DNA of 64,000 nucleotides from a virus, in IMG/VR virus record IMGVR_UViG_3300010885_023630, positions 1-64,000 of that record; one strand, written 5' to 3'. Numbering within the stretch: position 1 is the first letter of the stretch; every line of letters starts with the position of its first letter. A program made the position numbers and the translations under genes. Under the pieces are notes generated by a model, which was not told the origin of the DNA, did not search any database, and was given only the letters and a program-made list of their open reading frames with translations. Shown here piece after piece: positions 1-64,000 of the stretch.

Positions 1-516
1 ACCGTCTGAAGTGAGGCCGGTAAAAGGTCCATTGGTGTCAATATCTTTAACCCAAGTGCTACTGAAAGCAGGGTTACAGTAACTACACCCAAAATTGCAT
101 GTGCGATCAAAAGCAATTTCAAGTGTTCGTAAATCCACATCACTGCTGGCCGGCTCAACATAAGCTGTCTCCAATTCTTTGTCTGTATATATAACTGTTT
201 TATAAACGCGATCACTAATATTATCACGCCCTATATCTTCTATCTTCCAACAGTATTCACACCCTGCTGGACGTTCTCCTCTTTGCATCATACTACGTTC
301 TGCTTTTTTCTGCGCGGTATTATGTAACGCTTTTGGATTTGCTTGTACTGCTTCAACGCTAACTTTGTGCGGCAATGGGTGGTGACAACTTGTAGTCATT
401 CCACTACCCAACCATATTGTAGCATTGTACCATTTGGCTCCGCAGAAGCTTTCAGACTTAATGTCAATGACTCTGCGTTTGTATTCTAAATCTGTTTCGT
501 TGTTTTGTCTAGGCAT
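1..516 (-). CDS. Radical SAM protein with N-terminal Cys-rich (Twitch/SPASM-like) region; runs off the window edge
   Basis: Not in the ORF track; translated by hand from ATG at 516: MPRQNNETDLEYKRR...FCGAKW...TSCHHP...GCEYCW...EIAFDRTCNFGCSYCNP (CxxxCxxC). Paralogous to 1698..3083. Confidence 0.85.
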   Translation of the reverse strand, partial: MPRQNNETDLEYKRRVIDIKSESFCGAKWYNATIWLGSGMTTSCHHPLPHKVSVEAVQANPKALHNTAQKKAERSMMQRGERPAGCEYCWKIEDIGRDNISDRVYKTVIYTDKELETAYVEPASSDVDLRTLEIAFDRTCNFGCSYCNPAFSSTWVKDIDTNGPFTGLTSDG

Positions 517-517
517 A

Positions 518-1711
518 TTACCATTCTTTATTTTCTATTAATATTTCACCAATTACTTCAAAAGTATCAGTAAAACTTTCGTTTCTGTATGCGTCTTTTT
601 CTCTTGTCCAAAACTTAAATTCTTCCCAGGGTGTTAATGTACTGTCTTTGCGATAGGTCTTAGGTTCAGTATACATTAAATTAATGATAGCATCAAATTT
701 TGAATTGTCAAAACTGCGTAAGTGCTTTTCTACAGTAGGTTTAATACTGTTGGGTAAAACATTTACACAATAGTACTGCGGCCATTGTACTAAAATAATA
801 AATGGCTCAACTCCATACGCTGTAAAATATTCAAACACATCATGTACATTCCATACGTTTAATGCGCTGACTGTAACAACAGGGACAACATTGATATTAT
901 TGCCGGGGTTCTTTAGTTTAAAGAACTCGTTAATGTTGTTCTGTGCGTCTAACCATTTACCAGGGTGGCGCATATATGTAAACTTGTTGTCTACTCCGTC
1001 TATGCTAACATTAATAATTACATTTTTAAAATTAGTTAAGATACGGCGCCATGTTTCCGACAATTCATGTGTGGCATTTGTACTTACGCTTAGGTCAATG
1101 TTCTTACTAAGTCCTGCGTCTACTAGACGTAACAGATACTTAGGAACTTGATCATCAAGGAATGGCTCTCCGCCATATAACTCAATGCGTTCTAAGTTTG
1201 TACTAAATTCAAACAGTTCATCTAACTGTACATCTGTAAAATGTTTTTTAAACTTCTCAATGGTATACGCTGTACGTGACAAGTTGTTTTTCTTTTCATA
1301 ATACTCGCCTTCAATATGATACAAATAACTATCTTTACTTTGACAAGTACGGCAACGTAAATTACAAATGTTACTTACTTTAATATTTAGATGTCTAGGA
1401 CCACTCATGTAATAATCCGGCTCAGCGTAGTCTAATCCAATGGGTACATCTTTGATCAAGTATTGCCGTTCGCTAGTAAAGCCAAGTTCTTCTTCGCTCC
1501 AGCACCGACGGCACATATCCAATTTCTCACCGTTGAGGCTACGCTGTCTAGCATCTGCTAATGTTGGATCTTGCCAAGTTAATTTAAATGTTTGATCTCC
1601 AAAATTAAACGCACCACCACCAAGGGCAGTACAAGGACTATACGATCCTGCTGGATCAATTGTAGCATCAAGGAAAAAAGCCGGACAAGTGTTTTTGTTA
1701 ATTTTGGGCAT
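518..1711 (-). CDS. Radical SAM protein (Twitch/SPASM-like N-terminus)
   Basis: CNLRCRTC motif, YGGEPF, STN, SIDG. Likely start MPKINKNTC at 1711, overlapping the end of the upstream gene. Confidence 0.85.
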   Translation of the reverse strand: MPKINKNTCPAFFLDATIDPAGSYSPCTALGGGAFNFGDQTFKLTWQDPTLADARQRSLNGEKLDMCRRCWSEEELGFTSERQYLIKDVPIGLDYAEPDYYMSGPRHLNIKVSNICNLRCRTCQSKDSYLYHIEGEYYEKKNNLSRTAYTIEKFKKHFTDVQLDELFEFSTNLERIELYGGEPFLDDQVPKYLLRLVDAGLSKNIDLSVSTNATHELSETWRRILTNFKNVIINVSIDGVDNKFTYMRHPGKWLDAQNNINEFFKLKNPGNNINVVPVVTVSALNVWNVHDVFEYFTAYGVEPFIILVQWPQYYCVNVLPNSIKPTVEKHLRSFDNSKFDAIINLMYTEPKTYRKDSTLTPWEEFKFWTREKDAYRNESFTDTFEVIGEILIENKEW

Positions 1712-3083
1712 GATATCTACATTCATTCCAGAACTCTTGCATTTCCGGAAAAGTTTCTTGAAAATTAGTGTGGCGACGTTTATCGTGTTCGTTAAAGAAT
1801 CGATAAAAGTCAGCACGTTGTAGTTTAACATAATCTGGGTCTAAGTTACGACCTTCTTTCATCCAATCTATATCTCGACGCATACGTTGTACTTCGTAGT
1901 CTTTAAAACCTTGAAATGGCTTGTCAGGGCTTTCTAGATTAAGCTCCATCCAGTCTGCTACACGTTCTAATACGCCAACATACACCGGAGGAAGTATTTG
2001 TAGGCTTTGCCATTTAGGTTGACGTAGCAATGGTGTATCAAACCAAACACGTTGGTATGTTGTGCTGTGCTGTCGGCGTAGATCTAGTATCCATTGCAAT
2101 TGTCGTTGAATACCTAGTACGCTTAAATTATTCATTGTAATAATAAATGTAAGACTATTACGATATGGAATTTCTGTTAAGAACCTGTTTACATATTCGT
2201 GTAGTCGATTCATGTCAAGGCCATTACGTATGTATTCAGCGTGTTTAATGTTACCAGAGTCTAAACTAACATATTGCATAAAATGTTCAATTTGTGTATT
2301 ACACAAATCTGACACGTACTTGATGTATTTGTTAAACAAAGCAGATTCTACGCTAAAGTTACTTGTAACATCTAAATGTAATTCAGGATTGGGTAATGCC
2401 AGCACATAGTCAAATACTCGATATGTATTTCTGTCCATCAGCGGCTCACCGCCGGTCATGCGGAAATGTTTTAGTTTTGGATATAAGGTAGGAAACCATT
2501 CCCAAAATGCGTCGACATACGGATTATCGTGGGAGTGAGGTATAGGCCTATTGCGACCAGTAAAATGGCTGGGATCGTTATGTACAGTACTGGTTGGGTA
2601 ACCGCCCCATTTATCCACCTCCTGCTGCCAGCTACTACTAAACTGAGGACTACAATAACTGCACTTGAGATTACATGCGTGATTAAAGTTAACTTCGACG
2701 TACGACGGAACAACGTCGTCTTCATTTCCGGTACTGGATCGTATAGTTTCATAACTGTCTGCCGCCCACGGCTCTCCTGATCTGTAATGTCTATCGCTTA
2801 GGTTGCCTAAGTCTTCTTGTGTCCAACAATAACTACATTCCTGTGGACGCTCATTCCGTAACATAATAACACGTTGAGCTTTTTTATGCTCTGTGTTATG
2901 TAATGCTCCGGGATTATCCTTTAATACACCAGCATCAATTTGGTGTAGCGGTGGATGGTAACAGCTATTATTTAACCCTGTGGGTAAATGTAAGCTGACC
3001 TGTTTCCATTTAGCTAAACATAATCCATGTCCCAGTTTTTCTTTCATCTGCTCTGCGGCAGACATAAAATCTGATTTACTCAC
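1698..3083 (-). CDS. Radical SAM protein (Twitch/SPASM-like N-terminus)
   Basis: CNLKCSYC, TGGEPL, N-terminal CLAKW..SCYHP..CSYCW. Start probably GTG 3083 or ATG 3065 rather than 3155. Confidence 0.85.
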   Translation of the reverse strand: MSKSDFMSAAEQMKEKLGHGLCLAKWKQVSLHLPTGLNNSCYHPPLHQIDAGVLKDNPGALHNTEHKKAQRVIMLRNERPQECSYCWTQEDLGNLSDRHYRSGEPWAADSYETIRSSTGNEDDVVPSYVEVNFNHACNLKCSYCSPQFSSSWQQEVDKWGGYPTSTVHNDPSHFTGRNRPIPHSHDNPYVDAFWEWFPTLYPKLKHFRMTGGEPLMDRNTYRVFDYVLALPNPELHLDVTSNFSVESALFNKYIKYVSDLCNTQIEHFMQYVSLDSGNIKHAEYIRNGLDMNRLHEYVNRFLTEIPYRNSLTFIITMNNLSVLGIQRQLQWILDLRRQHSTTYQRVWFDTPLLRQPKWQSLQILPPVYVGVLERVADWMELNLESPDKPFQGFKDYEVQRMRRDIDWMKEGRNLDPDYVKLQRADFYRFFNEHDKRRHTNFQETFPEMQEFWNECRYHAQN

Positions 3084-3978
3084 GTACCATTGGTCCTTGA
3101 TTTTTAAATTGTGATTTATAATGATGTTTAAAGAACTTGCTTTCCGCAGTATCAATGGCCAGCATAGGCAATCCCAGGCGAGTACTTAATTCATCTTCAA
3201 ATAAATGTACAAAATCAATTGGATCAAATTTATGTACAATCGTTTCCCAATAGTCTGCCAACTTGCCAAAGTCTTGTACTTCTGTATAATCCCAATCACT
3301 AAGCATTGTATTATAAGTACCCTGTCTTGCGCCGGCTATTGCCCAAATACCATTTTCATTGTCGGCTCCAACATTGTGCCAAATAGTCAAGTTGTCGTAG
3401 TTGCGACTTACTACACATTGATTGAATTCTTCTAGTGTGGGTTTTGCTCCACGATCTAAACACATTTTAACACCTTCACGAAAACCTGCTCGCCATGCTT
3501 GAAATGGAGTAGCATCAGGATATGTTGTACTGTAGCAGTCGTTCATGGACCAGTAATTGGGATAGAAACAAAATTCTACATTGTTTGCAACTGTGCCATC
3601 TGTAGCTTCGTGTGTACGCATATCATTGACAAATTCTTTTGTCCAGCAACTCATCCCACCATTGCCGTATAATAGGCCATTAATACTGTTGCGAGCTTTC
3701 CAACGAAATACACAATCGCGATTAGTGTCATTGAGTTCTAATTGAAGATTAAAGAACTCTGGATCAGGAATGTTATCACCATCGATTAATACAAAACGAT
3801 CAGTGTCGCTTGCGGCGGCGGCCGCTTTATGTGCAGCATCACTGCCCTTAACTCCGTCGACACGTTTGGCCCATGGGACCATGTTTGAGATTTTAATCCA
3901 AAATTCTTCTTTCTTAGGTTCGTCGTAGGTTAAGAATATACAATCTAAATCTGCTACATCAATAATGTCTGTGGTCAT
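3076..3978 (-). CDS. Putative nucleotide-sugar transferase (GT-A fold-like)
   Basis: FVLIDGDN DxD-type motif after an N-terminal IFLTYDEP strand; clustered with other GT-like genes. Start MTTDII at 3978. Confidence 0.55.
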   Translation of the reverse strand: MTTDIIDVADLDCIFLTYDEPKKEEFWIKISNMVPWAKRVDGVKGSDAAHKAAAAASDTDRFVLIDGDNIPDPEFFNLQLELNDTNRDCVFRWKARNSINGLLYGNGGMSCWTKEFVNDMRTHEATDGTVANNVEFCFYPNYWSMNDCYSTTYPDATPFQAWRAGFREGVKMCLDRGAKPTLEEFNQCVVSRNYDNLTIWHNVGADNENGIWAIAGARQGTYNTMLSDWDYTEVQDFGKLADYWETIVHKFDPIDFVHLFEDELSTRLGLPMLAIDTAESKFFKHHYKSQFKNQGPMVRE

Positions 3979-4306
3979 AGTATTCAATTTCTTTATATGT
4001 TTCATCTACTTCTAATAATAAGTTAGCATGATTTTTTACTACAGGGAATCCCACTGTAGATTGAGTTAATTTTACGTGGTATACACTATCCTGTGTAATT
4101 AAAATTAGTTTGCCATTGGCTATGCGATATCGAAAATAATTATCATACGTGTTTCTATCCACAACTATGTATTGTGTAGATTCTGGATGTTGGATCATAG
4201 TACATTGTACTATATTTCCATCATTGTTGTAGTGTAATCTATATTCCAGAACTATTGGTTCAAACGATTTAACGTCTGCCCAATAATCAATTTCTTCTTG
4301 ACTCAT
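3959..4306 (-). CDS. Hypothetical protein (115 aa)
   Basis: Tiles the operon, overlapping both neighbours. Confidence 0.7.
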   Translation of the reverse strand: MSQEEIDYWADVKSFEPIVLEYRLHYNNDGNIVQCTMIQHPESTQYIVVDRNTYDNYFRYRIANGKLILITQDSVYHVKLTQSTVGFPVVKNHANLLLEVDETYKEIEYYDHRHY

Positions 4307-5120
4307 AATATTCTATTAGTTCTTTTGTGGCATAGTTTTTATCGTAGTAGTGCACAGGTTGGTACTGGTTTATGTTATTGATGCGTATAATATCTCCATC
4401 ACGTTCGTTTATTACAGTATCTACCCAACTACGATTGTCATTCCATCCATTGAATCCCGACTTCATGTGTACAAAATTTAAAAAGTCCATACTGGGCAAT
4501 GTGACGTTTTCCTCACCTACCATTAGTGTAGCAATAGCATACACCACATCAGTTGTGGGTTCTTCGTCCACTTGCTTTAACATACTACTTACATTATCCC
4601 AATTATCAAATATGGTTCTTGCGGCACGAAAGAAATCTGTGGCCGCCTGACTAAATCTAAAATACATCAACCCGTTATAGACATCAGGAAGGTTATTGTC
4701 GTCAAACAATTTTCTGTACTTTCTAACAGTACCATGTAGACTTAGATAATTCAATGCTCCTGTACTTAGGCAAATATCTTTGAGTCTAAAAGCAGTCCAC
4801 CAATGATCAATACTACGTGTGAACAATAAATCGCTTTCTAATTTAATTGTTTCTTTAAATGGCGTAAAGTTAAAGGCATGTGTTTCTAAACTAAACGGAT
4901 TTTTGGCATGAGCCACAGGTATAATATAATTAAAAACTTTCTTATGTCGTTCTTCAATGAGCTTGTTGGTTTCTTCATCTACAATGATTGCGTAACTGTT
5001 ACAAGTTTGTGTAGCCTTGACATTTAATGCCTGTAGGTACGCCAACTCTAAATAATTAGTTGTTGAACTGTTAACCGCAACAGTTAGAAAGCCTTGTTGT
5101 TCTTTATGATTCACAAACAA
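4287..5120 (-). CDS. Glycosyltransferase-like protein (GT8-like)
   Basis: TPFKETIKLESDLLF, YNGLMYF and TDVVYAIA segments are typical of GT-A/GT8-like folds; paralog of 5104..5922. Confidence 0.55.
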   Translation of the reverse strand: MFVNHKEQQGFLTVAVNSSTTNYLELAYLQALNVKATQTCNSYAIIVDEETNKLIEERHKKVFNYIIPVAHAKNPFSLETHAFNFTPFKETIKLESDLLFTRSIDHWWTAFRLKDICLSTGALNYLSLHGTVRKYRKLFDDNNLPDVYNGLMYFRFSQAATDFFRAARTIFDNWDNVSSMLKQVDEEPTTDVVYAIATLMVGEENVTLPSMDFLNFVHMKSGFNGWNDNRSWVDTVINERDGDIIRINNINQYQPVHYYDKNYATKELIEYYESRRN

Positions 5121-5922
5121 CCTCTACTAATTCTTTAAAATTATCACTGAGCAAATAATTTTTATCCATTATATGTATACACTGGTGCGGCACTACTATT
5201 GCCCGACTATCTTGTCGCACTTTTAAAAAATGTTCTGTGTACTCTATATTTGAAATTGGATCAGTTATAGTAAACAAATTCCAAGGTATGCCTTGTTCTT
5301 CGTTTAATGTGTATCCACTTAGGATGCTATTGGCTATGGCAAAGGCATAATCGTTTCTATAATTGCCTTCTCGTATGTTATACAAGGACCTATAGTATCC
5401 GTAGTTCCTTTGTATACGCCCAATTAAATTAAAAAATAATTCAGCACGTTCTGTTTTACGAAATAATACCACAGTGGCCCAAACATAAGGTAAACTAGTT
5501 TCGCCCATGGATTCGTAACTAGGGCCATCTGGTGTTGTATTATGATGTATTAACTTATAGTCAAAGTCTGTTTTAAATAGTTGTAATAAGCTATCATCTA
5601 ACACTACGTAATCTGTATCCAACAATATTGTTTCCTCATACGGACTTAGTTTGTATGCCAAGTATCTGCCAAAGTTACGCCAATTGATTTCTTCTAAACT
5701 ATTATCTAACCTAATAGTACCGCTTTGGTTATCAACTCTAATAATATGATCGTAATTGAATGTAGGTTGGCTATCGGGGTCTGTAATTAATGTAACAGGC
5801 AATCCTAATTTGTGTTTTATTAATTGGCTTGTGCGATCCGCTATACCAACATAATCAAATTTGGTATTAAAAGCAAATACTACAACACCCTTAGACTTTT
5901 CGGATTTTTTTGAGTTCGCCAT
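5104..5922 (-). CDS. Glycosyltransferase-like protein (GT8-like)
   Basis: SPYEETILLDTDYVV (DxD), WATVVLF, RNDYAFAIA. Confidence 0.6.
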   Translation of the reverse strand: MANSKKSEKSKGVVVFAFNTKFDYVGIADRTSQLIKHKLGLPVTLITDPDSQPTFNYDHIIRVDNQSGTIRLDNSLEEINWRNFGRYLAYKLSPYEETILLDTDYVVLDDSLLQLFKTDFDYKLIHHNTTPDGPSYESMGETSLPYVWATVVLFRKTERAELFFNLIGRIQRNYGYYRSLYNIREGNYRNDYAFAIANSILSGYTLNEEQGIPWNLFTITDPISNIEYTEHFLKVRQDSRAIVVPHQCIHIMDKNYLLSDNFKELVEVVCES

Positions 5923-6205
5923 GTTGTTGATGCCATCTGTTCATCACTTGTTGATAATGCTGTTGTGCCATTATTAAAAAAACTTGTTTGTCAACTGCAA
6001 TTGGATTTTGATAAACATCTTCCAAGTACAATTCATCAATGGGCCAGCTTTGTACAAATGCCAATAGTTCGGGCGTAACTTTAAACAGCCCGCCGCTGTG
6101 AGCAAAATGTAAATCGGTTTGAATCTTTTCTCGTAGAATACGCTTATTGACTTGATAGTCCGTAGCTAAACGTACTGCCTCAGCAAGTTTGTTAATTTCA
6201 GTCAT
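5891..6205 (-). CDS. Hypothetical protein (104 aa), first gene of the GT/radical SAM operon
   Basis: ORF directly downstream of a consensus sigma70 promoter. Confidence 0.75.
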   Translation of the reverse strand: MTEINKLAEAVRLATDYQVNKRILREKIQTDLHFAHSGGLFKVTPELLAFVQSWPIDELYLEDVYQNPIAVDKQVFLIMAQQHYQQVMNRWHQQHGELKKIRKV

Positions 6206-6208
6206 AGT

Positions 6209-6248
6209 AAAAAGAAAGGTGTAGACAGCAATTATACTAGTCTACACC
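6209..6248 (-). terminator. Intrinsic terminator ending the tail-fibre transcript, overlapping the sigma70 promoter
   Basis: Inverted repeat GGTGTAGAC/GTCTACACC (6218-6226, 6240-6248) followed on the minus strand by TTTCTTTTT. Confidence 0.65.
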
Positions 6249-6259
6249 CGGTATGTCAA
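6231..6259 (-). promoter_or_regulatory. Perfect-consensus sigma70 promoter TTGACA-N17-TATAAT
   Basis: Minus strand reads TTGACA taccgggtgtagactag TATAAT, 25 nt upstream of the ATG at 6205. Confidence 0.85.
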
Positions 6260-6271
6260 CCTAATAAAGTA

Positions 6272-7240
6272 TTAGGAGATAGTCGGTGTGCCCCAAGTTG
6301 CACTAATGTTTGTGGTTTCCGGATAAACAACATCAATTCTGTGGTTGAATGTAAAGTTAATGGTTTCGTTGAAGTATTGATTTCCGCCATAACTACCATA
6401 GTTACCAGCTGGTGTATTATTTGTACGGATTGCTGAGTACCAAGTAAAATCAAAATAGATGATACTACCAACATCGCCGTTTGCGCCCACGTTACCGTTG
6501 GTACGCAATGCTACTGTCAGGTAGTCACCAGTATAACCTGATGTTGTACTGGTAATAGAACTAACAGTCTGTGCTGATGTGGATCCATTCCAGTAGCCCA
6601 AGTTTGTTGTATTTGTATTGACTGTGCCACCGGAGCCTTGACGACCACTATTGCTACGTGCTCTAAACCAGCTGCCGCCCCAGTTTGTACCAGTTAGCGT
6701 ACATAGGTCTCCCGTACGACTTGTACCATCGTTGTTTGGAACGCTAATAACAACAAAGTTCAACTGTCCACCGGCGTTAAAAAAGTAACGTGCAGCATCA
6801 CCACTAGTAAATGCCACTGTGCGAGTCATTGTAAATGTTTTTGCCGCGTTGTCGTTGGTGTTACCTTGTGTAAAGTTAGGGCTAAATGTAGCACCAGTTG
6901 TTGTTGAGCCTTGTGTGCCGTTAAACAACAAACGGTTTGTATATGCTGTACCGATAGCGGTTGATAACGAGCTTAAATAGTTAATTTGTGCCCCAGGCAA
7001 TACTGGATTAAGACCAGCTGTTACACCGCTTTGGTGTACATTTACGCTGTTTAATGTATTAATCATTTGTGCCCACTGTGCGGCAGTTACCATACCGGCT
7101 TGGCTAACAGTTGGAATTGCAGTCTGGCCATATCCGCTATCGCCGGATCCAGTGCTCCAAACCTTGTTCAATTGATTTGTACCGTTTAAAAAGTTATTGT
7201 AATCTGCAGCATCAATTATGCCACCTGATGAGTACGCCAT
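6272..7240 (-). CDS. Virion structural / tail-fibre-associated protein
   Basis: G/S/T/N-rich 322-aa ORF with RYFFNAGG motif, at the end of the tail-fibre block. Confidence 0.6.
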   Translation of the reverse strand: MAYSSGGIIDAADYNNFLNGTNQLNKVWSTGSGDSGYGQTAIPTVSQAGMVTAAQWAQMINTLNSVNVHQSGVTAGLNPVLPGAQINYLSSLSTAIGTAYTNRLLFNGTQGSTTTGATFSPNFTQGNTNDNAAKTFTMTRTVAFTSGDAARYFFNAGGQLNFVVISVPNNDGTSRTGDLCTLTGTNWGGSWFRARSNSGRQGSGGTVNTNTTNLGYWNGSTSAQTVSSITSTTSGYTGDYLTVALRTNGNVGANGDVGSIIYFDFTWYSAIRTNNTPAGNYGSYGGNQYFNETINFTFNHRIDVVYPETTNISATWGTPTIS

Positions 7241-7254
7241 GTTTTATGTTCCTA

Positions 7255-8982
7255 TTATGAATTTATCTTAACGATAGCTTCAATTAATTGTTCGCCTTCG
7301 TCTGTCTTGTTTACTAATGAACGTCCAATTACGTTCCACGGTGTGATTTCTGAGTGGTTGCCTGATCTGGCCAAGCCATTTCCGGCGCTTACTAATCGAT
7401 CACCTTTAGTAATTAACCCAACTGCTCTTACTGGCACACGACCGCTCATTGCGATTGGTGGATGTGTTTCGTTATTTCCGGCTGATGAGTTCATTAAGTA
7501 GGCTGCATTAGTACTTATGACGCCAAAAACTTTTTCGCTTAATTCAGCTACCACTTTGGTAATTTCGTTAACGCCGCCCATTTCTACTACTGTACCTGCT
7601 GGGTACTCAGCATCTGCGTGGAAGCGTTCTGCTAAGTCAGCGTATTGTGCGTGTACCGCTGTACCATAAATGTTGTTAAACCACTGTGTAGTGCTACCAA
7701 TATTTGCTGTTAAGTTAGCACTTGGCAAAATACTTGTTGTAACTGTTAGGTTACCTGTAGTAATATTACCACTTGGAATAACAATACTGTTGAATGTGCC
7801 TATTGTGCCACGAACATTACCTGCTGTTAAGCTACCTAGCTGGGCAGTATTACCATAAATTGTACCCCAATATGCGCCAGGTTGTCCTAAATTAATAACA
7901 GCGTTTGCCGCTGGAACTGCTACGTTACTAACTGTAACAGTTGTAAAGCCTCCTGTGGCTGGTATTGCGTTACCAACTGGTGTATTATTCAACGAACTAA
8001 ATGTAATTGTACCACCAATGGTAGCAATTTCAGCTCCGTTGTACGTTGCAAATCCTGATAAAGCAGTAATACCGTTGGTATTTAAATTTACAATGTTACC
8101 AATCGATGTAATATTTGGCTGAGCCGCAGTTAATATTGTTCCTGTGTAGCCCGATGTTGCTAAGAATCCAGCTCCTGTTACGCTACCAGCATTGATAATA
8201 GTAGCACTAACGTTACCAATTAAGTTACCATTAAATCCTGAACTAGCGTTGTATGATGTACCAGTGAATACTGTACCAGTTACAGCCGAACTAGTCAGAC
8301 TAGCTACAGCGATACCACCGGAACTGTCTCTTTGTACTAGTGTGTTTGGACTAGCGGCAGTATCTTGTGAACTCAATGCCAACGACGGGCTTGCTGTTGT
8401 GCTAAAGTTTAATCCGGCTTTAATAACAGAGAAACCAGCTAAAGCTGACGCAAAAATCTCTTTGGAAAAGATTGCGTAGATGATACCGTTGATAATAAAC
8501 TGGATAACAATGTGATTACCACCCGACGTATCTGTCATAATTGCCGGAACAGATCCAGTATTACCTGTAGCTGGGGTAGCCTGTGGGCCAATTGTAACCC
8601 AACTTGTACCAGAGTATACTTTTAATTGGCTATTTGTTGTATCAAACCATAAGTCGCCACCAAGTGTACTTAAATCGCCAGGTGGGCTTGAATACGGACT
8701 GGATGTAGCACCAGTTGAAATTTTCCAGCTGGAGCCAGAATATACTTTTAAAATGTTATTTGTTGTGTCCCACCATAGCTGACCTTTTAATGGGTTAGCT
8801 GGGCTAGTATTGTTAGCAAAATTCTCTAACAAATATATGAAGTTTTCGTTTAAGAAAGTACCATAATTAGCATAGTTTTTACCAATTAACGTTAGACTAG
8901 TATGTGTGTTATCATAGTTACCGTCAGACAGTCCCCCTACAATTAAGGGTTGTCCGTTAGTTAGGTTAAGATTATACGCCAT
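7255..8982 (-). CDS. Tail fibre/spike protein with C-terminal intramolecular-chaperone (peptidase G2/IMC-like) domain
   Basis: N-terminal LIGKNYANYG..NENF..LLENFA module shared with 9024 and 14828; beta-rich middle; C-terminal AQYADLAERF..PAGTVV..GRVPV..KGDRLVS. Confidence 0.7.
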   Translation of the reverse strand: MAYNLNLTNGQPLIVGGLSDGNYDNTHTSLTLIGKNYANYGTFLNENFIYLLENFANNTSPANPLKGQLWWDTTNNILKVYSGSSWKISTGATSSPYSSPPGDLSTLGGDLWFDTTNSQLKVYSGTSWVTIGPQATPATGNTGSVPAIMTDTSGGNHIVIQFIINGIIYAIFSKEIFASALAGFSVIKAGLNFSTTASPSLALSSQDTAASPNTLVQRDSSGGIAVASLTSSAVTGTVFTGTSYNASSGFNGNLIGNVSATIINAGSVTGAGFLATSGYTGTILTAAQPNITSIGNIVNLNTNGITALSGFATYNGAEIATIGGTITFSSLNNTPVGNAIPATGGFTTVTVSNVAVPAANAVINLGQPGAYWGTIYGNTAQLGSLTAGNVRGTIGTFNSIVIPSGNITTGNLTVTTSILPSANLTANIGSTTQWFNNIYGTAVHAQYADLAERFHADAEYPAGTVVEMGGVNEITKVVAELSEKVFGVISTNAAYLMNSSAGNNETHPPIAMSGRVPVRAVGLITKGDRLVSAGNGLARSGNHSEITPWNVIGRSLVNKTDEGEQLIEAIVKINS

Positions 8983-9007
8983 TTAGATATCCTTTGAGCT
9001 CTTTGTG

Positions 9008-9015
9008 TATTTATA
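9008..9015 (-). promoter_or_regulatory. T4-type late promoter TATAAATA
   Basis: Exact T4 gp55 consensus on the minus strand, about 25 nt upstream of the ATG at 8982. Confidence 0.75.
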
Positions 9016-9023
9016 CGTGTTCT

Positions 9024-11039
9024 TTAGTACATTTTCTGAATATAACAAAGGGCATAGTACGGCGGACGATTTTCGTGTGGTTGCCCGCCACCTGTTGTTC
9101 CTGTTGTATCAGATATATTCATACTGTGAATGTGATTGCTTGCGGCTACTACACTGGTAGATACGCCGATTCCGGTTGTTGACGCATTAATAGTTGCTCC
9201 GCCCCAGCCAGTTGCTACAGTATACGGTCCTGTGTATGCCGCGCCGGCTGTAGTAATAACAGAGCCATTTGTTCCGTGTGAGTGTCCCGAATCAGCCACA
9301 GTTGATGTTGCTGAGTGAGTGTGTGTTCCACCAGGATTAGTATTAGCAACAATGGTTATTGGATGGATATGCGGAGGAAGTTGCGTTGTACTTAAAGTTA
9401 CATTGTTGTTTCCGCCTGTTGCTCCAACGGTGTAACTTGATCCTGCGCCAACAATAAATTTATCAGTTAAATTTGGGGTTCCGTTACTGCCATCACATAA
9501 TTGCCAGCCTGTAGGAATAGTATTAGTGGTATTATTCCACATCCAAATAACACCTGCCGGTACTACGCTTTGTACAAAAGCTGTAGTGGCTACGTTGGCA
9601 GTATTGTCGTTGTATGGTTGTGTTGTTGCAACTGTTTGTGTTAACGATACTCTACTGATATTTCCGCCTGTGATAACAGCGGTAGTAATATTAGCAGTAG
9701 TAATATTGGCAACTGTGGCTGCGATTGTTGGAGTAGTAATTTGTGTTGCTGTAATAGATACGCCAGACAGTTGACCAGCTGTTATAACAGCATTGGCTGA
9801 GCTAAAATTATTAATAACTCCCAATGTAGCGTATACATTCGAAAGGTTTGTTAGGTAGCCACCGGCTATTGCTACATTACCTGAGCTAAAATTTGTAGCA
9901 ACTTCTGTTGTAACTGTTGAGTTAGTGATATTACTATTACCAGCTGTGATATTTGCTACACGACTAATATAACCGCCTGAAATAACCGCGTTACCTGTAT
10001 TTAAATTGCCAAGTTGAACCGAATCGGCAGTTAGTCGGGATACATTTAATGTACCACCTGACACTAAAATGTTACTAGAGCTGATGTTATTAAAGTAGGC
10101 TTCTTGAGCATAAACACCAGAAACAGATTTAATAAAGCCGCCTGTAATTGCCACGTTACCTGTTTGTAAATTGGTAGTGGTTAAATTAGTAATTGCAGCA
10201 TTAATGCTTGTTAAATTACCGTTGACATTACCAGTTACGCTACCGACGAATGATGCGTCAGTGCCGGTAGTACCACTATCTAATATTTTAATTCCATTAG
10301 CATATATGTCTCCATAATATGCTGTATCATTTAGTCCAGTGCCAACTTGTAGTACTCGGGTTACGCCGTCTTTGGTATAAACATCACCTAATAAACTTCC
10401 TGCTACATTACCCAATAGGTTAGAATTTAACCTTGTGCCATTGTTAGCAATATTACTGTTTAATGTTAAACCCGGATAAATGGTACTGAATCCGTCCATT
10501 GCCGGACTTGGTAAGAAAGGACCGTCGGCACTAAAAGTACCGTAGGTTACATTGCCAAATTGTATTTTAAATATTCTATGTGTTAAACTTGAGGTAGAGC
10601 CGTCACCCACAGTAGTCGGAAGTAATCCGCTAACACCTTGCTCGCGTGTGTACTGTGGTCCAATAAATTCCCATTTGCTGTTATTATATAGATAAATTTG
10701 GTTGGTACTGGTATTAAACCACATGTCGCCGTCTTTTGCAGCAATAGGCTGTGTACCGGAATTTGTTACCCCTGACACAGGCACATATCCTGCGTCCGAT
10801 GTAAACACTTTTAAAATCTTATTAAACTTGTCAAACCACAACTGACCTTCGGTGTTTGTGCCAACTGGTGCTGTGTTGGCTGCAAAGTTTTCTAATAGAT
10901 ATAATAAATTCTCATTAAGATAACGTCCGTATCCAACGTAGTTAGGCCCAGGCAACTTCAAACTGGTTGAGGTATCTAAAAAACCATCACTGATTGTGGT
11001 TTGTACTGTTCCGTCACTTTTGTATATTGTATACGACAT
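9024..11039 (-). CDS. Tail fibre protein with C-terminal tail-collar domain
   Basis: Shared N-terminal NENLLYLLENFA module; repeated (N/S)GNxxITGG beta repeats; VPAGVIWMW..IPTGWQLCDGSNGTPNLTDKFIVGAG..HENRPPYYALCYIQK collar signature. Confidence 0.8.
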   Translation of the reverse strand: MSYTIYKSDGTVQTTISDGFLDTSTSLKLPGPNYVGYGRYLNENLLYLLENFAANTAPVGTNTEGQLWFDKFNKILKVFTSDAGYVPVSGVTNSGTQPIAAKDGDMWFNTSTNQIYLYNNSKWEFIGPQYTREQGVSGLLPTTVGDGSTSSLTHRIFKIQFGNVTYGTFSADGPFLPSPAMDGFSTIYPGLTLNSNIANNGTRLNSNLLGNVAGSLLGDVYTKDGVTRVLQVGTGLNDTAYYGDIYANGIKILDSGTTGTDASFVGSVTGNVNGNLTSINAAITNLTTTNLQTGNVAITGGFIKSVSGVYAQEAYFNNISSSNILVSGGTLNVSRLTADSVQLGNLNTGNAVISGGYISRVANITAGNSNITNSTVTTEVATNFSSGNVAIAGGYLTNLSNVYATLGVINNFSSANAVITAGQLSGVSITATQITTPTIAATVANITTANITTAVITGGNISRVSLTQTVATTQPYNDNTANVATTAFVQSVVPAGVIWMWNNTTNTIPTGWQLCDGSNGTPNLTDKFIVGAGSSYTVGATGGNNNVTLSTTQLPPHIHPITIVANTNPGGTHTHSATSTVADSGHSHGTNGSVITTAGAAYTGPYTVATGWGGATINASTTGIGVSTSVVAASNHIHSMNISDTTGTTGGGQPHENRPPYYALCYIQKMY

Positions 11040-11083
11040 ATTTTTATTCTCTTTATACTATACTTATCTAAAACTACCAATAA

Positions 11084-11287
11084 TTACTGTGCGCTGGTCC
11101 ATGCGGCATAACATTCCCCTAGCACTGAGCACTCGTGCCCGCCGTGTAGAATGTAATTAATTAAGGGAATATTAGGAAGTATTTTGCTAAAAATGTCAAT
11201 ATTTTCTGTCAAAATAGCAAACAGAGCCTCTTGCTCTTCTTTGGTTAATGCGTTAACTGTATTAGTTAATTGATCTGCTGTATACAT
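11084..11287 (-). CDS. Small protein, partner of KIICT module copy B (paralog of 12159..12368)
   Basis: LTKEEQEALFAIL..NIDIFSKILPNIPLINYILHGG aligns with LTEEQQARLFTIV..NAELFNKVMPNMPLIQLILTGG. Start ATG 11287. Confidence 0.75.
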   Translation of the reverse strand: MYTADQLTNTVNALTKEEQEALFAILTENIDIFSKILPNIPLINYILHGGHECSVLGECYAAWTSAQ

Positions 11288-12146
11288 GTTCTTTCTTTCC
11301 TTCAAATAATCTTCCCAGCTCTGCTACTATTTTAAACATAATAAAAATAGCAATTAGACCCAGGCCTTTAATAAATCCAGCTGGCTTTTTACTTGGGCCA
11401 AATATTCTTTGCCAGACGCCCACTGCTTTACAAATAGGAATGCCTGCGGTTGTAATCCAACGCCCAGTTAAACTACCGGTACTGTGTTTGCCCATCTTAA
11501 ATGCCATTTCTTCTGCCCAGGGCGTAGCAATATCAACTGCCCAACCAATGGACCAACGTTTTGCAGCTACACTAAATTCTTCGTCCGACATCCATGGCAT
11601 CATTTTTGGGCCACTGCCACTCATCCAATCCACTACTATTTCAGCCCACGCACGGTAACCGTTATAGATGTCTGGGCGAATCTTAACTAATTCCGCACCA
11701 AATGCTTGGTCTGCTAGATATATTTCTTCGCTCATTAGCCCTAGTTCGTATAACTTGGTACAGATAATCTTACCTCCACCTCCACCGCCTGCGGACCCGG
11801 TAGGGCCACTGGTAGGAATTACTGCCGGCACTGGTTGCCCAACTGACGCTGGCATTTGACTTGGCAGATCTACTTCATCCCCCCATACAAATGCTATTAT
11901 CCCGTCGCCGCCGGCTCCACCTGCCCAGTTTAAAGGATCTGTACGGTCTGGGCTACTTGCGCCACCGCCACCGGAAGCAACACCACCGGGGGTACCTGTA
12001 GGAGCTCCGGCGCTACTTGTTCCGCCTAGCCCAAATGGACTGTTGCCACCAGCGCCACCGTAGTTAGTAGAGCCGTCATTGTTACCGTCACTGCCTGCGG
12101 CTCCTGCTTCTCCGTTCGGGGTTCCACCTGCTCCACCACCTGCCAT
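11262..12146 (-). CDS. Glycine-rich protein (apparent second half of a Gly-rich domain) with C-terminal poly-Gly-KIICT-TM module
   Basis: Strong RBS (ACAGGAGAGAAAC-ATG); starts MAGGGAGGTPNG; ends GGGGGGKIICTKLY...hydrophobic helix...GKK. Confidence 0.85.
   Translation of the reverse strand: MAGGGAGGTPNGEAGAAGSDGNNDGSTNYGGAGGNSPFGLGGTSSAGAPTGTPGGVASGGGGASSPDRTDPLNWAGGAGGDGIIAFVWGDEVDLPSQMPASVGQPVPAVIPTSGPTGSAGGGGGGKIICTKLYELGLMSEEIYLADQAFGAELVKIRPDIYNGYRAWAEIVVDWMSGSGPKMMPWMSDEEFSVAAKRWSIGWAVDIATPWAEEMAFKMGKHSTGSLTGRWITTAGIPICKAVGVWQRIFGPSKKPAGFIKGLGLIAIFIMFKIVAELGRLFEGKKEHVYSRSIN
11300..11790. repeat. Direct repeat copy B (about 0.5 kb) encoding the KIICT module
   Basis: Matches about 12385-12875 at an offset of 1085 nt; 11365-11449 is identical to 12450-12534. 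Confidence 0.9.
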
Positions 12147-12158
12147 GTTTCTCTCCTG

Positions 12159-12368
12159 TTACTCGTTGGGTTTAACTGAATTGTAAATATCCACAATAGG
12201 ATGAACTACATCAGTTGAACCGCCAGTTAAAATAAGTTGTATTAAGGGCATGTTTGGCATTACCTTATTAAACAATTCAGCATTGTTATGTACTATTGTA
12301 AATAGCCTTGCCTGTTGTTCTTCGGTTAGCCCGTCGATTGCCCTATTTAATGTGCTTATGCTGTGCAT
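12159..12368 (-). CDS. Small protein, partner of KIICT module copy A (paralog of 11084..11287)
   Basis: Overlaps the 3' end of 12356..14824; clear similarity to the 11084 ORF. Confidence 0.75.
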   Translation of the reverse strand: MHSISTLNRAIDGLTEEQQARLFTIVHNNAELFNKVMPNMPLIQLILTGGSTDVVHPIVDIYNSVKPNE

Positions 12369-14824
12369 TTTGTTTCCTTTTTGCCTTCAATTAATCTTCC
12401 AAGTTCAGCAACACCTTTGAACATAATAAAAATACCAATTAAAGATAGCCCTTTAATAAATCCAGCTGGCTTTTTACTTGGGCCAAATATTCTTTGCCAG
12501 ACGCCCACTGCTTTACAAATAGGAATGCCTGCGGCAGTGATCATACAACCAGTTAAACTACCCTCAGACTTTTTGCCCATTTTAAAAGCCATTTCTTCTG
12601 CCCACGGAGTAGCAATATCTTGGGCCCAGCTTATTGACCACTTCTTAGCGGCAACGCTAAATTCTTCGTCCGACATCCATGGCATCATTTTTGGGCCACT
12701 GCCACTCATCCAGTCCACTACTATTTCAGCCCAAGCTCTATATCCGTTATAGATGTCTGGGCGTATTTGAACAAGCTGTGCCCCAAATGCTTGGTCTGCT
12801 AGATATATTTCTTTGCTCATTAGCCCTAGTTCGTATAACTTGGTACAGATAATCTTACCTCCACCTCCGCCTCCACTATCGCTACTAGCTCCGCCAGCGC
12901 CACCATCGCCACCAGTGGCTATTAATGCGCCTTTAATTCCACTTAGTGATGTTGTTCCACCGCCGGCCCCAGCTGGAGCATTGGTAGTTCTTCCCACATA
13001 AGGTGCGCCATCGCCACCTTTACCAACTTGTATTGTTAAAACTTCAAGAGGCACAACCGGGAACGATTGGTTCAATTGATAACCACCGCCACCTCCTCCT
13101 CCGCCTGCAGAGCCCACACCAACTTCTTCACCGCCACCACCGCCACCACCGGCTCCGCCAATATCAACGGTTAAATTATAAATTCCCGGGGGTACAGTAA
13201 ACGTAAATGAGCCAGACTGGTCTGCCAGATAAAAACCTGAGCTTGGGAAGAATTTTTCCCACTTGCCGTTTTGATGGTAAAAGCCTTTGAGCAAAGGTGA
13301 ATAAGTACCACCGTGGTTTGTTACTGCCTTATGACTAATACTACTATCTTCTCTAAATTTATATTTGCTATATATAGACAATAATAAAACTGTTTCTGTT
13401 CCGGTTAATGCGGATATGTTTGTGTCAGCAGATTGGACAGTTGATAAAACATAACGAGGTAATGTAAATGGCCCAGTATATACAGCTTTTCGTACAATTC
13501 GTAGACTTGTCATATACATTTGTGTAAATTTAGTTTTTGTTCTATCAGTGCCAATATACATTACAGTATCTGTGGTAGGAGCAAAGCCATATGCTGTATT
13601 GGACGCAGTTGATGAATCCAATGCTCCATTTACATACCAATAAAGTGTACCACCCTGACGAACTAAAGCTACATGTTTCCATGTATTCATATTAAATGTA
13701 GTCTGCGTAGTTAATTGTGCTACCGCATGAGTTCCAGATCGACCTTCAAACATGAGTTTAGCAGTAGCAAGACTCCATTTAATTCTCCATCCGCCGGCTA
13801 ATGCTTGCCCGTCAGTAAAATCAATTACACCCGCGTCTGCTTGAAATCCCAGTGGGTTAAAATAAAACTCTATAGTAAAATCATCTGGATTAAGTCCAGT
13901 TGCAAAATCAGCACTATACGGTGTAGTTAAATATGCCGTGGCTCCGTTAAAGGACATACTGGCATTGCCCACTGGCATTGTATCTGTTGTTGTTGGTTTA
14001 TTATTATAGGTAAAATTAACAGAGCCAAACGCTGTTTCGTGTGTGGTTATTGGTACTTTAAATGCGCTTGAATCTGTAAGCCAAGTATCTGCTGTATGCG
14101 AGTTTAACAATAATCTTGTCTTGGATCCATCTAAAGCAATAACGTTGTAGGCGTTTGGTTGTACTGTTTTTAATGGCATTGCTGGAACAGTAAAAGGTCC
14201 AGTGTATACCGGAGTACCGACTGTAACTCGATAGTTACAAACGTTTCCTAAAAACTGAGAACCATTAAGGTTCGCTTGACTTTGACCAATACGTATTATG
14301 GAGTCGCCAGAAATATCTTTTGAATTTTGTAATGTGGCTGTTTCAGCAATGCCGTTAATGTACATTGTAATAATGCCATTGTAGCGTACTACTGCCAGGT
14401 GTGTCCATGTTTCGTACTGTATGTTTGAGTAGCTGTTAAATACGCCACCGTTACCAGTAACAACTGATACTTTTTGTAAAGCACTAGATCTGTTTAAGGC
14501 AATTTCAAAAAAATCTTCTGACTGTATATAGGAATCTAAGTTAGAAAAAAGTGTTTGACCAACGTTAGTAGTTTGTTTTAGCCAGTACCAAGTTTCAATA
14601 CAGAAATCATCTGTGCCAAGCATTATAGAACCATGCGGTGCTGTTAAGTACCCGCCGCTGAATTCGATGCTTCCGTTGGTGCTGATTGTAGGCACGTGTC
14701 CATCATATGAAACACTACCGCCGGAATTAATGTAAGGGGAATTAACTGGGTGCCAGCCGGTTCCCTTAGGTCCCGGGCCAAAGTCCGGGCGTTTGATCCA
14801 TATTGCTCTATCTACTGTTGACAT
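12356..14824 (-). CDS. Receptor-binding-like protein: two LamG/ConA-like domains, first half of a Gly-rich domain, C-terminal KIICT-TM module
   Basis: Two DDF(C/T)IExx...WxH(L/V)AxVRxxGxxxxY(I/V)NG...R repeats (LamG-like); FTVPPGIYNLTVDIGGAGGGGG Gly-rich start; GGGGGGKIICT C-terminal module. Confidence 0.8.
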   Translation of the reverse strand: MSTVDRAIWIKRPDFGPGPKGTGWHPVNSPYINSGGSVSYDGHVPTISTNGSIEFSGGYLTAPHGSIMLGTDDFCIETWYWLKQTTNVGQTLFSNLDSYIQSEDFFEIALNRSSALQKVSVVTGNGGVFNSYSNIQYETWTHLAVVRYNGIITMYINGIAETATLQNSKDISGDSIIRIGQSQANLNGSQFLGNVCNYRVTVGTPVYTGPFTVPAMPLKTVQPNAYNVIALDGSKTRLLLNSHTADTWLTDSSAFKVPITTHETAFGSVNFTYNNKPTTTDTMPVGNASMSFNGATAYLTTPYSADFATGLNPDDFTIEFYFNPLGFQADAGVIDFTDGQALAGGWRIKWSLATAKLMFEGRSGTHAVAQLTTQTTFNMNTWKHVALVRQGGTLYWYVNGALDSSTASNTAYGFAPTTDTVMYIGTDRTKTKFTQMYMTSLRIVRKAVYTGPFTLPRYVLSTVQSADTNISALTGTETVLLLSIYSKYKFREDSSISHKAVTNHGGTYSPLLKGFYHQNGKWEKFFPSSGFYLADQSGSFTFTVPPGIYNLTVDIGGAGGGGGGGEEVGVGSAGGGGGGGGYQLNQSFPVVPLEVLTIQVGKGGDGAPYVGRTTNAPAGAGGGTTSLSGIKGALIATGGDGGAGGASSDSGGGGGGKIICTKLYELGLMSKEIYLADQAFGAQLVQIRPDIYNGYRAWAEIVVDWMSGSGPKMMPWMSDEEFSVAAKKWSISWAQDIATPWAEEMAFKMGKKSEGSLTGCMITAAGIPICKAVGVWQRIFGPSKKPAGFIKGLSLIGIFIMFKGVAELGRLIEGKKETKCTA
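12385..12875. repeat. Direct repeat copy A (about 0.5 kb) encoding the KIICT module
   Basis: Matches about 11300-11790, with identical blocks separated by patches of mostly synonymous change. Confidence 0.9.
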
Positions 14825-14827
14825 CTA

Positions 14828-16717
14828 TTAACCTATCACAAACCAGAAGTCGCCATCGTCTCCTCCGGTCGGTTGGCTAGTAGATACCACGTACTTACTG
14901 CCCATCCAAGTTGCCCGAGAGCTTGTTATCTCCGATTGTACATACTGTGTGGTTGCTATTTTTTGACTATTATCGGCACTAGCCGGAGTTGGCGCAGTCG
15001 GAACCCCAGTGAATACCGGAGTATCTTTTGGGGCCAACGGTGCTACTGCTACAGCTAACGCATTTTCTAATACACTTTTTATATTAGTTATTTTAGCATT
15101 ATAATCTGTGTATAATAAATTAGCAGTTGTGTCAACATACATGGTTGTTGATATTGTGCCGCTATAATCGCCAATGCCTCTGTAGGCAATGTCTGGGCCG
15201 AGATATGCTATTTTTTCAATCCAGACAGCAGGTTGTATCAGTTGTCCATTTATTTCAATCAAACTGGACTGGAATGGTTGTATGCCTGTTGTTATACTAC
15301 CACTGGTTATTGTAACATTAACAACGTTACCTCTTACATTTGCATCATGTACTTGTAAATTTGCCAAGGTAACTAATGTATGAGAATCAAGTTGGCTAAT
15401 GATGTCGCCGTATTTAACGCCAATGTTATCGCTTAAAGATATTTGGTACGGATTTAATCCGGGCCCAAGACTTCTAAAATACGTTAAAAGTTTTTCTACA
15501 GGAGGTACAACTGGATTTCCAGTGAACGTTGGGCTGTTGATATTTGCCTTGGTAGCTGTTATGTTGCTTAGTGTTCCAATGTTGCCTGTAAGAACACCTA
15601 AGTTAGAATTAATTATACCAACGTTTGATAAAAACGCTGTATTAAGATTATTTACAGTACTATTAATTCCATTGACAGCTTGGTTTAAGTTTGCGTTGGT
15701 TGCGTTAACTACCACAACAATGTTTGATTGATAATCAATTAAAACTTGATCAACGTCTGCTTTAATTTGCCCTTCAAGTTCTTGTATATAATCTACAGTA
15801 GCATTAACTGTTTGATCTACATAGCCTTTATTAGCAATATCTGCGTCGGCTACAGGACTGTGAGCGACTCTAGCAATTCCGGTTGCGCCATTGATGTTTA
15901 ATGCTCGCTGATTGCCTACATATAGATCAATATTACCACCGCGAGTATTCTTTACAAGTAAATTATTATTGTTAACAAAAACGTTTGCGGTATTATTACC
16001 GATTACAATGTTTCCGTTAAAGAAATTATTCTGGTTAAATTGATTATCTATATCAAGTCTTGAGAAGACGTTGGCATATAAACTACCAACACGAATACTG
16101 TTATTTGCTGTACCATTTAAGATTGATACATTAGATAAATTTATTCCCCGACGTAAAATAACTTCAAATCCCGGAATAGGGCTCTGCGGGATAAATTCAT
16201 TGCCGCAAGTAATAGATACTAAAGCATTACTAACGTAGTTATTAATAACAGTTTGAACGTTGCCAAAGTTGTCGGTAATTGATTCTACTATGGCACCTGT
16301 TTTGCCCTGTGTTGTTGAATATGCTGGCCCAATTAATAACCATTCAGTACCCGACCATACACTCAATTGATTATTGTTGGTATTCCACCATTGGTCGCCA
16401 ATTCTTGTGGTTGTTGGCGCTGTACTCGAAACAGCACGTTGACTTACTGCTACAAACGATGAACCATTGAAAACTTTTAATAACTGGTTACCGGTGTCCC
16501 ACCATAGTGTTCCAATAATTGGATTAAATCCAACACTTTGCCCTGGCGGTATTGGTGCTGCAAAATTTTCCAATAAACGTACAAAGTTTTCATTTTGTAT
16601 TTCGCCGTAGCTGGTAAAGTTACGCCCGATTAAGGTAAGACCTGTATCGGTGTTTGTTGTTCCGTCTAGTAGTGTTGCTAGAACGTTGCCATCAGTTTTA
16701 TTAACAATGTAACTCAT
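14828..16717 (-). CDS. Tail fibre-like structural protein
   Basis: Shared N-terminal LTLIGRNFTSYG..NENFVRLLENFA module, coiled-coil middle, (S/T)PxFTGxPxxP and KIATTQYV fibre motifs. Confidence 0.7.
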   Translation of the reverse strand: MSYIVNKTDGNVLATLLDGTTNTDTGLTLIGRNFTSYGEIQNENFVRLLENFAAPIPPGQSVGFNPIIGTLWWDTGNQLLKVFNGSSFVAVSQRAVSSTAPTTTRIGDQWWNTNNNQLSVWSGTEWLLIGPAYSTTQGKTGAIVESITDNFGNVQTVINNYVSNALVSITCGNEFIPQSPIPGFEVILRRGINLSNVSILNGTANNSIRVGSLYANVFSRLDIDNQFNQNNFFNGNIVIGNNTANVFVNNNNLLVKNTRGGNIDLYVGNQRALNINGATGIARVAHSPVADADIANKGYVDQTVNATVDYIQELEGQIKADVDQVLIDYQSNIVVVVNATNANLNQAVNGINSTVNNLNTAFLSNVGIINSNLGVLTGNIGTLSNITATKANINSPTFTGNPVVPPVEKLLTYFRSLGPGLNPYQISLSDNIGVKYGDIISQLDSHTLVTLANLQVHDANVRGNVVNVTITSGSITTGIQPFQSSLIEINGQLIQPAVWIEKIAYLGPDIAYRGIGDYSGTISTTMYVDTTANLLYTDYNAKITNIKSVLENALAVAVAPLAPKDTPVFTGVPTAPTPASADNSQKIATTQYVQSEITSSRATWMGSKYVVSTSQPTGGDDGDFWFVIG

Positions 16718-16723
16718 AATTTA

Positions 16724-17401
16724 TTATCCTGTTGATGTCAAGTTAGTTAATGTTTGAATACGTACAGTATAATCAATTTGAATTAGTCGATTTAATGCTT
16801 TTTGTACTGGGTGAAAAACCACGTGTGTTAGTAGTAATCCAGTTGACAATAGTCCGCTTGTACCGTCGCTACTGCGACCTCGCAAGCCTAGTTCATCAAA
16901 AACATATTCACCGTTTAAGTCTTGACTATTATCAAATAATTGTTGTCCGTTTGGTTCGCCGTAGTCTAGTAGACAACTTACCAAAATGTCAGTATAGACT
17001 TTACCCGGAACGTGGCTAATTGTCATACTATTGTTTAAAGGGTCTGTGTTTAATGCCGAAGTGTTATCAACAATTTTACTGTAAGTTGGATTATATAAAT
17101 TACTATTTTGTCCTACAGTATTTGTAGGCAAATATGTAATAATACCGGTGGTATCTACGCTTGTGCCACCGTTACCAAAATTCATTTCATAGATAAAGTT
17201 TTGACTTTTGTTGCCAATACTGTTGGCCAAAGCCACGGAAAAGTTTTCATAGTGGATAGCGTTGGATTTGTTGATATAAACTTCACCAGATTCTGGATCA
17301 AAGATCTTGATATGGCCGCGGATATAAATTCCACTGGATTCGTCTGGTTGTTTTTCTGTATTTTCCACTGCTTTTTCCTCTAAATTGTTGTCTTCTGACA
17401 T
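16724..17401 (-). CDS. Virion structural protein (baseplate/fibre attachment region)
   Basis: Lies between the baseplate and fibre genes; GATAAATA late-promoter-like motif just upstream of MSEDNN (ATG 17401); FDELGL..LLTHVVFHPVQK. Confidence 0.6.
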   Translation of the reverse strand: MSEDNNLEEKAVENTEKQPDESSGIYIRGHIKIFDPESGEVYINKSNAIHYENFSVALANSIGNKSQNFIYEMNFGNGGTSVDTTGIITYLPTNTVGQNSNLYNPTYSKIVDNTSALNTDPLNNSMTISHVPGKVYTDILVSCLLDYGEPNGQQLFDNSQDLNGEYVFDELGLRGRSSDGTSGLLSTGLLLTHVVFHPVQKALNRLIQIDYTVRIQTLTNLTSTG

Positions 17402-17418
17402 CGATGTATCAGTATTTA

Positions 17419-20400
17419 TCATGGCGTATACCCTCTACTTGCTAATAGGAATCTTGCTTGATCGGTGGTGCTATTAATTAAGCCGTAGCCGTTGCTTGGA
17501 CGACCATACGCTGAGCTATACCAAACTTTTGTTTTTTCCAGTATCGATTTAGCAGGAATTTGTTTTGTCCCGGCCCCAGTTAAGAACTGTGAATTTGCGT
17601 ATTCTGGGATTCCGCGGAAGTTTCCGAGTATAAAGGCGTTTAATACATAACTCTGGGAATTGATGCCCTGAATAAAAAGTGTTCCTGTTGTGTTATCAAA
17701 TCCTTCAACGTCAAATCCGTTTGGTCCATCAAACACTTCTGGTAAACTAGCCACGGATCCTGTTAATAGTATAACTGCCAATGACTTAGAATTTACAACA
17801 GATTCTAGGACACGCATAGTTAATGTAACAGTAGTACCGGTAGTATCATATTGTGTAACAATGTCTCCAATGTTTGCTGTAATTCCTTTGGTCAACTGTA
17901 GTCCGTAACTAACACTATTAGTTATTGTAAAATTAGTATCGTGTACTAATTCTTCTGTATTAATGCCCGTGCCCGGTACTTGTTGCTGTACGCTTGAATC
18001 AACAACACGAGTACCAGACAAATATACGTCCGATGCTATTGCTGTTCCGTCAACACCGCGACGCAATTGACCAAGACTGTTTCTGTTAATAGTAGTTACA
18101 TTGGCAACAATATTAGCAAAATAACGACTGAATACGTTACCTGTTGTCAAGTAAACATTGCTGTTATAAGATAACAATGTTTGTGTTGGGTATACTACGT
18201 TAGCCACCCACGGTGTAGGCATTTCTAACGCATAGTTTCTGTAATAAACAATTTTTTCACCATTAATAAACACTACACCGGGAATACCAAGTGTTCTATT
18301 TGGCAATGGTAATACAGTGGCATCAGCAACTTGAATATTAGAATCTGTTAAACGTAATGGTGATGTTAATACTGTTGTATTTGCACTAGTGACACGATAA
18401 AACGTTTTGTCCTGATTCATATTATCAAACACTCTAAATGCCAAATTGTTTGTATCAAATACTGTCATATTCAAGGTATCGTACATACGTCCAGGAATTA
18501 ATTCTTCCGGAGCATAAGTCACAACATTGTCAAAATACTCGCCGCCAAGTACACCAATGTCACTTGGGTCAACACCAAAGTCGGTGCTGTAATTACTTGT
18601 AACAATGGCGTCAAACGTACCAGTTACAAAACTATTACCTTCTAATAGATGCGGTCTTTCAATTCCTCTTTGTGTTGCTGCCAAGTTTACATTACCGCTA
18701 TATGATGCGATACGATCGTTAGCATTACTAAATTCTTTTGTTGATATCGAATGTACGTTAGACACCGGCAATGCTAGATTAGCAGGAATAGTATAGTTAC
18801 TGGTAATTTGAAGCATACTAGTATCGTTTAACACAATAACAGAGTTAAGCGGTAATATATCGCCCACGTTAACTGATGTAATATTACTCCAAAATACAAA
18901 TGTGTTTGAAGTAGTGTACGTAGTACGGTCAAATTTCATATTAGTTTTAATACTTCTAACTAAATTATGACCTTTGTTGTTGTTGTCAAATACGTTCTTT
19001 AGTAACGCCCTGCCAATAGCACCTGTGCCCATACCTCTAAACTCTATTGTTGGGGGTACTGTGTATCCCAAGCCCGGGTTTGTAATTATTACTCGGCTTA
19101 CTCCGCCCTTGCCATCAACTATAGCATATCCTGCGGCACCTGTGCCATCGCCGCCGCGTATGATAACATCAGGCGCAGTTTTAAATCCTGTGCCGGGGTT
19201 TTCAACTTCGACGTCAACAACAGAATATTTGTAGTTTGCGTACCATTGGCTATTGACTCCTGATTGCCATTTAGCAATATCGTACGGTTGTGTTCCTGTT
19301 GGGCTACGGTAAACATTTAAATTACCTTCCCAGTATGGCGGAATATCAAAGTCTGTGATGTCGCTGTCGTACGTGTCGTTGCCAATGTAGTTAACAACAT
19401 ACTCACGAAGTGTAGTGCGATATGGCTTAACTTCATTGATATAATCTAAATAATAATTTTGGTTGTCCGCAACATAACTTGAAAATTGTTCAAGTTTTCT
19501 AATGTATTGTTTAGCACTTAAGAAACTTGTTTTAAACGCCCACTCAATGTTTTGTTGTTCGGTTAAAGCGTACTTGATCATTGAGAAGAATACACGATTA
19601 TAATCATTGGCCAAATCATCTATTAATACTTCATTTTGTATAGCAGTTAATATTTGACGCAATTCTGTAGCAGGAATTGGTGTAGTGTTGATCTGTATAG
19701 TTCCATTCTCTATACCAACTAAGTTTAATTCTAAATTGTCATCAATATAATAGACCTCAAAGCCCCTGTTGCCAGCGTTTAATACTTTGATGTGTGTTCT
19801 GGGTACTAATTTTTGTTTTCCTAGCTCTAGTGTATTGTTTACAATTACGTCAGGAACGTTTGTAGAATTATAACTAGAATCATACCAATCGGTGTAACTC
19901 CAATATAAACTAGTCTTAAACGACTGTGCTCTAACAAGAGTAAATACGCCTACACTATTGTTTATGTTGGTCAATTGATAAATTGCCCATTTATTATTTT
20001 GTGTAATATCGTCGGTTACAAGAACATTAGTAGACCCAACTGTTAACATTGTTGGGTCAAGATAATATAACTCATCAACTGTTGATACTGAAAGATCATA
20101 CGCACCAGAATTTGCAGCTGGGATCGATTCGTTACTTTTTAATGTAGTTAATACCTTACGTGCTACAATTGGGTATGCCAATAGTATTGGATTGATAATG
20201 CTTAGGTAATTGTCCAACGCCTGCTGAGCGTAAACAAACATAGTTTGTCTTGGGCTCCCTTTAATAAGACCAGCTATACCGTATTTTTGGCTAACTGGTA
20301 AATTAACGTCCGGTACTTGATTCCCAGCGCGGTCAACTCCCGACAGGCTATCAATGAATTTATTAAGAATAGCGGCAGGTATTCCGCTGTCTGGGTTGCC

Positions 20401-23400
20401 CTCTTGTACTAGAGCATATTCACTATGTACCTCTCCGGCATCAACGGTGCGACTACCAATGTGCAATACTGTATTAGTTCCCGATAAAAGAGAACCAACA
20501 TTCTGTAATGTTATTGTAGTCGATGACAATATAGTAGCATAAGGAATACCCTGACTTTGCGGACTACTAATAATATTAGTAATACTGATTACGCTATTTT
20601 CTTTTCCGTCTGCAACTATATCAAGGCCTTTGACCCAGTAATAATACTTAACTTTAACATTTCCAATAGTATCTACATAACCATATGTAGAATATGCGCT
20701 GTCGTCTTCGTGTAATGGTGTTCCGCGATTTCCAGAATCTTTATATTTGCTTGGTAATACTGTACTTTCTGTCCACTGGTATACATCAATACTTGACCCC
20801 GGGAATTGTTCTCCCCAGTGATTTAATCTATAAATTAAACTGTCTTGTTCGTAGTCAATATAACGAACTGTATCTAAGTTCCACCATATTTGACCAACTT
20901 GTCTAGGACCCCAGGCCATTTCAGCATGTAATTGTACCGTTCCGTTACTGTATAATGCTGGATCTTTAGTAGTTTTAAAATCAATATCCTTGTCGGCGGT
21001 ATTTAATATTTTGCCTTTATTAGGATCAACAAAATCTAGAGCCGCTAATATGTTATTAGTATTTTTATTATACATAAACGTACGACTAACATTGTTAATA
21101 TCAACTTTCAGCAACTGGCTTCTTGTTAATGTCCATACTGTTGACCCACGAGGATTTTTAAATATGTGCGCCGACTTTCCGCCAGGCGAACCTAACACAA
21201 TCACGTTACGAGTAACGTCTATAGACGAACCAAATCTATCCCATGAATGTACTTGTGTTTCCAAGTCCTGTACGTAGGTGTAAATTCCTGCTGTATTGCT
21301 TACTTGATCAATCTGTGGTTCAAATATGTACGCGGCCCCAGCATTGATAATCTTATCAACAAATAATGTTAATCCACTGTCGATAACTGTTTCTGTGCCA
21401 AATTGGTCAAACGTAGTTGGTTCTTTGCTTGGAGCGCCTTCTGCCCCAATAGCCAATACTTTAGCATCGGCAGACACACTAATTGTTGAACCAAATGCGC
21501 CGCCTTGACGATCAGGGTGAATCAATGCTTCATTAAATGCGTAATATCCATTTGTTAATGTGTAGCGTTCTACTAGACCGTTTTGTGCTCCGCTGGCTAT
21601 TGACCCCGGAATACCAATGAACAAGTTTCCGCCAGTGCCGTCAATGTCCAAGTCAGCACCAAAATGGGAGTATTTGTTTTTTTGCTGGCTGTATAGTACA
21701 TTACCTTGTGTAATTACATTGGCATTGGCCGATCTCGTGTATACATAAGCAAGACCGTTCTGTGTCACTGTGTCATCGGCTTCGGGAGCAGATATGAAAA
21801 CAGTTGTACCATTGGCGTTAGTTTTAACTACATTACCAAACGACGTTGTGCCAACATTGCTACAGGTTTGTACATAAACATTATTTTTAAATTGATACGT
21901 AGTTACTCGATTATTGCCGCCGACATATAACCAATTGGTATCTGCGCTTAAGGCAATGCTTGTTACACGGCTAAATGTATTTGTTTGTAACTGTGTAATT
22001 GCGCCATTAACGTGTCGGTAAACATGAATATGATTTTCCGATCCAACAACAAGAACGTTGCCCTTTGATTCAATTACTGATCCAAATTTTGGTTTTGCGT
22101 TGGGGTCGGTAATTGTAACATTGGCCTGATAATTTCCGCCAACGTTAGCAAATATTTGTACTTGTGCGGCACCCGGATTACCAACATAAATGTATTGGCT
22201 ATTGCTACTGATGCGTGTGCTTGTGCCAAATTTACTATTGGCTGTTATTGTGTTTGCTGTAATTTTTACTGCGGCATTGCTCAACCAGGGCTTACGGAAC
22301 GTGTATACTCCCCAACCGTTGGGGGTGGCGTTATTTACCCACACTCGATCCCCGTCAATCCAGTCTGTTTGCGGAGTAATTGAATCAATTTCTGATAGGC
22401 TATCAATGACCATTGGTCCAAGACTATACACTATGCCCTGAGATTTAATCGGGCTTGCTCCAATTAAATAACGTAACTTAGTAAACTCACCAGTAATTCT
22501 AATTGTTACCTGTGTAGAATTTACCACGCGAATAACTTTATATAATCCGTTATAGTCATTAAATGGCGATTGAAACTGCCCAAGTATAAATAAATCTCCC
22601 TCGTTGAACGGATGACGATAATCAAATGTTATTGTAGCAAGGTCGTCTAAAGAATAAGATAACGTTGTTGCTGTTAATCCAGTCTCATTGACACGGAATA
22701 CATTCCAGTGGTTGTTGCCATCTTTTGTTGTCCAAATTCTGTGACCTCTACCAACATTAAGAATTGTTTCTGGTGTAGTAGTGGTAATATCAAATATTTG
22801 TGTTTCTACATCGTCGACGTTTACATAACCAGCATTGGGTAAATCGCCGGGGTAATCGCTGTCTGTTCTATTTTGATACAAACTTGTTATAGTAAAGTCA
22901 TTGGCGTTATAGATGTTTCCACCGGACACACCAACAATAACATTGGAATTATTATATGTTTCAGTTAAATTTAATGTTAACGGGGTATTAATAAATTCAC
23001 TTTGATTTAAAATAAATTCAACAAATTGATTGTTGCTTAAATCTCCGTAACGCCCGACCTGGAACGCCCACTCCTCGTATGTGTCAATGTTACCTTGTAC
23101 GTTATCAAACGATCCTTTAGTTAATGCGTTAATAGCATTGATTGTACCTTTTTGTTTAATGTAACCTTGATAGAATTTTGTTTGGTTTGGGATCGTAATT
23201 CCCAAATTGCTTAGATACGGGCGTTGGCGGAAGCCTATTAGTCCCGAGCTGAATAACTGTAAATCTTCTTCGGCAGGAGGACTATCTACGTCGTAGAATT
23301 GTAAGAATTTTTGTGCGTTGTGTCCAAGACTCGGTAATAGTCCTTGTTTTATATTTTCTGCTGGTATCAGCGTCCATTTACCAAGATCAAAAGTAGTTGC

Positions 23401-26400
23401 TGCCGGAATGTCTGCTTTGGCAGCATAATATGAACTATTAAAAGTAACAAGGTCACCGGTTAAATAATCTTTGTCTACAGACCAATCGTTAATGTCTGGA
23501 TCACTGTAAATATAACCTGTGGCAGAGAACGATCCGTTCCAACTACCGGTTCGTGAGCCGTTTAATTTTAAACGATATTGTCTATTTCCTAAATGCGGAA
23601 GATATATAATATCGTTAAAATCTGTAACATTATCAAATACCAATACATGCTCTGTCTGAACCAAATTTAGCCTAGCAAAACAAATCATTGATCCGTTAAC
23701 TGTTGTAATTTTTGTATTGTTAACGTCCTCGGCTGTTTCTCGTAGAATATTAAATTCGTTGGACTTGATTGGAAGATAATTTTGATTTAATATTTTACTT
23801 CCATTTACAGTATTTTCAATTTCGCCAACTGTTGTAAGTATGCTTTTTATTGTCAACTGTGTAGATGTTGGATTTAAAATAATAAGAGCACCCTCTACCC
23901 AGCCTTGTTGACTCCAGTATAGAAACTCCTTGGCACTCAATGACCAATCGCGAATTTCTCCTAGGTCCGAATCAATTTGTTCAAAATAAAATCCAAGATT
24001 TTTTAAATAACGTTCATATCCAATCAAGAAACTCACAGTCTGTTGTATACTTGTAAATTCAGTTCCGTACGGAATTGTTACATAAGAACCGTTTGCGACT
24101 GATTTGTTATATAATTTTGCTACTTTATCATTTACTTTAATTGTTCTAAAATCGTTATTAGCCAAGTCCGGTAATACTGTAAAGAAGGGATTTGCCGTAT
24201 CGTAGCCCGACACAGTATAACCGTTTGCTGTTCTTTCAACTATTACTGCGCTATATCCAACAGAAGTAGTAGGAACAGATTTATTCAAATATATTTTATA
24301 ATTCTCGTCTGGAATTACAACGCTACTACTATTACTGTTTGGGCTGGTTTGTTCTGCTGTTACTGATATTAAGTTTTTGTCAGCAAAACCGCCCACCTTA
24401 TAAGTTAAGTTTACGTCGAGTCCTTTTATAAAATTGTTAAATGTTTCAACCGGGTCAATGCCATAACTTTTAACATTGTCTGCTATCCAATTTAAATAAC
24501 CACTAGAACGGCGCACGGCTCCAGACGTGGTATCTCCGTTGACTATTAGTAATGCCGGAGAAATTTTATTATTGTCAACATCACTAAATTGTCCCGTTGT
24601 GGGATTAACAAAAAATCTACTAGGATCAATTTGTGTAGCAAAGTATTCAGCAGGTTTTGCTGTTGCTAAAGCTAATTGTGCTACAAAAGGAAAATCACTG
24701 CTTCGGCGCCAGGCTGTTTCAACAGGACCGTGCTGACCAAACTGAAAATTGCTTGATGCTGTGGCCCCAATTGACGATCCTGTTAACGGAATTTGTGTCG
24801 GGTTTAATAAATTACCGGCGTTATCAACAGGTATAAAATTAGTCAGCCCCGGACGAGCAAAACGTTTGTCTATGTAAGGATCGCCAGAGTTCCATACATA
24901 TCCAGTTTCTAAATCTTGCCACAGCGTTCCGTTGCCGCTTGTATACGGGGCTGGGCCATAACGGTCCTTCCACCAAGTTGGCATACTACCAAACCCTATC
25001 ATTTCCCAAGGAGTTAAATTAGGTGTAACTGTATCAAACCAATGGTTATAAATTGATCTCCAGGACCCAGTTAAACCAGAGTTAGTAATAATATCCCGAA
25101 CACTACCGTAATTCCATGTCCACGGATTGTTGGCATCAAACCAATTATTTGATGTGTAGTCGAGATTATTTTGGCCAATCCATTGTAAAAAATGTCTAGA
25201 CAATAAATGTATATACGCATTATACGAATAATCGGTGGTTCTGAATTTACCAGGTACAAGATCATAAAAGTCAATCACGTTATTATTGTTATTAACTTTA
25301 ATGTTGTTATAAATTCGTTTTTCTAGCTCAAGTAAATATTGATCTCTAAAATCCCCAAACGACGGAGTTAAACTACCATCGTGTCCGCGAATCATGTTAG
25401 TGGGCGTTTGATATGTATCGTCACGATATACTGTAGGTGTATACTTAGGAAATAATCCTAATTTAGTAGGTGTCTCTGGAATATAATTGCCATCTGTACT
25501 TGCGTAATCTTTAATAACAAGTTTGTCGCCGTAGTTAAATGGTTGACTGAAAATTACAGTAGGACTCAATTGACTAAATGTGTAATCAACGTCGGCAATT
25601 AACTGTTCTCCGTTGCGGTAGATTAAAACGGCCCTATTGCTTAACTGAGTATTATTAAAAATACCATTGATTTCATAATTGGTTTTTCGTTCGTCTAAGA
25701 CCGTATAGTTAATAGTCGAATAATTTCCGCTATATGGTACCATATCCGAATAGTACCAAGGAAAGCTACTATTTTTAACAGCATTAATGTTTTGTAAGAT
25801 TTTATCAACGCCGCTAATAGGATCGTTGTAATCAAGATCAGTTAGCGTATGACATAAAGATAAAAACTTATTTTTAAATCTTGCGTACTCTCTACGTGCT
25901 AGATTAATACCATCAGAAAAATTTAAAGTAGGATGATTTAAAAACGCCATGCCGTAGATAACCGGGGCACCATGTTGTACAAGAGTGCCGCCTTGTGCTT
26001 TTAAATAACTATCTTGTAGAGGTTTATTTCCACTGGTGTTTTCAATTAACTTATAATAATGGTTTCGTATCTGGCCAAGTGAAATAGATGTAATTTTTTC
26101 ATTTAATGGATTTAAATCTAAATTGGTAGGTATCTGGTAGTAACCGTTGCCACTGGGCGAAGGAGTATTACTATAAACTAATACGTCAATTTTATCTCCA
26201 ACTGTTGGCAATGTATTGAGACGTACAATATGGCGGCCAGCGCCATATTCCATTAATTTATACTCGGTAGTTGCTAATAATTTATTATTTAAATAGACCT
26301 TGATATAAGGAATTGTTGTCTGGCCGGTTGGCAATACATCAACCTGTACAAACGCATATTCTTTATCAACTTCATCTTTAATAATTAAACCGTTATATAG

Positions 26401-28839
26401 TTTTGTGAATACTTGATACTGTTGTGTTTTTTCTTTTCCAACAACCCAGTTATTAACTAGTGTTCCGTTCTTAGACAAATAACCACTGTTACAATTTATT
26501 GTTTCTTGTGTTAGATAATTTGTATAGGTAAATGAGTCGGTGTCGTAATAATTATCAAATACAATATCACCAATGCTGTTAAAGTTTTGATATTTTAATC
26601 TTAGATTAGTTAAAATACTATCATGTTTACCGGTACCCTCGGCATAACCAAAAAATCTTGTACCGGCAAATGTACTATTGGGATATACCGTTGTATCAGA
26701 AAAACTATATCCACTGGCATCTAATAGATCAAATAGCGGTGGTTGATTAACTGTTGTTTTGACCTGTGCTTGAATCCAATTGGTGCCATTATAATAAAAA
26801 GGTATACCTTTGTTATTGCCCTGGGTGGCCAATACATTTAAACCAGGTGTTGCTTTGATTCCAGTATCTATTAGTGTGATGAAATTACTGTTGTTAATTC
26901 TTTCAACAACAACTTTCCAAATTTTATCTCGTATATTAGTATCAAAGTCATTGGCAAAAATAACCAATTGCCCTTGGTTAGCTCCACTTAATGTTACGCC
27001 ATTGACTGTTACTATGCCTTTTCCTTCGACGTCAACAAAGGCATCTCGTTGCGCTAAAAAGTCAACTATATCAACTATAATTAACTCTTGCTCTCCATAA
27101 TTAAAAAGTTTTAAATCAGGCTCAAACTCAACGATAGGACGTCGGGCAGGTAGATTAGGACCGTAATCAATTTCTTTTTGTTTATACTTTGCTGTTGCTT
27201 CAATGGCACCTTTATGGAACCAACGATTGTATCTGCTCCATGTATTGCGATCTTTGCTACTGCGATTTATAGTAATATAGTCGGGAGTTGTATTAATATA
27301 CGCACCAATTGGTTCAGTAATAACCAATTGATCAACTGGAGTCAGCGTAATACTGGTTCCAACCCCATCAACATAATATTCTCTATCGGCATAATCCCCG
27401 GGACTCACAAAGGAATCAAATTTAACTTTTAATCCGTTTGTAAATAAAATCCCATTGGGACTTTTATAACCGACGCTACCAATAATGTCTCTGTCAATGT
27501 TTATTGGTGTAGATTTATTATCAACAATTTTAATAACGCCGTTGAACCCGCCGTCGGTACCGTCTTGGTAGTACAGGTAATCTAGGTTAGATGTAATTTG
27601 CGGAACTTTTGCGTAACTATGATTGTTGTTTAACCAAAAATAATTACTTGCTCGTGTGCGGCCAGAACGAATGAATATTTTTTCTAATTTCTTAACTTCT
27701 GCCACAGGTCGAATCTGTATAATAAAATCGTTAATAACGGGCACTGGTACCAGTACAATTTCCCAGATGTTTGTTCTATTAATTAAAGGAGTACGAGGGT
27801 TGGCTTCAACTGGTATAATACTACCCGGAACAATTTCAGTTGTATTGGCCAGTAGGTAACTTTCCCAACCCGACGGTAGTGCCGGAGTAGTCCAAAAGCT
27901 ACTGTCATGGTCGTTGTTTATAAATGCAAATGTTTTGCCAATTAACGAAGAATTAACACCATCTAACCCGCTTGGAAATTCTGTCAAGAAGTCACTTAAA
28001 AATCTATTTTGTATATCTGTATACTTAAATGTAACTGCCAAGTCAACAGTTGCGGGTGTTTTTCCGTCTGTTTTTTTGGCTATATTCATTTGTAAGAAAA
28101 AATTCTGTGCGCTTTCTAGCGGCACATTAAATCTTACTATTCCTGTTTCTGCTCCATTATTTTGTACGCCAAAAACTTCTCGTGTAGTAACTGTTGGTAT
28201 TTCTGTTTCTACGCCGCTGGCACCGGGCTCTGTTTGAATCCAAAATTTGCTACCAGGTTGTCCTAATTTAAACTCGTATGTTCCGCCACGGGCCACAGTC
28301 AACTGAGGATTGGCGTGTGAACCCATGTCACTAAATGTATATCCACCCTCGTCTTTGTTTTTGGTCACTTCCCAAGTTGCTTGGTAAGGTGTTTGGTCAG
28401 CGTATACATTTACTGATTCGGGGCCGTTGGGTAACCAGTAGTAGTTGTAGTAATTTACAAATTTGTCGTAATTGAAACGGCCATCGTAATTGTAATATTC
28501 AGCACCAAACATACGCTGGTGATTACTGTTTGCAAATCCAGAGTTGTTAGTTATTCCTTGTAATAAATCAATGTAACTAGAAGTAAAATCAACTTGACTA
28601 TTTTTATCTTTAGAAACAACGCTTGGCTCAAGTTGATAGCGTACACGATTTAATCCCAACTCAGGAATATAATTGTCACCTAACTTATATGTTGGCGCAA
28701 AGGTACGACCAATGTAGCCGTCAATGATTACATTCTTGGCATCAGCAGTTAATTGGTCTAAGGTAGCACTAAAGAATTTTTTATTAGCGTCTGAGCGAAA
28801 TATCTCAGGTAAAAAATTGTTTGTATTGTTTACGGCCAT
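17419..28839 (-). CDS. Giant baseplate wedge protein (gp7-like position), 3806 aa
   Basis: Uninterrupted 11.4 kb ORF directly after gp6; N-terminal FLPEIFR..NKKFF; FG-GAP-like propeller repeats and VxVxNPGxG(F/Y)xxxP repeats. Confidence 0.7.
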   Translation of the reverse strand: MAVNNTNNFLPEIFRSDANKKFFSATLDQLTADAKNVIIDGYIGRTFAPTYKLGDNYIPELGLNRVRYQLEPSVVSKDKNSQVDFTSSYIDLLQGITNNSGFANSNHQRMFGAEYYNYDGRFNYDKFVNYYNYYWLPNGPESVNVYADQTPYQATWEVTKNKDEGGYTFSDMGSHANPQLTVARGGTYEFKLGQPGSKFWIQTEPGASGVETEIPTVTTREVFGVQNNGAETGIVRFNVPLESAQNFFLQMNIAKKTDGKTPATVDLAVTFKYTDIQNRFLSDFLTEFPSGLDGVNSSLIGKTFAFINNDHDSSFWTTPALPSGWESYLLANTTEIVPGSIIPVEANPRTPLINRTNIWEIVLVPVPVINDFIIQIRPVAEVKKLEKIFIRSGRTRASNYFWLNNNHSYAKVPQITSNLDYLYYQDGTDGGFNGVIKIVDNKSTPINIDRDIIGSVGYKSPNGILFTNGLKVKFDSFVSPGDYADREYYVDGVGTSITLTPVDQLVITEPIGAYINTTPDYITINRSSKDRNTWSRYNRWFHKGAIEATAKYKQKEIDYGPNLPARRPIVEFEPDLKLFNYGEQELIIVDIVDFLAQRDAFVDVEGKGIVTVNGVTLSGANQGQLVIFANDFDTNIRDKIWKVVVERINNSNFITLIDTGIKATPGLNVLATQGNNKGIPFYYNGTNWIQAQVKTTVNQPPLFDLLDASGYSFSDTTVYPNSTFAGTRFFGYAEGTGKHDSILTNLRLKYQNFNSIGDIVFDNYYDTDSFTYTNYLTQETINCNSGYLSKNGTLVNNWVVGKEKTQQYQVFTKLYNGLIIKDEVDKEYAFVQVDVLPTGQTTIPYIKVYLNNKLLATTEYKLMEYGAGRHIVRLNTLPTVGDKIDVLVYSNTPSPSGNGYYQIPTNLDLNPLNEKITSISLGQIRNHYYKLIENTSGNKPLQDSYLKAQGGTLVQHGAPVIYGMAFLNHPTLNFSDGINLARREYARFKNKFLSLCHTLTDLDYNDPISGVDKILQNINAVKNSSFPWYYSDMVPYSGNYSTINYTVLDERKTNYEINGIFNNTQLSNRAVLIYRNGEQLIADVDYTFSQLSPTVIFSQPFNYGDKLVIKDYASTDGNYIPETPTKLGLFPKYTPTVYRDDTYQTPTNMIRGHDGSLTPSFGDFRDQYLLELEKRIYNNIKVNNNNNVIDFYDLVPGKFRTTDYSYNAYIHLLSRHFLQWIGQNNLDYTSNNWFDANNPWTWNYGSVRDIITNSGLTGSWRSIYNHWFDTVTPNLTPWEMIGFGSMPTWWKDRYGPAPYTSGNGTLWQDLETGYVWNSGDPYIDKRFARPGLTNFIPVDNAGNLLNPTQIPLTGSSIGATASSNFQFGQHGPVETAWRRSSDFPFVAQLALATAKPAEYFATQIDPSRFFVNPTTGQFSDVDNNKISPALLIVNGDTTSGAVRRSSGYLNWIADNVKSYGIDPVETFNNFIKGLDVNLTYKVGGFADKNLISVTAEQTSPNSNSSSVVIPDENYKIYLNKSVPTTSVGYSAVIVERTANGYTVSGYDTANPFFTVLPDLANNDFRTIKVNDKVAKLYNKSVANGSYVTIPYGTEFTSIQQTVSFLIGYERYLKNLGFYFEQIDSDLGEIRDWSLSAKEFLYWSQQGWVEGALIILNPTSTQLTIKSILTTVGEIENTVNGSKILNQNYLPIKSNEFNILRETAEDVNNTKITTVNGSMICFARLNLVQTEHVLVFDNVTDFNDIIYLPHLGNRQYRLKLNGSRTGSWNGSFSATGYIYSDPDINDWSVDKDYLTGDLVTFNSSYYAAKADIPAATTFDLGKWTLIPAENIKQGLLPSLGHNAQKFLQFYDVDSPPAEEDLQLFSSGLIGFRQRPYLSNLGITIPNQTKFYQGYIKQKGTINAINALTKGSFDNVQGNIDTYEEWAFQVGRYGDLSNNQFVEFILNQSEFINTPLTLNLTETYNNSNVIVGVSGGNIYNANDFTITSLYQNRTDSDYPGDLPNAGYVNVDDVETQIFDITTTTPETILNVGRGHRIWTTKDGNNHWNVFRVNETGLTATTLSYSLDDLATITFDYRHPFNEGDLFILGQFQSPFNDYNGLYKVIRVVNSTQVTIRITGEFTKLRYLIGASPIKSQGIVYSLGPMVIDSLSEIDSITPQTDWIDGDRVWVNNATPNGWGVYTFRKPWLSNAAVKITANTITANSKFGTSTRISSNSQYIYVGNPGAAQVQIFANVGGNYQANVTITDPNAKPKFGSVIESKGNVLVVGSENHIHVYRHVNGAITQLQTNTFSRVTSIALSADTNWLYVGGNNRVTTYQFKNNVYVQTCSNVGTTSFGNVVKTNANGTTVFISAPEADDTVTQNGLAYVYTRSANANVITQGNVLYSQQKNKYSHFGADLDIDGTGGNLFIGIPGSIASGAQNGLVERYTLTNGYYAFNEALIHPDRQGGAFGSTISVSADAKVLAIGAEGAPSKEPTTFDQFGTETVIDSGLTLFVDKIINAGAAYIFEPQIDQVSNTAGIYTYVQDLETQVHSWDRFGSSIDVTRNVIVLGSPGGKSAHIFKNPRGSTVWTLTRSQLLKVDINNVSRTFMYNKNTNNILAALDFVDPNKGKILNTADKDIDFKTTKDPALYSNGTVQLHAEMAWGPRQVGQIWWNLDTVRYIDYEQDSLIYRLNHWGEQFPGSSIDVYQWTESTVLPSKYKDSGNRGTPLHEDDSAYSTYGYVDTIGNVKVKYYYWVKGLDIVADGKENSVISITNIISSPQSQGIPYATILSSTTITLQNVGSLLSGTNTVLHIGSRTVDAGEVHSEYALVQEGNPDSGIPAAILNKFIDSLSGVDRAGNQVPDVNLPVSQKYGIAGLIKGSPRQTMFVYAQQALDNYLSIINPILLAYPIVARKVLTTLKSNESIPAANSGAYDLSVSTVDELYYLDPTMLTVGSTNVLVTDDITQNNKWAIYQLTNINNSVGVFTLVRAQSFKTSLYWSYTDWYDSSYNSTNVPDVIVNNTLELGKQKLVPRTHIKVLNAGNRGFEVYYIDDNLELNLVGIENGTIQINTTPIPATELRQILTAIQNEVLIDDLANDYNRVFFSMIKYALTEQQNIEWAFKTSFLSAKQYIRKLEQFSSYVADNQNYYLDYINEVKPYRTTLREYVVNYIGNDTYDSDITDFDIPPYWEGNLNVYRSPTGTQPYDIAKWQSGVNSQWYANYKYSVVDVEVENPGTGFKTAPDVIIRGGDGTGAAGYAIVDGKGGVSRVIITNPGLGYTVPPTIEFRGMGTGAIGRALLKNVFDNNNKGHNLVRSIKTNMKFDRTTYTTSNTFVFWSNITSVNVGDILPLNSVIVLNDTSMLQITSNYTIPANLALPVSNVHSISTKEFSNANDRIASYSGNVNLAATQRGIERPHLLEGNSFVTGTFDAIVTSNYSTDFGVDPSDIGVLGGEYFDNVVTYAPEELIPGRMYDTLNMTVFDTNNLAFRVFDNMNQDKTFYRVTSANTTVLTSPLRLTDSNIQVADATVLPLPNRTLGIPGVVFINGEKIVYYRNYALEMPTPWVANVVYPTQTLLSYNSNVYLTTGNVFSRYFANIVANVTTINRNSLGQLRRGVDGTAIASDVYLSGTRVVDSSVQQQVPGTGINTEELVHDTNFTITNSVSYGLQLTKGITANIGDIVTQYDTTGTTVTLTMRVLESVVNSKSLAVILLTGSVASLPEVFDGPNGFDVEGFDNTTGTLFIQGINSQSYVLNAFILGNFRGIPEYANSQFLTGAGTKQIPAKSILEKTKVWYSSAYGRPSNGYGLINSTTDQARFLLASRGYTP

Positions 28840-28847
28840 TAGTTATC

Positions 28848-31800
28848 CTATCGCTGAGTTATTAATGGTGCGCCAAGATTAAGTTGCGACGCGGTAATTG
28901 CGCTAACAACTGTGATATCGTCAACTGTGGCTGCGGATGTAATAATTTCCCAGGGTTCAGAATTAATCTGGAAATAGTTACCAAATGGTGTGTTAGGGTT
29001 TTTAGGAACAATTAGAACACTAGCAACATTTGGTACCAACTGATTATGTAAGTATGCGGCTAATTCGCTAAAGTAAAAAGTGTCTCCAAAATTCCAGTTT
29101 GCTAGATCAAAGTATTTGTTAATGGCCACAATACATTGACTTTTAATTTCGTTAGATGTCATGCTAATCGCCGGGTTCATAACTACTTGAAATGTTGCTT
29201 GTAATTCCGGAACGGCCTTTTTGCCAAACAACGGTTTAAATCTTGCTGGACTGTATACTAGCGTATCGCTAATTGCTTTATAATCATTTAATGCGCTATA
29301 GGCAATTTCTAAACTACTGCTTGTAGGTGGCACAGGTGGTGTGTTTAAAGCACCGGTTAAGTCCTTTAGATAGTTAATGTAATTTGTAGCATAATCGCTA
29401 GTTAAAATATACACGTCAAGGATATTTACAGGAGTAGGATCAATTCTGTTACGTCCTGGAGCATTGTGTTGATACTGGAAATACAAATTATTTCTTGAGT
29501 GTGTGTTAGAAATTTTAGTGTACAGGTCAGGATCATCTGGTACACCTTCCATCTGTGTGGTAGGAAATGTAATTAGCACCCGAGAATCATCTACATATCC
29601 ATCGTTGTCTGTTTTAACATTGTAAATTCTCCAAACAATGTCACTACCTAACGAATAGGTAGAATCGCAATGCGTATTAATTTTTAATACTTTAATAACA
29701 TCGCCAATATTTTTTCCTGTCTTGGAATTAAACGCCTTAGAGTGTGGATCAAAATAAAATTTAGTATTAGCGGCACTGGCAAAAACATACTCTAATGTTT
29801 TATTACTAATAGTATATTGCCCTTGATCATAAGAGAATTTTAATAGCCAACTTGTATCTACACCAATTACCGATGGAGGGACATTTGCCCAGGTCATATT
29901 GACTTGATCGTAGGTCAGTCCAAATGTAACTTTGGCACGAATTTGATTAATAATTGTAGTAATTAACGTGTTAGTTAAGTTATTTTTATAAGGCGGAATT
30001 ATTGTTGCTTTTCCGCCAAGTAATGTTGCTCCATCTGGGACAACAGAACCAAAATTAACCAAACTTGGAGTAGTGATATCATTGTTTGAAACAGTACTAG
30101 TCACCGAAGCATATACATTACCACTTGTTGTGGTAAATCTTAAACTTGCTCCGGCCGAAACATATTTCAAGTTGCCCGATACCCCTTCGCCCACTTGCTG
30201 TTTTAGATTAGCAACAGTTAACCATCCTGAGCTAGAATTAGTTGATGTTTCGTATTGATCAAACGTAACATTTGCTGTTATTCCAAAACGGTTGTAATTG
30301 GCATAGTAATAATTACGCATTTCAACGCTATCAATCATTGGAATAATATCATTGTAGACTGCGGTATAAATGTCGTTGGGGTTTGAAAAATCAAATGTTG
30401 TTGATTTAATAATTGTGTTAGAGAATATTTCTCCGTCTTCGCCGAGAATATTTGTGGTGCTATAAGTACCTGTTGGATCTAATGTGTCAAGATACATACT
30501 AACGCCAGAACTTGAACGATTAGTAGTTTTAATCTTTTGAATACTATTAAAAGTGGTCTGCGGAAATATATTATAATCCTCAGCAGTAATCATACGATTT
30601 TGTGTATAGTACTGTTGAGGAGCATTAGTTTTAATATCTGCTAATGTCTGTGTTGCGCTGGCGTTGGTAATGCTATACTTCAAGCTGGCCGTAACAGTTA
30701 ATGTTTCGGCTGTATTTTTTGCACTGATGTACGGTAACGCAATAGTAACGCTGGCCATATCGTCGGGGCTAATAGAATAGCTTGTTCCGTTACTGGTACG
30801 GAAATAAAATACAAAAGATCCCTGCGGAATATTTGCAAAGGCTCCGTCGCCAAATACCAAGTTGACTTTGTCAGACACTTGTGAATTGATTTGGTATAAA
30901 TTTTTATCGCTTGACTGATTGTAAATTACGTTAATGCCCGACACCGCAGGAACTTTATGCCATGCGGTAGATGGTGCTCCGCCTACATCTAAACTGTATA
31001 GCCACTGGTCGTCGTTGGTAATATTGGGTGTATTAACAAAGACTGAATTGTTTGGTGTGGCATTTAAGATATCAAATTGTGTAGCAACTAAACTTCCTTG
31101 TTTAATATATGTAAAGAATCCGGTATTGTTACTTCCGTTACCGTTATTGTCATTTCTATACAATAGATTAAACTTACCAGGGACCGTTGGATCGTCTTGA
31201 TAAATGTATGTTTTACCGACTGTGGTTGCGCTAACTGCTTCAAAAGGAATTAAAGTACCTTGTACATTAACGTTGAATCCGGCAACTGGCAATGAATTTG
31301 TGTTTAATGCTACAGAATATTCATCTGTTTGTATGCTGTTTATTTTAGCTGAGTTTTTAGGTTTACCAATGGTTTGATTGGCCACTAAACTAGCATTGAT
31401 AATTGTAGTAAATTGTTCTAACCAGTTTTCGTTAGTTAGATCGTTCCAATGAATAACATTATTTGATAAATTAATACCCGAACTGTCTGTTAAGATTTCG
31501 CTAGTTTTAACACTATCAATCTTTAGTAAGCCACTTGCGGCGGTAGTGCGCTGTGGATTGTAACTCAGCATACGTGCTAGTTTAAGAATACTGTCACGGC
31601 GCTGTGCGGTATCGATAAAGTTTTCTCGAGCATTTAAGTCGGCACGGAATGCTAGACTTTGTCCCAAAAAGGCAATCATGTCAATTAAAGCAATATACTC
31701 ACTGCTTTCTAAATAGTCATTGAATGTTTCTGGATGATTTGTTTTTAGATAGCTGAGCATTGAACTACGAAGTGTTTCAAAGTCGTAGCTTGTAAAGTCA

Positions 31801-31877
31801 GCGTTCGTAAAAGATTGGTATATCTTGGTCCAGTCTTGTTGAACTAGTAGATTGCTTTGACGAGTAGTTTGTGCCAT
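28848..31877 (-). CDS. gp6: Baseplate wedge subunit gp6-like
   Basis: DFTSYDFETLR..FNDYLESSE..ARENFIDTAQRRDSILKLARMLSYNP and QNRMITAEDY are characteristic of T4 gp6. Confidence 0.85.
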   Translation of the reverse strand: MAQTTRQSNLLVQQDWTKIYQSFTNADFTSYDFETLRSSMLSYLKTNHPETFNDYLESSEYIALIDMIAFLGQSLAFRADLNARENFIDTAQRRDSILKLARMLSYNPQRTTAASGLLKIDSVKTSEILTDSSGINLSNNVIHWNDLTNENWLEQFTTIINASLVANQTIGKPKNSAKINSIQTDEYSVALNTNSLPVAGFNVNVQGTLIPFEAVSATTVGKTYIYQDDPTVPGKFNLLYRNDNNGNGSNNTGFFTYIKQGSLVATQFDILNATPNNSVFVNTPNITNDDQWLYSLDVGGAPSTAWHKVPAVSGINVIYNQSSDKNLYQINSQVSDKVNLVFGDGAFANIPQGSFVFYFRTSNGTSYSISPDDMASVTIALPYISAKNTAETLTVTASLKYSITNASATQTLADIKTNAPQQYYTQNRMITAEDYNIFPQTTFNSIQKIKTTNRSSSGVSMYLDTLDPTGTYSTTNILGEDGEIFSNTIIKSTTFDFSNPNDIYTAVYNDIIPMIDSVEMRNYYYANYNRFGITANVTFDQYETSTNSSSGWLTVANLKQQVGEGVSGNLKYVSAGASLRFTTTSGNVYASVTSTVSNNDITTPSLVNFGSVVPDGATLLGGKATIIPPYKNNLTNTLITTIINQIRAKVTFGLTYDQVNMTWANVPPSVIGVDTSWLLKFSYDQGQYTISNKTLEYVFASAANTKFYFDPHSKAFNSKTGKNIGDVIKVLKINTHCDSTYSLGSDIVWRIYNVKTDNDGYVDDSRVLITFPTTQMEGVPDDPDLYTKISNTHSRNNLYFQYQHNAPGRNRIDPTPVNILDVYILTSDYATNYINYLKDLTGALNTPPVPPTSSSLEIAYSALNDYKAISDTLVYSPARFKPLFGKKAVPELQATFQVVMNPAISMTSNEIKSQCIVAINKYFDLANWNFGDTFYFSELAAYLHNQLVPNVASVLIVPKNPNTPFGNYFQINSEPWEIITSAATVDDITVVSAITASQLNLGAPLITQR

Positions 31878-31924
31878 ATGATTTACCTATTATTAAGTAT
31901 TTATTTAGATAATAATATGGCTAC

Positions 31925-32299
31925 TTAATTGGTGGTCAACGTTCGTGCGTTTTGATCAAAGTTCAAAGCAATAGTATCAACTTGATTGGTGTGTACATAG
32001 GACAATGTAATCTGTACTAAAATTCCGTTTGTTTGTTGTTTAACTACCACTTGTCCGGCAGTTAATCTAGGATCGTAACCGATGATTCTATTAATATCTT
32101 CTTGTATTGTTTGACGTATGTTGTCAGTTAATGGCTCAAACAGTAAACTCCAGATAATTGTTCCAAAGTTTGGCTGCATCAGCTTTTCGCCTTTGCGTAT
32201 ATTAAAATAGTTAATTAAGTCTTGTTTAGCCAATTCAAAATCATTCAGAGTAAAATTCTTAGGTTTTGATATTGTACTAAATCCACGATATGTTATCAT
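31925..32299 (-). CDS. gp25: Baseplate wedge subunit gp25-like
   Basis: KQDLINYFNIRKGEKLMQPNFGTIIWSLLFEP..DPR matches the GPW/gp25 pattern. Confidence 0.9.
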   Translation of the reverse strand: MITYRGFSTISKPKNFTLNDFELAKQDLINYFNIRKGEKLMQPNFGTIIWSLLFEPLTDNIRQTIQEDINRIIGYDPRLTAGQVVVKQQTNGILVQITLSYVHTNQVDTIALNFDQNARTLTTN

Positions 32300-32307
32300 A
32301 ATAGTAT

Positions 32308-32964
32308 TTATTGACTTAAAACCGCCACTGCGTAGCGGCCACTGTTATACTGATTAGCCGCATTTCCTACAGCAAAATTGCGCCAGGCCCAGGCACCTGT
32401 GCCCATTCTATTGTCAGCAGTTGGAGTATTGCCAGCTCCTAATGCCCACCCCACATACAACATTCCAGCTACTATGTCATTTGTATCTGCGTCTGTGATT
32501 GCTTGATTTTTAGTCATGTCTTGATACAAGTCGTACAAACGTTGGTATGCCAGATGTTCTTGTGAACTTTGCGAAATTAAAAAATTGCTGGCATTATGTA
32601 TATTGTACAAAAACCCTGATTTTAATTTTGACGCAAAGGCTGTACCGGTCCAACAACTTACGTAATTAACACAGGAATTACCAAAATGACTGTTTGACCC
32701 CGGTTGTAAGAAACCGTATTCTTCTAGTGTAACACTATCAAATTGATAGCGGCCTAATTCGTTGTTTGGCCCAACTTTTTTATAATCCCACTCACTTAAA
32801 TCGTAAGCTATTTGTGCTTGGAGATTTTTTATTTCTGTGACAGTTAATCTATTAAAATTTGATGTTGAGGGAACCGATAAAGGGGCATCAGGTAGCCCTA
32901 GCCAGCTCACTGGCAAGGGATTAGTTACCGGTGTGCCTGTTGTAGTTCTAAATCCTGCGTCCAT
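32308..32964 (-). CDS. Lysozyme-like-fold protein downstream of gp5, possibly inactive
   Basis: LGRYQFDSVTLEEYGF resembles the G(R/K)YQF motif of muramidase/transglycosylase-like folds. Confidence 0.4.
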   Translation of the reverse strand: MDAGFRTTTGTPVTNPLPVSWLGLPDAPLSVPSTSNFNRLTVTEIKNLQAQIAYDLSEWDYKKVGPNNELGRYQFDSVTLEEYGFLQPGSNSHFGNSCVNYVSCWTGTAFASKLKSGFLYNIHNASNFLISQSSQEHLAYQRLYDLYQDMTKNQAITDADTNDIVAGMLYVGWALGAGNTPTADNRMGTGAWAWRNFAVGNAANQYNSGRYAVAVLSQ

Positions 32965-32965
32965 C

Positions 32966-34414
32966 TTAGAATCCTAACATATTTGCTGACGGGGGTATCT
33001 GATGATTTGGTCGTTTTCCGTCAGCTGTAGTCCAGGGTTCGTGCGCCGGAGCCACTGTACAAATTGATTCAAGAGCACCTTCTTGAACAACCCAGTTTTT
33101 TCCCGACAATCCTGTGTCCATTAAACTATTTTTCTTTGCTGGCGCCACCGGTAATATAGGCACAGCAATTCCGCAGTTTAACATAACTGTTGCGCCGTTG
33201 ACTCGTGCAATGCCCATGCTTCCAACGCTACATACTGCTCCGCCAAATATACTGGCCATTGTTACACTACCAAGACTCAGTGGGCCGTCGGAGTGGGCAG
33301 TTAACCCCATTAAAGATTTTAAAGATATAGCACCATCCGATGAGATTATAATTCCATTGGCGCCGGCTTTTTGTCCGCCACTGGCATTCATTTTAATAGC
33401 AGGCGCCTGCATACTAATAAGCGCATCACTGTGAAAATTCATAGGGCCTTTTGTTCTGACATTAAATCCAGCTTGAGCAAAAATATTCATTTGCCCGTTG
33501 TTACTAAACTCTATCCAATGTGCTCCGCTGGCGCTGGCAATATATAAGACATTTTCTGTGTCATTCATTAATATTTGATGCCCGTTGGTAGTACGCAATC
33601 TAATCAATTGGTCGGTGCCTTCGGGATCTTGACCGCCCGTGGCTGCACCATCGTCCATGACAAACTGATGCCCACCTTTTCTAAAAGCCACTACATCGCC
33701 GGAATCGGGACTGCCATTTGGTTTACGTCCCGGTGTACTAATTCCGTATACGTTACTAGGAACTTCTCGCATACTACTCGAACTAATTGCTCCGCGTATT
33801 GGATCTCTATCCAATCCTTGAGCAATTAAAACAGAAGCTTGATATAAATGAGCATTTCTAGGTGTTGTTGTTAATCCGTCGGAGTCAAACGCAGTTTTGG
33901 CTTTTGTACTATATTCTCCCACTGGCAATATAGAATTTGAAAATGTTTCTGCTGATAGTTGTTTAGGGACTGTTGTTTTATCTTTGCCACCAATGTTACG
34001 ACCGTTAGCAGGAACCATATGGTGACTCGGACTATCGTATATACAAGCAAACCAGAAACCTCTATCTCTGTCTCCGTTGACAAACACGCATAATACTTGA
34101 CTACCAACGTCAGGCGGTACCATCCACATGCCGTAACTTTGTCCTGCTGTTACTTCATTGTCTGGCAACTCTTGTGTGTCTGTTCCAAATGTTTTTCCGT
34201 AAAAAGGACTTGCGTAACTGACTGTTAAATACCGTTCTTCATTGTTAGGAGTAGATCCAAATTCTGGAATATAAACTTTAAGTTGTCCCATCCTGGTGCC
34301 CTTGACATGGGAAATTACCGTGCCAATATAAGGACCGGGGTCTTTTTGTATACCTTCTCGTTCGCCAGAATCAGTACTATCTCTACCGGCGCCTGATTTT
34401 ACATTATCTTCCAT
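32966..34414 (-). CDS. gp5: Baseplate central spike gp5-like (OB-fold plus beta-helix, no internal lysozyme seen)
   Basis: GPYIGTV..RMGQLKVYIP..YASPF..GMWMVPPDVGSQVLCVF..GDRDRGFW; GHQFVMDD..IRLRTTNGHQILMND; C-terminal APAHEPW. Confidence 0.8.
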   Translation of the reverse strand: MEDNVKSGAGRDSTDSGEREGIQKDPGPYIGTVISHVKGTRMGQLKVYIPEFGSTPNNEERYLTVSYASPFYGKTFGTDTQELPDNEVTAGQSYGMWMVPPDVGSQVLCVFVNGDRDRGFWFACIYDSPSHHMVPANGRNIGGKDKTTVPKQLSAETFSNSILPVGEYSTKAKTAFDSDGLTTTPRNAHLYQASVLIAQGLDRDPIRGAISSSSMREVPSNVYGISTPGRKPNGSPDSGDVVAFRKGGHQFVMDDGAATGGQDPEGTDQLIRLRTTNGHQILMNDTENVLYIASASGAHWIEFSNNGQMNIFAQAGFNVRTKGPMNFHSDALISMQAPAIKMNASGGQKAGANGIIISSDGAISLKSLMGLTAHSDGPLSLGSVTMASIFGGAVCSVGSMGIARVNGATVMLNCGIAVPILPVAPAKKNSLMDTGLSGKNWVVQEGALESICTVAPAHEPWTTADGKRPNHQIPPSANMLGF

Positions 34415-34417
34415 TGA

Positions 34418-36541
34418 TTACTCTCTTGCATTGTTGACAATTAACGTTTGTGTTCCGCCCAATGTAACAACTCCGTTTTTAGTTGCTGTAGCACTTTGAT
34501 TTAATTTATTTAAATCAATTGACTGTTGTACCTGACTACGCAGGCCCGTTTTGGCTTTTTGATACTTGGCAATATAGTCTTGGTTTATATACCTAGTCAT
34601 ATTTAACTTTTGCGTAAACTGACCTTTTTCAAATGTACTGTCAACACTGACTATTTTGTACTGTCCAGAAAATACACTTGAGGACTGCGATATACTTGGA
34701 TCAGGAAACCCAAGTCCTTTATTTTGCCCTTCGTATTCTGTATCCATATCAAGTATGGTGTTTATGTTAAACAGTACCGGGATTTCTCCAGTATCCATAC
34801 GCATGTGGCCATATTTTGCCATAAACTGTGTTTGTGATTCCCATTTATTATAGCGTGTTGATTCTGTTGGGCTTGGTATATATAACCAATCGTCTTGTTT
34901 TAGTAAAGTAGGGTCTCCAACTATGGTTATATCAACACCAACCATATCACCATTGTTGCGGCTATATAATCCTCTGAGAACATCTATACCATCTTGTGCC
35001 GGTGGATTATTTAAGATACCAAAACCTCTTGTTGCTGAGGCAGATGCTGTGGTTGGTAAAATCTTCATTGGGGAAACTGTGGGCACAGCCCCAAGTTGTG
35101 TGTACAATCGAGAAAATAAATTAGGATTTAAAAAGATAGTACCTTGTTGATTTAAAATATTCCATTTTAGCGAATCCGGTGTTGCCGCTTGTGCCACAAC
35201 CACATCTTTAAAAGCATTAACCGGTGTAAAATAAGAATGTTTAAAATCCAATTTCATATTAATAATGTCAATATTTTGACCAGTATAGTAATAATCATAT
35301 TGCTTACAGTTGTAAGGTATACTATCCGAAAATAAAGGTAATTTTGGATGATTGCTGGTCCAGGTAGAGTATTGATGTATCTTATATTTTACTTTTCTAG
35401 CGTAGCACCCACGTTTAGGATCAAATGCCTGTGTGCCTACTTGTATGCCACCATTTTTATCTATTCCCTGGTACGTAACTGCCGCCACAGTTCTGAATGC
35501 GTTAAAGATGCCTTCTTGATTTCCGCTGGCGTCTGGGCTTTGTAGTTTTAACTGAGTTTGAATAATATACTCTGATGCGGCCAATATACGATTAATAATA
35601 TCAACAATGGGCGTATCTTTTTTTATATTAAATCTTCGTTTGTTGATATTCAATCCTGTTGTTTCAGCGGCGCCTTCCATTGTGGCAGCGTCTAATAGAG
35701 AACTATCATTTTTAAATGTAATTTTACTTTTTGCTATTGCCGGATTAATATCAAATTCGTACTGATCAGCAAGTCCGTAACCTTTACCAACTTGCTGTTT
35801 ATAGTAGTTGTTTAGTCTGGCTGTAAATGAATTAGGTTTATCTTTATTAAAAAAATCATCAACGGTTTCTGCTTCAATGCCGTCTATGTTTGTTTGAACT
35901 TTTCCGTGTTCGTTTCCCCAGGCCTTGGCGCCCCAATTGGTAAAATCAAATACATACTCTGTTCCCTTAGAAGAACTATGAGTGATAGCACTATTATTAA
36001 TTCTAATAGGAAAACGTTTTCTGTATAAATTTGTCAAGCTGTCTGGTATAGGATTACCAGCATCGTCCCATCCTTTGAAATTTAATTCTAGTAGCCACGG
36101 TCTGTCTACCCAGCTTTCAAATTGTTTTGACTGGACATTAAAACTTGCAGCAACCATAGCATCAATTAAACTAATGCCATAAGGTTCAACTATAGTAATT
36201 TTTCCTTCTATTTGATTAGAATGTCTATTTCTTTCGTTAAGTGCTAGTGTAGTAAGAAATTGTACTTTTTCAATATTAAAATTTAATCCAAACGTGCTCG
36301 GTAGCCGGCGGGTTGGATAAAGCCCAGCATCTTCGGCAATTACATAACTACTTGTACTTAATTCATATGCCAATGCTTGGTCAACATCCGGGGAAGTCAT
36401 TAAATTGTTGTAATCGTCTATGTCCAGCCACCACAATGTGAATGTGTAGGTAGAGCTTGCCCAATCGTGTAGCGGGTTTAATACTATATTACAAGGTGAT
36501 GGAGCACGAATATCAACCTGAGGTAAAACTGGGTTTGCCAT
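34418..36541 (-). CDS. Baseplate hub protein (gp27-like)
   Basis: Between the gp53-like gene and gp5; C-terminal ITIVGDP..FSGQYKIVSVDSTFEKGQFTQKL is typical of hub proteins. Confidence 0.6.
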   Translation of the reverse strand: MANPVLPQVDIRAPSPCNIVLNPLHDWASSTYTFTLWWLDIDDYNNLMTSPDVDQALAYELSTSSYVIAEDAGLYPTRRLPSTFGLNFNIEKVQFLTTLALNERNRHSNQIEGKITIVEPYGISLIDAMVAASFNVQSKQFESWVDRPWLLELNFKGWDDAGNPIPDSLTNLYRKRFPIRINNSAITHSSSKGTEYVFDFTNWGAKAWGNEHGKVQTNIDGIEAETVDDFFNKDKPNSFTARLNNYYKQQVGKGYGLADQYEFDINPAIAKSKITFKNDSSLLDAATMEGAAETTGLNINKRRFNIKKDTPIVDIINRILAASEYIIQTQLKLQSPDASGNQEGIFNAFRTVAAVTYQGIDKNGGIQVGTQAFDPKRGCYARKVKYKIHQYSTWTSNHPKLPLFSDSIPYNCKQYDYYYTGQNIDIINMKLDFKHSYFTPVNAFKDVVVAQAATPDSLKWNILNQQGTIFLNPNLFSRLYTQLGAVPTVSPMKILPTTASASATRGFGILNNPPAQDGIDVLRGLYSRNNGDMVGVDITIVGDPTLLKQDDWLYIPSPTESTRYNKWESQTQFMAKYGHMRMDTGEIPVLFNINTILDMDTEYEGQNKGLGFPDPSISQSSSVFSGQYKIVSVDSTFEKGQFTQKLNMTRYINQDYIAKYQKAKTGLRSQVQQSIDLNKLNQSATATKNGVVTLGGTQTLIVNNARE

Positions 36542-36542
36542 A

Positions 36543-36842
36543 TTAAACTCCTAGGTTTTGTTTGACCACCGCTATAGTAGGAACATATATAATTGTTCCG
36601 GTAGTGAAGTTCATGAGTGGGTCTAATAGAATATCTGGATTGCGTACAGCAAATACCCACCATAGGTTACTGTCTTTATAAATGTCGTGCGCTAATAGAT
36701 CTGGCCGTAAATTGTATTGCGAGTCGATTTGATACACAGCGTCACTGACATCGGGTTCGATAGTTTTTCCGGGCCAAACATCTAAGAATTGCCCCCATAG
36801 TTGAGTGCCATAGTATGGACTTGCTTTGCTATAGGTAGACAT
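36543..36842 (-). CDS. gp53: Baseplate wedge LysM-like protein gp53-like
   Basis: RPDLLAHDIYKDSNLWWVFAVRN..GTIIYVP LysM-like signature. Confidence 0.75.
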   Translation of the reverse strand: MSTYSKASPYYGTQLWGQFLDVWPGKTIEPDVSDAVYQIDSQYNLRPDLLAHDIYKDSNLWWVFAVRNPDILLDPLMNFTTGTIIYVPTIAVVKQNLGV

Positions 36843-37873
36843 TATAGGAATCCGCCCACTGGAGGGCTAGTTACGTTTTTAGCTTTCTGACTCACACCAA
36901 ATGCAGTTACTGGATTTCCACCGGCTACTCCTCTGCCACCGCCCTGAGCATTGACCAATGCCCCGCGAGCAAAATCTTCAAGACTATAGCCGCCACTCTG
37001 TGCCATGCGACTGTAGACCGGCTGTAATGATAAAGTTATTTTACTGGTAGTAGGCATTCGTGTGCTGTTCAACGCTAAACTTTGTGTCTGGTATCTAGGA
37101 TTGTAAGCTGTCTGTGTAACTTGAACTTCGGGAATATCCATGTAGTCAACGTCCGATGGCATAGTGTGAGCGAAACTTGTTACCACACAAGGAACGTTGG
37201 GCAAATAATATTGTCCATATCCGTTTAAGAACACCAATGGCGGAGGGTTACCTGCTTTGGGATCCATACCAAAAAACATTTTTGTTAATGCTCTAAAAAA
37301 GTAAATTGTGGCCATTAAGTATTGACCTTCGTCGACACTTTGTACAGTAAACTCAGTGTTGATAGTAATTGCTTCTACTTCTGAATTTTCATAAAAATAA
37401 CTAGTGTAGTTATTATGTGTAAGTTTTTGTGGGGTGTAATTTGCCTTGTGTGTTACTGTAATTTCAGGCGTGTAAGGAAATACCACGCCAATCCTGTTGG
37501 CAAATTGGGCACCAGCTGCACGTCCAATGGCGTTGGCAATGGCATTTGCCGCCCCAGAACTGGCCGGTTCTTTCCATAATGGTTGCATTACTAGATTTGA
37601 TTTGTCAGCATAAAAATAATCGGCGCCCCTGGGCAAACTAACACGCACCCGCCAGTCTGTACTAGCATCAGGGAAAATATACTGCGGCGTAGCCTGTGAT
37701 TGCGTTGTGCTGTACCTAAACATACCAGCTACGTTTAGTGGCTCGTGTCCCAAGGCTCCGCTTTGCCCAAGGCCACCCAAGGCGCTGGAAGTAACAGCGT
37801 TAATTATCGTGTCGCCGATGTTTTGTCCTTGTATAGAAGCGCCCGGTAGCACGGAGTTTGGTAATACTGGCAT
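36842..37873 (-). CDS. Baseplate/tail-tube initiator protein (gp48/gp54-like)
   Basis: VFPYTPEI..GNPPPLVFLNGYG..PCVVTSF tube-like fold; GGTAAATA motif upstream. Start MPVLPN at 37873. Confidence 0.55.
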   Translation of the reverse strand: MPVLPNSVLPGASIQGQNIGDTIINAVTSSALGGLGQSGALGHEPLNVAGMFRYSTTQSQATPQYIFPDASTDWRVRVSLPRGADYFYADKSNLVMQPLWKEPASSGAANAIANAIGRAAGAQFANRIGVVFPYTPEITVTHKANYTPQKLTHNNYTSYFYENSEVEAITINTEFTVQSVDEGQYLMATIYFFRALTKMFFGMDPKAGNPPPLVFLNGYGQYYLPNVPCVVTSFAHTMPSDVDYMDIPEVQVTQTAYNPRYQTQSLALNSTRMPTTSKITLSLQPVYSRMAQSGGYSLEDFARGALVNAQGGGRGVAGGNPVTAFGVSQKAKNVTSPPVGGFL

Positions 37874-37948
37874 AATTGTTTCCAATGGTTATATTGTATT
37901 TACCGAAGCCATAAACGGCTAAGATAATGTTTTAGTTTTTTAAAGAGG

Positions 37949-37978
37949 TTGACCTTTTGATGATAATTATGTTAGTAT
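37949..37978 (+). promoter_or_regulatory. Sigma70-type promoter for the late sigma gene
   Basis: TTGACC-N18-TAGTAT with extended -10 TG. Confidence 0.55.
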
Positions 37979-38002
37979 GTGCTAACTTTAAAGGATTCGA
38001 AG

Positions 38003-38887
38003 GTGCGCCATAATTATCTTAATAACAAAGACATTTTAAAAGAAATTCACAAGAGCAAAACAACCTACTGCTCATATATTAACAAAGTAGAAGATGCCGA
38101 TTATGACATTATTTTACCAGATGTTGATAAAATAAACAAAAAAAACATACTACAAGCCCGTAAAAATAGAGCAGAACGTCTTGCTAAACTAGCACACGAA
38201 GAAGCCACTAAAGACGGTGTTAAACGTAAACTCGACGAATTTGAAATTAAACTCAAAGACGTTGCTCAAACAGATGTGGTATTTCGCATCATGACATGGG
38301 ACCATATTCCAATTGATGATGTTAAAAGCCGAAAAGCCGCAGTTAAAGCAATGGAAGAAGAAGGCGGGCCAGTTCGTTCAGAATACGACGACGATGAGCT
38401 AGACCTAATCGGCAATACCAAATATGTCAAAGTAAATTTCCCGCCGTTTCAGCACTATCGTGTTGACACAGAAGGCGCACCTGTACTAGTGGGCAAAAGC
38501 CAATGGAAGGGTGATTTAACAACAGGTTCCTATAGCAGGGATCACGGAAACATGACGCCAAAATTGGCTCATATGTTTATTAAACTGTGTGAGCGTTATG
38601 CCACTCGCAGTAACTGGAGAGGATACACCTACAATGAAGAAATGCGCGGACAAGCCCTGTTACAACTCAGCCAAATTGGACTACAATTTGACGAATCAAA
38701 ATCGCAGAACCCTTTTGCGTATTATACTGCCGCTATCACTAATAGCTTTACTCGTGTCCTAAACATTGAAAAACGTAATCAGAACCTACGTGACGATATT
38801 TTAGAAATGAACAACCTAACCCCAAGTTACACACGTCAGGGAATGAAAATTAGTTCAGGTGGCGATGGTGGTGGCTACGACGATTGA
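38003..38887 (+). CDS. gp55: Late transcription sigma factor gp55-like
   Basis: NYLNNKDILKEI..NWRGYTYNEEM..FDESKSQNPFAYYT..SFTRVLNIEK; GTG start after AAGGA; lies before gp47/gp46 as in T4-like phages. Confidence 0.85.
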   Translation: MRHNYLNNKDILKEIHKSKTTYCSYINKVEDADYDIILPDVDKINKKNILQARKNRAERLAKLAHEEATKDGVKRKLDEFEIKLKDVAQTDVVFRIMTWDHIPIDDVKSRKAAVKAMEEEGGPVRSEYDDDELDLIGNTKYVKVNFPPFQHYRVDTEGAPVLVGKSQWKGDLTTGSYSRDHGNMTPKLAHMFIKLCERYATRSNWRGYTYNEEMRGQALLQLSQIGLQFDESKSQNPFAYYTAAITNSFTRVLNIEKRNQNLRDDILEMNNLTPSYTRQGMKISSGGDGGGYDD

Positions 38888-38898
38888 TAAAATTAGTG

Positions 38899-38927
38899 TT
38901 GACTAAGTCAACAAAGTAGTCTATACT
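38899..38927 (+). promoter_or_regulatory. Sigma70 promoter TTGACT-N17-TATACT with a palindrome over the -35 box
   Basis: The ATG at 38934 lies 6 nt after the -10 box; GTTGACT-A-AGTCAAC palindrome at 38898-38912. Confidence 0.7.
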
Positions 38928-38933
38928 GTTTAA

Positions 38934-39953
38934 ATGACAAATCTATTCAAAAAAGCCGCTATCTTTACGGATATTCACTTTGGACTCAAATCAAACAGCA
39001 CACTACATAACGAAGATTGTTTAAATTTTGTTAAGTGGGCAACTGCTAAAGCCAAGGAGGAAGGTTGCGAAACTTGCCTCTTTCTTGGAGATTGGCACAA
39101 CAATAGAGCCAGCATCAACATTCTTACACTAGGCTACAGCCTACGTGCGCTGGAGCATATGAATGACAACTTTGACAATGTGTACTTTATTCCTGGTAAC
39201 CATGATCTTTATTATAGGGATAAGAGAGATGTCCAAAGTGTTGAATGGGCAAAACATTTACCTAACATCCATATTGTTAATGATTGGTTTGACAGTGGTA
39301 ACGTTACTATTGCCCCTTGGCTTGTGGCCGACGATCACAAGCGTCTTAAACGACTCAAAGGTAAATATATGTTTGGGCACTTCGAATTGCCTGGCTACTT
39401 AATGAATGCCATGGTTGCCATGCCCGATCACGGTGAAGTAGATCCTAAAAACGATTTAGCAGGTTTTGAGCACGTATTCTCAGGGCATTTCCACAAGCGT
39501 CAAACTAAAGGCAATATCACTTATGTAGGTAATTGCTTCCCGCACAACTATGCGGACGCCGGCGATGATGACCGTGGACTAATGATATTGGAGTGGGACA
39601 AAGAACCCGAGTATCATGCGTGGCCCGATCAACCTATATATCGTGTGTTCCAACTAAGCGATGTACTTAAACATACCGAAGTAATGCTTAAACCAAACAT
39701 GCACGTTCGTGTTAACTTAGACATTGATATCAGTTACGAAGAAGCCACCTTTATCAAAGAAACATTTATTGATACTTATAAGTTACGTGAAATTACCTTA
39801 ATACCGGCCAAGACAACAGATCTAACTGACTACGAAATTCAAGGTAACATAGAATTTGAAAGTGTCGACCAAATTGTGTTTAGTCAATTAAGCACAATCG
39901 ATAGTAATCAATACAACCCAAACCTACTGTTGGATATCTATAGAAATTTATAA
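38934..39953 (+). CDS. gp47: Recombination endonuclease subunit (Mre11/SbcD-like)
   Basis: Metallophosphoesterase motifs TDIHFG, GDW, GNHD, GHF and SGHFH. Confidence 0.9.
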   Translation: MTNLFKKAAIFTDIHFGLKSNSTLHNEDCLNFVKWATAKAKEEGCETCLFLGDWHNNRASINILTLGYSLRALEHMNDNFDNVYFIPGNHDLYYRDKRDVQSVEWAKHLPNIHIVNDWFDSGNVTIAPWLVADDHKRLKRLKGKYMFGHFELPGYLMNAMVAMPDHGEVDPKNDLAGFEHVFSGHFHKRQTKGNITYVGNCFPHNYADAGDDDRGLMILEWDKEPEYHAWPDQPIYRVFQLSDVLKHTEVMLKPNMHVRVNLDIDISYEEATFIKETFIDTYKLREITLIPAKTTDLTDYEIQGNIEFESVDQIVFSQLSTIDSNQYNPNLLLDIYRNL

Positions 39954-41462
39954 ATGAATACCATTACCCGAGACTGTATTAACAGAGATATAAAGTTATT
40001 CCAGTTTAAAGAAGCCGAATTAGATCGTACATACAATTACGAAGAATTCTGTTGGCTCATTGACCGCTGGAAAATACTGCTAGTTGACAAATATAAAGCC
40101 GAGCGTGGGCAAACTTGTTTAATTGATTATACGTTTATTAGCCCCATGTACTTTGCCGCTATCTTTGCTGCAAGCGAACTAGGATTAATCTTAATTGTTG
40201 ATTTGCCGCATTGTTATAATGATCAAGATGTGTTAAGTTACAAAGTAAACATGCATGGTAAAATTGATTATATTATTACTCACGAAGTAAAATACAATCC
40301 TGATCATGTGTTTTATTTTGAATATGATCTTAAGCGTAATGCCCATATAGGGAAGAATGTAATATTTCAGCGGGAGTTACACGAGCACGTTTCCAGTAAT
40401 CCCGATTTAATCAACACCGTCAGCAAACTTATATGGTGTAGGCCCGAAGATACATTAGTCTATGCCTGTAGCAGTGGCACAACCGGTTTGCCTAAACGCA
40501 TACAAGATAATCACGAAAAAATCTATTTGATGGCAAAGCGTCTTGAAACAAACATGGGCTTTGAATCAACGGACAAGATTTTACATACTCGCAACATACA
40601 CCACGGAGCAAGTATGGTTTATCATTTCTTGCCTAGCTTTATGTGCGGTGGATCGCAATACACTCCAGGATTCACAGTAGACGATTTATCTGAAGCGGGA
40701 ATTAAACGAATAATTAAATTTGTTAAAGACTATCAAATTGATCATGTGTTTTTATATCGTCCAGAGTTTTTATATAACTTTTTAAACTACTGCGAAGCAT
40801 TGCCGTTTCCTTTTAAAATACAGACCTTATTCCAATTTGGAGAAGATGTATTAAAAATGGCACACGAAAAAAATGCTCGTTGGATTAGCGTTAGCTTTGG
40901 CGATACACACATTGGGCTAGGTTTGTTTACTAAAATTGTCGACACACGCCAATTGCCCAAGGATTACGTTCCTAATAACTTTGGACCAGCTAGAGATGAT
41001 TTTTACGAATACGAATTACGCGATCATAAACTCTATGTCAGAATACCTAGCATAGGTCAAGATTGGAAAACCAGTAACGATAAGTTTGATCTAGTCAATG
41101 GAGAATACATTTTCGAAGGACGTGCGGACCAATATCGTATTGGCGAGGAGTGGATAGACTTTGATGCGATGGATCGGGCAGTTAAAGAGATTTTTAAGGG
41201 AGCGGCTAGTTTTAGTCTGGACTTTGAAATGCAAAAGCTGTATTTGGCTGTATGGAAAGATAACCCTACAGCAGAAAAAGAGTTTGACGAATACTTAAAA
41301 ACAAACTACGAAGCCGTACGTGTTGCGTATGTACTAAGAGATCAAAACGTTAAAGAGTTTTTTAACGGAAGAAAAATTGATTTATCAAAAATTAGAGACT
41401 ACGGCCGAGCAGGACTAGGCATTCGATTAGAAGACACATTTTTAAAAGGAAATTTAAGGTGA
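39954..41462 (+). CDS. Adenylate-forming (ANL superfamily, AMP-binding) enzyme
   Basis: P-loop SSGTTGLPK, HHGAS, FGDT, WKTSND, GRAD and terminal RKID correspond to ANL core motifs A3, A4, A5, A7, A8 and A10. Confidence 0.75.
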   Translation: MNTITRDCINRDIKLFQFKEAELDRTYNYEEFCWLIDRWKILLVDKYKAERGQTCLIDYTFISPMYFAAIFAASELGLILIVDLPHCYNDQDVLSYKVNMHGKIDYIITHEVKYNPDHVFYFEYDLKRNAHIGKNVIFQRELHEHVSSNPDLINTVSKLIWCRPEDTLVYACSSGTTGLPKRIQDNHEKIYLMAKRLETNMGFESTDKILHTRNIHHGASMVYHFLPSFMCGGSQYTPGFTVDDLSEAGIKRIIKFVKDYQIDHVFLYRPEFLYNFLNYCEALPFPFKIQTLFQFGEDVLKMAHEKNARWISVSFGDTHIGLGLFTKIVDTRQLPKDYVPNNFGPARDDFYEYELRDHKLYVRIPSIGQDWKTSNDKFDLVNGEYIFEGRADQYRIGEEWIDFDAMDRAVKEIFKGAASFSLDFEMQKLYLAVWKDNPTAEKEFDEYLKTNYEAVRVAYVLRDQNVKEFFNGRKIDLSKIRDYGRAGLGIRLEDTFLKGNLR

Positions 41463-42403
41463 AAAAAGTATTAACTATATTATTAATGAGCCTGGCTACA
41501 CTAGCTGGCGCACAGACAACATTCCCTAACAAGCCAGTTAGATTTATTTTGTCGTTACCGGCCGGTTCCGGCCCCGACGTTGTGTCCAGAAAAGTAGCAG
41601 AGGTCTTATCGGAAAAATGGGGGAAGCCTGTTATTGTTGAAAACAAGCCTGGAGGCGGAGGTAGCATTGCTATCAATTATCTTGACAATGAACCCGGCGA
41701 CGGATATAATATTGGATTTTTTGACGCAGGTGCTATTGTGTCGTATCCTGTGTTGTATAACAAGCCAGAATTAATTGCCACCATTGAACCAATTCGTCCG
41801 TTATTTACAGCACACATGGCATTGATTACTTCCACAGACATTAAGAACTTTAACGAACTTAAACAATTAATGGCCAGTAATACTAATTACGGATCATGGG
41901 CAGTCGGGTCATCTGGGCACTTATCTGGTGCCGAGTTTGGCGCTCAAATTCGCACAGGTATGGATCATGTTGCTTATAAAGAGTACCCAGCGTGGTATAT
42001 TGATATTTCTAATAAGCAAATTGCGTACGGGTTTGGTAGTATCGGGTCGTCACGTGCTATGCGTGAGGCAGGACGTATTCACTACTTAGGTATTTCAGCT
42101 AGTAAGCGTGATCCAAACTGGCCCAACGTGCCCACTATTAAAGAACTAACAGGTGTAGAATTAAAGACTCCCCCAAGTTGGTTAGCATTTTATATTCGCA
42201 AGTCCGTGGACAAAAACATTAAAGTACAAATAGAAAAAGACATGCGAGAAGCCGCGCAAGATCCTCGCGTTAAAGAAGCTATTGCTAAATTAGATTATGT
42301 TGATTACGGTTCTATGTCGTTGCCAGAGTTTAATCGGTTGGTAGCACAAGATATTGTTAATTATGGAAATGTTGCTAGAAAGTTTAACATTAATGTACAA
42401 TAA
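41459..42403 (+). CDS. Bug/TctC-family periplasmic solute-binding protein (tripartite tricarboxylate transporter receptor)
   Basis: Signal peptide MKKVLTILLMSLATLAGA; FPNKPVRFILSLPAGSGPDVVSR..WGKPVIVENKPGGGG; HVAYK; PNVPTIKE. Confidence 0.9.
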   Translation: MKKVLTILLMSLATLAGAQTTFPNKPVRFILSLPAGSGPDVVSRKVAEVLSEKWGKPVIVENKPGGGGSIAINYLDNEPGDGYNIGFFDAGAIVSYPVLYNKPELIATIEPIRPLFTAHMALITSTDIKNFNELKQLMASNTNYGSWAVGSSGHLSGAEFGAQIRTGMDHVAYKEYPAWYIDISNKQIAYGFGSIGSSRAMREAGRIHYLGISASKRDPNWPNVPTIKELTGVELKTPPSWLAFYIRKSVDKNIKVQIEKDMREAAQDPRVKEAIAKLDYVDYGSMSLPEFNRLVAQDIVNYGNVARKFNINVQ

Positions 42404-43865
42404 TAAAATCGTAACAAGACATTGCGTCAATCCAGACATAATCATACATCGTCATAATATCGACGGTACTCCTACACGCTCATGGAATTACCAAGAGTTT
42501 AGTGATATGGTTAATTTCTGGAAAGTAATGCTAGTAGAAAAATATGATCCTAAGCCCGGGCAAAAGGCGTTTGTGTATGGTACTCCAGGTATACACTATT
42601 ATACAGCACTATTTGCCGCAATAGAACTAGGACTTGTTATGATTATCGACTGGCCGCATTGTCGTAGCGAGGAAGACTTTAAGAGTTATAAAGTTAATAT
42701 GTTCGGTAAGTTGGATTTTGTTATTACTGAGCGTATAGATTTTTTACGACCCGAGAGTCCAGAGTATCAGCCATGGGAACATGCTCGCAATACACAATTA
42801 TCGAATACTCAAGTATATTTTGATGAGTTAGACACGTATACTATACAAGATAATTCCAGGTACGAAGAAATTTCTAATCGTATTGTTCCTAAACCCGACG
42901 ATATAATGCTTGAGTATTGTAGTAGCGGCACAACCGGTACTCCTAAAAAATTATACGAAACTCATAAAAAGATATATCGTATGGCTGAACGTTTAGGGAA
43001 ATACTTTGGATACAAGGCTGACGATAAATGCTTACACACTAACAACATACACCACGGTGCTAGTTTGTGTTACTACTGGTTACCTACATTTATGATTTGC
43101 CGCGAGCATTATAGTCAGGATCCTAGAGTATTGCTTTCATTGGACTGGATTAGAAAAGAAAAAATTAATCAAATGTTTTTATATCATCCGTCAATGTTGC
43201 TATCTTGGTTAGTAGGAACTAAACCAGTTGATCATGAAGTTAATATTGTTACACTATATCAGATTACCAAAGAAGTTGCTGGCTTAATGAAAGAAAAAAA
43301 TATTACTAGTGTACAAACTAGCTTTGGTGACACTAGTATTGGGTTAGGATTCTTTATTAAGAAAGTTACACAGGAAACTGATTTAGCATCGTATAATGTT
43401 ACTAATATGGGCCCACAGCTAGATGATAATTTTTTCCTACTAGAAGTCAGAGACGGTCTGTTGTATATTTCGTGTCCCGAAATGGGCGAAGGTTGGCGCA
43501 CTAGCGACGATGTGTTTGATTTAATCGATGGTGACTTTTATTTTAAAGGTCGCGCAAATTTATACAGAATCAATGACGAATGGATTTCATTGAATCAACT
43601 AATAGATAAAGTAAATCAGTTATTTGGGGAAAACAAAGCGGCAGTTGTAGTTGATGCTGACGCACAAAAATTATATTTAGGTGTGTGGGAAGAAAATCCC
43701 GAAGCCGAACAAAAGTTTAACGAGTACTTAGAATCGACGTGGCAATTACTTAGACTGTCTTATGTATTACGCGGTTACACCTACGATGACTTTTACAATA
43801 GTCGAAAAATTGATAACTCCAAAATTCGAGATTATTGTCGTACTCGATTAGGTTTATCTTCTTAA
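42393..43865 (+). CDS. Adenylate-forming (ANL superfamily) enzyme, paralog of 39954..41462
   Basis: SSGTTGTPK, NIHHGAS, SFGDT, WRTSDD, FKGRA and SRKID; start MYNNK at 42393. Confidence 0.75.
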   Translation: MYNNKIVTRHCVNPDIIIHRHNIDGTPTRSWNYQEFSDMVNFWKVMLVEKYDPKPGQKAFVYGTPGIHYYTALFAAIELGLVMIIDWPHCRSEEDFKSYKVNMFGKLDFVITERIDFLRPESPEYQPWEHARNTQLSNTQVYFDELDTYTIQDNSRYEEISNRIVPKPDDIMLEYCSSGTTGTPKKLYETHKKIYRMAERLGKYFGYKADDKCLHTNNIHHGASLCYYWLPTFMICREHYSQDPRVLLSLDWIRKEKINQMFLYHPSMLLSWLVGTKPVDHEVNIVTLYQITKEVAGLMKEKNITSVQTSFGDTSIGLGFFIKKVTQETDLASYNVTNMGPQLDDNFFLLEVRDGLLYISCPEMGEGWRTSDDVFDLIDGDFYFKGRANLYRINDEWISLNQLIDKVNQLFGENKAAVVVDADAQKLYLGVWEENPEAEQKFNEYLESTWQLLRLSYVLRGYTYDDFYNSRKIDNSKIRDYCRTRLGLSS

Positions 43866-43872
43866 CTTATTA

Positions 43873-43881
43873 TGTTATACT
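43873..43881 (+). promoter_or_regulatory. Extended -10 promoter TGnTATACT upstream of gp46
   Basis: TGTTATACT ends 6 nt before the ATG at 43888; no Shine-Dalgarno seen. Confidence 0.55.
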
Positions 43882-43887
43882 AACTCA

Positions 43888-45657
43888 ATGTTTAAAATAA
43901 AAACTCTAACGGTTAAAAACTTTATGAGTGTAGGCAATACTACACAAGCGGTTGATTTTGATCGACGTGACTTAACACTGGTTTTGGGCGAAAATTTAGA
44001 CTTAGGAGGAGACGACTCCGGCGCACGAAACGGTACAGGTAAAACAACTATTATCAACGCATTGAGCTATGCCCTGTACGGTAACGCCCTTACTAATATT
44101 AAAAAAGACAATTTGATCAATAAGACCAATACCAAAGGCATGATGGTTACTATTGATTTTGAAAAAGAAGGAGAATTATATCGTATTGAGCGTGGGCGTA
44201 AACCTAACATAATGAAATTTTGGGTCGGTGATAACGAAAAAGAAATCACTGATGACGCACAAGGTGACAGCAGAGAAACACAAGCAGACATTGAACGTAT
44301 GCTAGGCATGAGCCACGACATGTTCAAACATATTGTAGCTCTTAACACCTACACTGAACCTTTTCTTGCCCTTAAAGCAAACGATCAGCGTACCATCATT
44401 GAACAATTATTGGGCATTACACTACTAAGCGAAAAAGCCGATCGTCTTAAAGAACAAAACAAAGCAACTAAAGATGCTATTACACAAGAAGAGTTTCGTA
44501 TTAAAGCTGTTGGTGATGCCAACAAGCGTATTGAAGAACAAATCGAAGCACTTAAACGTAGACAAACAATGTGGATCAATAAACATGCTGAAGATACAGG
44601 GAAATTACAAACCGCTCTCAGTGAGCTACTCAAAATTGATATTGATGCGGAAATTGCGGCACACAAGGCTCTTGCTGAATATAAGTCAAAGAAGAAAGAT
44701 ATCACTGATTTATCATCCTATATTTCACGATGCGAACAGGACGAAGTACGTGAAAATCGGCTTATTGAAAAGCTCAGGAAAGACATTGCGGCACTCAAAG
44801 ACCATAAGTGTCACTCCTGCGGGCAAGATCTCCACGACGAAAAACACGAGTCTAATTTAACCAGCAAGAAAAAAGAGCTACAAGAAGCTGCATTACAAGC
44901 ACTATCTACAAACACGCAGTGGATGGAACTCACAGATGCGCTTAAAGAGCTAGGCGAGCTAGGCGTTAAACCAGAAACGTTTTACGACAAAGAAGAAGAT
45001 GCTATCCATCATCGTAGTACGTTAGCTAACTTACAGCAACAAATTGAAACCAAGTCCACAGAACAAGATCCGTACCAAGAACAAATTCAAGAAATGTCAG
45101 AACAGGCACTAGAGGAAATTAGCTTTGACCTTATTAATGAACTTACAAATGTCAAGGATCATCAAGAGTTCTTGTTAAAACTATTAACAAACAAGGATAG
45201 TTTTATCCGCAAACGAATTATTGATCAGAATTTAAGTTATTTAAATGCCCGCTTGGGACAATACCTGGACCGTATTGGCTTACCACACACAGTTAAGTTT
45301 AACAACGACTTGACTGTAGCCATTACAGAATTAGGTAGAGATCTAGACTTCGACAACTTGAGTCGTGGAGAACGTAACCGCTTGATTTTATCCTTGAGTT
45401 GGGCGTTCCGCGATGTTTGGGAAAGCCTATATCAACCCATTAACTTGTTGTTCATTGACGAGTTAGTAGACAGCGGTATGGATAGTTCCGGAGTTGAAAA
45501 CTCTTTAGCTATCCTAAAAAAGATGAGTCGTGAAGCTAACAAGTCAATTTGGTTAGTGTCACACAAGGATGAGCTAGCGGGTCGTGTCAACAATACACTA
45601 CACGTAGTTAAAGAAAATGGATTTACAAGTTACAACACCGACGTCGACATTGCTTAA
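43888..45657 (+). CDS. gp46: Recombination ATPase subunit (Rad50/SbcC-like)
   Basis: KNFMSVG, Walker A NGTGKTT, zinc hook CHSC, signature LSRGE, Walker B LLFIDE and SH motif. Confidence 0.92.
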   Translation: MFKIKTLTVKNFMSVGNTTQAVDFDRRDLTLVLGENLDLGGDDSGARNGTGKTTIINALSYALYGNALTNIKKDNLINKTNTKGMMVTIDFEKEGELYRIERGRKPNIMKFWVGDNEKEITDDAQGDSRETQADIERMLGMSHDMFKHIVALNTYTEPFLALKANDQRTIIEQLLGITLLSEKADRLKEQNKATKDAITQEEFRIKAVGDANKRIEEQIEALKRRQTMWINKHAEDTGKLQTALSELLKIDIDAEIAAHKALAEYKSKKKDITDLSSYISRCEQDEVRENRLIEKLRKDIAALKDHKCHSCGQDLHDEKHESNLTSKKKELQEAALQALSTNTQWMELTDALKELGELGVKPETFYDKEEDAIHHRSTLANLQQQIETKSTEQDPYQEQIQEMSEQALEEISFDLINELTNVKDHQEFLLKLLTNKDSFIRKRIIDQNLSYLNARLGQYLDRIGLPHTVKFNNDLTVAITELGRDLDFDNLSRGERNRLILSLSWAFRDVWESLYQPINLLFIDELVDSGMDSSGVENSLAILKKMSREANKSIWLVSHKDELAGRVNNTLHVVKENGFTSYNTDVDIA

Positions 45658-46609
45658 TTATCGACGCATTCATATTGAGTTGAGCAGTAAGTGTACATTA
45701 AAGTGTCCGCGCTGTCCGCGAACGGAGTTACAGCCCGAACAACTTAACAGAGAAATTAGTTTGTTTGAGTTTCAACGTGCGTTTAGTTCTGACATACTTA
45801 AAGACATACAGGAAATAACATTCTGTGGTGATGTAGGAGATCCTATATATGCTCGAGACTTTTTACGTATTGTAGAATATATCAAGAAGTCGCGTTTTAA
45901 TATCAGTTTGATTATTGTTACTAACGGTAGTTACAAATCTGAGCTGTGGTGGCAAGAGTTGGGTATGTACCTGCGTTACAATGATAAAGTTACGTTTAGT
46001 GTGGATGGGTGGGATCAAGTCAGCAACGAACAATATCGTGTCAATTCGGACTTTGATAGTATAGTTGCTGGCGCTCGTGCGTTGAGAAAAGTAACTCGAG
46101 CGCAGATGAATTGGTCTGCTATCTATTTTAAATTTAACGAAAGTAAAATGCACTGGATACAGGACCTCGCACGTGATTTGGGGTTCGATACCTTTGAGTC
46201 TGTGCTAAGTTCAAAAGTTGATGGTAGATATTTAATCAACGGAGTAGATCCACTAAAGCCATCCAATGGCTACGTTGCTGGTACTAGCCGGTACGAAGTT
46301 AAAACAGAAAAACTTAATGGCAAGGTACCTATTGTATTTTACGACAAGGTAGATCGTCATCCCTGGGCCAAATGTATGAACTGGGAAAAGGAAATGTTTA
46401 TTAATGTAGACGGATTGGTATTTCCTTGTCCCTGGTTTAATAGTGGCTACTTAGAAAACGATTTTGTAGATAAGCATAGAGATAAAATTAATATTAAAAC
46501 TAGAACACTAAAAGAAATCTTAGCAGATCCTCTGTGGGAAGAACTACACACACGATTTGCTGTGGGCCCATTAGAGATTTGTCGATTAAAATGCGAGAGC
46601 TGTCAATGA
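45617..46609 (+). CDS. Radical SAM protein with C-terminal SPASM/Twitch domain
   Basis: CTLKCPRC, FCGDVGDP, TNG, SVDG; C-terminal KC..GLVFPCPW..ICRLKC. True start may be TTG at 45650. Confidence 0.85.
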   Translation: MDLQVTTPTSTLLNYRRIHIELSSKCTLKCPRCPRTELQPEQLNREISLFEFQRAFSSDILKDIQEITFCGDVGDPIYARDFLRIVEYIKKSRFNISLIIVTNGSYKSELWWQELGMYLRYNDKVTFSVDGWDQVSNEQYRVNSDFDSIVAGARALRKVTRAQMNWSAIYFKFNESKMHWIQDLARDLGFDTFESVLSSKVDGRYLINGVDPLKPSNGYVAGTSRYEVKTEKLNGKVPIVFYDKVDRHPWAKCMNWEKEMFINVDGLVFPCPWFNSGYLENDFVDKHRDKINIKTRTLKEILADPLWEELHTRFAVGPLEICRLKCESCQ

Positions 46610-47865
46610 GTAATGTATTTTGTAATATTCCTTGGGTAGAAGTCCATATCAATGCAGATGGGACTTACCATACCTGCGGCGCACAAACCAATCGTATCAG
46701 TGGCACAGAAGAAGCTAAACTGTACAATGTACACAACATGACTATTCCTGCGTGGATCAACAGCGAGCATCAGCGCAGGGCTAGGATTAATAAACTTAAT
46801 AACATACCTGAGTCTGCTTGTGCTATGTGTTATCACGAAGAAAGTTTAGGTAGTAGTAGTAAGCGAGTTAAAGAAAATTTAAAAAGCGGCATTACTGAAA
46901 ACAATTTTGAACTTACATTTATACACAGTAAAGACTATCCCTTGTTTGATTATTCGGCACGTAACAAAGGCTTAACTGATTTTGATCGTCCTACCAGCTA
47001 TCATTTAAGTTTAGGTAACGAATGTAATTTGGCCTGTAAAATGTGTGGGCCTACTGCTAGTAGTCGACTGGCTGTACAAATGATCAAAGAAGGTACATAT
47101 TCTGGCCCGGCACGTATGAACTGGACCGAAGACGAAACAGCGTGGAATCACGTAGTAGACTACATTTGCACTACCGAAAACCTAAAGTTTGTACACCTAA
47201 TAGGCGGGGAACCATTGATGAATCCTCGCTTCGAACAGTTGATAGATAGGCTTTTAGCAGCCAAAAAGACAGATATTTACTTAGGGTTTACTACCAACGG
47301 CACTATGTTTAACCACAATTTAATGACTAAATTATCGGCATTTAGGCACGTAGATGTAGGAGTTAGCATAGAGTGTTGGGGCGAATTAAACGACCTAGTA
47401 AGGCAAGGTTCTACTACACAAACCGTGCTAGATAACATAGATCAGTACTTGAAATACCGTCGACAGGCACACATTTACGTTACGCTACGGGCAGTACCTA
47501 GCGCACTTACAGTACACACGCTAGACGAATTGTATAAGTGGTGTATTACTCGCGAGCTAGATGTGGTAACTAATATATTGGTAGAACCCGAATATCAACA
47601 GATATCGCAACTACCAAAAGAAATTAAAGAACGGTTAATAGCACGTTATGAGCTATGGCAACATAGCGAGCCAGCACCTGCTGACAGTAATCCTAGAGAC
47701 CCAACTTGGTTTAAACAACATATCGATAACGAAATTATGGCAATCATCATGGCACTCAAACAAGAACCCGAACACAATTTAACTGATGAACTTTACGATA
47801 AACTTGAACTTTGGGGTTGGTTTGACCACCCAGAGGTGAAAAAATATTTCTTCATATGCGATTAA
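46606..47865 (+). CDS. Radical SAM protein (Twitch/SPASM-like N-terminus)
   Basis: FCNIPW..TC..CAMC, then CNLACKMC, GGEPL, TTNG; ATGA overlap at 46606. Confidence 0.85.
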   Translation: MSNVFCNIPWVEVHINADGTYHTCGAQTNRISGTEEAKLYNVHNMTIPAWINSEHQRRARINKLNNIPESACAMCYHEESLGSSSKRVKENLKSGITENNFELTFIHSKDYPLFDYSARNKGLTDFDRPTSYHLSLGNECNLACKMCGPTASSRLAVQMIKEGTYSGPARMNWTEDETAWNHVVDYICTTENLKFVHLIGGEPLMNPRFEQLIDRLLAAKKTDIYLGFTTNGTMFNHNLMTKLSAFRHVDVGVSIECWGELNDLVRQGSTTQTVLDNIDQYLKYRRQAHIYVTLRAVPSALTVHTLDELYKWCITRELDVVTNILVEPEYQQISQLPKEIKERLIARYELWQHSEPAPADSNPRDPTWFKQHIDNEIMAIIMALKQEPEHNLTDELYDKLELWGWFDHPEVKKYFFICD

Positions 47866-47879
47866 GATAACTAGTATGC

Positions 47880-48308
47880 ATGACTTGGCTTTACGAAACT
47901 TCCACTATAGAAACCTTACCAGAGGACTGTATCGGATTTGTTTATTTGATTACAAATAACATTTCTGGCAGGAAGTATATTGGAAAAAAATTAGCCAAGT
48001 TTAGTAAAACAACATACAAAGTAGTTAAATTAAAAAACGGCAAGAAGAAGCGTAAAAAAATCAAAGGCAAAATTGACTCTGATTGGCAAACCTATTACGG
48101 CTCAAATATTGAACTCAATCGAGACGTAACAGCATTAGGCGAGGAAAACTTTACAAGAGAAATATTATTCTACTGTAAAAGCAAAGCAGAATGTAGTTAC
48201 ATTGAAGCAAGAGAACAATTTTCACACAAAGTGTTAGAATCTGACGACTATTATAACGGACATATACAAGTCCGTGTACATGGCTCTCATATTAAAAACA
48301 AACTCTGA
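47880..48308 (+). CDS. Small GIY-YIG family endonuclease
   Basis: GFVYLITNNISGRKYIGKK (GIY-YIG), YYGS, FTREIL, EAREQ, YYNG; Lys-rich insertion KLKNGKKKRKKIKGK. Confidence 0.8.
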   Translation: MTWLYETSTIETLPEDCIGFVYLITNNISGRKYIGKKLAKFSKTTYKVVKLKNGKKKRKKIKGKIDSDWQTYYGSNIELNRDVTALGEENFTREILFYCKSKAECSYIEAREQFSHKVLESDDYYNGHIQVRVHGSHIKNKL

Positions 48309-48309
48309 C

Positions 48310-48840
48310 ATAAAGTCATTTCCCATTATACAGTAGTAGGCTAGCGCAGGCTAAACTTCATGCGCCTATGACAACAGGACCTCGGGTCGCTGGGACGGAA
48401 ATCTCTTTGCTGTAAAAGAGTGCTTAACCACTATCCTTAACAGGACGAGGATCGCTAATTGCCGCGGTTTGGTTATTTGAAGAAATGAATAAGGCTGAAA
48501 AGACGCTCAAGCGATTGAGCACGGTTAATGCGTATGTTAGCGTATATGTATTAATCCGCCGTTGTAAAGACACAACTCGAGGTACCGGACAACCGCCTCT
48601 GTAATGTTGTAACGCTAAGTGACTGTGCTACTCGGATAATGCTACAGAACAATCTTTGCCCTTGAGCGGGCAAAGTGTGACCAATTAATCTGGATAATAC
48701 TAAAAAACAACAATATTAAATCAAAGAAAAAATGTTGTGAGCGTAAGCGAAACAACAGACTTACGTAGTAAGTCTTAAATGAATCATACAATCACAGAGA
48801 TACTTAATATGTTCCTTGCGAACATATGATTCATTTTCTT
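48310..48840 (+). ncRNA. Candidate large structured non-coding RNA (or structured DNA element)
   Basis: No ORF of 60 aa or more; at least 9 stem-loops, e.g. GCTCAA-GCGA-TTGAGC (48505-48520), CTTTGCCC/GGGCAAAG (48654-48675), AGACTTAC-GTA-GTAAGTCT (48757-48775); G-U-rich stem at 48525-48554. Confidence 0.55.
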
Positions 48841-48854
48841 AGATAAACACTAGA

Positions 48855-49088
48855 TTATTTGTTTTTCCAGATGCCATATAGAACCCAAATTGCTACGAGT
48901 CCTACTAGTCCTTGACTACCAATTGCGGCAATGATTGAAGTAACATTTGCTGTTACGGATACTGCCGGGAAGAATGGTATTGCCATACCCTTGAATAAAA
49001 TTTCTAATACAATAGCTAGGGCTATAATGCTTACACCCACATCTGCTAATGTGTTAGACCATTTCTTAATTTGAGTTAAGATTTCCAT
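48855..49088 (-). CDS. Small membrane protein with two hydrophobic segments (holin-like size)
   Basis: AGGAG RBS, two hydrophobic helices, basic C-terminus WKNK, CTAAATA late-type motif upstream. Confidence 0.6.
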   Translation of the reverse strand: MEILTQIKKWSNTLADVGVSIIALAIVLEILFKGMAIPFFPAVSVTANVTSIIAAIGSQGLVGLVAIWVLYGIWKNK

Positions 49089-49201
49089 TTTACGTCTCCT
49101 TTTAAAAACCAGTATTGCTACCGGTAAGTTATTTAGGTACCGGTTTGCAAAAATAGTAAGCTATTATTATACTTTTAACTAAGATGATACTTATTGTACC
49201 T

Positions 49202-49429
49202 CTAGAAAAATGGTAAACCTGACTCTTTAGTGGTTTCCATATTCTTTTTAATGATGTCTTTGATAAGGTCTCGTTCTTGATCGGACAACATTAACGCATC
49301 GTCATAGCTTAACCCGCCACGCATGTGCCAGCTAAAACTTAATGCTTCGTGTCTTATGGCTTTTGACTCTGAATCAAATTTATTTAGATACTCAACCACA
49401 CCCTCGCGGTCAAGAGTCAAAAGCCTCAT
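49202..49429 (-). CDS. Tail/baseplate assembly chaperone, gp51-like (possible frameshift extension of the upstream gene)
   Basis: WHMRGGLSYDDALMLSDQERD helix pattern; ATGA overlap with the stop of the gp26-like gene. Confidence 0.6.
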   Translation of the reverse strand: MRLLTLDREGVVEYLNKFDSESKAIRHEALSFSWHMRGGLSYDDALMLSDQERDLIKDIIKKNMETTKESGLPFF

Positions 49430-50265
49430 GCGAAAAAACTTGCGTAATTAAAATCCAACGGAACATCGTATGCGTGTTCACATTTAGTACACTTTGCGTT
49501 AACAGGTTTAACACTAGCAGATTGGTTAATTACAGTTAAACGCTTTTGTATTTCTTTCATTACCTTGTAGTCAGACATATCAAAGTATTCTTTGATAAAC
49601 GCAGGGTCCGTAACAACTACACCTTCTTCTGTTGTGATTGAGCGTGTGCTACTGGCGCAAATTTCAATGTTTAAATCCACTAACTTTTTTAAGTATGCGT
49701 CGGATTTTGATTTCTTTTCTTCGTCTGGGATAGCGTCGTCGGTAACTGTGCGTAATATTTGCTGTTCTGTAAAAGCAATTTGATTTACGCGATTAACTTC
49801 AAAATATGGTTGTGGGCGTAGTACAATTTTTAAACCGTCGAACTCAACTGGGGTTTCATAATCGGGCATGGCAATTTGATCTACTAGACTGCTTAATGCT
49901 ACACCAAACCTGTTGTCTTCTTCACAAGCAGGACAAACACTATCAAATTCCATTTCAGCGCCGTAACTGGCGATGCGTATGTTTAGCAAAATAACGTCTA
50001 CGTCGATACTAGGCATTGACCACGCATCTTTAATGTTTGGGCAACAGCTTTGTATAACATCGACTACACCTTGTCCGTTCATTAGTGCGTCTGGTGTACG
50101 AATAGTAATTTCGTCACGAGCTGTCATTGGATACACAGGAATTTCCCCAGTAACTGGTAAGTCTAAACTACCCTCGGGCCAGAATCTGCCGTTTGATGGT
50201 AGTTTAATATAAGTTGCTGGCTGTCTAAAGTGTTTGAACAGCGGATTATTTGGTTTTTGTTCCAT
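49426..50265 (-). CDS. gp26: Baseplate hub/tail assembly chaperone gp26-like
   Basis: YIKLPS..PMTARDE..DVDVILLNIRIASYG..CPAC..CTKC..SFF matches the T4 gp26-type pattern. Confidence 0.75.
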   Translation of the reverse strand: MEQKPNNPLFKHFRQPATYIKLPSNGRFWPEGSLDLPVTGEIPVYPMTARDEITIRTPDALMNGQGVVDVIQSCCPNIKDAWSMPSIDVDVILLNIRIASYGAEMEFDSVCPACEEDNRFGVALSSLVDQIAMPDYETPVEFDGLKIVLRPQPYFEVNRVNQIAFTEQQILRTVTDDAIPDEEKKSKSDAYLKKLVDLNIEICASSTRSITTEEGVVVTDPAFIKEYFDMSDYKVMKEIQKRLTVINQSASVKPVNAKCTKCEHAYDVPLDFNYASFFA

Positions 50266-50320
50266 TTTTTTATCCCATAAATATAATTGAAGGTTACTGT
50301 ATATTTACCGGTAAAAAACC

Positions 50321-52903
50321 ATGTCAGAAAATAACGAAGATCCACAAGACGCCGCTAGACGCAACGAAAATCTCAGAGACTATAACAAGCTCATGGGCGA
50401 TTTTATACGCGACCTAGAGGATCGCATGACGCTTGAGGAAAAACAAGCACGTCAACTTAAAAGTACACAAGAACGTTTTAAGGATTTAGATGCAGCCTTA
50501 AAGACAGGCCAACGTAAAACTATTGACCTTACAAAAGATTTTAGAAGTCTACAAGCGGCCATTAACCAGCTGGAAGACGGAGCTGAAAAACAAGCATTAC
50601 AACAAAAACTTGATGTAGATGCCGCCAAAGCTCGTAGAGCAGTAGTAACTAAAGCCGCTATAGATACAGCAGAAGCTGGAGCTAAAGCATTATACGGCGG
50701 AGCAGTTAATACAGCCAAGGCAGTATCACAAGCATACATGAGTAATGCTAGTGCGTTTACTACTGCTGGAGCAGTTATTAACGCAGGACTAGAAGCCAGT
50801 GCTCAAGCAGTTGGTGGTGCCACTGCTGCAATTGGTACCATGGCTGTTGGACTTGGCGCATTAGCTGGACCTGGTGGAGCAATTGCCGGAGCATTGGTTG
50901 CTGGTATATCTTCACTATTTGGATCAATTTATAAACAAAGTATTGACTTGGCAAAACAGGCCACTAGCTTGGCTGTGGCTGAAATGGAAAACACCATCAA
51001 GTCCTACACCACAGCCAGCAAGGCTGGAGCATTATTTGCCGACGGACTAACCGGATTGCGTAGAGCCGCCAAAGCCGCAGGATTAGATCAACAACAGTAT
51101 GCCAATGTGTTGGCACAAACAACTCCAATGTTGGCACAGTTTGGCGGAAGTGTTACACAGGGTGTAGCAAGATTTACTTCTATCAGCGGCATAATGAATA
51201 AACAGTTTGCCCCAGGGCTGTTAAAACTTGGATACAGCATAGATGAAATTGCTGCCGGTACTGCTGACTATTTGGGATTCTTGGGTCGTTACGATTTGGC
51301 CAAAGGAAAAACAGACGCTCAGTTAGCCACAGAGAGCGACAAGTATCTGACCAACTTAAAAGCTATTAGTGCGTACACAGGCGAGCAGGCAGGGCAGGCT
51401 AAAAAACGTGCCGAGGCAGAACTTGATCAGATGGCAGTGCAGGCCCGGTTACAAGACATAGCAAGAGCGTCCGGACAGAGTCTGTCAGAAGTCAACATAA
51501 AATACGAAAACTTATTAAAAACATTTGGTCCCGGTAGTGAAAAAATTGCCAGCCAGATGCTAACTCTAGGAACAACTACAGGTGATTTGGCTATAGTTAC
51601 AGCACAAGTTCCAGCATATATGGAGCTGATGCAAAAATCTCAAGAGTTACTGTCTAATAAAAATATTGATCAAAGTGCAGTAATAACAGAAATAACAAAA
51701 TTACAAAAACAATATGCTCCATTAATACAAGAACAAACAATAGCAACTGGTAGAAGCATTGGTATTGCCAATCAAGCAAACGCATCATACGGTGAAGTTA
51801 ATCGAACCATTGGCGGAATAAACAGAGATTCTAATAAATGGGGCAAAGCCACAGCTACCGCAATTGAGGATGCTAAGAAAACTAAAACTACTCAAGATAC
51901 GCTAACAAAGGAGTATGTTGAGGCTACCATTGAATTTCAAAAGATGCGTCTTGAAATTCAAGCTAAGTTAACCCCGGCTATTACAGGATTTGCAAAAGTA
52001 ACAAAAGATGTTATTATAGAATTAGAAAAAATAATAGCAAAAATGCCAGGCATGGCTGAAATGATGCTTCCGGAACCAGGTGCAGCAGTTGTGTCTGGTG
52101 ACGCAGTTATAGAAAAATACGACAAAGATAAAAATGCCCCGGGTAGACCCAAAGACTGGGATAAGATGAGCTCGGAAGATAAACGGCATATTGGGGAAGC
52201 TCACGCTGGCGTCGAAACACAGCAGAATGGTTTAGCACAAAAAAATCTACGACAAAAAGCTAGAGCTACTGCCAACCTGGCAAAAAGGGATAACACCGAT
52301 AAAGAAGGATTTATTTCTAAATTGCCGGGGCTGAACTACCCTGAAGATAAAGTTGGAAAAGGTATACAAGCATCACTGTATGATCTTTTATTAACACCTC
52401 CTTTATTTGGCAGACAACTTACTAGTTTATATCGAGCCGGGGATACTGGAGCACACGGACAAGGTAAAGGCGCAGATGTTTCTATTATGGGTCTTGACGG
52501 TCAACCTATGTCAGCAAAAGCTATTTCGGACTTGGTAATGCAAATTAAATCAGCAGGTGCTGTTAAAGTATTTGCGGAATCCAAACCAAATGATCAAGAA
52601 TGGTTGGATTCAATTTCCGCTGTCCCCGGGGGATTGGGAGCGTCTGGTATATTAGCTAACCCAGGCGCAACCGGTCGTCATATTCACTTAGAAGCCAAGA
52701 AATTTGGTGGACAAATGGGAGCCAATGACACTACCATTGTTGGCGAATCTGGTCCGGAGATTATTTCGGGTGCGGGTGTAGCAACATCTACAGCAAGTAC
52801 AAGTGCGGTGTTTGCTGAACTTAATCGAAATATGAAAGAATTGGTTGAGGTATCTAAAGATAATCGAGATTATTCGAAAAAGATCTTACAAGCTACCGCA
52901 TAA
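50321..52903 (+). CDS. Tape-measure-like protein with C-terminal peptidase M15-like domain
   Basis: Long Ala-rich helical protein with a hydrophobic segment; TSLYR..AHGQGKGADVS..RHIHLE zinc peptidase motif; terminal IVGESGPEII. Confidence 0.7.
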   Translation: MSENNEDPQDAARRNENLRDYNKLMGDFIRDLEDRMTLEEKQARQLKSTQERFKDLDAALKTGQRKTIDLTKDFRSLQAAINQLEDGAEKQALQQKLDVDAAKARRAVVTKAAIDTAEAGAKALYGGAVNTAKAVSQAYMSNASAFTTAGAVINAGLEASAQAVGGATAAIGTMAVGLGALAGPGGAIAGALVAGISSLFGSIYKQSIDLAKQATSLAVAEMENTIKSYTTASKAGALFADGLTGLRRAAKAAGLDQQQYANVLAQTTPMLAQFGGSVTQGVARFTSISGIMNKQFAPGLLKLGYSIDEIAAGTADYLGFLGRYDLAKGKTDAQLATESDKYLTNLKAISAYTGEQAGQAKKRAEAELDQMAVQARLQDIARASGQSLSEVNIKYENLLKTFGPGSEKIASQMLTLGTTTGDLAIVTAQVPAYMELMQKSQELLSNKNIDQSAVITEITKLQKQYAPLIQEQTIATGRSIGIANQANASYGEVNRTIGGINRDSNKWGKATATAIEDAKKTKTTQDTLTKEYVEATIEFQKMRLEIQAKLTPAITGFAKVTKDVIIELEKIIAKMPGMAEMMLPEPGAAVVSGDAVIEKYDKDKNAPGRPKDWDKMSSEDKRHIGEAHAGVETQQNGLAQKNLRQKARATANLAKRDNTDKEGFISKLPGLNYPEDKVGKGIQASLYDLLLTPPLFGRQLTSLYRAGDTGAHGQGKGADVSIMGLDGQPMSAKAISDLVMQIKSAGAVKVFAESKPNDQEWLDSISAVPGGLGASGILANPGATGRHIHLEAKKFGGQMGANDTTIVGESGPEIISGAGVATSTASTSAVFAELNRNMKELVEVSKDNRDYSKKILQATA

Positions 52904-52936
52904 CATACGGTAAATATAGCATAACAGAGAACATCT

Positions 52937-54634
52937 ATGGCCGGTTGGAAAAAATACTTTAAAACTAGTAACTTACCTAGCAACATTAGTCCCCTAGGCG
53001 GCGGTCGTGCGCCTGATCCTGGATATCGCAATTATCAGAGTCAGTTGCCTGAAGTTTATACAGGGCAACCAAATCGTGTTGAGCGTTACAATCAATATGA
53101 ACAAATGGACATGGATTCAGAAGTAAATGCCGCATTAGATATTTTGGCAGAATTCTGTACTCAAAAGAATGTTGAAAATCACACAGCGTTTACTGTTAAG
53201 TTTAAAGACACACCAAGCGACAACGAAGTTAAGATTATTAAAGAACAGCTACAACAATGGGTAGCACTCAACGAATTTAACAAACGTATCTTTAAAATTG
53301 TACGTAATGTATTCAAATATGGTGATCAGGTGTTTATCCGTGACCCAGAAAACTTTAAACTATACTGGACAGAAATGTCTAAGGTTACCAAAGTTATTGT
53401 TAACGAAGGCGAAGGTAAAAAGCCCGAACAGTATTTGATCAAAGATTTAAACCCTAACTTTCAAAACTTAACAGTTACAGCAGTGGCTACAACAGACACT
53501 TATACGAATCACCCACAGGTTGGTGGTCCAAGTGGTAGCTATACACAACCACAAAGCCCGTTTGGTGGTGGTAGCCGTTTTAGCCATGCCAAGAACGAAG
53601 CGGCTATCAATGCCGAACACGTAATTCATGTATCGTTAACTGAAGGCCTAGATGTATATTGGCCATTTGGTAACTCAGTATTAGAAAACATCTTTAAAGT
53701 ATTCAAACAAAAAGAGCTGTTGGAAGATAGTATCATTATATATCGTGTACAACGTGCTCCGGAACGTCGTATCTTTAAGATTGATGTGGGCAACATGCCA
53801 AGTCATATGGCCATGGCATTTGTTGAACGCATTAAAAATGAAATTCACCAACGCCGTATTCCTACACAAACAGGTAACGGACAAGGCAATATGATGGATG
53901 CTACATACAATCCGTTAAGTACAAACGAAGATTACTTCTTCCCAACTACAGCAGACGGACGTGGAAGTAGCGTTGATGTGTTACCGGGTGGCGCTAACCT
54001 GGGTGAAATTACAGACTTGCGCTTCTTTACCAACAAGTTGTTCCGTGGTTTGCGTATTCCAAGTAGCTATTTGCCTACCACAGCAGAAGATGGCACAGCT
54101 GCCTATACAGACGGTCGTGTTGGTACAGCACTGATACAAGAATGGCGCTTTAATCAATATTGCCAACGTTTACAAAGTTTAATTGCTGACAAGTTAGACG
54201 CAGAGTTTAAATTGTTTATGCGTTGGAGAGGTTTCAACATTGATAGTAGTTTGTTTGAATTGTCATTCAATGAGCCACAAAACTTTGCCCAATATCGTCA
54301 AGCAGACATTGATGCCGCACGTATTGGTACATTTACACAGCTAGAACCATATGCGTTTTTAAGCAAACGTTTCTTAATGAAACGTTATTTGGGAATGACC
54401 GAGCAAGAAATTAGTGAAAATGAAACAATGTGGGCCGAAGAGCGTGGCGATAATGAATTATCACAACCCGGTGCTGCAAACCCACGTAGCGTGGGCATTA
54501 GCCCAGGCGGCATTGATGCTGACTTAGAAGGACTGGCTCCAGATGTAGGCGCTGAAGACGGTGGTGTAGGTGGTGCTCCGGAATCTGTTGCTCCGGGAGC
54601 CGCAGGTGCAGTTGGCGCAACGCCAGCACTTTAA
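52937..54634 (+). CDS. gp20: Portal vertex protein
   Basis: LLEDSIIIYRVQRAPERRIFKIDVGNMP, EDYFFP..GRGSSVDVLPGG..NLGEITD..KLFRGLRIPSS are T4 gp20 signatures. Confidence 0.95.
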   Translation: MAGWKKYFKTSNLPSNISPLGGGRAPDPGYRNYQSQLPEVYTGQPNRVERYNQYEQMDMDSEVNAALDILAEFCTQKNVENHTAFTVKFKDTPSDNEVKIIKEQLQQWVALNEFNKRIFKIVRNVFKYGDQVFIRDPENFKLYWTEMSKVTKVIVNEGEGKKPEQYLIKDLNPNFQNLTVTAVATTDTYTNHPQVGGPSGSYTQPQSPFGGGSRFSHAKNEAAINAEHVIHVSLTEGLDVYWPFGNSVLENIFKVFKQKELLEDSIIIYRVQRAPERRIFKIDVGNMPSHMAMAFVERIKNEIHQRRIPTQTGNGQGNMMDATYNPLSTNEDYFFPTTADGRGSSVDVLPGGANLGEITDLRFFTNKLFRGLRIPSSYLPTTAEDGTAAYTDGRVGTALIQEWRFNQYCQRLQSLIADKLDAEFKLFMRWRGFNIDSSLFELSFNEPQNFAQYRQADIDAARIGTFTQLEPYAFLSKRFLMKRYLGMTEQEISENETMWAEERGDNELSQPGAANPRSVGISPGGIDADLEGLAPDVGAEDGGVGGAPESVAPGAAGAVGATPAL

Positions 54635-54657
54635 TTTAAAAAAGGTTAAATAGTACT

Positions 54658-54879
54658 ATGTTTATAGCAGAATTATTTAACCCAGCACCAAAAGGTTATC
54701 AGGATGAAAAAGCGGACCAAAGTACGCTTCGGATGTCTGACAGCCGTAAGACACGTTTGACTTTAGCACATTTAAATCAGCTTAGACAATCACATGATGT
54801 TCGTAAACTAGAACACGAAAAGAAATTAGAAGCAGTAGCAAAACAATACGCACCGGCCCCAGAAGCTGGTCCAATGTAA
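54658..54879 (+). CDS. Small head-region protein (73 aa)
   Basis: Lies between the portal and the prohead core genes, preceded by a TTAAATA motif. Confidence 0.65.
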   Translation: MFIAELFNPAPKGYQDEKADQSTLRMSDSRKTRLTLAHLNQLRQSHDVRKLEHEKKLEAVAKQYAPAPEAGPM

Positions 54880-54993
54880 AAACTAGTAAATCGCTAGTTA
54901 TTCCTTTAAAATCCTTCAAAATATACCCATTTAACCTTTATATACGTAGTTTTGTGTAAATAACATTACAAAGCCACTTTATAAGGAGTTCAT

Positions 54994-56022
54994 ATGAACA
55001 AGTTTGAGAAATTAATTGAATACATCATTAATGATGAAGATCAAAAAGCTCGTGAATTATTTCACGATATCGTAGTAGAAAAATCCCGCGACATTTATGA
55101 ATCTATCATGGACGAAGAGTCTATGGAAGAAACAGTACAAGGTCACGACAATGTTGAAAGCATGGTTGACGAAGTTCAAGCCGATGAAGAAGCAATGGGC
55201 GAAGAAGAAGATCAGCCAGAAGACGAATTTACTCTTGATGGCGATGACGATCAAGACGGCAACCCCGACGGTGCGTTCCCAGCAGATACAGGTACAGAAG
55301 ATGGCCCAGAACATGCTGAAATCGAAGACCAAGTAATGAATATTGATGCTAAGTTAGACGAGCTATTAGCTAAGTTTGACGAAATCATGGGCGAGCCAGC
55401 TGAAGAACCAGCACAAGAACCAGCACAAGAACCAGCACAAGATCCAGCAATGATGGAAGGCGAACAACCAGACTGGTTAAAAGCCAACAAAGGTAAAAAA
55501 GGTTCATCGGCTGAAGATGACAAAGAAGATGACGAAGAAGATGACAAGCCTAAAAAGACTGAAGAATCTCGTACTAACAGATCTACTTCTGAATTAATGC
55601 GCGAATATGTTGACCGCATTGGTGATATCTACGGTGGAGCAGGTGATGCTAATGAAGGCGACGCAGTTGGCGCAGCCGGTAAAAAGACTTCTGTAAACAC
55701 AAAGTACACAGGTAAGCAAGATGGTCCAGACTTTGGTGGTAACCCAGTTAAAACTGGTGGCCAAACAGCTAACCAAGATGGTACAAGTCCAACAAAAGCA
55801 AGTAACGAATACAACAAAGGCCAAGGCGAAATCAAATCTGGTAACGTAAATGTTCCAGGTGGTAAAGCTGGTACACCTAAGTCAACTGGTGACAGTTACG
55901 AAAAAGGTGGCGATAGCCAAGGTAACCCAACTGGTAAAATGACCGGTACAGGTGCTAAGAGCGAAAAGCAAGGCGAAAAAAATACTAAGAGTACGCTAGT
56001 ACCGAACTCTGGTAAGAAGTAA
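54994..56022 (+). CDS. Acidic, low-complexity prohead core/scaffold-like protein (gp67/gp68 position)
   Basis: AAGGAG RBS, TGTAAATA late motif, very D/E-rich, upstream of gp21. Confidence 0.65.
   Translation: MNKFEKLIEYIINDEDQKARELFHDIVVEKSRDIYESIMDEESMEETVQGHDNVESMVDEVQADEEAMGEEEDQPEDEFTLDGDDDQDGNPDGAFPADTGTEDGPEHAEIEDQVMNIDAKLDELLAKFDEIMGEPAEEPAQEPAQEPAQDPAMMEGEQPDWLKANKGKKGSSAEDDKEDDEEDDKPKKTEESRTNRSTSELMREYVDRIGDIYGGAGDANEGDAVGAAGKKTSVNTKYTGKQDGPDFGGNPVKTGGQTANQDGTSPTKASNEYNKGQGEIKSGNVNVPGGKAGTPKSTGDSYEKGGDSQGNPTGKMTGTGAKSEKQGEKNTKSTLVPNSGKK
55393..55449 (+). repeat. 12-bp tandem repeat GAACCAGCACAA (EPAQ), three exact copies plus two degenerate ones
   Basis: gagccagctgaa (gaaccagcacaa)x3 gatccagca. 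Confidence 0.9.
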
Positions 56023-56040
56023 TAAGATAGGGAACATAAA

Positions 56041-56679
56041 ATGGCTTTGTACCTAGCTGAGAACCTAACATTTGACCGTGCGAACATCAAGGTTATTACC
56101 GAAGATAACGCAGCCGGAAATGGTAAGGATCTCTATATGGAAGGGATATTCATAGAGGGAGGCGTTAAAAACGCTAACCAACGTGTTTATCCCGTTCACG
56201 AAATTGAAAAGGCTGTTTCCTCTATCAACGAACAACTATCAGAGGGCTATAGCGTCTTAGGCGAAATAGATCACCCAGATGATTTAAAAATCAACTTAGA
56301 CCGTGTAAGTCACATGATTACTAAAATGTGGATGGACGGTCCTTGTGGTTACGGAAAATTAAAAGTATTACCTACCCCAATGGGCGAACTAGCAAAAGCT
56401 ATGATTACATCCGGCGTCAAGCTAGGTGTTAGCTCACGTGGATCAGGTGAAGTAAACGAAAGTAGTGGACATGTTAGTGGTTTTGAAATCATTACCGTGG
56501 ACATTGTGGCCCAACCCAGTGCCCCTCATGCTTATCCTAAAGCCATCTATGAAGGCTTGATGAATATGCGTGGTGGTGCTAAGGTATTTGAAACGGCAAG
56601 TGAAGCCGCTCAAGATCAAAAAGTACAGAAGTACCTGAAACAAGGCATTACAGCCTTAATCAAAGAATTAAAACTATAG
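56041..56679 (+). CDS. gp21: Prohead core protease
   Basis: LYMEGIF..KNANQRVYP..LGEIDHP..INLDRVSH..PTPMG..GVSSRGSG..DIVAQPSAP. Confidence 0.95.
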   Translation: MALYLAENLTFDRANIKVITEDNAAGNGKDLYMEGIFIEGGVKNANQRVYPVHEIEKAVSSINEQLSEGYSVLGEIDHPDDLKINLDRVSHMITKMWMDGPCGYGKLKVLPTPMGELAKAMITSGVKLGVSSRGSGEVNESSGHVSGFEIITVDIVAQPSAPHAYPKAIYEGLMNMRGGAKVFETASEAAQDQKVQKYLKQGITALIKELKL

Positions 56680-56691
56680 GAGAAATATCCA

Positions 56692-57807
56692 ATGTTAGAT
56701 GCTATCAAACCATTGTTGGATAACGGAATTATTAACGAGGAAACTCGTACTGCTATTTCCGAAGCTTGGGAAGCTCGTCTTTCTGAAGCCAAGGAACAAG
56801 TACGTGCTGAACTACGTGAAGAATTTGCACAACGTTATTCACATGACAAACAAGTTATGGTTGAAGCTCTGGACAAAATGGTAACTGAGTCTCTCACTGT
56901 TGAACTACAAGAGTTCGCAGACGAAAAACAACAATTAGCTGAAGACCGTGTTAAGTTTAAAACACACATGGTTGAAAGCGCAGGCAAGTTCAACAATTTC
57001 ATGGTAACAAAATTATCAGAAGAAATTAAAGAACTACGTGCTGATCGTAAGACGTACGAGAATGCTATTAGCAAACTTGAACAGTTTACAATCCGCGCCT
57101 TAGCAGAAGAAATTAAAGAATTTGAAACCGACAAACGTGCTGTAGTGGAAACTAAAGTTCGTTTAGTTGCTGAAGGTAAAGCTAAACTAGCCGAACTACA
57201 AGCCAAATTTGTTAAACAGTCTGCTGAAGCTGTTAAAGAGGCCGTAACCAGTTCGTTAGAGTCAGAACTGACTCAACTAAAAGAAGATATCCAAATTGCT
57301 CGCGAGAACATGTTTGGTCGTCGTCTATTTGAAGCATTTGCTACCGAATTCGCTGGTACTCATTTAAATGAGAACAAGCAGATTCGCGAGTTACAAGCTA
57401 CTGTAGCTAAAGTAACTGATAAATTGTCTGAAGCAGTATCAGCAATTGAAGACAAGCAAGCTCTAGTTGAGACAAAAGAAAAAGAAATACGTATTATAAA
57501 GGAATCCGCAGAACGCAAAGATAAACTTAGCGAAATGTTAAAACCTTTGAATAAAGAGAAGTCAGCAATCATGCGTGACCTACTCGAATCAGTGCAGACA
57601 GATAAGTTACAATCTGCATATGAGAAGTATCTACCAGCCGTGTTGAACAATTCTTCTGTTGTTACAGTAGCTCCAAAAGCTACAGTATTAACAGAAAGTC
57701 GTACAACAGTAACTGGTGATAAAACTGCTAAAACTGCCGTTGAAGTTGCACAGACAGAAGAAGGTTCTAATGTCTATGAAATCAAACGTTTAGCAGGGCT
57801 TAAGTGA
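56692..57807 (+). CDS. gp22: Prohead core scaffold protein
   Basis: Glu/Lys-rich coiled coil between gp21 and gp23. Confidence 0.8.
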   Translation: MLDAIKPLLDNGIINEETRTAISEAWEARLSEAKEQVRAELREEFAQRYSHDKQVMVEALDKMVTESLTVELQEFADEKQQLAEDRVKFKTHMVESAGKFNNFMVTKLSEEIKELRADRKTYENAISKLEQFTIRALAEEIKEFETDKRAVVETKVRLVAEGKAKLAELQAKFVKQSAEAVKEAVTSSLESELTQLKEDIQIARENMFGRRLFEAFATEFAGTHLNENKQIRELQATVAKVTDKLSEAVSAIEDKQALVETKEKEIRIIKESAERKDKLSEMLKPLNKEKSAIMRDLLESVQTDKLQSAYEKYLPAVLNNSSVVTVAPKATVLTESRTTVTGDKTAKTAVEVAQTEEGSNVYEIKRLAGLK

Positions 57808-57831
57808 CTTAACCCTTAAAGGAAAAAGAAA

Positions 57832-59010
57832 ATGACACAAGCATTATTAGAAAGCCGTTGGGGCGAAACCAAAGACGCTCTGCTAGAAGGCTTACAAGGT
57901 TCGAAGAGAACTACAATGGGTGTAATCTTAGAAAACACTCGTAAAATGTTAGCTGAAAACGCAACAACAGGTTCAACACAAGCAGGTAACGTAGCAACAC
58001 TTAACCGTGTTATTCTACCAGTTATCCGTCGTGTTATGCCTACAGTTATCGCTAACGAAATCGTTGGTGTACAACCAATGACTGGCCCAGTTGCTCAAAT
58101 CCACACATTACGTGTACGTTATGCTGATTCTGTTACAGATTCAAGCTCATACTCTACAAGTACTGCCGCTGGTGATGAAGCACTAAGCCCGTTCAAGATT
58201 GCTGTTGCTTACTCAGGTAGCAACGCAACTGGTCAAGCTACTAGCACAGCCGCATTAGAAGGCGTAGCTGGTAACAAGATCAACGTTCAAATCTTGAAAC
58301 AAGTTGTTGAAGCTAAGACACGTAAGTTGTCAGCTCGTTGGACATTTGAAGCCGCTCAAGACGCACAGTCTATGCACGGTTTAGATGTTGAAGCTGAAAT
58401 TATGGCTGCTTTAGCACAAGAAATCACAGTTGAAATCGACCAAGAAATCCTAGGCTCTTTACGTGCCTTGGCTGCAACAGACTACACATTTGACCAGTCT
58501 GCTGTTTCTGGTACAGCTACATTCGTTGGTGATGAGCATGCCGCATTGGCAGTTCTAGTCAACCGTACTGCTAACTTGATCGCTCAGCGCACACGTCGTG
58601 GTGCTGGTAACTGGGCAGTTGTTAGTCCAGCTGCATTAACAGTACTACAAAGTGCTACAACTTCAGCATTTGCTCGTACAACAGAAGGTACTTTCGAAGC
58701 TCCTACAAACACTAAGTTTGTTGGTACATTGAACGGTGCTATGAAGATTTATGTTGACGGTTATGCTAACGACAGCCAAGCTGTTCTAGTTGGATACAAA
58801 GGTTCTAGCGAGGCAGATGCTGCAGCGTTCTATTGCCCATACATTCCATTGATGAGCTCTGGTGTTGTATTAGATCCACAAACATTTGAACCAGTCGTAT
58901 CATTTATGACACGTTATGGATATGTTGAGTTAACAAACACAGCATCATCTTTAGGTAACGCTGGTGACTATGTTGGTGAAATCGCAGTAGCTAACTTATC
59001 TTTCCAATAA
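57832..59010 (+). CDS. gp23: Major capsid protein
   Basis: IRRVMPTVIANEIVGVQPMTGP, VEAKTRKLSARWTFEAAQD, EITVEIDQEI, FYCPYIPL, FMTRYG. Confidence 0.97.
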   Translation: MTQALLESRWGETKDALLEGLQGSKRTTMGVILENTRKMLAENATTGSTQAGNVATLNRVILPVIRRVMPTVIANEIVGVQPMTGPVAQIHTLRVRYADSVTDSSSYSTSTAAGDEALSPFKIAVAYSGSNATGQATSTAALEGVAGNKINVQILKQVVEAKTRKLSARWTFEAAQDAQSMHGLDVEAEIMAALAQEITVEIDQEILGSLRALAATDYTFDQSAVSGTATFVGDEHAALAVLVNRTANLIAQRTRRGAGNWAVVSPAALTVLQSATTSAFARTTEGTFEAPTNTKFVGTLNGAMKIYVDGYANDSQAVLVGYKGSSEADAAAFYCPYIPLMSSGVVLDPQTFEPVVSFMTRYGYVELTNTASSLGNAGDYVGEIAVANLSFQ

Positions 59011-59067
59011 TCAAGACTGAACTTGATTTAACGAAAGTTAAAACACAACCCAGGGATGGGAAGGCAG

Positions 59068-59091
59068 AAAAGGACCGAAGGGTCCTTTTTT
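59068..59091 (+). terminator. Intrinsic terminator after gp23
   Basis: AAAAGGACC-GAAG-GGTCCTTTTTT. Confidence 0.85.
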
Positions 59092-59131
59092 GTTGGCCGC
59101 AAATAAATACATAATAACAAGGAACCATAAT

Positions 59132-59422
59132 ATGGCCGCACCAGCACAAACAGCACAAAAAACAAAAGTATCAAGTACACCAACTACAGTCAAAGCCGGG
59201 CCAATGACAAAAGTAGCTAACCCTACACCAGCAACCAAAATTGGAACAGCAGTGACAACAGGCGGAGCCGCAGGACATGCCGGTGTTGGCGCAGTGGCCG
59301 GAAGAGCAGATTATACTGCTAGTAATTCTATAACTACACTACAAACAGCCAAACCTGCCAAAGTAACAACAACATCGCCCACAGTAGCAAAAACTACCAA
59401 CAGAGACAAAAGCTATCTATAA
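59132..59422 (+). CDS. Small basic Thr/Ala-rich protein in its own late transcription unit
   Basis: AATAAATA late motif, AAGGA RBS, ATG at 59132, followed by a terminator. Confidence 0.65.
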   Translation: MAAPAQTAQKTKVSSTPTTVKAGPMTKVANPTPATKIGTAVTTGGAAGHAGVGAVAGRADYTASNSITTLQTAKPAKVTTTSPTVAKTTNRDKSYL

Positions 59423-59438
59423 TATATTTTTACGAAAT

Positions 59439-59463
59439 AAAAAGGCTCTTTGGAGCCTTTTTT
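59439..59463 (+). terminator. Intrinsic terminator
   Basis: AAAAGGCTC-TTTG-GAGCCTTTTTT. Confidence 0.85.
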
Positions 59464-59480
59464 GTTGACTAAGTAAATGT

Positions 59481-60176
59481 ATGAAAACTCTAATAGTAGG
59501 GTTTGGTGATAGTTGGACTTTTGGATCTGAATTAGATCGCCCACAAGAACAAAGTTGGGTAGCACAACTAGCTTCCAAACTTGATTGTGAACACGTTAAT
59601 CAAAGTTGCCCAGCAAGTAGCATTGGGCATTTAACCGTACAACTATTTGATTTTATTAAAAAAGACTATACAGATTATAAAAAAATCTTTATGGTTGGAC
59701 TATCTGGATCAACACGATACTTAACCTACAATAATTCTCGTAACGAGTTTGCTAACATAACACCCGACACAGTTTATAGCACTAGCGATATATACCCAAA
59801 CGGACAACCTCCGCAAACATTAGATCATATGCGTGAGCTATTAAAACAAACGTATATGTATGTTGAGCATACAGAGTACAATAAATTTTTAGCAACGCAA
59901 ACAATATTCTTATTTCAACAATATTGTTATCAACACAATATTGATGTAGTCTTTTTTAGTTACTTTGATAAAATTAATTTTGATAAAGAATTAGTTAATA
60001 CAGATATAATATATCCTACCAGCATAACACAAGCATTAACTGGCAGTGAGTATTCGCAAGAAACAATGACACATGAGTATTTTTTGGGCAAATTGTTTCA
60101 TCCAAACATCGCAGGTCATGCTAAAATAGCAGAACTATTAAAAGATTATTATGACAGCAATTATCCAGGGAATTGA
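59481..60176 (+). CDS. SGNH/GDSL hydrolase-like protein
   Basis: FGDSWTFG block I and C-terminal FHPNIAGH block V. Confidence 0.7.
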   Translation: MKTLIVGFGDSWTFGSELDRPQEQSWVAQLASKLDCEHVNQSCPASSIGHLTVQLFDFIKKDYTDYKKIFMVGLSGSTRYLTYNNSRNEFANITPDTVYSTSDIYPNGQPPQTLDHMRELLKQTYMYVEHTEYNKFLATQTIFLFQQYCYQHNIDVVFFSYFDKINFDKELVNTDIIYPTSITQALTGSEYSQETMTHEYFLGKLFHPNIAGHAKIAELLKDYYDSNYPGN

Positions 60177-61125
60177 AGGCGACGACCTTTCTTTTCACAT
60201 TCGATTATTAGGCAACGACATTAATCGTCTACCCAACGATGTTTGGTTTTACCCATTAAATGATCATTACAATATACACAGCGCATCTTGGCACGATGCC
60301 CAGGTAGAACAGATTAATCGTGCTCGTACTGTGGTATTTTATGATTTGGTTAATACTGGCGACTACGAACACAGCAGGTTTGTGAAATTTGTTGAAGAAT
60401 TTGAACACCCTAACAAGTATTATCTAACAGTAAACCAAAGTAACATAGAAATACCTGACGTTAAAATAATACAGTGGGACTTTATGTGGAATAGAATAAA
60501 AGCATATTATACAGCATCTATACCCGAAGAATTACACTTACATCATTACAGTTACGGTAACTATAAGTTATTTGATTTAGACTTTAATAGTCTTAGAAAT
60601 AAAAAGTTTTTGTCAATGACAGGTAGAGAATATGGATATCGCACACACCTATACAACTTTGTAAAAGATTACGATGGTTATATATCTAATAGAAGTTTAG
60701 GGATTACATTAGAGAACACAGAAGTCATGGGTGCGTTTAATCCTGTACCTAATAATTTTTATCTAGACAGTTATTTTAGTTTTTATGTTGAAAGTAATTG
60801 TCAACAACAAAATTTAATACACATAACAGAAAAAACATTTGAGCCTTTGATTAAAGGACATTTTATATTGCCTGTGAGTAACCCTGGTACTATAAGACGC
60901 TTACGTGATTTAGGGTTTGCGTTTCCTAAATTTATTGATTATAGTTTTGATGAAGAACTAGATACAGTTCAACGTTTTGAGTTAATTAAGTTAGAATTTA
61001 AACGCCTATTAGATCTAGATTGGCACACGCTATATAAAGACAACCAAGACATATTAATACATAATCAACGCTGTATATTTTCTATACCATACGATCGCAG
61101 ACTACTGGAAATTTTTAATGTATAA
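60151..61125 (+). CDS. Putative glycosyltransferase-like protein (GT10-like C-terminus)
   Basis: KKFLSM..YR..SFYVES..HITEKTFEPL..LRDLGF..IDYSFD resembles the fucosyltransferase-type xTEK motif. Confidence 0.45.
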   Translation: MTAIIQGIEGDDLSFHIRLLGNDINRLPNDVWFYPLNDHYNIHSASWHDAQVEQINRARTVVFYDLVNTGDYEHSRFVKFVEEFEHPNKYYLTVNQSNIEIPDVKIIQWDFMWNRIKAYYTASIPEELHLHHYSYGNYKLFDLDFNSLRNKKFLSMTGREYGYRTHLYNFVKDYDGYISNRSLGITLENTEVMGAFNPVPNNFYLDSYFSFYVESNCQQQNLIHITEKTFEPLIKGHFILPVSNPGTIRRLRDLGFAFPKFIDYSFDEELDTVQRFELIKLEFKRLLDLDWHTLYKDNQDILIHNQRCIFSIPYDRRLLEIFNV

Positions 61126-62020
61126 ATTTTATAACAATTTGTCTTTTGAACAAGCAATAGACCATAAACAACAAAACTGGAACATTGATGATCCATACAG
61201 CTACAGATGCTGGTACGAAGAAGATGTAACAGAAAAAGAAATATTAGTAATTACTGTTGGTGATAGTTGGACCTGGGGAGACCATTTGGGTGTAATAGAC
61301 TGGGACAAAGCCAGCAATGACCCTTGTAGAATGGAAGAAATAGCAGGGCGAGTATTAAGTAATCGTATGAGAGCCGACTGGGTTAATATTGCTCGCCCTG
61401 GTTGTAGTAACTATTGGATGATAGAACAATTAATAAACATAGAAGATCACTTACATCGTGTGCGTAACAAATACAAACAAATTTATGTAGTTGTAACATT
61501 AACAGAAGACTTGCGAGAATCAACTTACGCCAGGCGTATTAATGTTGATAAACCTTATCAAGAGTTTTGGGATAACAGCAATAGTATTAAAGAATTTTTA
61601 GTAAAAGTTGAAGGTTACTTGTTTTATAACTTAGAAGAATTCTTTAAACGTGTGCCGTTTGTTAACGCAAAAGTTAGTCGAGCATTTACTGATGTTTGGC
61701 TAGAAAATACCAGCCCGTTGTTATTAGAAAAAACCTGGTGTGATGTAATACAAGATAATATACAGTTTGACCGCTATTGGAAACCAGTTCCGTTTGTGGG
61801 ACAAATGGCTATAGATCCATTGAATGAAAAGTTTATGTCGCAGTTGTCGGGGCAACGTGAATTAAGATATAAGGAAGAATTCTTAGATATAATGGATCGG
61901 GTAGGTCGTAGATGGAACTTTTTAGGAGCCAGTGACTACAACTTAAAAGGCAGTACGTATCACCCAAATGCCGCAGGGCACCGACTTTGGGGAGATTATC
62001 TTTATGTACATATTAGGTAA
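61118..62020 (+). CDS. SGNH/GDSL hydrolase-like protein
   Basis: VGDSWTWG, NIARPGCSN and YHPNAAGH. Confidence 0.7.
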   Translation: MYKFYNNLSFEQAIDHKQQNWNIDDPYSYRCWYEEDVTEKEILVITVGDSWTWGDHLGVIDWDKASNDPCRMEEIAGRVLSNRMRADWVNIARPGCSNYWMIEQLINIEDHLHRVRNKYKQIYVVVTLTEDLRESTYARRINVDKPYQEFWDNSNSIKEFLVKVEGYLFYNLEEFFKRVPFVNAKVSRAFTDVWLENTSPLLLEKTWCDVIQDNIQFDRYWKPVPFVGQMAIDPLNEKFMSQLSGQRELRYKEEFLDIMDRVGRRWNFLGASDYNLKGSTYHPNAAGHRLWGDYLYVHIR

Positions 62021-62105
62021 ATACTTTGTTCACTCAAAATGAGTAACTCTTGTCGGTACCAAACCGCGGGTAGCCTAGAACGCTAAAATTAAAGGAGAAA
62101 TTAAA

Positions 62106-62546
62106 ATGGCAAAATTAAAAATCGCATCTAAAGAATCAAACGGCACATTACATGATCAAGACTCACCGGGCGTGGGTGGCGGTACAGGTGGTGCTAGTCA
62201 AGCAATTACAACCACTGGTGTAAAAACAATCAAGGTTGCATATAACACCGCGGCAAATACTCAAATTGCCAATGGTTATATCACAGCACAAAAAGGTGCT
62301 CACAAGTTCCGCGTAGTTGATCAATCGGTAGCTAACGCTACCACAGTTACATTGGTAAACACAGCAGTAGCCAATTTAAGAACAGCCAATCAAGGCACCA
62401 TTACCGGTTACAACACAAGTAATGTAGCATTTAACGCAACTCGTATTACTAACAAATTTGTTTACGATTTTGCTGGTAACAAAATGCGTTATGTATTAAG
62501 CCCATTGGTAGCCGGTAACGGTTTCGCTAACGTAGCTTCATACTAA
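62106..62546 (+). CDS. Virion structural protein (146 aa)
   Basis: GGTAAATA late motif about 80 nt upstream, AAGGAG RBS and its own terminator. Confidence 0.65.
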   Translation: MAKLKIASKESNGTLHDQDSPGVGGGTGGASQAITTTGVKTIKVAYNTAANTQIANGYITAQKGAHKFRVVDQSVANATTVTLVNTAVANLRTANQGTITGYNTSNVAFNATRITNKFVYDFAGNKMRYVLSPLVAGNGFANVASY

Positions 62547-62567
62547 TCTAATTTAGATTTGGATAAT

Positions 62568-62590
62568 TAAACCCGCTTCGGCGGGTTTTT
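62568..62590 (+). terminator. Intrinsic terminator
   Basis: AAACCCGC-TTCG-GCGGGTTTTT. Confidence 0.9.
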
Positions 62591-62647
62591 CATTGATTTA
62601 AGCATAAGATTCAAACAGCATAAATACTACATAAACAGGATACTTAA

Positions 62648-63184
62648 ATGAGTACGACTAAGAGAATTTCCGGCGATTATAACTTACAAACGCTAAATCC
62701 AACTGATAAGATCAACATCACTAGTAGTGCTGTTACAATCAACGGCAATTTGTTTGTTACTGGTAATAGCCAAAGCGTAGTAACTACAAATAGTGCCATT
62801 AGTGATCACGTCATTGTGTTAAATCACGGGTTAAGCAACGATGCGGATCCAAATCCGCTAGGCGCCGCGATTGAAGTAGATCGTGGAACTCGAGCTAACG
62901 TACAAATTCGTTGGAACGAAGGGTTGACTCGTTGGGAGTTATCTAACGATGGATCAAGCTATAGTAAAATTATTACTAGCGGCTCGATGGAAAATGCCAA
63001 CGTAAATATCACTGGGTATACAATTTATGACGCAACTGCCAATGTGGCGTTGTACGCAAATACAGTAGCCGGCGGAGGGTCTGGATTATTTGTTAACACA
63101 GGTACAACTCAACCAAACGTTGCTACCAAACAAGAATTAATTACCAAGAGCCGAGCTCTTGCTTTCAGCCTTATTTTAGGATAG
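62648..63184 (+). CDS. Virion structural protein
   Basis: CATAAATA late motif and AGGA RBS; INGNLFVTG..IEVDRG..IRWNE beta-rich fibre-like sequence. Confidence 0.6.
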   Translation: MSTTKRISGDYNLQTLNPTDKINITSSAVTINGNLFVTGNSQSVVTTNSAISDHVIVLNHGLSNDADPNPLGAAIEVDRGTRANVQIRWNEGLTRWELSNDGSSYSKIITSGSMENANVNITGYTIYDATANVALYANTVAGGGSGLFVNTGTTQPNVATKQELITKSRALAFSLILG

Positions 63185-63194
63185 GATTATTTAA

Positions 63195-63509
63195 ATGGCA
63201 TTCACTAATACATCAGTAACTACAACAGCTGGTTCAATCTATACCGCATCTAGCGCAAGCGGAAGTATTATTACAACAATTCATTTGTGTAACTATACCA
63301 ACACACCTGTAACAGCAAATATCTACGCTGTACAGAACGGTGGAACACCAAATAACAGTTCTATCATTTATTCAAATGTCAGTATAACCGCATACAATAC
63401 ATTGATCATTAATACAGAAAAATTTATTTTAGAGGCAGGCGATAAGATTTATGCTAACGTAAGCGCAAACGCTAGTGTAACAGCAACAGTGAGCGCATAC
63501 GGAATTTAA
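63195..63509 (+). CDS. Small beta-rich virion protein
   Basis: AGGA RBS; IHLCNYT..EKFILEAGDKIYA. Confidence 0.6.
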   Translation: MAFTNTSVTTTAGSIYTASSASGSIITTIHLCNYTNTPVTANIYAVQNGGTPNNSSIIYSNVSITAYNTLIINTEKFILEAGDKIYANVSANASVTATVSAYGI

Positions 63510-63511
63510 CG

Positions 63512-63937
63512 ATGGCACGATTTCTTAAGAACCCAGACCTAGCACCGGGTACCTTGGCGGCCAAACTTCCTATTGCTGGCAATGCCCTAGGCGATGCGCC
63601 AATTACTGGTCTAATCAGATTTAACCAGGACAATAATAGAATTGAATTTTATTACAACAATCAATGGAATCAAGTTGCCAAGATTGGCACAGTACAATTG
63701 GTTGTAGACGACCTAGTAGGTGATGGTACGCAACAAGTATTCCATATGGCACAGGCAGAATCGGATCCTAAAGCTATAGCAGTATTCATTGGTGGCGTTT
63801 ACCAACAACCTAATACCAATTATACGGTCAATGGAACTGAGTACATTACTTTTACTAGCCCGCCACCAGTACCATCTGGTATTAGTCCAAACAGAATTAC
63901 TATAATTCATAATATTAATAGTACCAACGCTACCTAG
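63512..63937 (+). CDS. Virion structural protein
   Basis: GLIRFNQD..IEFY and GDGTQQVF..VFIGGVYQQP..YTV..ITFTSPPP repeat module common in large-phage virion proteins. Confidence 0.6.
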   Translation: MARFLKNPDLAPGTLAAKLPIAGNALGDAPITGLIRFNQDNNRIEFYYNNQWNQVAKIGTVQLVVDDLVGDGTQQVFHMAQAESDPKAIAVFIGGVYQQPNTNYTVNGTEYITFTSPPPVPSGISPNRITIIHNINSTNAT

Positions 63938-63945
63938 GAGCTCGA

Positions 63946-64000
63946 ATGGCAATCGGACGCATTACCGGACCAATGCTATACGGCAACCTGGAACGTCAGG
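63946..64000 (+). CDS. Start of the next gene (MAIGRITGPMLYGNLERQ...), truncated by the window end
   Basis: AGGAG RBS followed by ATG at 63946; open to the window end. Confidence 0.6.
   Translation, partial: MAIGRITGPMLYGNLERQ

Follow-up and report, generated by a model that had tools for sequence, protein, structure and literature searches.

The protein gp24 of cyanophage Pam3 (PDB 7YPX) is described as a beta-sandwich followed by stacked Gly-rich strands whose variable distal tips bind the receptor, and its authors likened it to gp38 of Salmonella phage S16 (PDB 6F45) (PMC9608196). The same paper and a report on Alteromonas phage fibres (PMC10579305) place chaperone elements at the far end of the fibre: tail-fibre chaperones such as Pam3 gp25, and intramolecular chaperone caps, including C-terminal ones that are lost from the mature fibre. 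In Aeromonas phage Aeh1, insertion of mobE splits the T4-like nrdA gene in two; according to that study, both products come together again with neither RNA nor protein splicing, and insert-derived sequences persist as terminal extensions (Crona et al. 2010, PMC3045599).

Here we analyzed a locus in a 64,000-nt stretch of DNA (the window, taken at its full length) from a large freshwater phage, in which a Gly-rich receptor-binding domain is encoded as two separate proteins, the products of genes A and B. A profile of the first half, G1, matched solved Gly-rich fibre proteins that are single chains, namely 9d93_Qa (E 2.9e-8) and Pam3 7ypx_A (E 0.011), as well as 7yfw_a (E 0.052), the last two weakly, and the gene lies among tail-fibre genes. 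The domain resembles Pam3 gp24 and PDB 9D93 (‘tail wing brush gp33’). However, those domains are single chains, whereas here two genes are used and a 160-residue helical domain, the KIICT module, hangs from the break. The likeness to S16 gp38 follows from the comparison in the Pam3 paper (PMC9608196). The locus shares with Aeh1 nrdA a gene split in two by an insert; the reassembly proposed here is model-based. Unlike Aeh1 mobE, the insert (small genes S1 and S2 and the modules) gave no nuclease match in Pfam, PHROGs or NCBIfam, and Rfam found no intron at the locus. Also unlike Aeh1, the insert adds a large, conserved and widely shared domain, and many phages share the break but differ in the modules placed there. 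The helical element and small downstream gene at the far end of the fibre protein are reminiscent of Pam3 gp25 and the Alteromonas caps, and one family of relatives has a self-cleaving-type domain before its tail. However, neither sequence nor fold searches matched these chaperones, and the KIICT C-terminus is hydrophobic and basic.

A Gly-rich domain encoded in two genes

The open reading frames, gene B ribosome-binding site, Gly-rich parts, duplicated modules and paralogous small genes of the preliminary description are all present, on the minus strand. Gene A (822 aa; 12356..14824) encodes an N-terminal fibre-type region, two LamG-type regions, the first Gly-rich half, a poly-Gly linker and a KIICT module, as judged from the ORF list, Pfam and PHROG; its matches are Pfam Laminin_G_3 (2.7e-31) and Gly_rich_2 (2.1e-08) and PHROG tail, baseplate and fibre families. 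It is followed by S1 (69 aa; 12159..12368), the start of which overlaps the end of gene A by 13 nt, and by gene B (294 aa; 11262..12146), with a Gly-rich start and a KIICT module at its end. The gene B ATG at 12146 lies 12 nt after the S1 stop and 5 nt after an AGGAGA ribosome-binding site (12152..12157). The second small gene, S2 (67 aa; 11084..11287), overlaps the end of gene B; the program-made ORF begins further upstream, with a TTG at 11305, and S2 aligns with S1 from the ATG at 11287. The locus is flanked upstream by a fibre gene (629 aa; 14828..16717) with matches to PHROG tail-fibre families, and downstream by a tail-fibre gene (671 aa; 9024..11039; PHROG tail fibre/tail collar fibre), which served as synteny anchor. 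Because contigs from three public DNA runs (three studies) bridge the module-to-small-gene, small-gene-to-B, B-to-module and Gly-half-to-module joins, the split arrangement is not an assembly artefact. G1, S1 and G2 are covered by RNA-library contigs, which weakly points to transcription.

Pfam PF21722 (Gly_rich_2) matched gene A residues 537-656 (G1; 12857..13216) at 34.9 bits, above the gathering score of 24.3. Only profile positions 3-111 of 226 are covered, and the whole profile is not found in one polypeptide. G1 ends in an ASSDS-GGGGGG linker, the six Gly of which are followed by the KIICT module. Gene B alone gave no Pfam match even at E<=10, and the second half alone matched none of the PDB sequences. 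The preliminary description had proposed that the two Gly-rich parts are halves of one domain, and that a homologous phage with a contiguous domain should be sought. Such a phage was found: in the syntenic relative L059, a single 399-aa ORF in the equivalent slot, upstream of the homologous fibre, contains both halves (Gly_rich_2 positions 2-225 of 226). Genes A and B align collinearly to this ORF, with G1 matching residues 164-298 (46% identity, E 3e-22) and G2 (B residues 1-92; 11871..12146), which ends in a closing beta-strand, matching residues 317-386 (41% identity, E 1e-3). The start of gene B coincides with the start of the next Gly-rich strand in L059. G2 also aligns with a G2 family profile, itself built from loci found in the present analysis; its assignment as the putative second half draws on the one E 1e-3 alignment, this profile and the co-fold model.

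Co-folding of the gene A half with the gene B half gave ipSAE values of 0.80, 0.82 and 0.81, and the best of three controls gave 0.00. Of 80 solved complexes, 58 attained the ipSAE mark used, as against 2 of 110 mismatched pairs; these counts are only rough, because analysis-made alignments were used. The runs had at least 91% of contacts in common, with a partner pLDDT of 75-78, and the pLDDT of chain 1 was 79-80 with B versus 38-43 with unrelated partners. In the model, B residues 82-87 run antiparallel to residues 39-46 of the A half (A513 numbering), and the end of the A half (residues 124-134, same numbering) contacts B residues 1-21. The score may stem from likeness to the solved single-chain domains (Pam3 7YPX, 9D93), and a co-fold is a model that says nothing about events in the cell. 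The halves most likely reassemble non-covalently, with no chemical joining. The partial Pfam match in gene A, the contiguous relative and the co-folding in the model all bear out the proposal of one divided domain. Neither of the computable observations that the preliminary description had set against its own proposal, i.e., a complete domain in each Gly-rich part or a Cys that varies among homologues, was made.

The KIICT module and its small partner gene

KIICT copy 1 (A residues 657-822, 166 residues; 12359..12856, stop codon 12356-12358) and copy 2 (B residues 126-294; 11265..11771, stop codon 11262-11264) are identical at 146 of 161 residues (91%) and 415 of 483 nt; the differing codons are 36 synonymous and 15 non-synonymous, and copy 1 was matched in the phage’s own record at E 3e-98. 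B residues 93-125 (11772..11870), a Pro-rich linker plus a poly-Gly run, join copy 2 to G2. In a B homologue 97% identical (P0001), 9 of the 15 sites that distinguish the modules are A-type and form one central block, showing gene conversion between the two copies. In each copy, a Cys is found three residues past the linker, and the sequence closes with a hydrophobic stretch and then GKK. The AF2 model of copy 2 has six helices and no strands (pLDDT 93.5, pTM 0.84) in a domain of about 160 residues. The Cys, fourth residue of the module, lies inside predicted helix 1, the last helix is packed into the confident bundle, and about 120 folded helical residues separate the Cys from the hydrophobic helix.

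KIICT is a widespread, undescribed helical end-domain: its family comprises 732 clusters at 50% identity (representative clusters, E<=0.001), almost only viral, with no entry in Pfam, NCBIfam or the PDB. The module is always C-terminal (median 5 residues before the protein end) on carriers that vary greatly (150-1859 aa), and it is 70-85% conserved between phages with differing carriers. The Cys, the conservation of which the preliminary description had made a test, is invariant (250/250). A 19-residue Kyte-Doolittle mean of at least 1.6 was found in 205 of 229 members with a tail, and 188 of these 229 carry net positive charge after the hydrophobic stretch; the tail is absent from 34 of 263 members, and 7 of 279 have a hydrophobic N-terminus. 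In a wide structural search with the model, the best VIA matches were NEL E3-ligase domains at Z 6.2 (rmsd 3.3, 107 residues aligned) and 6.1, values inside the tool’s noise range for helical bundles; the KIICT Cys is at the extreme N-terminal edge of the aligned range, and the next unrelated row had Z 4.4. The module may be a membrane-binding or assembly end-piece, the membrane part being suggested by its hydrophobicity.

C-terminal sorting signals are short tripartite tails of a motif, a membrane helix and a basic cluster. KIICT had been read as a membrane-anchored sorting, cleavage or ligation tag, but it is confidently predicted to be a six-helix domain rather than a short CTERM signal, and it gave no NCBIfam or Pfam match to CFI-box-CTERM, GlyGly-CTERM or LPXTG-type signals, so this reading finds no support. 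An identity as Hint domain or intein was rejected, given the strandless model, the lack of a Pfam Hint match and a Cys that is fourth rather than first.

S1 and S2 are identical at 21 of 50 residues (E 3e-15), and each overlaps the end of the preceding module gene. In 50 viral loci with 44 unique module genes, 33 of these genes have an S-family homologue as their immediate downstream neighbour, and a second small-gene type, of 103-147 aa, also occurs beside end-modules. The AF2 model of S1 has five helices (pLDDT 82.7), and its sequence is not that of a membrane protein. The small protein may shield or partner the KIICT module. The small gene is not a necessary part of the split, since in relative L045 the second half directly follows the module gene.

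Exchange of end-modules among relatives

Using alignment A2 of the downstream tail-fibre gene (9024..11039), we recovered 62 syntenic loci. The adhesin slot is highly variable between them. Relatives are split at the equivalent Gly_rich_2 profile position, the match ending at position 113 (L006 protein) or 111 (L045 protein), and their second halves end in KIICT, in CCVIS (a module unrelated to KIICT; hhalign probability 1%) or in neither. Seven distinct module-bearing first-half proteins were found (L006, L042, L045, L053, L056, L057 and L076); the next ORF matches the second-half profile in six, and in L056 it is Gly-rich without a match. Both KIICT and CCVIS occur in the L006 locus, and the B-type protein of L057 has CCVIS on a linker comparable to that of B. 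Many second halves in relatives, e.g. L053, L045 and L076, have no module, which speaks against a second module being required. The order of upstream fibre gene and module gene is common to L053, L006 and L045, three more clusters contain B-type proteins (70-97% identity), and split and contiguous states are intermingled on the flanking-fibre tree. These comparisons show that end-modules have been exchanged between syntenic loci.

In all three end-module types (KIICT, CCVIS and Hint plus tail), a Cys lies within four residues of a Gly run. The third type is found in the L099 family, which has a Hint-like domain at the poly-Gly-Cys junction, then a helical, basic-ended tail of about 100 residues, with an S-type gene downstream. 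The Hint-like domain matched Pfam Hint at E 0.006, below threshold, with weak PDB matches including intein and hedgehog chains, and three homologues have a precomputed PF05203 (Hom_end_hint) match. Because of these relatives, some processing of the end-pieces may occur. Like Hint and bacterial intein-like domains, KIICT is a C-terminal appendage that has a Cys near its beginning, shortly behind a Gly run; unlike them, it has a predicted all-helical fold, a fourth-position Cys and no Hint motifs.

Proposed assembly of the divided domain

We consider it reasonably probable that A and B are two polypeptides that form one Gly-rich receptor-binding domain, split by a recombining cassette and reassembling non-covalently. 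The domain would be broken at a turn between two antiparallel Gly-rich strands, and the cassette in the break would supply poly-Gly codons, the KIICT module, a stop codon, the coupled small gene, a ribosome-binding site and an ATG; the stop codon would be present because the module must be a C-terminal end. After translation, the halves would interdigitate, with the last B strand pairing with the first A strand and the module left hanging on its Gly linker from the break point. The hydrophobic helix and basic residues of most members would make it tail-anchor-like. Gene B would have gained a second module on its long Pro-rich linker, the two copies being kept alike by gene conversion. From its neighbourhood among fibre genes, the A/B adhesin is probably carried on the tip of the fibre whose gene lies immediately upstream (14828..16717), and strand order and the contact list suggest that the break is at the distal, receptor-facing end. 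No covalent chemistry would be needed, and the invariant Cys near the Gly linker is without a role in this account.

The Cys would have a role if KIICT were a transient end-piece. The module would keep hold of the adhesin, or act as its chaperone, as assembly proceeds, perhaps together with the small protein at the membrane; its own Cys or a protease would then sever it at or near the poly-Gly/Cys junction, and the halves would stay unjoined. The invariance of the Cys, its position in all module types, the Hint-like domain exactly at the junction in the L099 family and the known fibre chaperones fit this reading, which we nevertheless consider unlikely: KIICT has no match to a Hint or peptidase family (Pfam, NCBIfam), its Cys is within a helix three residues past the linker, and its strong conservation would be equally expected of a permanent functional domain. 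That the Cys instead activates the A C-terminus and passes A to the N-terminus of B, rebuilding a single chain and releasing the module, we regard as highly improbable. The invariant Cys, the modelled contacts of the A end with the start of B, and the start of B exactly at the next strand are in line with it. Methionine aminopeptidase removes Met from Met-Ala, Met-Pro and Met-Ser starts, and B-type proteins should accordingly lose theirs. However, the second residue is Ala, Pro or Ser, the following residues vary, and none of these N-termini starts with Gly or Cys, which lends no support to the N-terminal oligo-Gly acceptor proposed earlier; B’s own module would have no acceptor, no known ligase fold was found apart from the NEL matches in the noise, and the co-fold requires no covalent link. 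Because the fold is all-helical and the B-type N-termini vary, nothing in the evidence supports ligation.

In bacterial polymorphic toxin systems, toxin domains follow a Hint domain and are paired with immunity-like protector genes. The three mutually unrelated modules in one slot, one of them behind a Hint-like domain, could likewise be interchangeable membrane-active effectors of the fibre tip, with immunity-like small genes and the split as a side effect of placing a C-terminal effector on an adhesin loop. The hydrophobic hairpin and basic tail of the modules, the very different KIICT carriers and the mostly present small gene agree with this reading. We think it rather improbable, since conservation of KIICT across phages with differing carriers is not what diversifying toxin tips show; Pfam and NCBIfam gave no match to a toxin or immunity family, no pore-former ranked in the structural search, the sequence of the small protein is not that of a membrane protein, and damage to the membrane of a cell being infected has no obvious benefit. 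Finally, the insert terminates the reading frame in a variable slot, as it would if the adhesin gene were broken and in decay, so that at most the module still worked. This is very hard to reconcile with two intact ORFs with start codons and a strong ribosome-binding site, an equivalent break in seven distinct relatives, conserved B-type proteins in further clusters and the excess of synonymous codon differences between the modules.

Non-covalent reassembly of two polypeptides remains our preferred explanation. We give little credence, though not quite none, to a scheme in which the three end-modules are alternative answers to one problem, each making the fibre-tip adhesin a membrane-tethered precursor released by a Cys acyl shift, with KIICT processing itself, possibly passing the Gly C-terminus of A to the B N-terminus, and the small protein keeping the module inactive until assembly. 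If such release were true, the all-helical KIICT domain would be a new self-processing fold.

Setting and anatomy of the split adhesin locus

The parent IMG/VR virus record comprises 126,980 bases, is 36% complete by CheckV and has the window as its initial 64 kb. The window carries T4-type genes for the portal, the major head protein, the baseplate wedge and hub and an SbcC-like nuclease, and the stretch analyzed here sits within a minus-strand run of fibre genes. We also observed a single ORF of 3806 aa between the baseplate and fibre genes (17419-28839).

Gene A (12356..14824, minus strand) encodes 822 aa consisting of LamG-type regions, a Gly-rich stretch, the residues ASSDS with six Gly, and, up to the stop codon, the C-terminal helical domain that we call the KIICT module. 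The Pfam family Gly_rich_2 covers only profile positions 3-111 of 226 in this protein. A 69-aa gene, S1 (12159..12368, minus strand), overlaps the end of A, and gene B (11262..12146, minus strand, 294 aa) starts 12 bases past the S1 stop and 5 nt past the sequence AGGAGA. In B, ~92 Gly-rich residues precede a Pro-rich linker, and six Gly then lead into a second KIICT module; S2 (11084..11287, minus strand), a 67-aa paralogue of S1, follows the gene. The two modules are identical at 146 of 161 residues and S1 and S2 at 21 of 50. At the DNA level the modules share 415 of 483 nt, with two 45-nt patches of perfect identity, and their codon differences comprise 36 synonymous and 15 non-synonymous changes.

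The layout of A and B with duplicated modules and paralogous small genes, as given in the preliminary description, is thus present in the window, and every junction was bridged by contigs from public sequencing data (three DNA runs from three studies). Runs containing the stretch were labelled freshwater, lake water or just metagenome. In a metatranscriptome run, contigs covered both Gly-rich halves and S1 and left parts of the stretch uncovered; these gaps were not read as silence, and transcription is only weakly evidenced because RNA-type libraries can contain DNA. In run X3, a single contig connects position 11268 with 12839 across a gap of 1570 bases and has just 24 letters on one side; it probably arose as an artefact of the repeated module and was left out of the evidence. 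The length of the poly-Gly linker of B (position 11773) varies, one Gly codon fewer being present in run X1 and in P0001, the closest homologue of B. We rejected removal of the insert by RNA splicing or as an intron, as an Rfam search of positions 10500-15500 at E<=1 returned just a chance snoRNA match (18.5 bits).

Two Gly-rich halves of a single domain

To compare the locus with its relatives, we retrieved 62 syntenic viral loci by anchoring on an alignment of the downstream tail-fibre gene (9024..11039, minus strand), and built profiles of the first (G1, in A) and second (G2, in B) Gly-rich halves from the window and its relatives. Contiguity of the domain was judged on a natural contiguous relative, the related phage with an unbroken domain that the preliminary description had called for. 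At this locus, L059, a 399-aa ORF in the equivalent slot matches G1 and then G2 in a single chain, and its Gly_rich_2 match spans Pfam profile positions 2-225 of 226. Residues 164-298 of this ORF align with residues 503-637 of A (46% identity, E 3e-22) and residues 317-386 with residues 10-75 of B (41% identity, E 1e-3). Thus, the earlier proposal that the two Gly-rich parts are halves of one domain was supported, the single ORF being collinear with A and B. Among the split proteins tested, the Pfam match ends at nearly the same place, namely profile position 113 in L006, 111 in L045 and 111 in A.

Seven distinct first-half proteins among the relatives end in a module. Six of the seven have a G2-matching ORF after them, and the seventh, at locus L056, a Gly-rich ORF without a G2 match. 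The split and its anatomy are real and recurrent. Against the PDB, the G1 profile matched the single-chain fibre proteins 9d93_Qa (E 2.9e-8) and Pam3 7ypx_A (E 0.011). In the Pam3 study, such Gly-rich domains are described as a TNF-like sandwich with loops on top, each loop having two Gly-rich strands and a hypervariable distal tip (PMC9608196). The G2 profile matched nothing in the PDB. Searches for further second-half relatives found one viral locus with a single sequence, three viral loci with an alignment (A5) and none in a metagenome scan; these searches were probably limited by low-complexity filtering.

The halves were also modelled as a complex, with natural relatives supplying the alignment for each chain (A residues 513-656, B residues 1-100). 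The ipSAE values were 0.80, 0.82 and 0.81, and those of three controls were all 0.00; 58 of 80 solved complexes attain the mark applied, as do 2 of 110 mismatched pairs, counts that are rough, own alignments having been used. The runs had at least 91% of contacts in common, with ~400 contacts and partner pLDDT of 75-78, and the pLDDT of A's half fell to 38-43 with unrelated partners. In the models the last strand of B pairs antiparallel with the first long strand of A, and A's half has contacts at its end with the first 21 residues of B. This predicted structure is as expected for one interdigitated domain, and it may pass the mark by its likeness to solved single-chain domains. From strand order, rather than from coordinates, the break would lie at the far, receptor-facing end of a Gly-rich hairpin.

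The KIICT module, its small partners and its substitutes

A full HMMER search with the module recovered 732 representative clusters at E<=0.001, of which 40 reached E<=1e-30; the proteins are 69-1859 aa long and named 'hypothetical protein' throughout, and the median distance from the end of the match to the protein C-terminus was 5 residues. The module was modelled by AF2 as six helices (pLDDT 93.5). The Cys after the Gly linker, on which the preliminary description had laid weight, proved invariant across all 250 aligned members, and D21, G38, Y39, W42, P84 and W85 are nearly so. The last helix is present in 229 of the 263 members aligned from the module start and missing from 34; where present, its hydrophobicity is at least 1.6 in 205 cases and the residues after it carry a net positive charge in 188. 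The module has a tail-anchor-like end, together with a dedicated small partner.

No family was found for the module in Pfam, PHROGs or NCBIfam, only one match at E 0.19 among PDB sequences, and nothing at E<=0.001 when the model was compared with the PDB by Foldseek. Matches in BFVD were uncharacterised proteins, apparently members of the module's own family, and those in the ESM Atlas were unnamed viral clusters. A wide structural search (VIA) placed NEL E3-ligase domains first, with Z of 6.2 and 6.1; we treat this likeness as a noise-level lead, the Z lying within the tool's uninformative range for helical bundles. Likeness to pore-formers was rejected, Bcl-2-family proteins ranking low with Foldseek (E 2-5) and being absent from the VIA list. 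Distant blastn of positions 11000-15000 against the GenBank phage collection found nothing, and a tblastn search with the module gave a single record at 36% identity, Synechococcus phage SynMITS9220M01, the sole cultured phage found with a module relative; its 616-aa hypothetical protein (MT408532.1 25317-27167) is encoded after a 'fiber protein' and before a 113-aa gene. Cellular genomes (185,579 species genomes) were scanned twice; the first scan gave no module locus and the second one, which lies in a metagenome-assembled genome on a contig of 7.2 kb. We found no description of the module in the literature, supplementary files aside. Altogether, KIICT is a large, almost exclusively viral family without a Pfam, NCBIfam or PDB entry.

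Fifty viral loci contained 44 unique module genes, in which the module is preceded by poly-Gly (18/44) or, in otherwise non-Gly proteins, by an Asn-Cys ladder (23/44; loci L008-L013, L016-L025, L028, L030, L033, L035-L041 and L049). Two S-type paralogues come after the Asn-Cys-ladder genes, with an ORF bearing a CxxxCxxC motif a few kb downstream; the window carries a radical-SAM-type gene (518..1831, PHROG). In half of the poly-Gly cases (9/18) one of the next ORFs is Gly-rich, and an S-family gene immediately follows 33 of the 44 module genes. S1 was modelled as five short helices (pLDDT 82.7), and its structural search in VIA gave no informative match (best Z 3.8). S is dispensable for the split as such, because the second half directly follows the module gene in L045 and a different gene, 103-140 aa long, occupies the S slot in L006, L042 and L053. 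In several relatives this intervening gene, of 103-147 aa and without a Pfam family, lies between the two halves (L076:5270-5683, L057:4774-5214, L056:4954-5364, L006:4507-4926, L042:6167-6577 and, in a shorter form, L053:3688-3999), and its long forms have an N-terminal Cys/His cluster.

A second type of end-module of ~121 aa, CCVIS, occupies the same break in L057, L076 and L056. Located after poly-Gly, it begins with two Cys and terminates in a hydrophobic stretch and basic residues (L057:4442-4804 and 5581-5955, L076:4911-5267, L056:4586-4951, L006:5314-5682), and has no profile similarity to KIICT (hhalign probability 1%). L057 has CCVIS on both halves, an exact analogue of the window arrangement, and L006 has KIICT on the first half and CCVIS on the second.

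A third, Hint-like end-piece was found in a 1051-aa Gly_rich_2 fibre protein (L099:7186-10338), where, past the adhesin, a Gly run ending in Cys leads into the Hint-like domain and then into a helical, basic-ended tail of ~100 residues; an S-type gene lies downstream. The family numbers 58 members, the other 57 proteins (P0280-P0336) having been found at E<=0.001, with 49-75% identity in 56 cases. Its assignment to Hint is weak: the Pfam match is below cut-off (E 0.006), PDB sequences including intein and hedgehog chains matched at E 0.018-0.9, and three homologues have a precomputed PF05203 match. We take the terminal blocks, judged by eye, to be typical of Hint. KIICT is dissimilar to this family (hhalign probability 0.8%). 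By analogy with the Hint-like domain, end-pieces may be removed, which is no demonstration of self-removal by KIICT, whose fold differs. Elsewhere in the window, a 575-aa fibre protein (7255-8982) weakly matches Peptidase_G2 (E 4e-4, below cut-off), the cleavage domain of intramolecular chaperones; a fibre end-piece of the known self-cleaving kind may thus be in use in this phage too.

Assembly and significance of the probable two-chain adhesin

In a tree of the flanking fibre N-terminus, whose history may differ from that of the adhesin, split and contiguous loci are intermixed. P0001, which is 97% identical to B, has A-type residues at 9 of 15 module-diagnostic sites, in one central block; modules of the window lineage exchange sequence with each other. 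Our results are best read as an adhesin of two non-covalently associated chains that arose through a recombining cassette of end-modules; recombination would open or close the break or fit different end-pieces. The preliminary description had instead proposed that the module Cys might ligate the C-terminus of A to the N-terminus of B. Although the invariance of this Cys and the closeness of the two termini would suit such a reaction, nothing else specific for ligation emerged, the N-termini of second halves are varied and some relatives' second halves have no module at all; we therefore regard ligation as very improbable. In such a non-covalent two-chain adhesin, the position of the module, its tail and its analogues point to a C-terminal role in membrane binding or assembly.

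Receptor-binding domains set phage host range, and here two gene products routinely make up one such domain, with a fixed single loop as its split site. The locus would therefore represent a natural case of a phage adhesin that works by split-domain complementation, and the break, as a site tolerating large cargo, would be useful for fibre engineering.

Follow-up and report, generated by a model that had tools for sequence, protein, structure and literature searches.

We analysed a window of 64,000 nucleotides (all positions below are those of the window) that forms part of a 127-kb virus record, G000, which is 36% complete. Portal gp20, gp46 and gp26 are present and the source is a T4-like jumbo phage, whose complete relatives have genomes of 337-347 kb. 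The locus studied here is the end of a plus-strand operon made up of gp46, two radical-SAM genes and a GIY-YIG gene; a structured RNA element closes the operon and faces convergent late genes. The main features are the following:

43888..45657, plus strand: gp46/SbcC-like recombination nuclease subunit (phrog_77, E 7e-102), the upstream marker of the RNA-ending operon
47880..48308, plus strand: stand-alone SegE-type GIY-YIG nuclease of 142 aa (PF19835, E 5.7e-32), a putative branched-DNA resolvase and replaceable neighbour of the RNA
48332..48700, plus strand: full structured RNA, type A, ~370 nt (mutual information in 81 homologs, pair counts on 36)
48855..50265, minus strand: convergent late genes, namely a 77-aa ORF, a 75-aa ORF and the gp26 hub protein (PF12322), which bound the element

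The two radical-SAM/SPASM genes (45617-47865) lie between gp46 and the nuclease, in a slot whose gene content varies among relatives. TAAATA precedes two of the convergent late genes, and the 3' end of the gp26 gene (49202-49440, minus strand) shows six T and then C, overlapping the start of the 75-aa ORF. When ORFs of at least 65 aa are counted, the gap between nuclease and late genes (48309-48854) measures 546 nt. An earlier note on this sequence took it for the largest gap in the window, but it is tied with a gap of 546 nt at 1152-1697; another ORF-free gap, of 523 nt, lies at 3436-3958. Rfam gave no match in either of these two other gaps.

The product of the last gene of the operon agreed with its previous description as a 142-aa GIY-YIG protein with a Lys-rich insertion and no separate DNA-binding domain: it consists of the PF19835 domain, and in a structural model with a pLDDT of 96.6 the insertion folds into a long beta-hairpin rich in Lys (strands 40-50 and 56-66). 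The best solved match of this model was the I-TevI catalytic domain (Z 8.4, rmsd 2.7, 82 residues aligned), and a Foldseek search with it returned nothing at E 0.001. Residues G35, K37, Y72, S75, E109 and N126 were invariant in 81 sequences, and Y22 and Y33 were conserved in at least 90%. The protein is most likely a branched-DNA resolvase belonging to the recombination operon. A search for Endonuclease VII in five relatives gave no match, but the control gave none either. Note that PHROG 447 and many GenBank phage records call this family 'NAD synthetase', a label that the fold contradicts; we suggest that the widely mis-annotated phrog_447 is a resolvase-like nuclease.

Seven stems had been listed in the gap, and all of them are present where the earlier note placed them. 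Its figure of about 530 nt of structured sequence was too large, since the conserved RNA spans only ~370 nt (48332-48700); positions 48699-48775 hold an A-rich tract and short hairpins, and BLAST similarity to relatives stops near 48790. Folding was modestly better than that of shuffled sequences, but over 532 nt the energy was equal on both strands (z of -2.69 on the plus and -2.73 on the minus strand); over 48332-48700 the z values were -1.85 and -0.45, respectively. Folding energy alone is modest and does not pick a strand. The covariation test that had been proposed was more telling, as covariation is present in the type-A homologs (types are described below). Mutual information in 81 non-redundant type-A sequences revealed complementary covariation from ~48332 to ~48620, pseudoknots included. 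In a structure of 84 pairs, counted on 36 homologs that are a subset of the 81, 87.8% of the cells were paired and double changes occurred at 60 of the 84 pairs. None of 500 shuffles was as good and slid controls reached 32-43%, the slid control being lenient because the structure was derived from the window and from mutual information on overlapping sequences. Three helices of this structure were only 58-67% paired in the register used. The RNA lies on the plus strand, because G-U pairs are kept on that strand, and on this comparative sequence evidence covariation settles the reality of a plus-strand RNA. The large phage noncoding RNA suspected before is borne out by it; the motif, however, was already known. 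Its parts upstream of the 3' end are:

48339..48478, plus strand: 5' domain, Rfam RF01718 Polynucleobacter-1 (102.5 bits against a gathering threshold of 37)
48538..48617, plus strand: pseudoknot 48538-48542/48613-48617 (helix 12; double changes at 5/5 pairs, 100% paired; drawn in the 2010 supplement, see below)
48561..48609, plus strand: shared core with stems 48573-48576/48606-48609 and 48579-48582/48596-48599 (helices 13-15 together with the core pseudoknot)
48561-48565/48589-48593, plus strand: core pseudoknot (core helices 95-100% paired; core aligns across types A, B and D)

The pseudoknots had been overlooked in the earlier note, which did not recognise the RNA. It was correct in that the RNA is not a tRNA, tmRNA, RNase P or intron, but the Rfam search that it called for identified the 5' domain: the RF01718 match covers model positions 1-141 of 141, and its stems (helices 1-7) are 83-100% paired with compensatory changes. 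ARAGORN found 0 tRNA or tmRNA genes, and a tmRNA-like reading frame was rejected, the spacer length being 41-58 nt in type A. Rfam searches at E <=5 with five loci (types A, B, C, D and a diverged form) returned only RF01718 and three sub-threshold chance matches. A reverse-transcriptase template (retron, DGR or DRT) was also discarded: PF00078 was found in 0/5 related genomes, three of them near-complete, by a search that would miss very diverged reverse transcriptases and whose control was positive in 3/14.

Eighty viral loci were found via the nuclease, and a conserved element lies downstream in 74 of them, the contigs of the other 6 ending too early. These 74 comprise 33 loci of type A, 35 of type B and 6 of type C. 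RF01718 matched 8/8 type A and 0/12 type B or C loci; types B and C share the common core but have unrelated 5' domains, without an Rfam match, in place of the Polynucleobacter-1 domain. A model of the core detected one RNA copy in each of 5/5 related genomes, of which 3 have a completeness of at least 90%. A nucleotide search of 50,697 phage records gave no match to the RNA, hence no cultured helper among them, and the core model applied to five cultured phages with distant nucleases produced one 13.8-bit match (E 0.006) that was not confirmed by HMMs and was set aside.

The object thus belongs to a family that Rfam already lists. Weinberg et al. 2010 (PMC2864571) list Polynucleobacter-1 in a motif table that assigns it no function, and their supplementary alignment, which has the same 5' domain, covers ~280 nt and stops near 48620, at the second strand of the one pseudoknot that it shows; the Rfam model has 141 nt. 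The family, the ~280-nt alignment and the one pseudoknot were therefore already known. The twin-repeat 3' domain is missing from the 2010 alignment, and neither this domain nor types B and C, the directional pairing signal or the link to satellite-like islands turned up in our searches. Literature searches that covered few subscription journals returned no relevant paper on Polynucleobacter-1 and nothing relevant on GIY-YIG proteins with noncoding RNA, DUF6641, satellites or huge-phage origins.

The 3' end of the RNA is formed by two 22-nt direct repeats around a hairpin:

48619..48640, plus strand: repeat copy 1, the proposed RNA guide, with block I at 48619-48625 and a 7-mer at 48634-48640 (identity covariation with copy 2; wobble direction)
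48654..48675, plus strand: hairpin spacer between the repeats (a hairpin of varying sequence at the same place in types A, B and D)
48677..48698, plus strand: repeat copy 2, whose minus (template) strand is the proposed target, with block I at 48677-48683 and a 7-mer at 48692-48698

The motif GGATAAT, which had been noticed twice, does occur at 48634 and 48692, but a third copy lies far off at 62561, and it had escaped notice that the first two sit inside the repeats. The final 7-mers were identical within the genome in 126 of 127 phage sequences (80/81 of type A, 42/42 of type B and 4/4 of type C), with an extraction pattern that demanded the consensus shape in both copies and not identity; between genomes, identity was 16-19% (0.16 and 0.19). 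Type A has nine 7-mer variants. According to mutual information, four column pairs in the final 7-mers covary by identity, not by complementarity. On a type-A tree built without the repeats we counted 37 changes in copy 1 and 38 in copy 2, and at position 1 of the 7-mer 12/12 independent pairs changed together (p 0.0005). Diverged relatives carry unrelated twin words, read by eye in 12 loci. A guide acting on another site in cis was rejected, as no complement was found: the 7-mer has no fixed-place partner from 480 nt upstream to 300 nt downstream, and its reverse complement (at most one mismatch) fell in a common 20-nt bin in at most 8/58 type A and 8/34 type B loci.

The upstream block of the repeats gives a direction to this relation. 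Between the two copies of block I, 621 positions were identical, 109 differed in the wobble-permitted direction (a G/A or T/C order that lets plus-strand copy 1 pair with the minus strand of copy 2), 4 in the reverse direction and 40 by transversion. All seven positions could pair in 61/81 sequences in the forward sense against 20/81 in the reverse. The sequences compared are not independent of each other (the two main positions changed 15 and 22 times), and the wobble bias could in part reflect a fixed copy 1 combined with transition drift in copy 2. Taking both blocks together, we consider it probable that copy 1, as RNA, forms base pairs with the template strand of copy 2. If the repeats were instead tandem sites for an initiator or repressor protein, or a DNA-only slipped structure, apart from any function of the RNA, their iteron-like spacing and the positions that are near-invariant in both copies would be accounted for; nine type-A 7-mers that switch together dozens of times, the directional wobble and the island 7-mers that differ from the phage ones (see below) would not, and we judge this interpretation improbable. 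Two other roles were tried and rejected: a genome-wide promoter or operator, since nowhere in the 127 kb does the extended motif recur outside the two sites, and integrase att cores, since no inverted arm is present and the islands bear different TGTCG-N7-CGACA sites.

The earlier note had also raised the idea that the RNA is a partner of the nuclease in a ribonucleoprotein. In such a case a nuclease would use the RNA as both scaffold and guide and would cut or nick at copy 2, with GIY-YIG or PD-(D/E)XK proteins as interchangeable catalytic parts. This would agree with the position of the element downstream of the gene in the 74 loci above (within 100 nt in 59 of them), with a basic hairpin in a protein without a separate DNA-binding domain, and with repeats that act like a guide and its target. 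Co-occurrence is real but not obligate, however. Genes are inserted between nuclease and RNA in 15/74 loci. The nuclease lies upstream of the RNA in 69/72 RNA-first loci, a biased count, because the pattern was designed on GIY-adjacent copies, and one that leaves out 40/120 loci with 300-nt flanks and 8 more with <1 kb upstream. In the phage of locus L093 the RNA follows MazG- and GroES-like genes without the nuclease, and none of 29 island loci has a SegE-type gene. Conversely, six cultured phages with 37-52% identical nucleases showed no RNA match beside the gene, and the five annotated ones have no gap above ~150 nt.

Two unrelated folds occupy the nuclease slot. A PD-(D/E)XK gene (PF24608; phrog_244, annotated as RusA-like Holliday junction resolvase) fills it at one RNA-first locus. 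Among 80 loci of that family, gp46 lies within 2 kb in 71, the RNA is present in 48 and GIY-YIG in 0, and in five near-complete genomes GIY-YIG and PDDEXK_15 were mutually exclusive (3 vs 2). The two nucleases probably do the same job, which would likely be the resolution of branched DNA. Moreover, nucleases that are 95-99% identical flank different RNA types and 7-mers, those of 98.6% identity being next to unrelated 5' types and different 7-mers; the nuclease tree shows 14 switches of RNA type, although its starred branches force only one origin per type. Neither obligate linkage nor co-divergence with one nuclease family, as would be expected of an OMEGA-like system, was observed. The ribonucleoprotein proposal is weakened by all this, and we now find it quite unlikely.

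Beyond copy 2 there are two further features:

48699..48735, plus strand: A-rich tract, a candidate unwinding element (56% A over 45 nt, matched by 0.26% of background windows)
48739..48775, plus strand: GAGC-N-AGCGAA motif (48739-48751) and a hairpin of 8 bp with a 3-nt loop (48757-48775), candidate single-strand DNA signals

Many homologs have a less pronounced A-rich tract, the mean A content of homologs being only 0.28-0.46. A relaxed form of the GAGC motif was found at most 130 nt from copy 2 in 66/79 sequences of type A, 37/42 of type B, 4/4 of type C and 13/15 of type D (120/140 in all, counted without a chance control); its strict form occurs twice in the 127 kb of G000. Eight resolvase-type loci without a detectable RNA (L376, L378, L379, L381, L382, L383, L385 and L387) carry GAGC-N-AGCGA downstream of the gene, at a distance of ~385-570 nt, which hints that more RNA types may exist.

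A scan for sigma-70 promoters gave 4 sites against 6.4 expected, with none on the minus strand that could act as an antisense promoter. Four metatranscriptome runs yielded contigs with at least 82% similarity to the nuclease end and the RNA, of which none spans it. These runs were chosen using this stretch, so that depth cannot rank genes; DNA may be present, and contigs show neither strand nor ends. The contig of one relative ends at ~48697 (depth 2.7). Such an end, and the position of the element at an operon end facing convergent late genes, would suit a terminator or 3'-end former at the convergent junction, in which anchoring dislodges RNA polymerase or the hybrid and releases a stable trans-acting RNA. 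That scheme leaves unexplained the downstream hairpin motifs and the whole module that islands drive from a promoter of their own, no plus-strand terminator-like site was found near copy 2, and we hold it to be very improbable. GC skew at four-fold sites in G000, a record that is 36% complete, ranged from -0.14 to -0.34 in all four gene classes and did not flip at the element, which speaks against a dominant bidirectional origin but says nothing about replication that is unidirectional or driven by recombination.

Scanning bacterial genomes yielded 58 pattern matches, 29 of which were kept as homologs (type D) after dropping 26 without HMM support and 3 phage-like type A copies on short MAG contigs; the records are mostly titled as freshwater Betaproteobacteria. 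The longer regions have chromosomal flanks with host genes. Island RNAs keep the 5' domain (Rfam match in 5/5 genomes tested), the core and the twin repeats; loci L215, L217 and L255 break off after the 5' part. Both repeat copies were readable in 21/29 islands. In 15 non-redundant copies, 14/29 loci being left out as truncated or redundant, the central five letters of the 7-mer matched in all and the full 7-mer in 9, with the mismatches at end positions. TAAATA lies 85-138 nt upstream of the pattern in 29/29 islands (it precedes 27/102 ORFs of G000). Within 80 nt upstream it is absent from all 150 phage copies, and the sole plus-strand TAAATA in 37900-48340 is at 39362, so the phage RNA does not look late.

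Within 3 kb of the island RNAs, a divergent DUF6641 gene was present in 28/29, an integrase in 10/29 and a clamp-loader-like gene in 3/29; the last was found in 3/5 longer regions. In their gene content the type D islands look like phage-inducible islands. No primase, helicase, Rep or terminase match was obtained among the 15 island ORFs scanned. A single-protein search found no DUF6641 in viral contigs, and a DUF6641 model (pLDDT 73.3) matched no viral structure at E 0.001; in five phage genomes none was detected, but the control was silent. The clamp-loader-like gene encodes a short gp44-like subunit (phrog_168; L266 15658-16455, L267 14524-15183, L269 5222-5851), which could divert or jam clamp loading by the helper. 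TGTCG-N7-CGACA sites surround cargo in L266 (3683-13612, five sites), L267 (8597-17075, four) and L268 (6639-10848, three), with none in L269 and L270, and resemble a cassette-capture system for a small tyrosine recombinase. Defence-type cargo near the islands includes a ThsB TIR gene (L268 7374-7964) and a cytosine methyltransferase (L267 17293-18609). Island ORFs next to DUF6641 often start with MRIxEI (L213 1796-2197, L228 1711-2142), like phage proteins starting with MFIAEL or MKITEI (window 54658); this start is possibly a capsid-targeting signal, for which we take the internal proteins of T4 to be the analogy.

The simplest account of a single-copy cis element that a satellite-like island copies would be an origin or a packaging signal, the two kinds of cis element that the earlier note had named; on present sequence comparisons an origin fits better. 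For packaging, the same anchoring of RNA to template would mark a packaging start or a concatemer-processing site for terminase, and islands would copy it in order to be packaged. Theft of packaging signals is common among satellites, and T4 couples packaging to late transcription; the single copy per genome and the late promoter of all 29 island copies would be in keeping with this. The phage copies, however, show no such promoter, some islands carry a clamp-loader-like gene and their scanned ORFs include no terminase match, and thus we rate packaging as unlikely. Against an origin it must be said that the island promoter is late-type, which suits packaging as well, whereas the origin R-loops of T4 are turned off late in infection and require no particular sequence (see below), that integrase and clamp loader are found in a minority of the island stretches, and that island 7-mers are imperfect.

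The origin reading that we propose, and to which we would give an even chance, is that of a cis-acting, self-anchoring preprimer marking an R-loop replication origin similar to that of ColE1 RNA II, which satellite-like islands would use too. It is drawn from the G6 runs and GAGC-N-AGCG motifs of ColE1, the R-loop origins of T4 (see below) and the proposed pairing of the repeats. The phage RNA would form the 3' end of the transcript of the gp46-nuclease operon. With RNA polymerase passing over copy 2, the nascent RNA, already folded, would present copy 1 to the template strand; the transcript would stay hybridised over the A-rich tract, and the displaced strand would expose the downstream hairpins. 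The phage clamp loader, clamp and polymerase might then extend the 3' end of the RNA. The island homolog would be made from a phage late promoter, so that the island would replicate only during infection. A broader proposal is more tentative, and we think it somewhat less probable than not: reprogrammable, protein-independent guide RNAs whose 5' control domains can be exchanged may invade their own template to open origins in T4-like jumbo phages of fresh and marine waters, and may have been captured behind a late promoter by a new class of chromosomal satellites of Limnohabitans, Polynucleobacter and relatives, which would thereby have themselves copied by the replisome of the helper. If any matched 7-mer works, the RNA would be a programmable device for seeding R-loops. 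The preprimer reading gives a testable function to an RNA motif that has lacked one since 2010, and links jumbo phages to a candidate new class of satellites.

An upstream G-run of the ColE1 RNA reportedly pairs with a C-run of the template near the origin (Masukata and Tomizawa are said to have found this in 1990). RNA II of ColE1 is a long folded cis-acting transcript whose persistent RNA-DNA hybrid primes replication (PMC5043065, PMC5703827), and the role of RNase H at ColE1 is treated in PMC8391903. We found in the ColE1 record two same-strand G6 runs 247 nt apart, with GAGC-N-AGCG motifs downstream; two G6 runs appeared in 32/200 shuffles. A folded cis transcript, a same-strand repeated run and the downstream GAGC-N-AGCG motifs are likenesses to the present element, by analogy. 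ColE1 differs in its anchor: the one proposed here consists of two blocks, varies in sequence and sits only ~55 nt from its target.

At T4 oriF and oriG the transcript forms R-loops over an A+T-rich element; plasmids can replicate from these origins in infected cells, clamp and clamp loader are required whereas a specific sequence is not, and UvsW shuts the R-loops off late (PMC3016281). A T4-like phage, a transcript by an A+T-rich tract and, as proposed here, a use by plasmid-like elements are common to both cases. Whereas oriF and oriG measure ~100 bp and have their own middle promoter according to the same source, the RNA described here is pseudoknotted, 370 nt long and bears a matched pair of repeats. 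The comparison bears on two questions that reviews leave open, namely the trigger of persistent R-loops in ColE1 and the rules of T4-type origin R-loops.

The phage satellites P4, PICI and PLE are chromosomal islands with an integrase, a helper-type late promoter and defence cargo. The type D islands resemble them in the integrase that 10/29 have within 3 kb, a helper-type late promoter and ThsB-type cargo, and differ from them in having a gp44-like clamp-loader gene and DUF6641 instead of primase, helicase, Rep and terminase (among the 15 ORFs scanned). Finally, in the IS110 bridge RNA and the OMEGA RNAs, guide and target covary in identity. The same kind of covariation is seen here, in two blocks, between the proposed guide and target; in contrast to those systems, the putative target is fixed in cis beside the guide, there is no obligate protein partner, and the phage shows no mobile-element ends.
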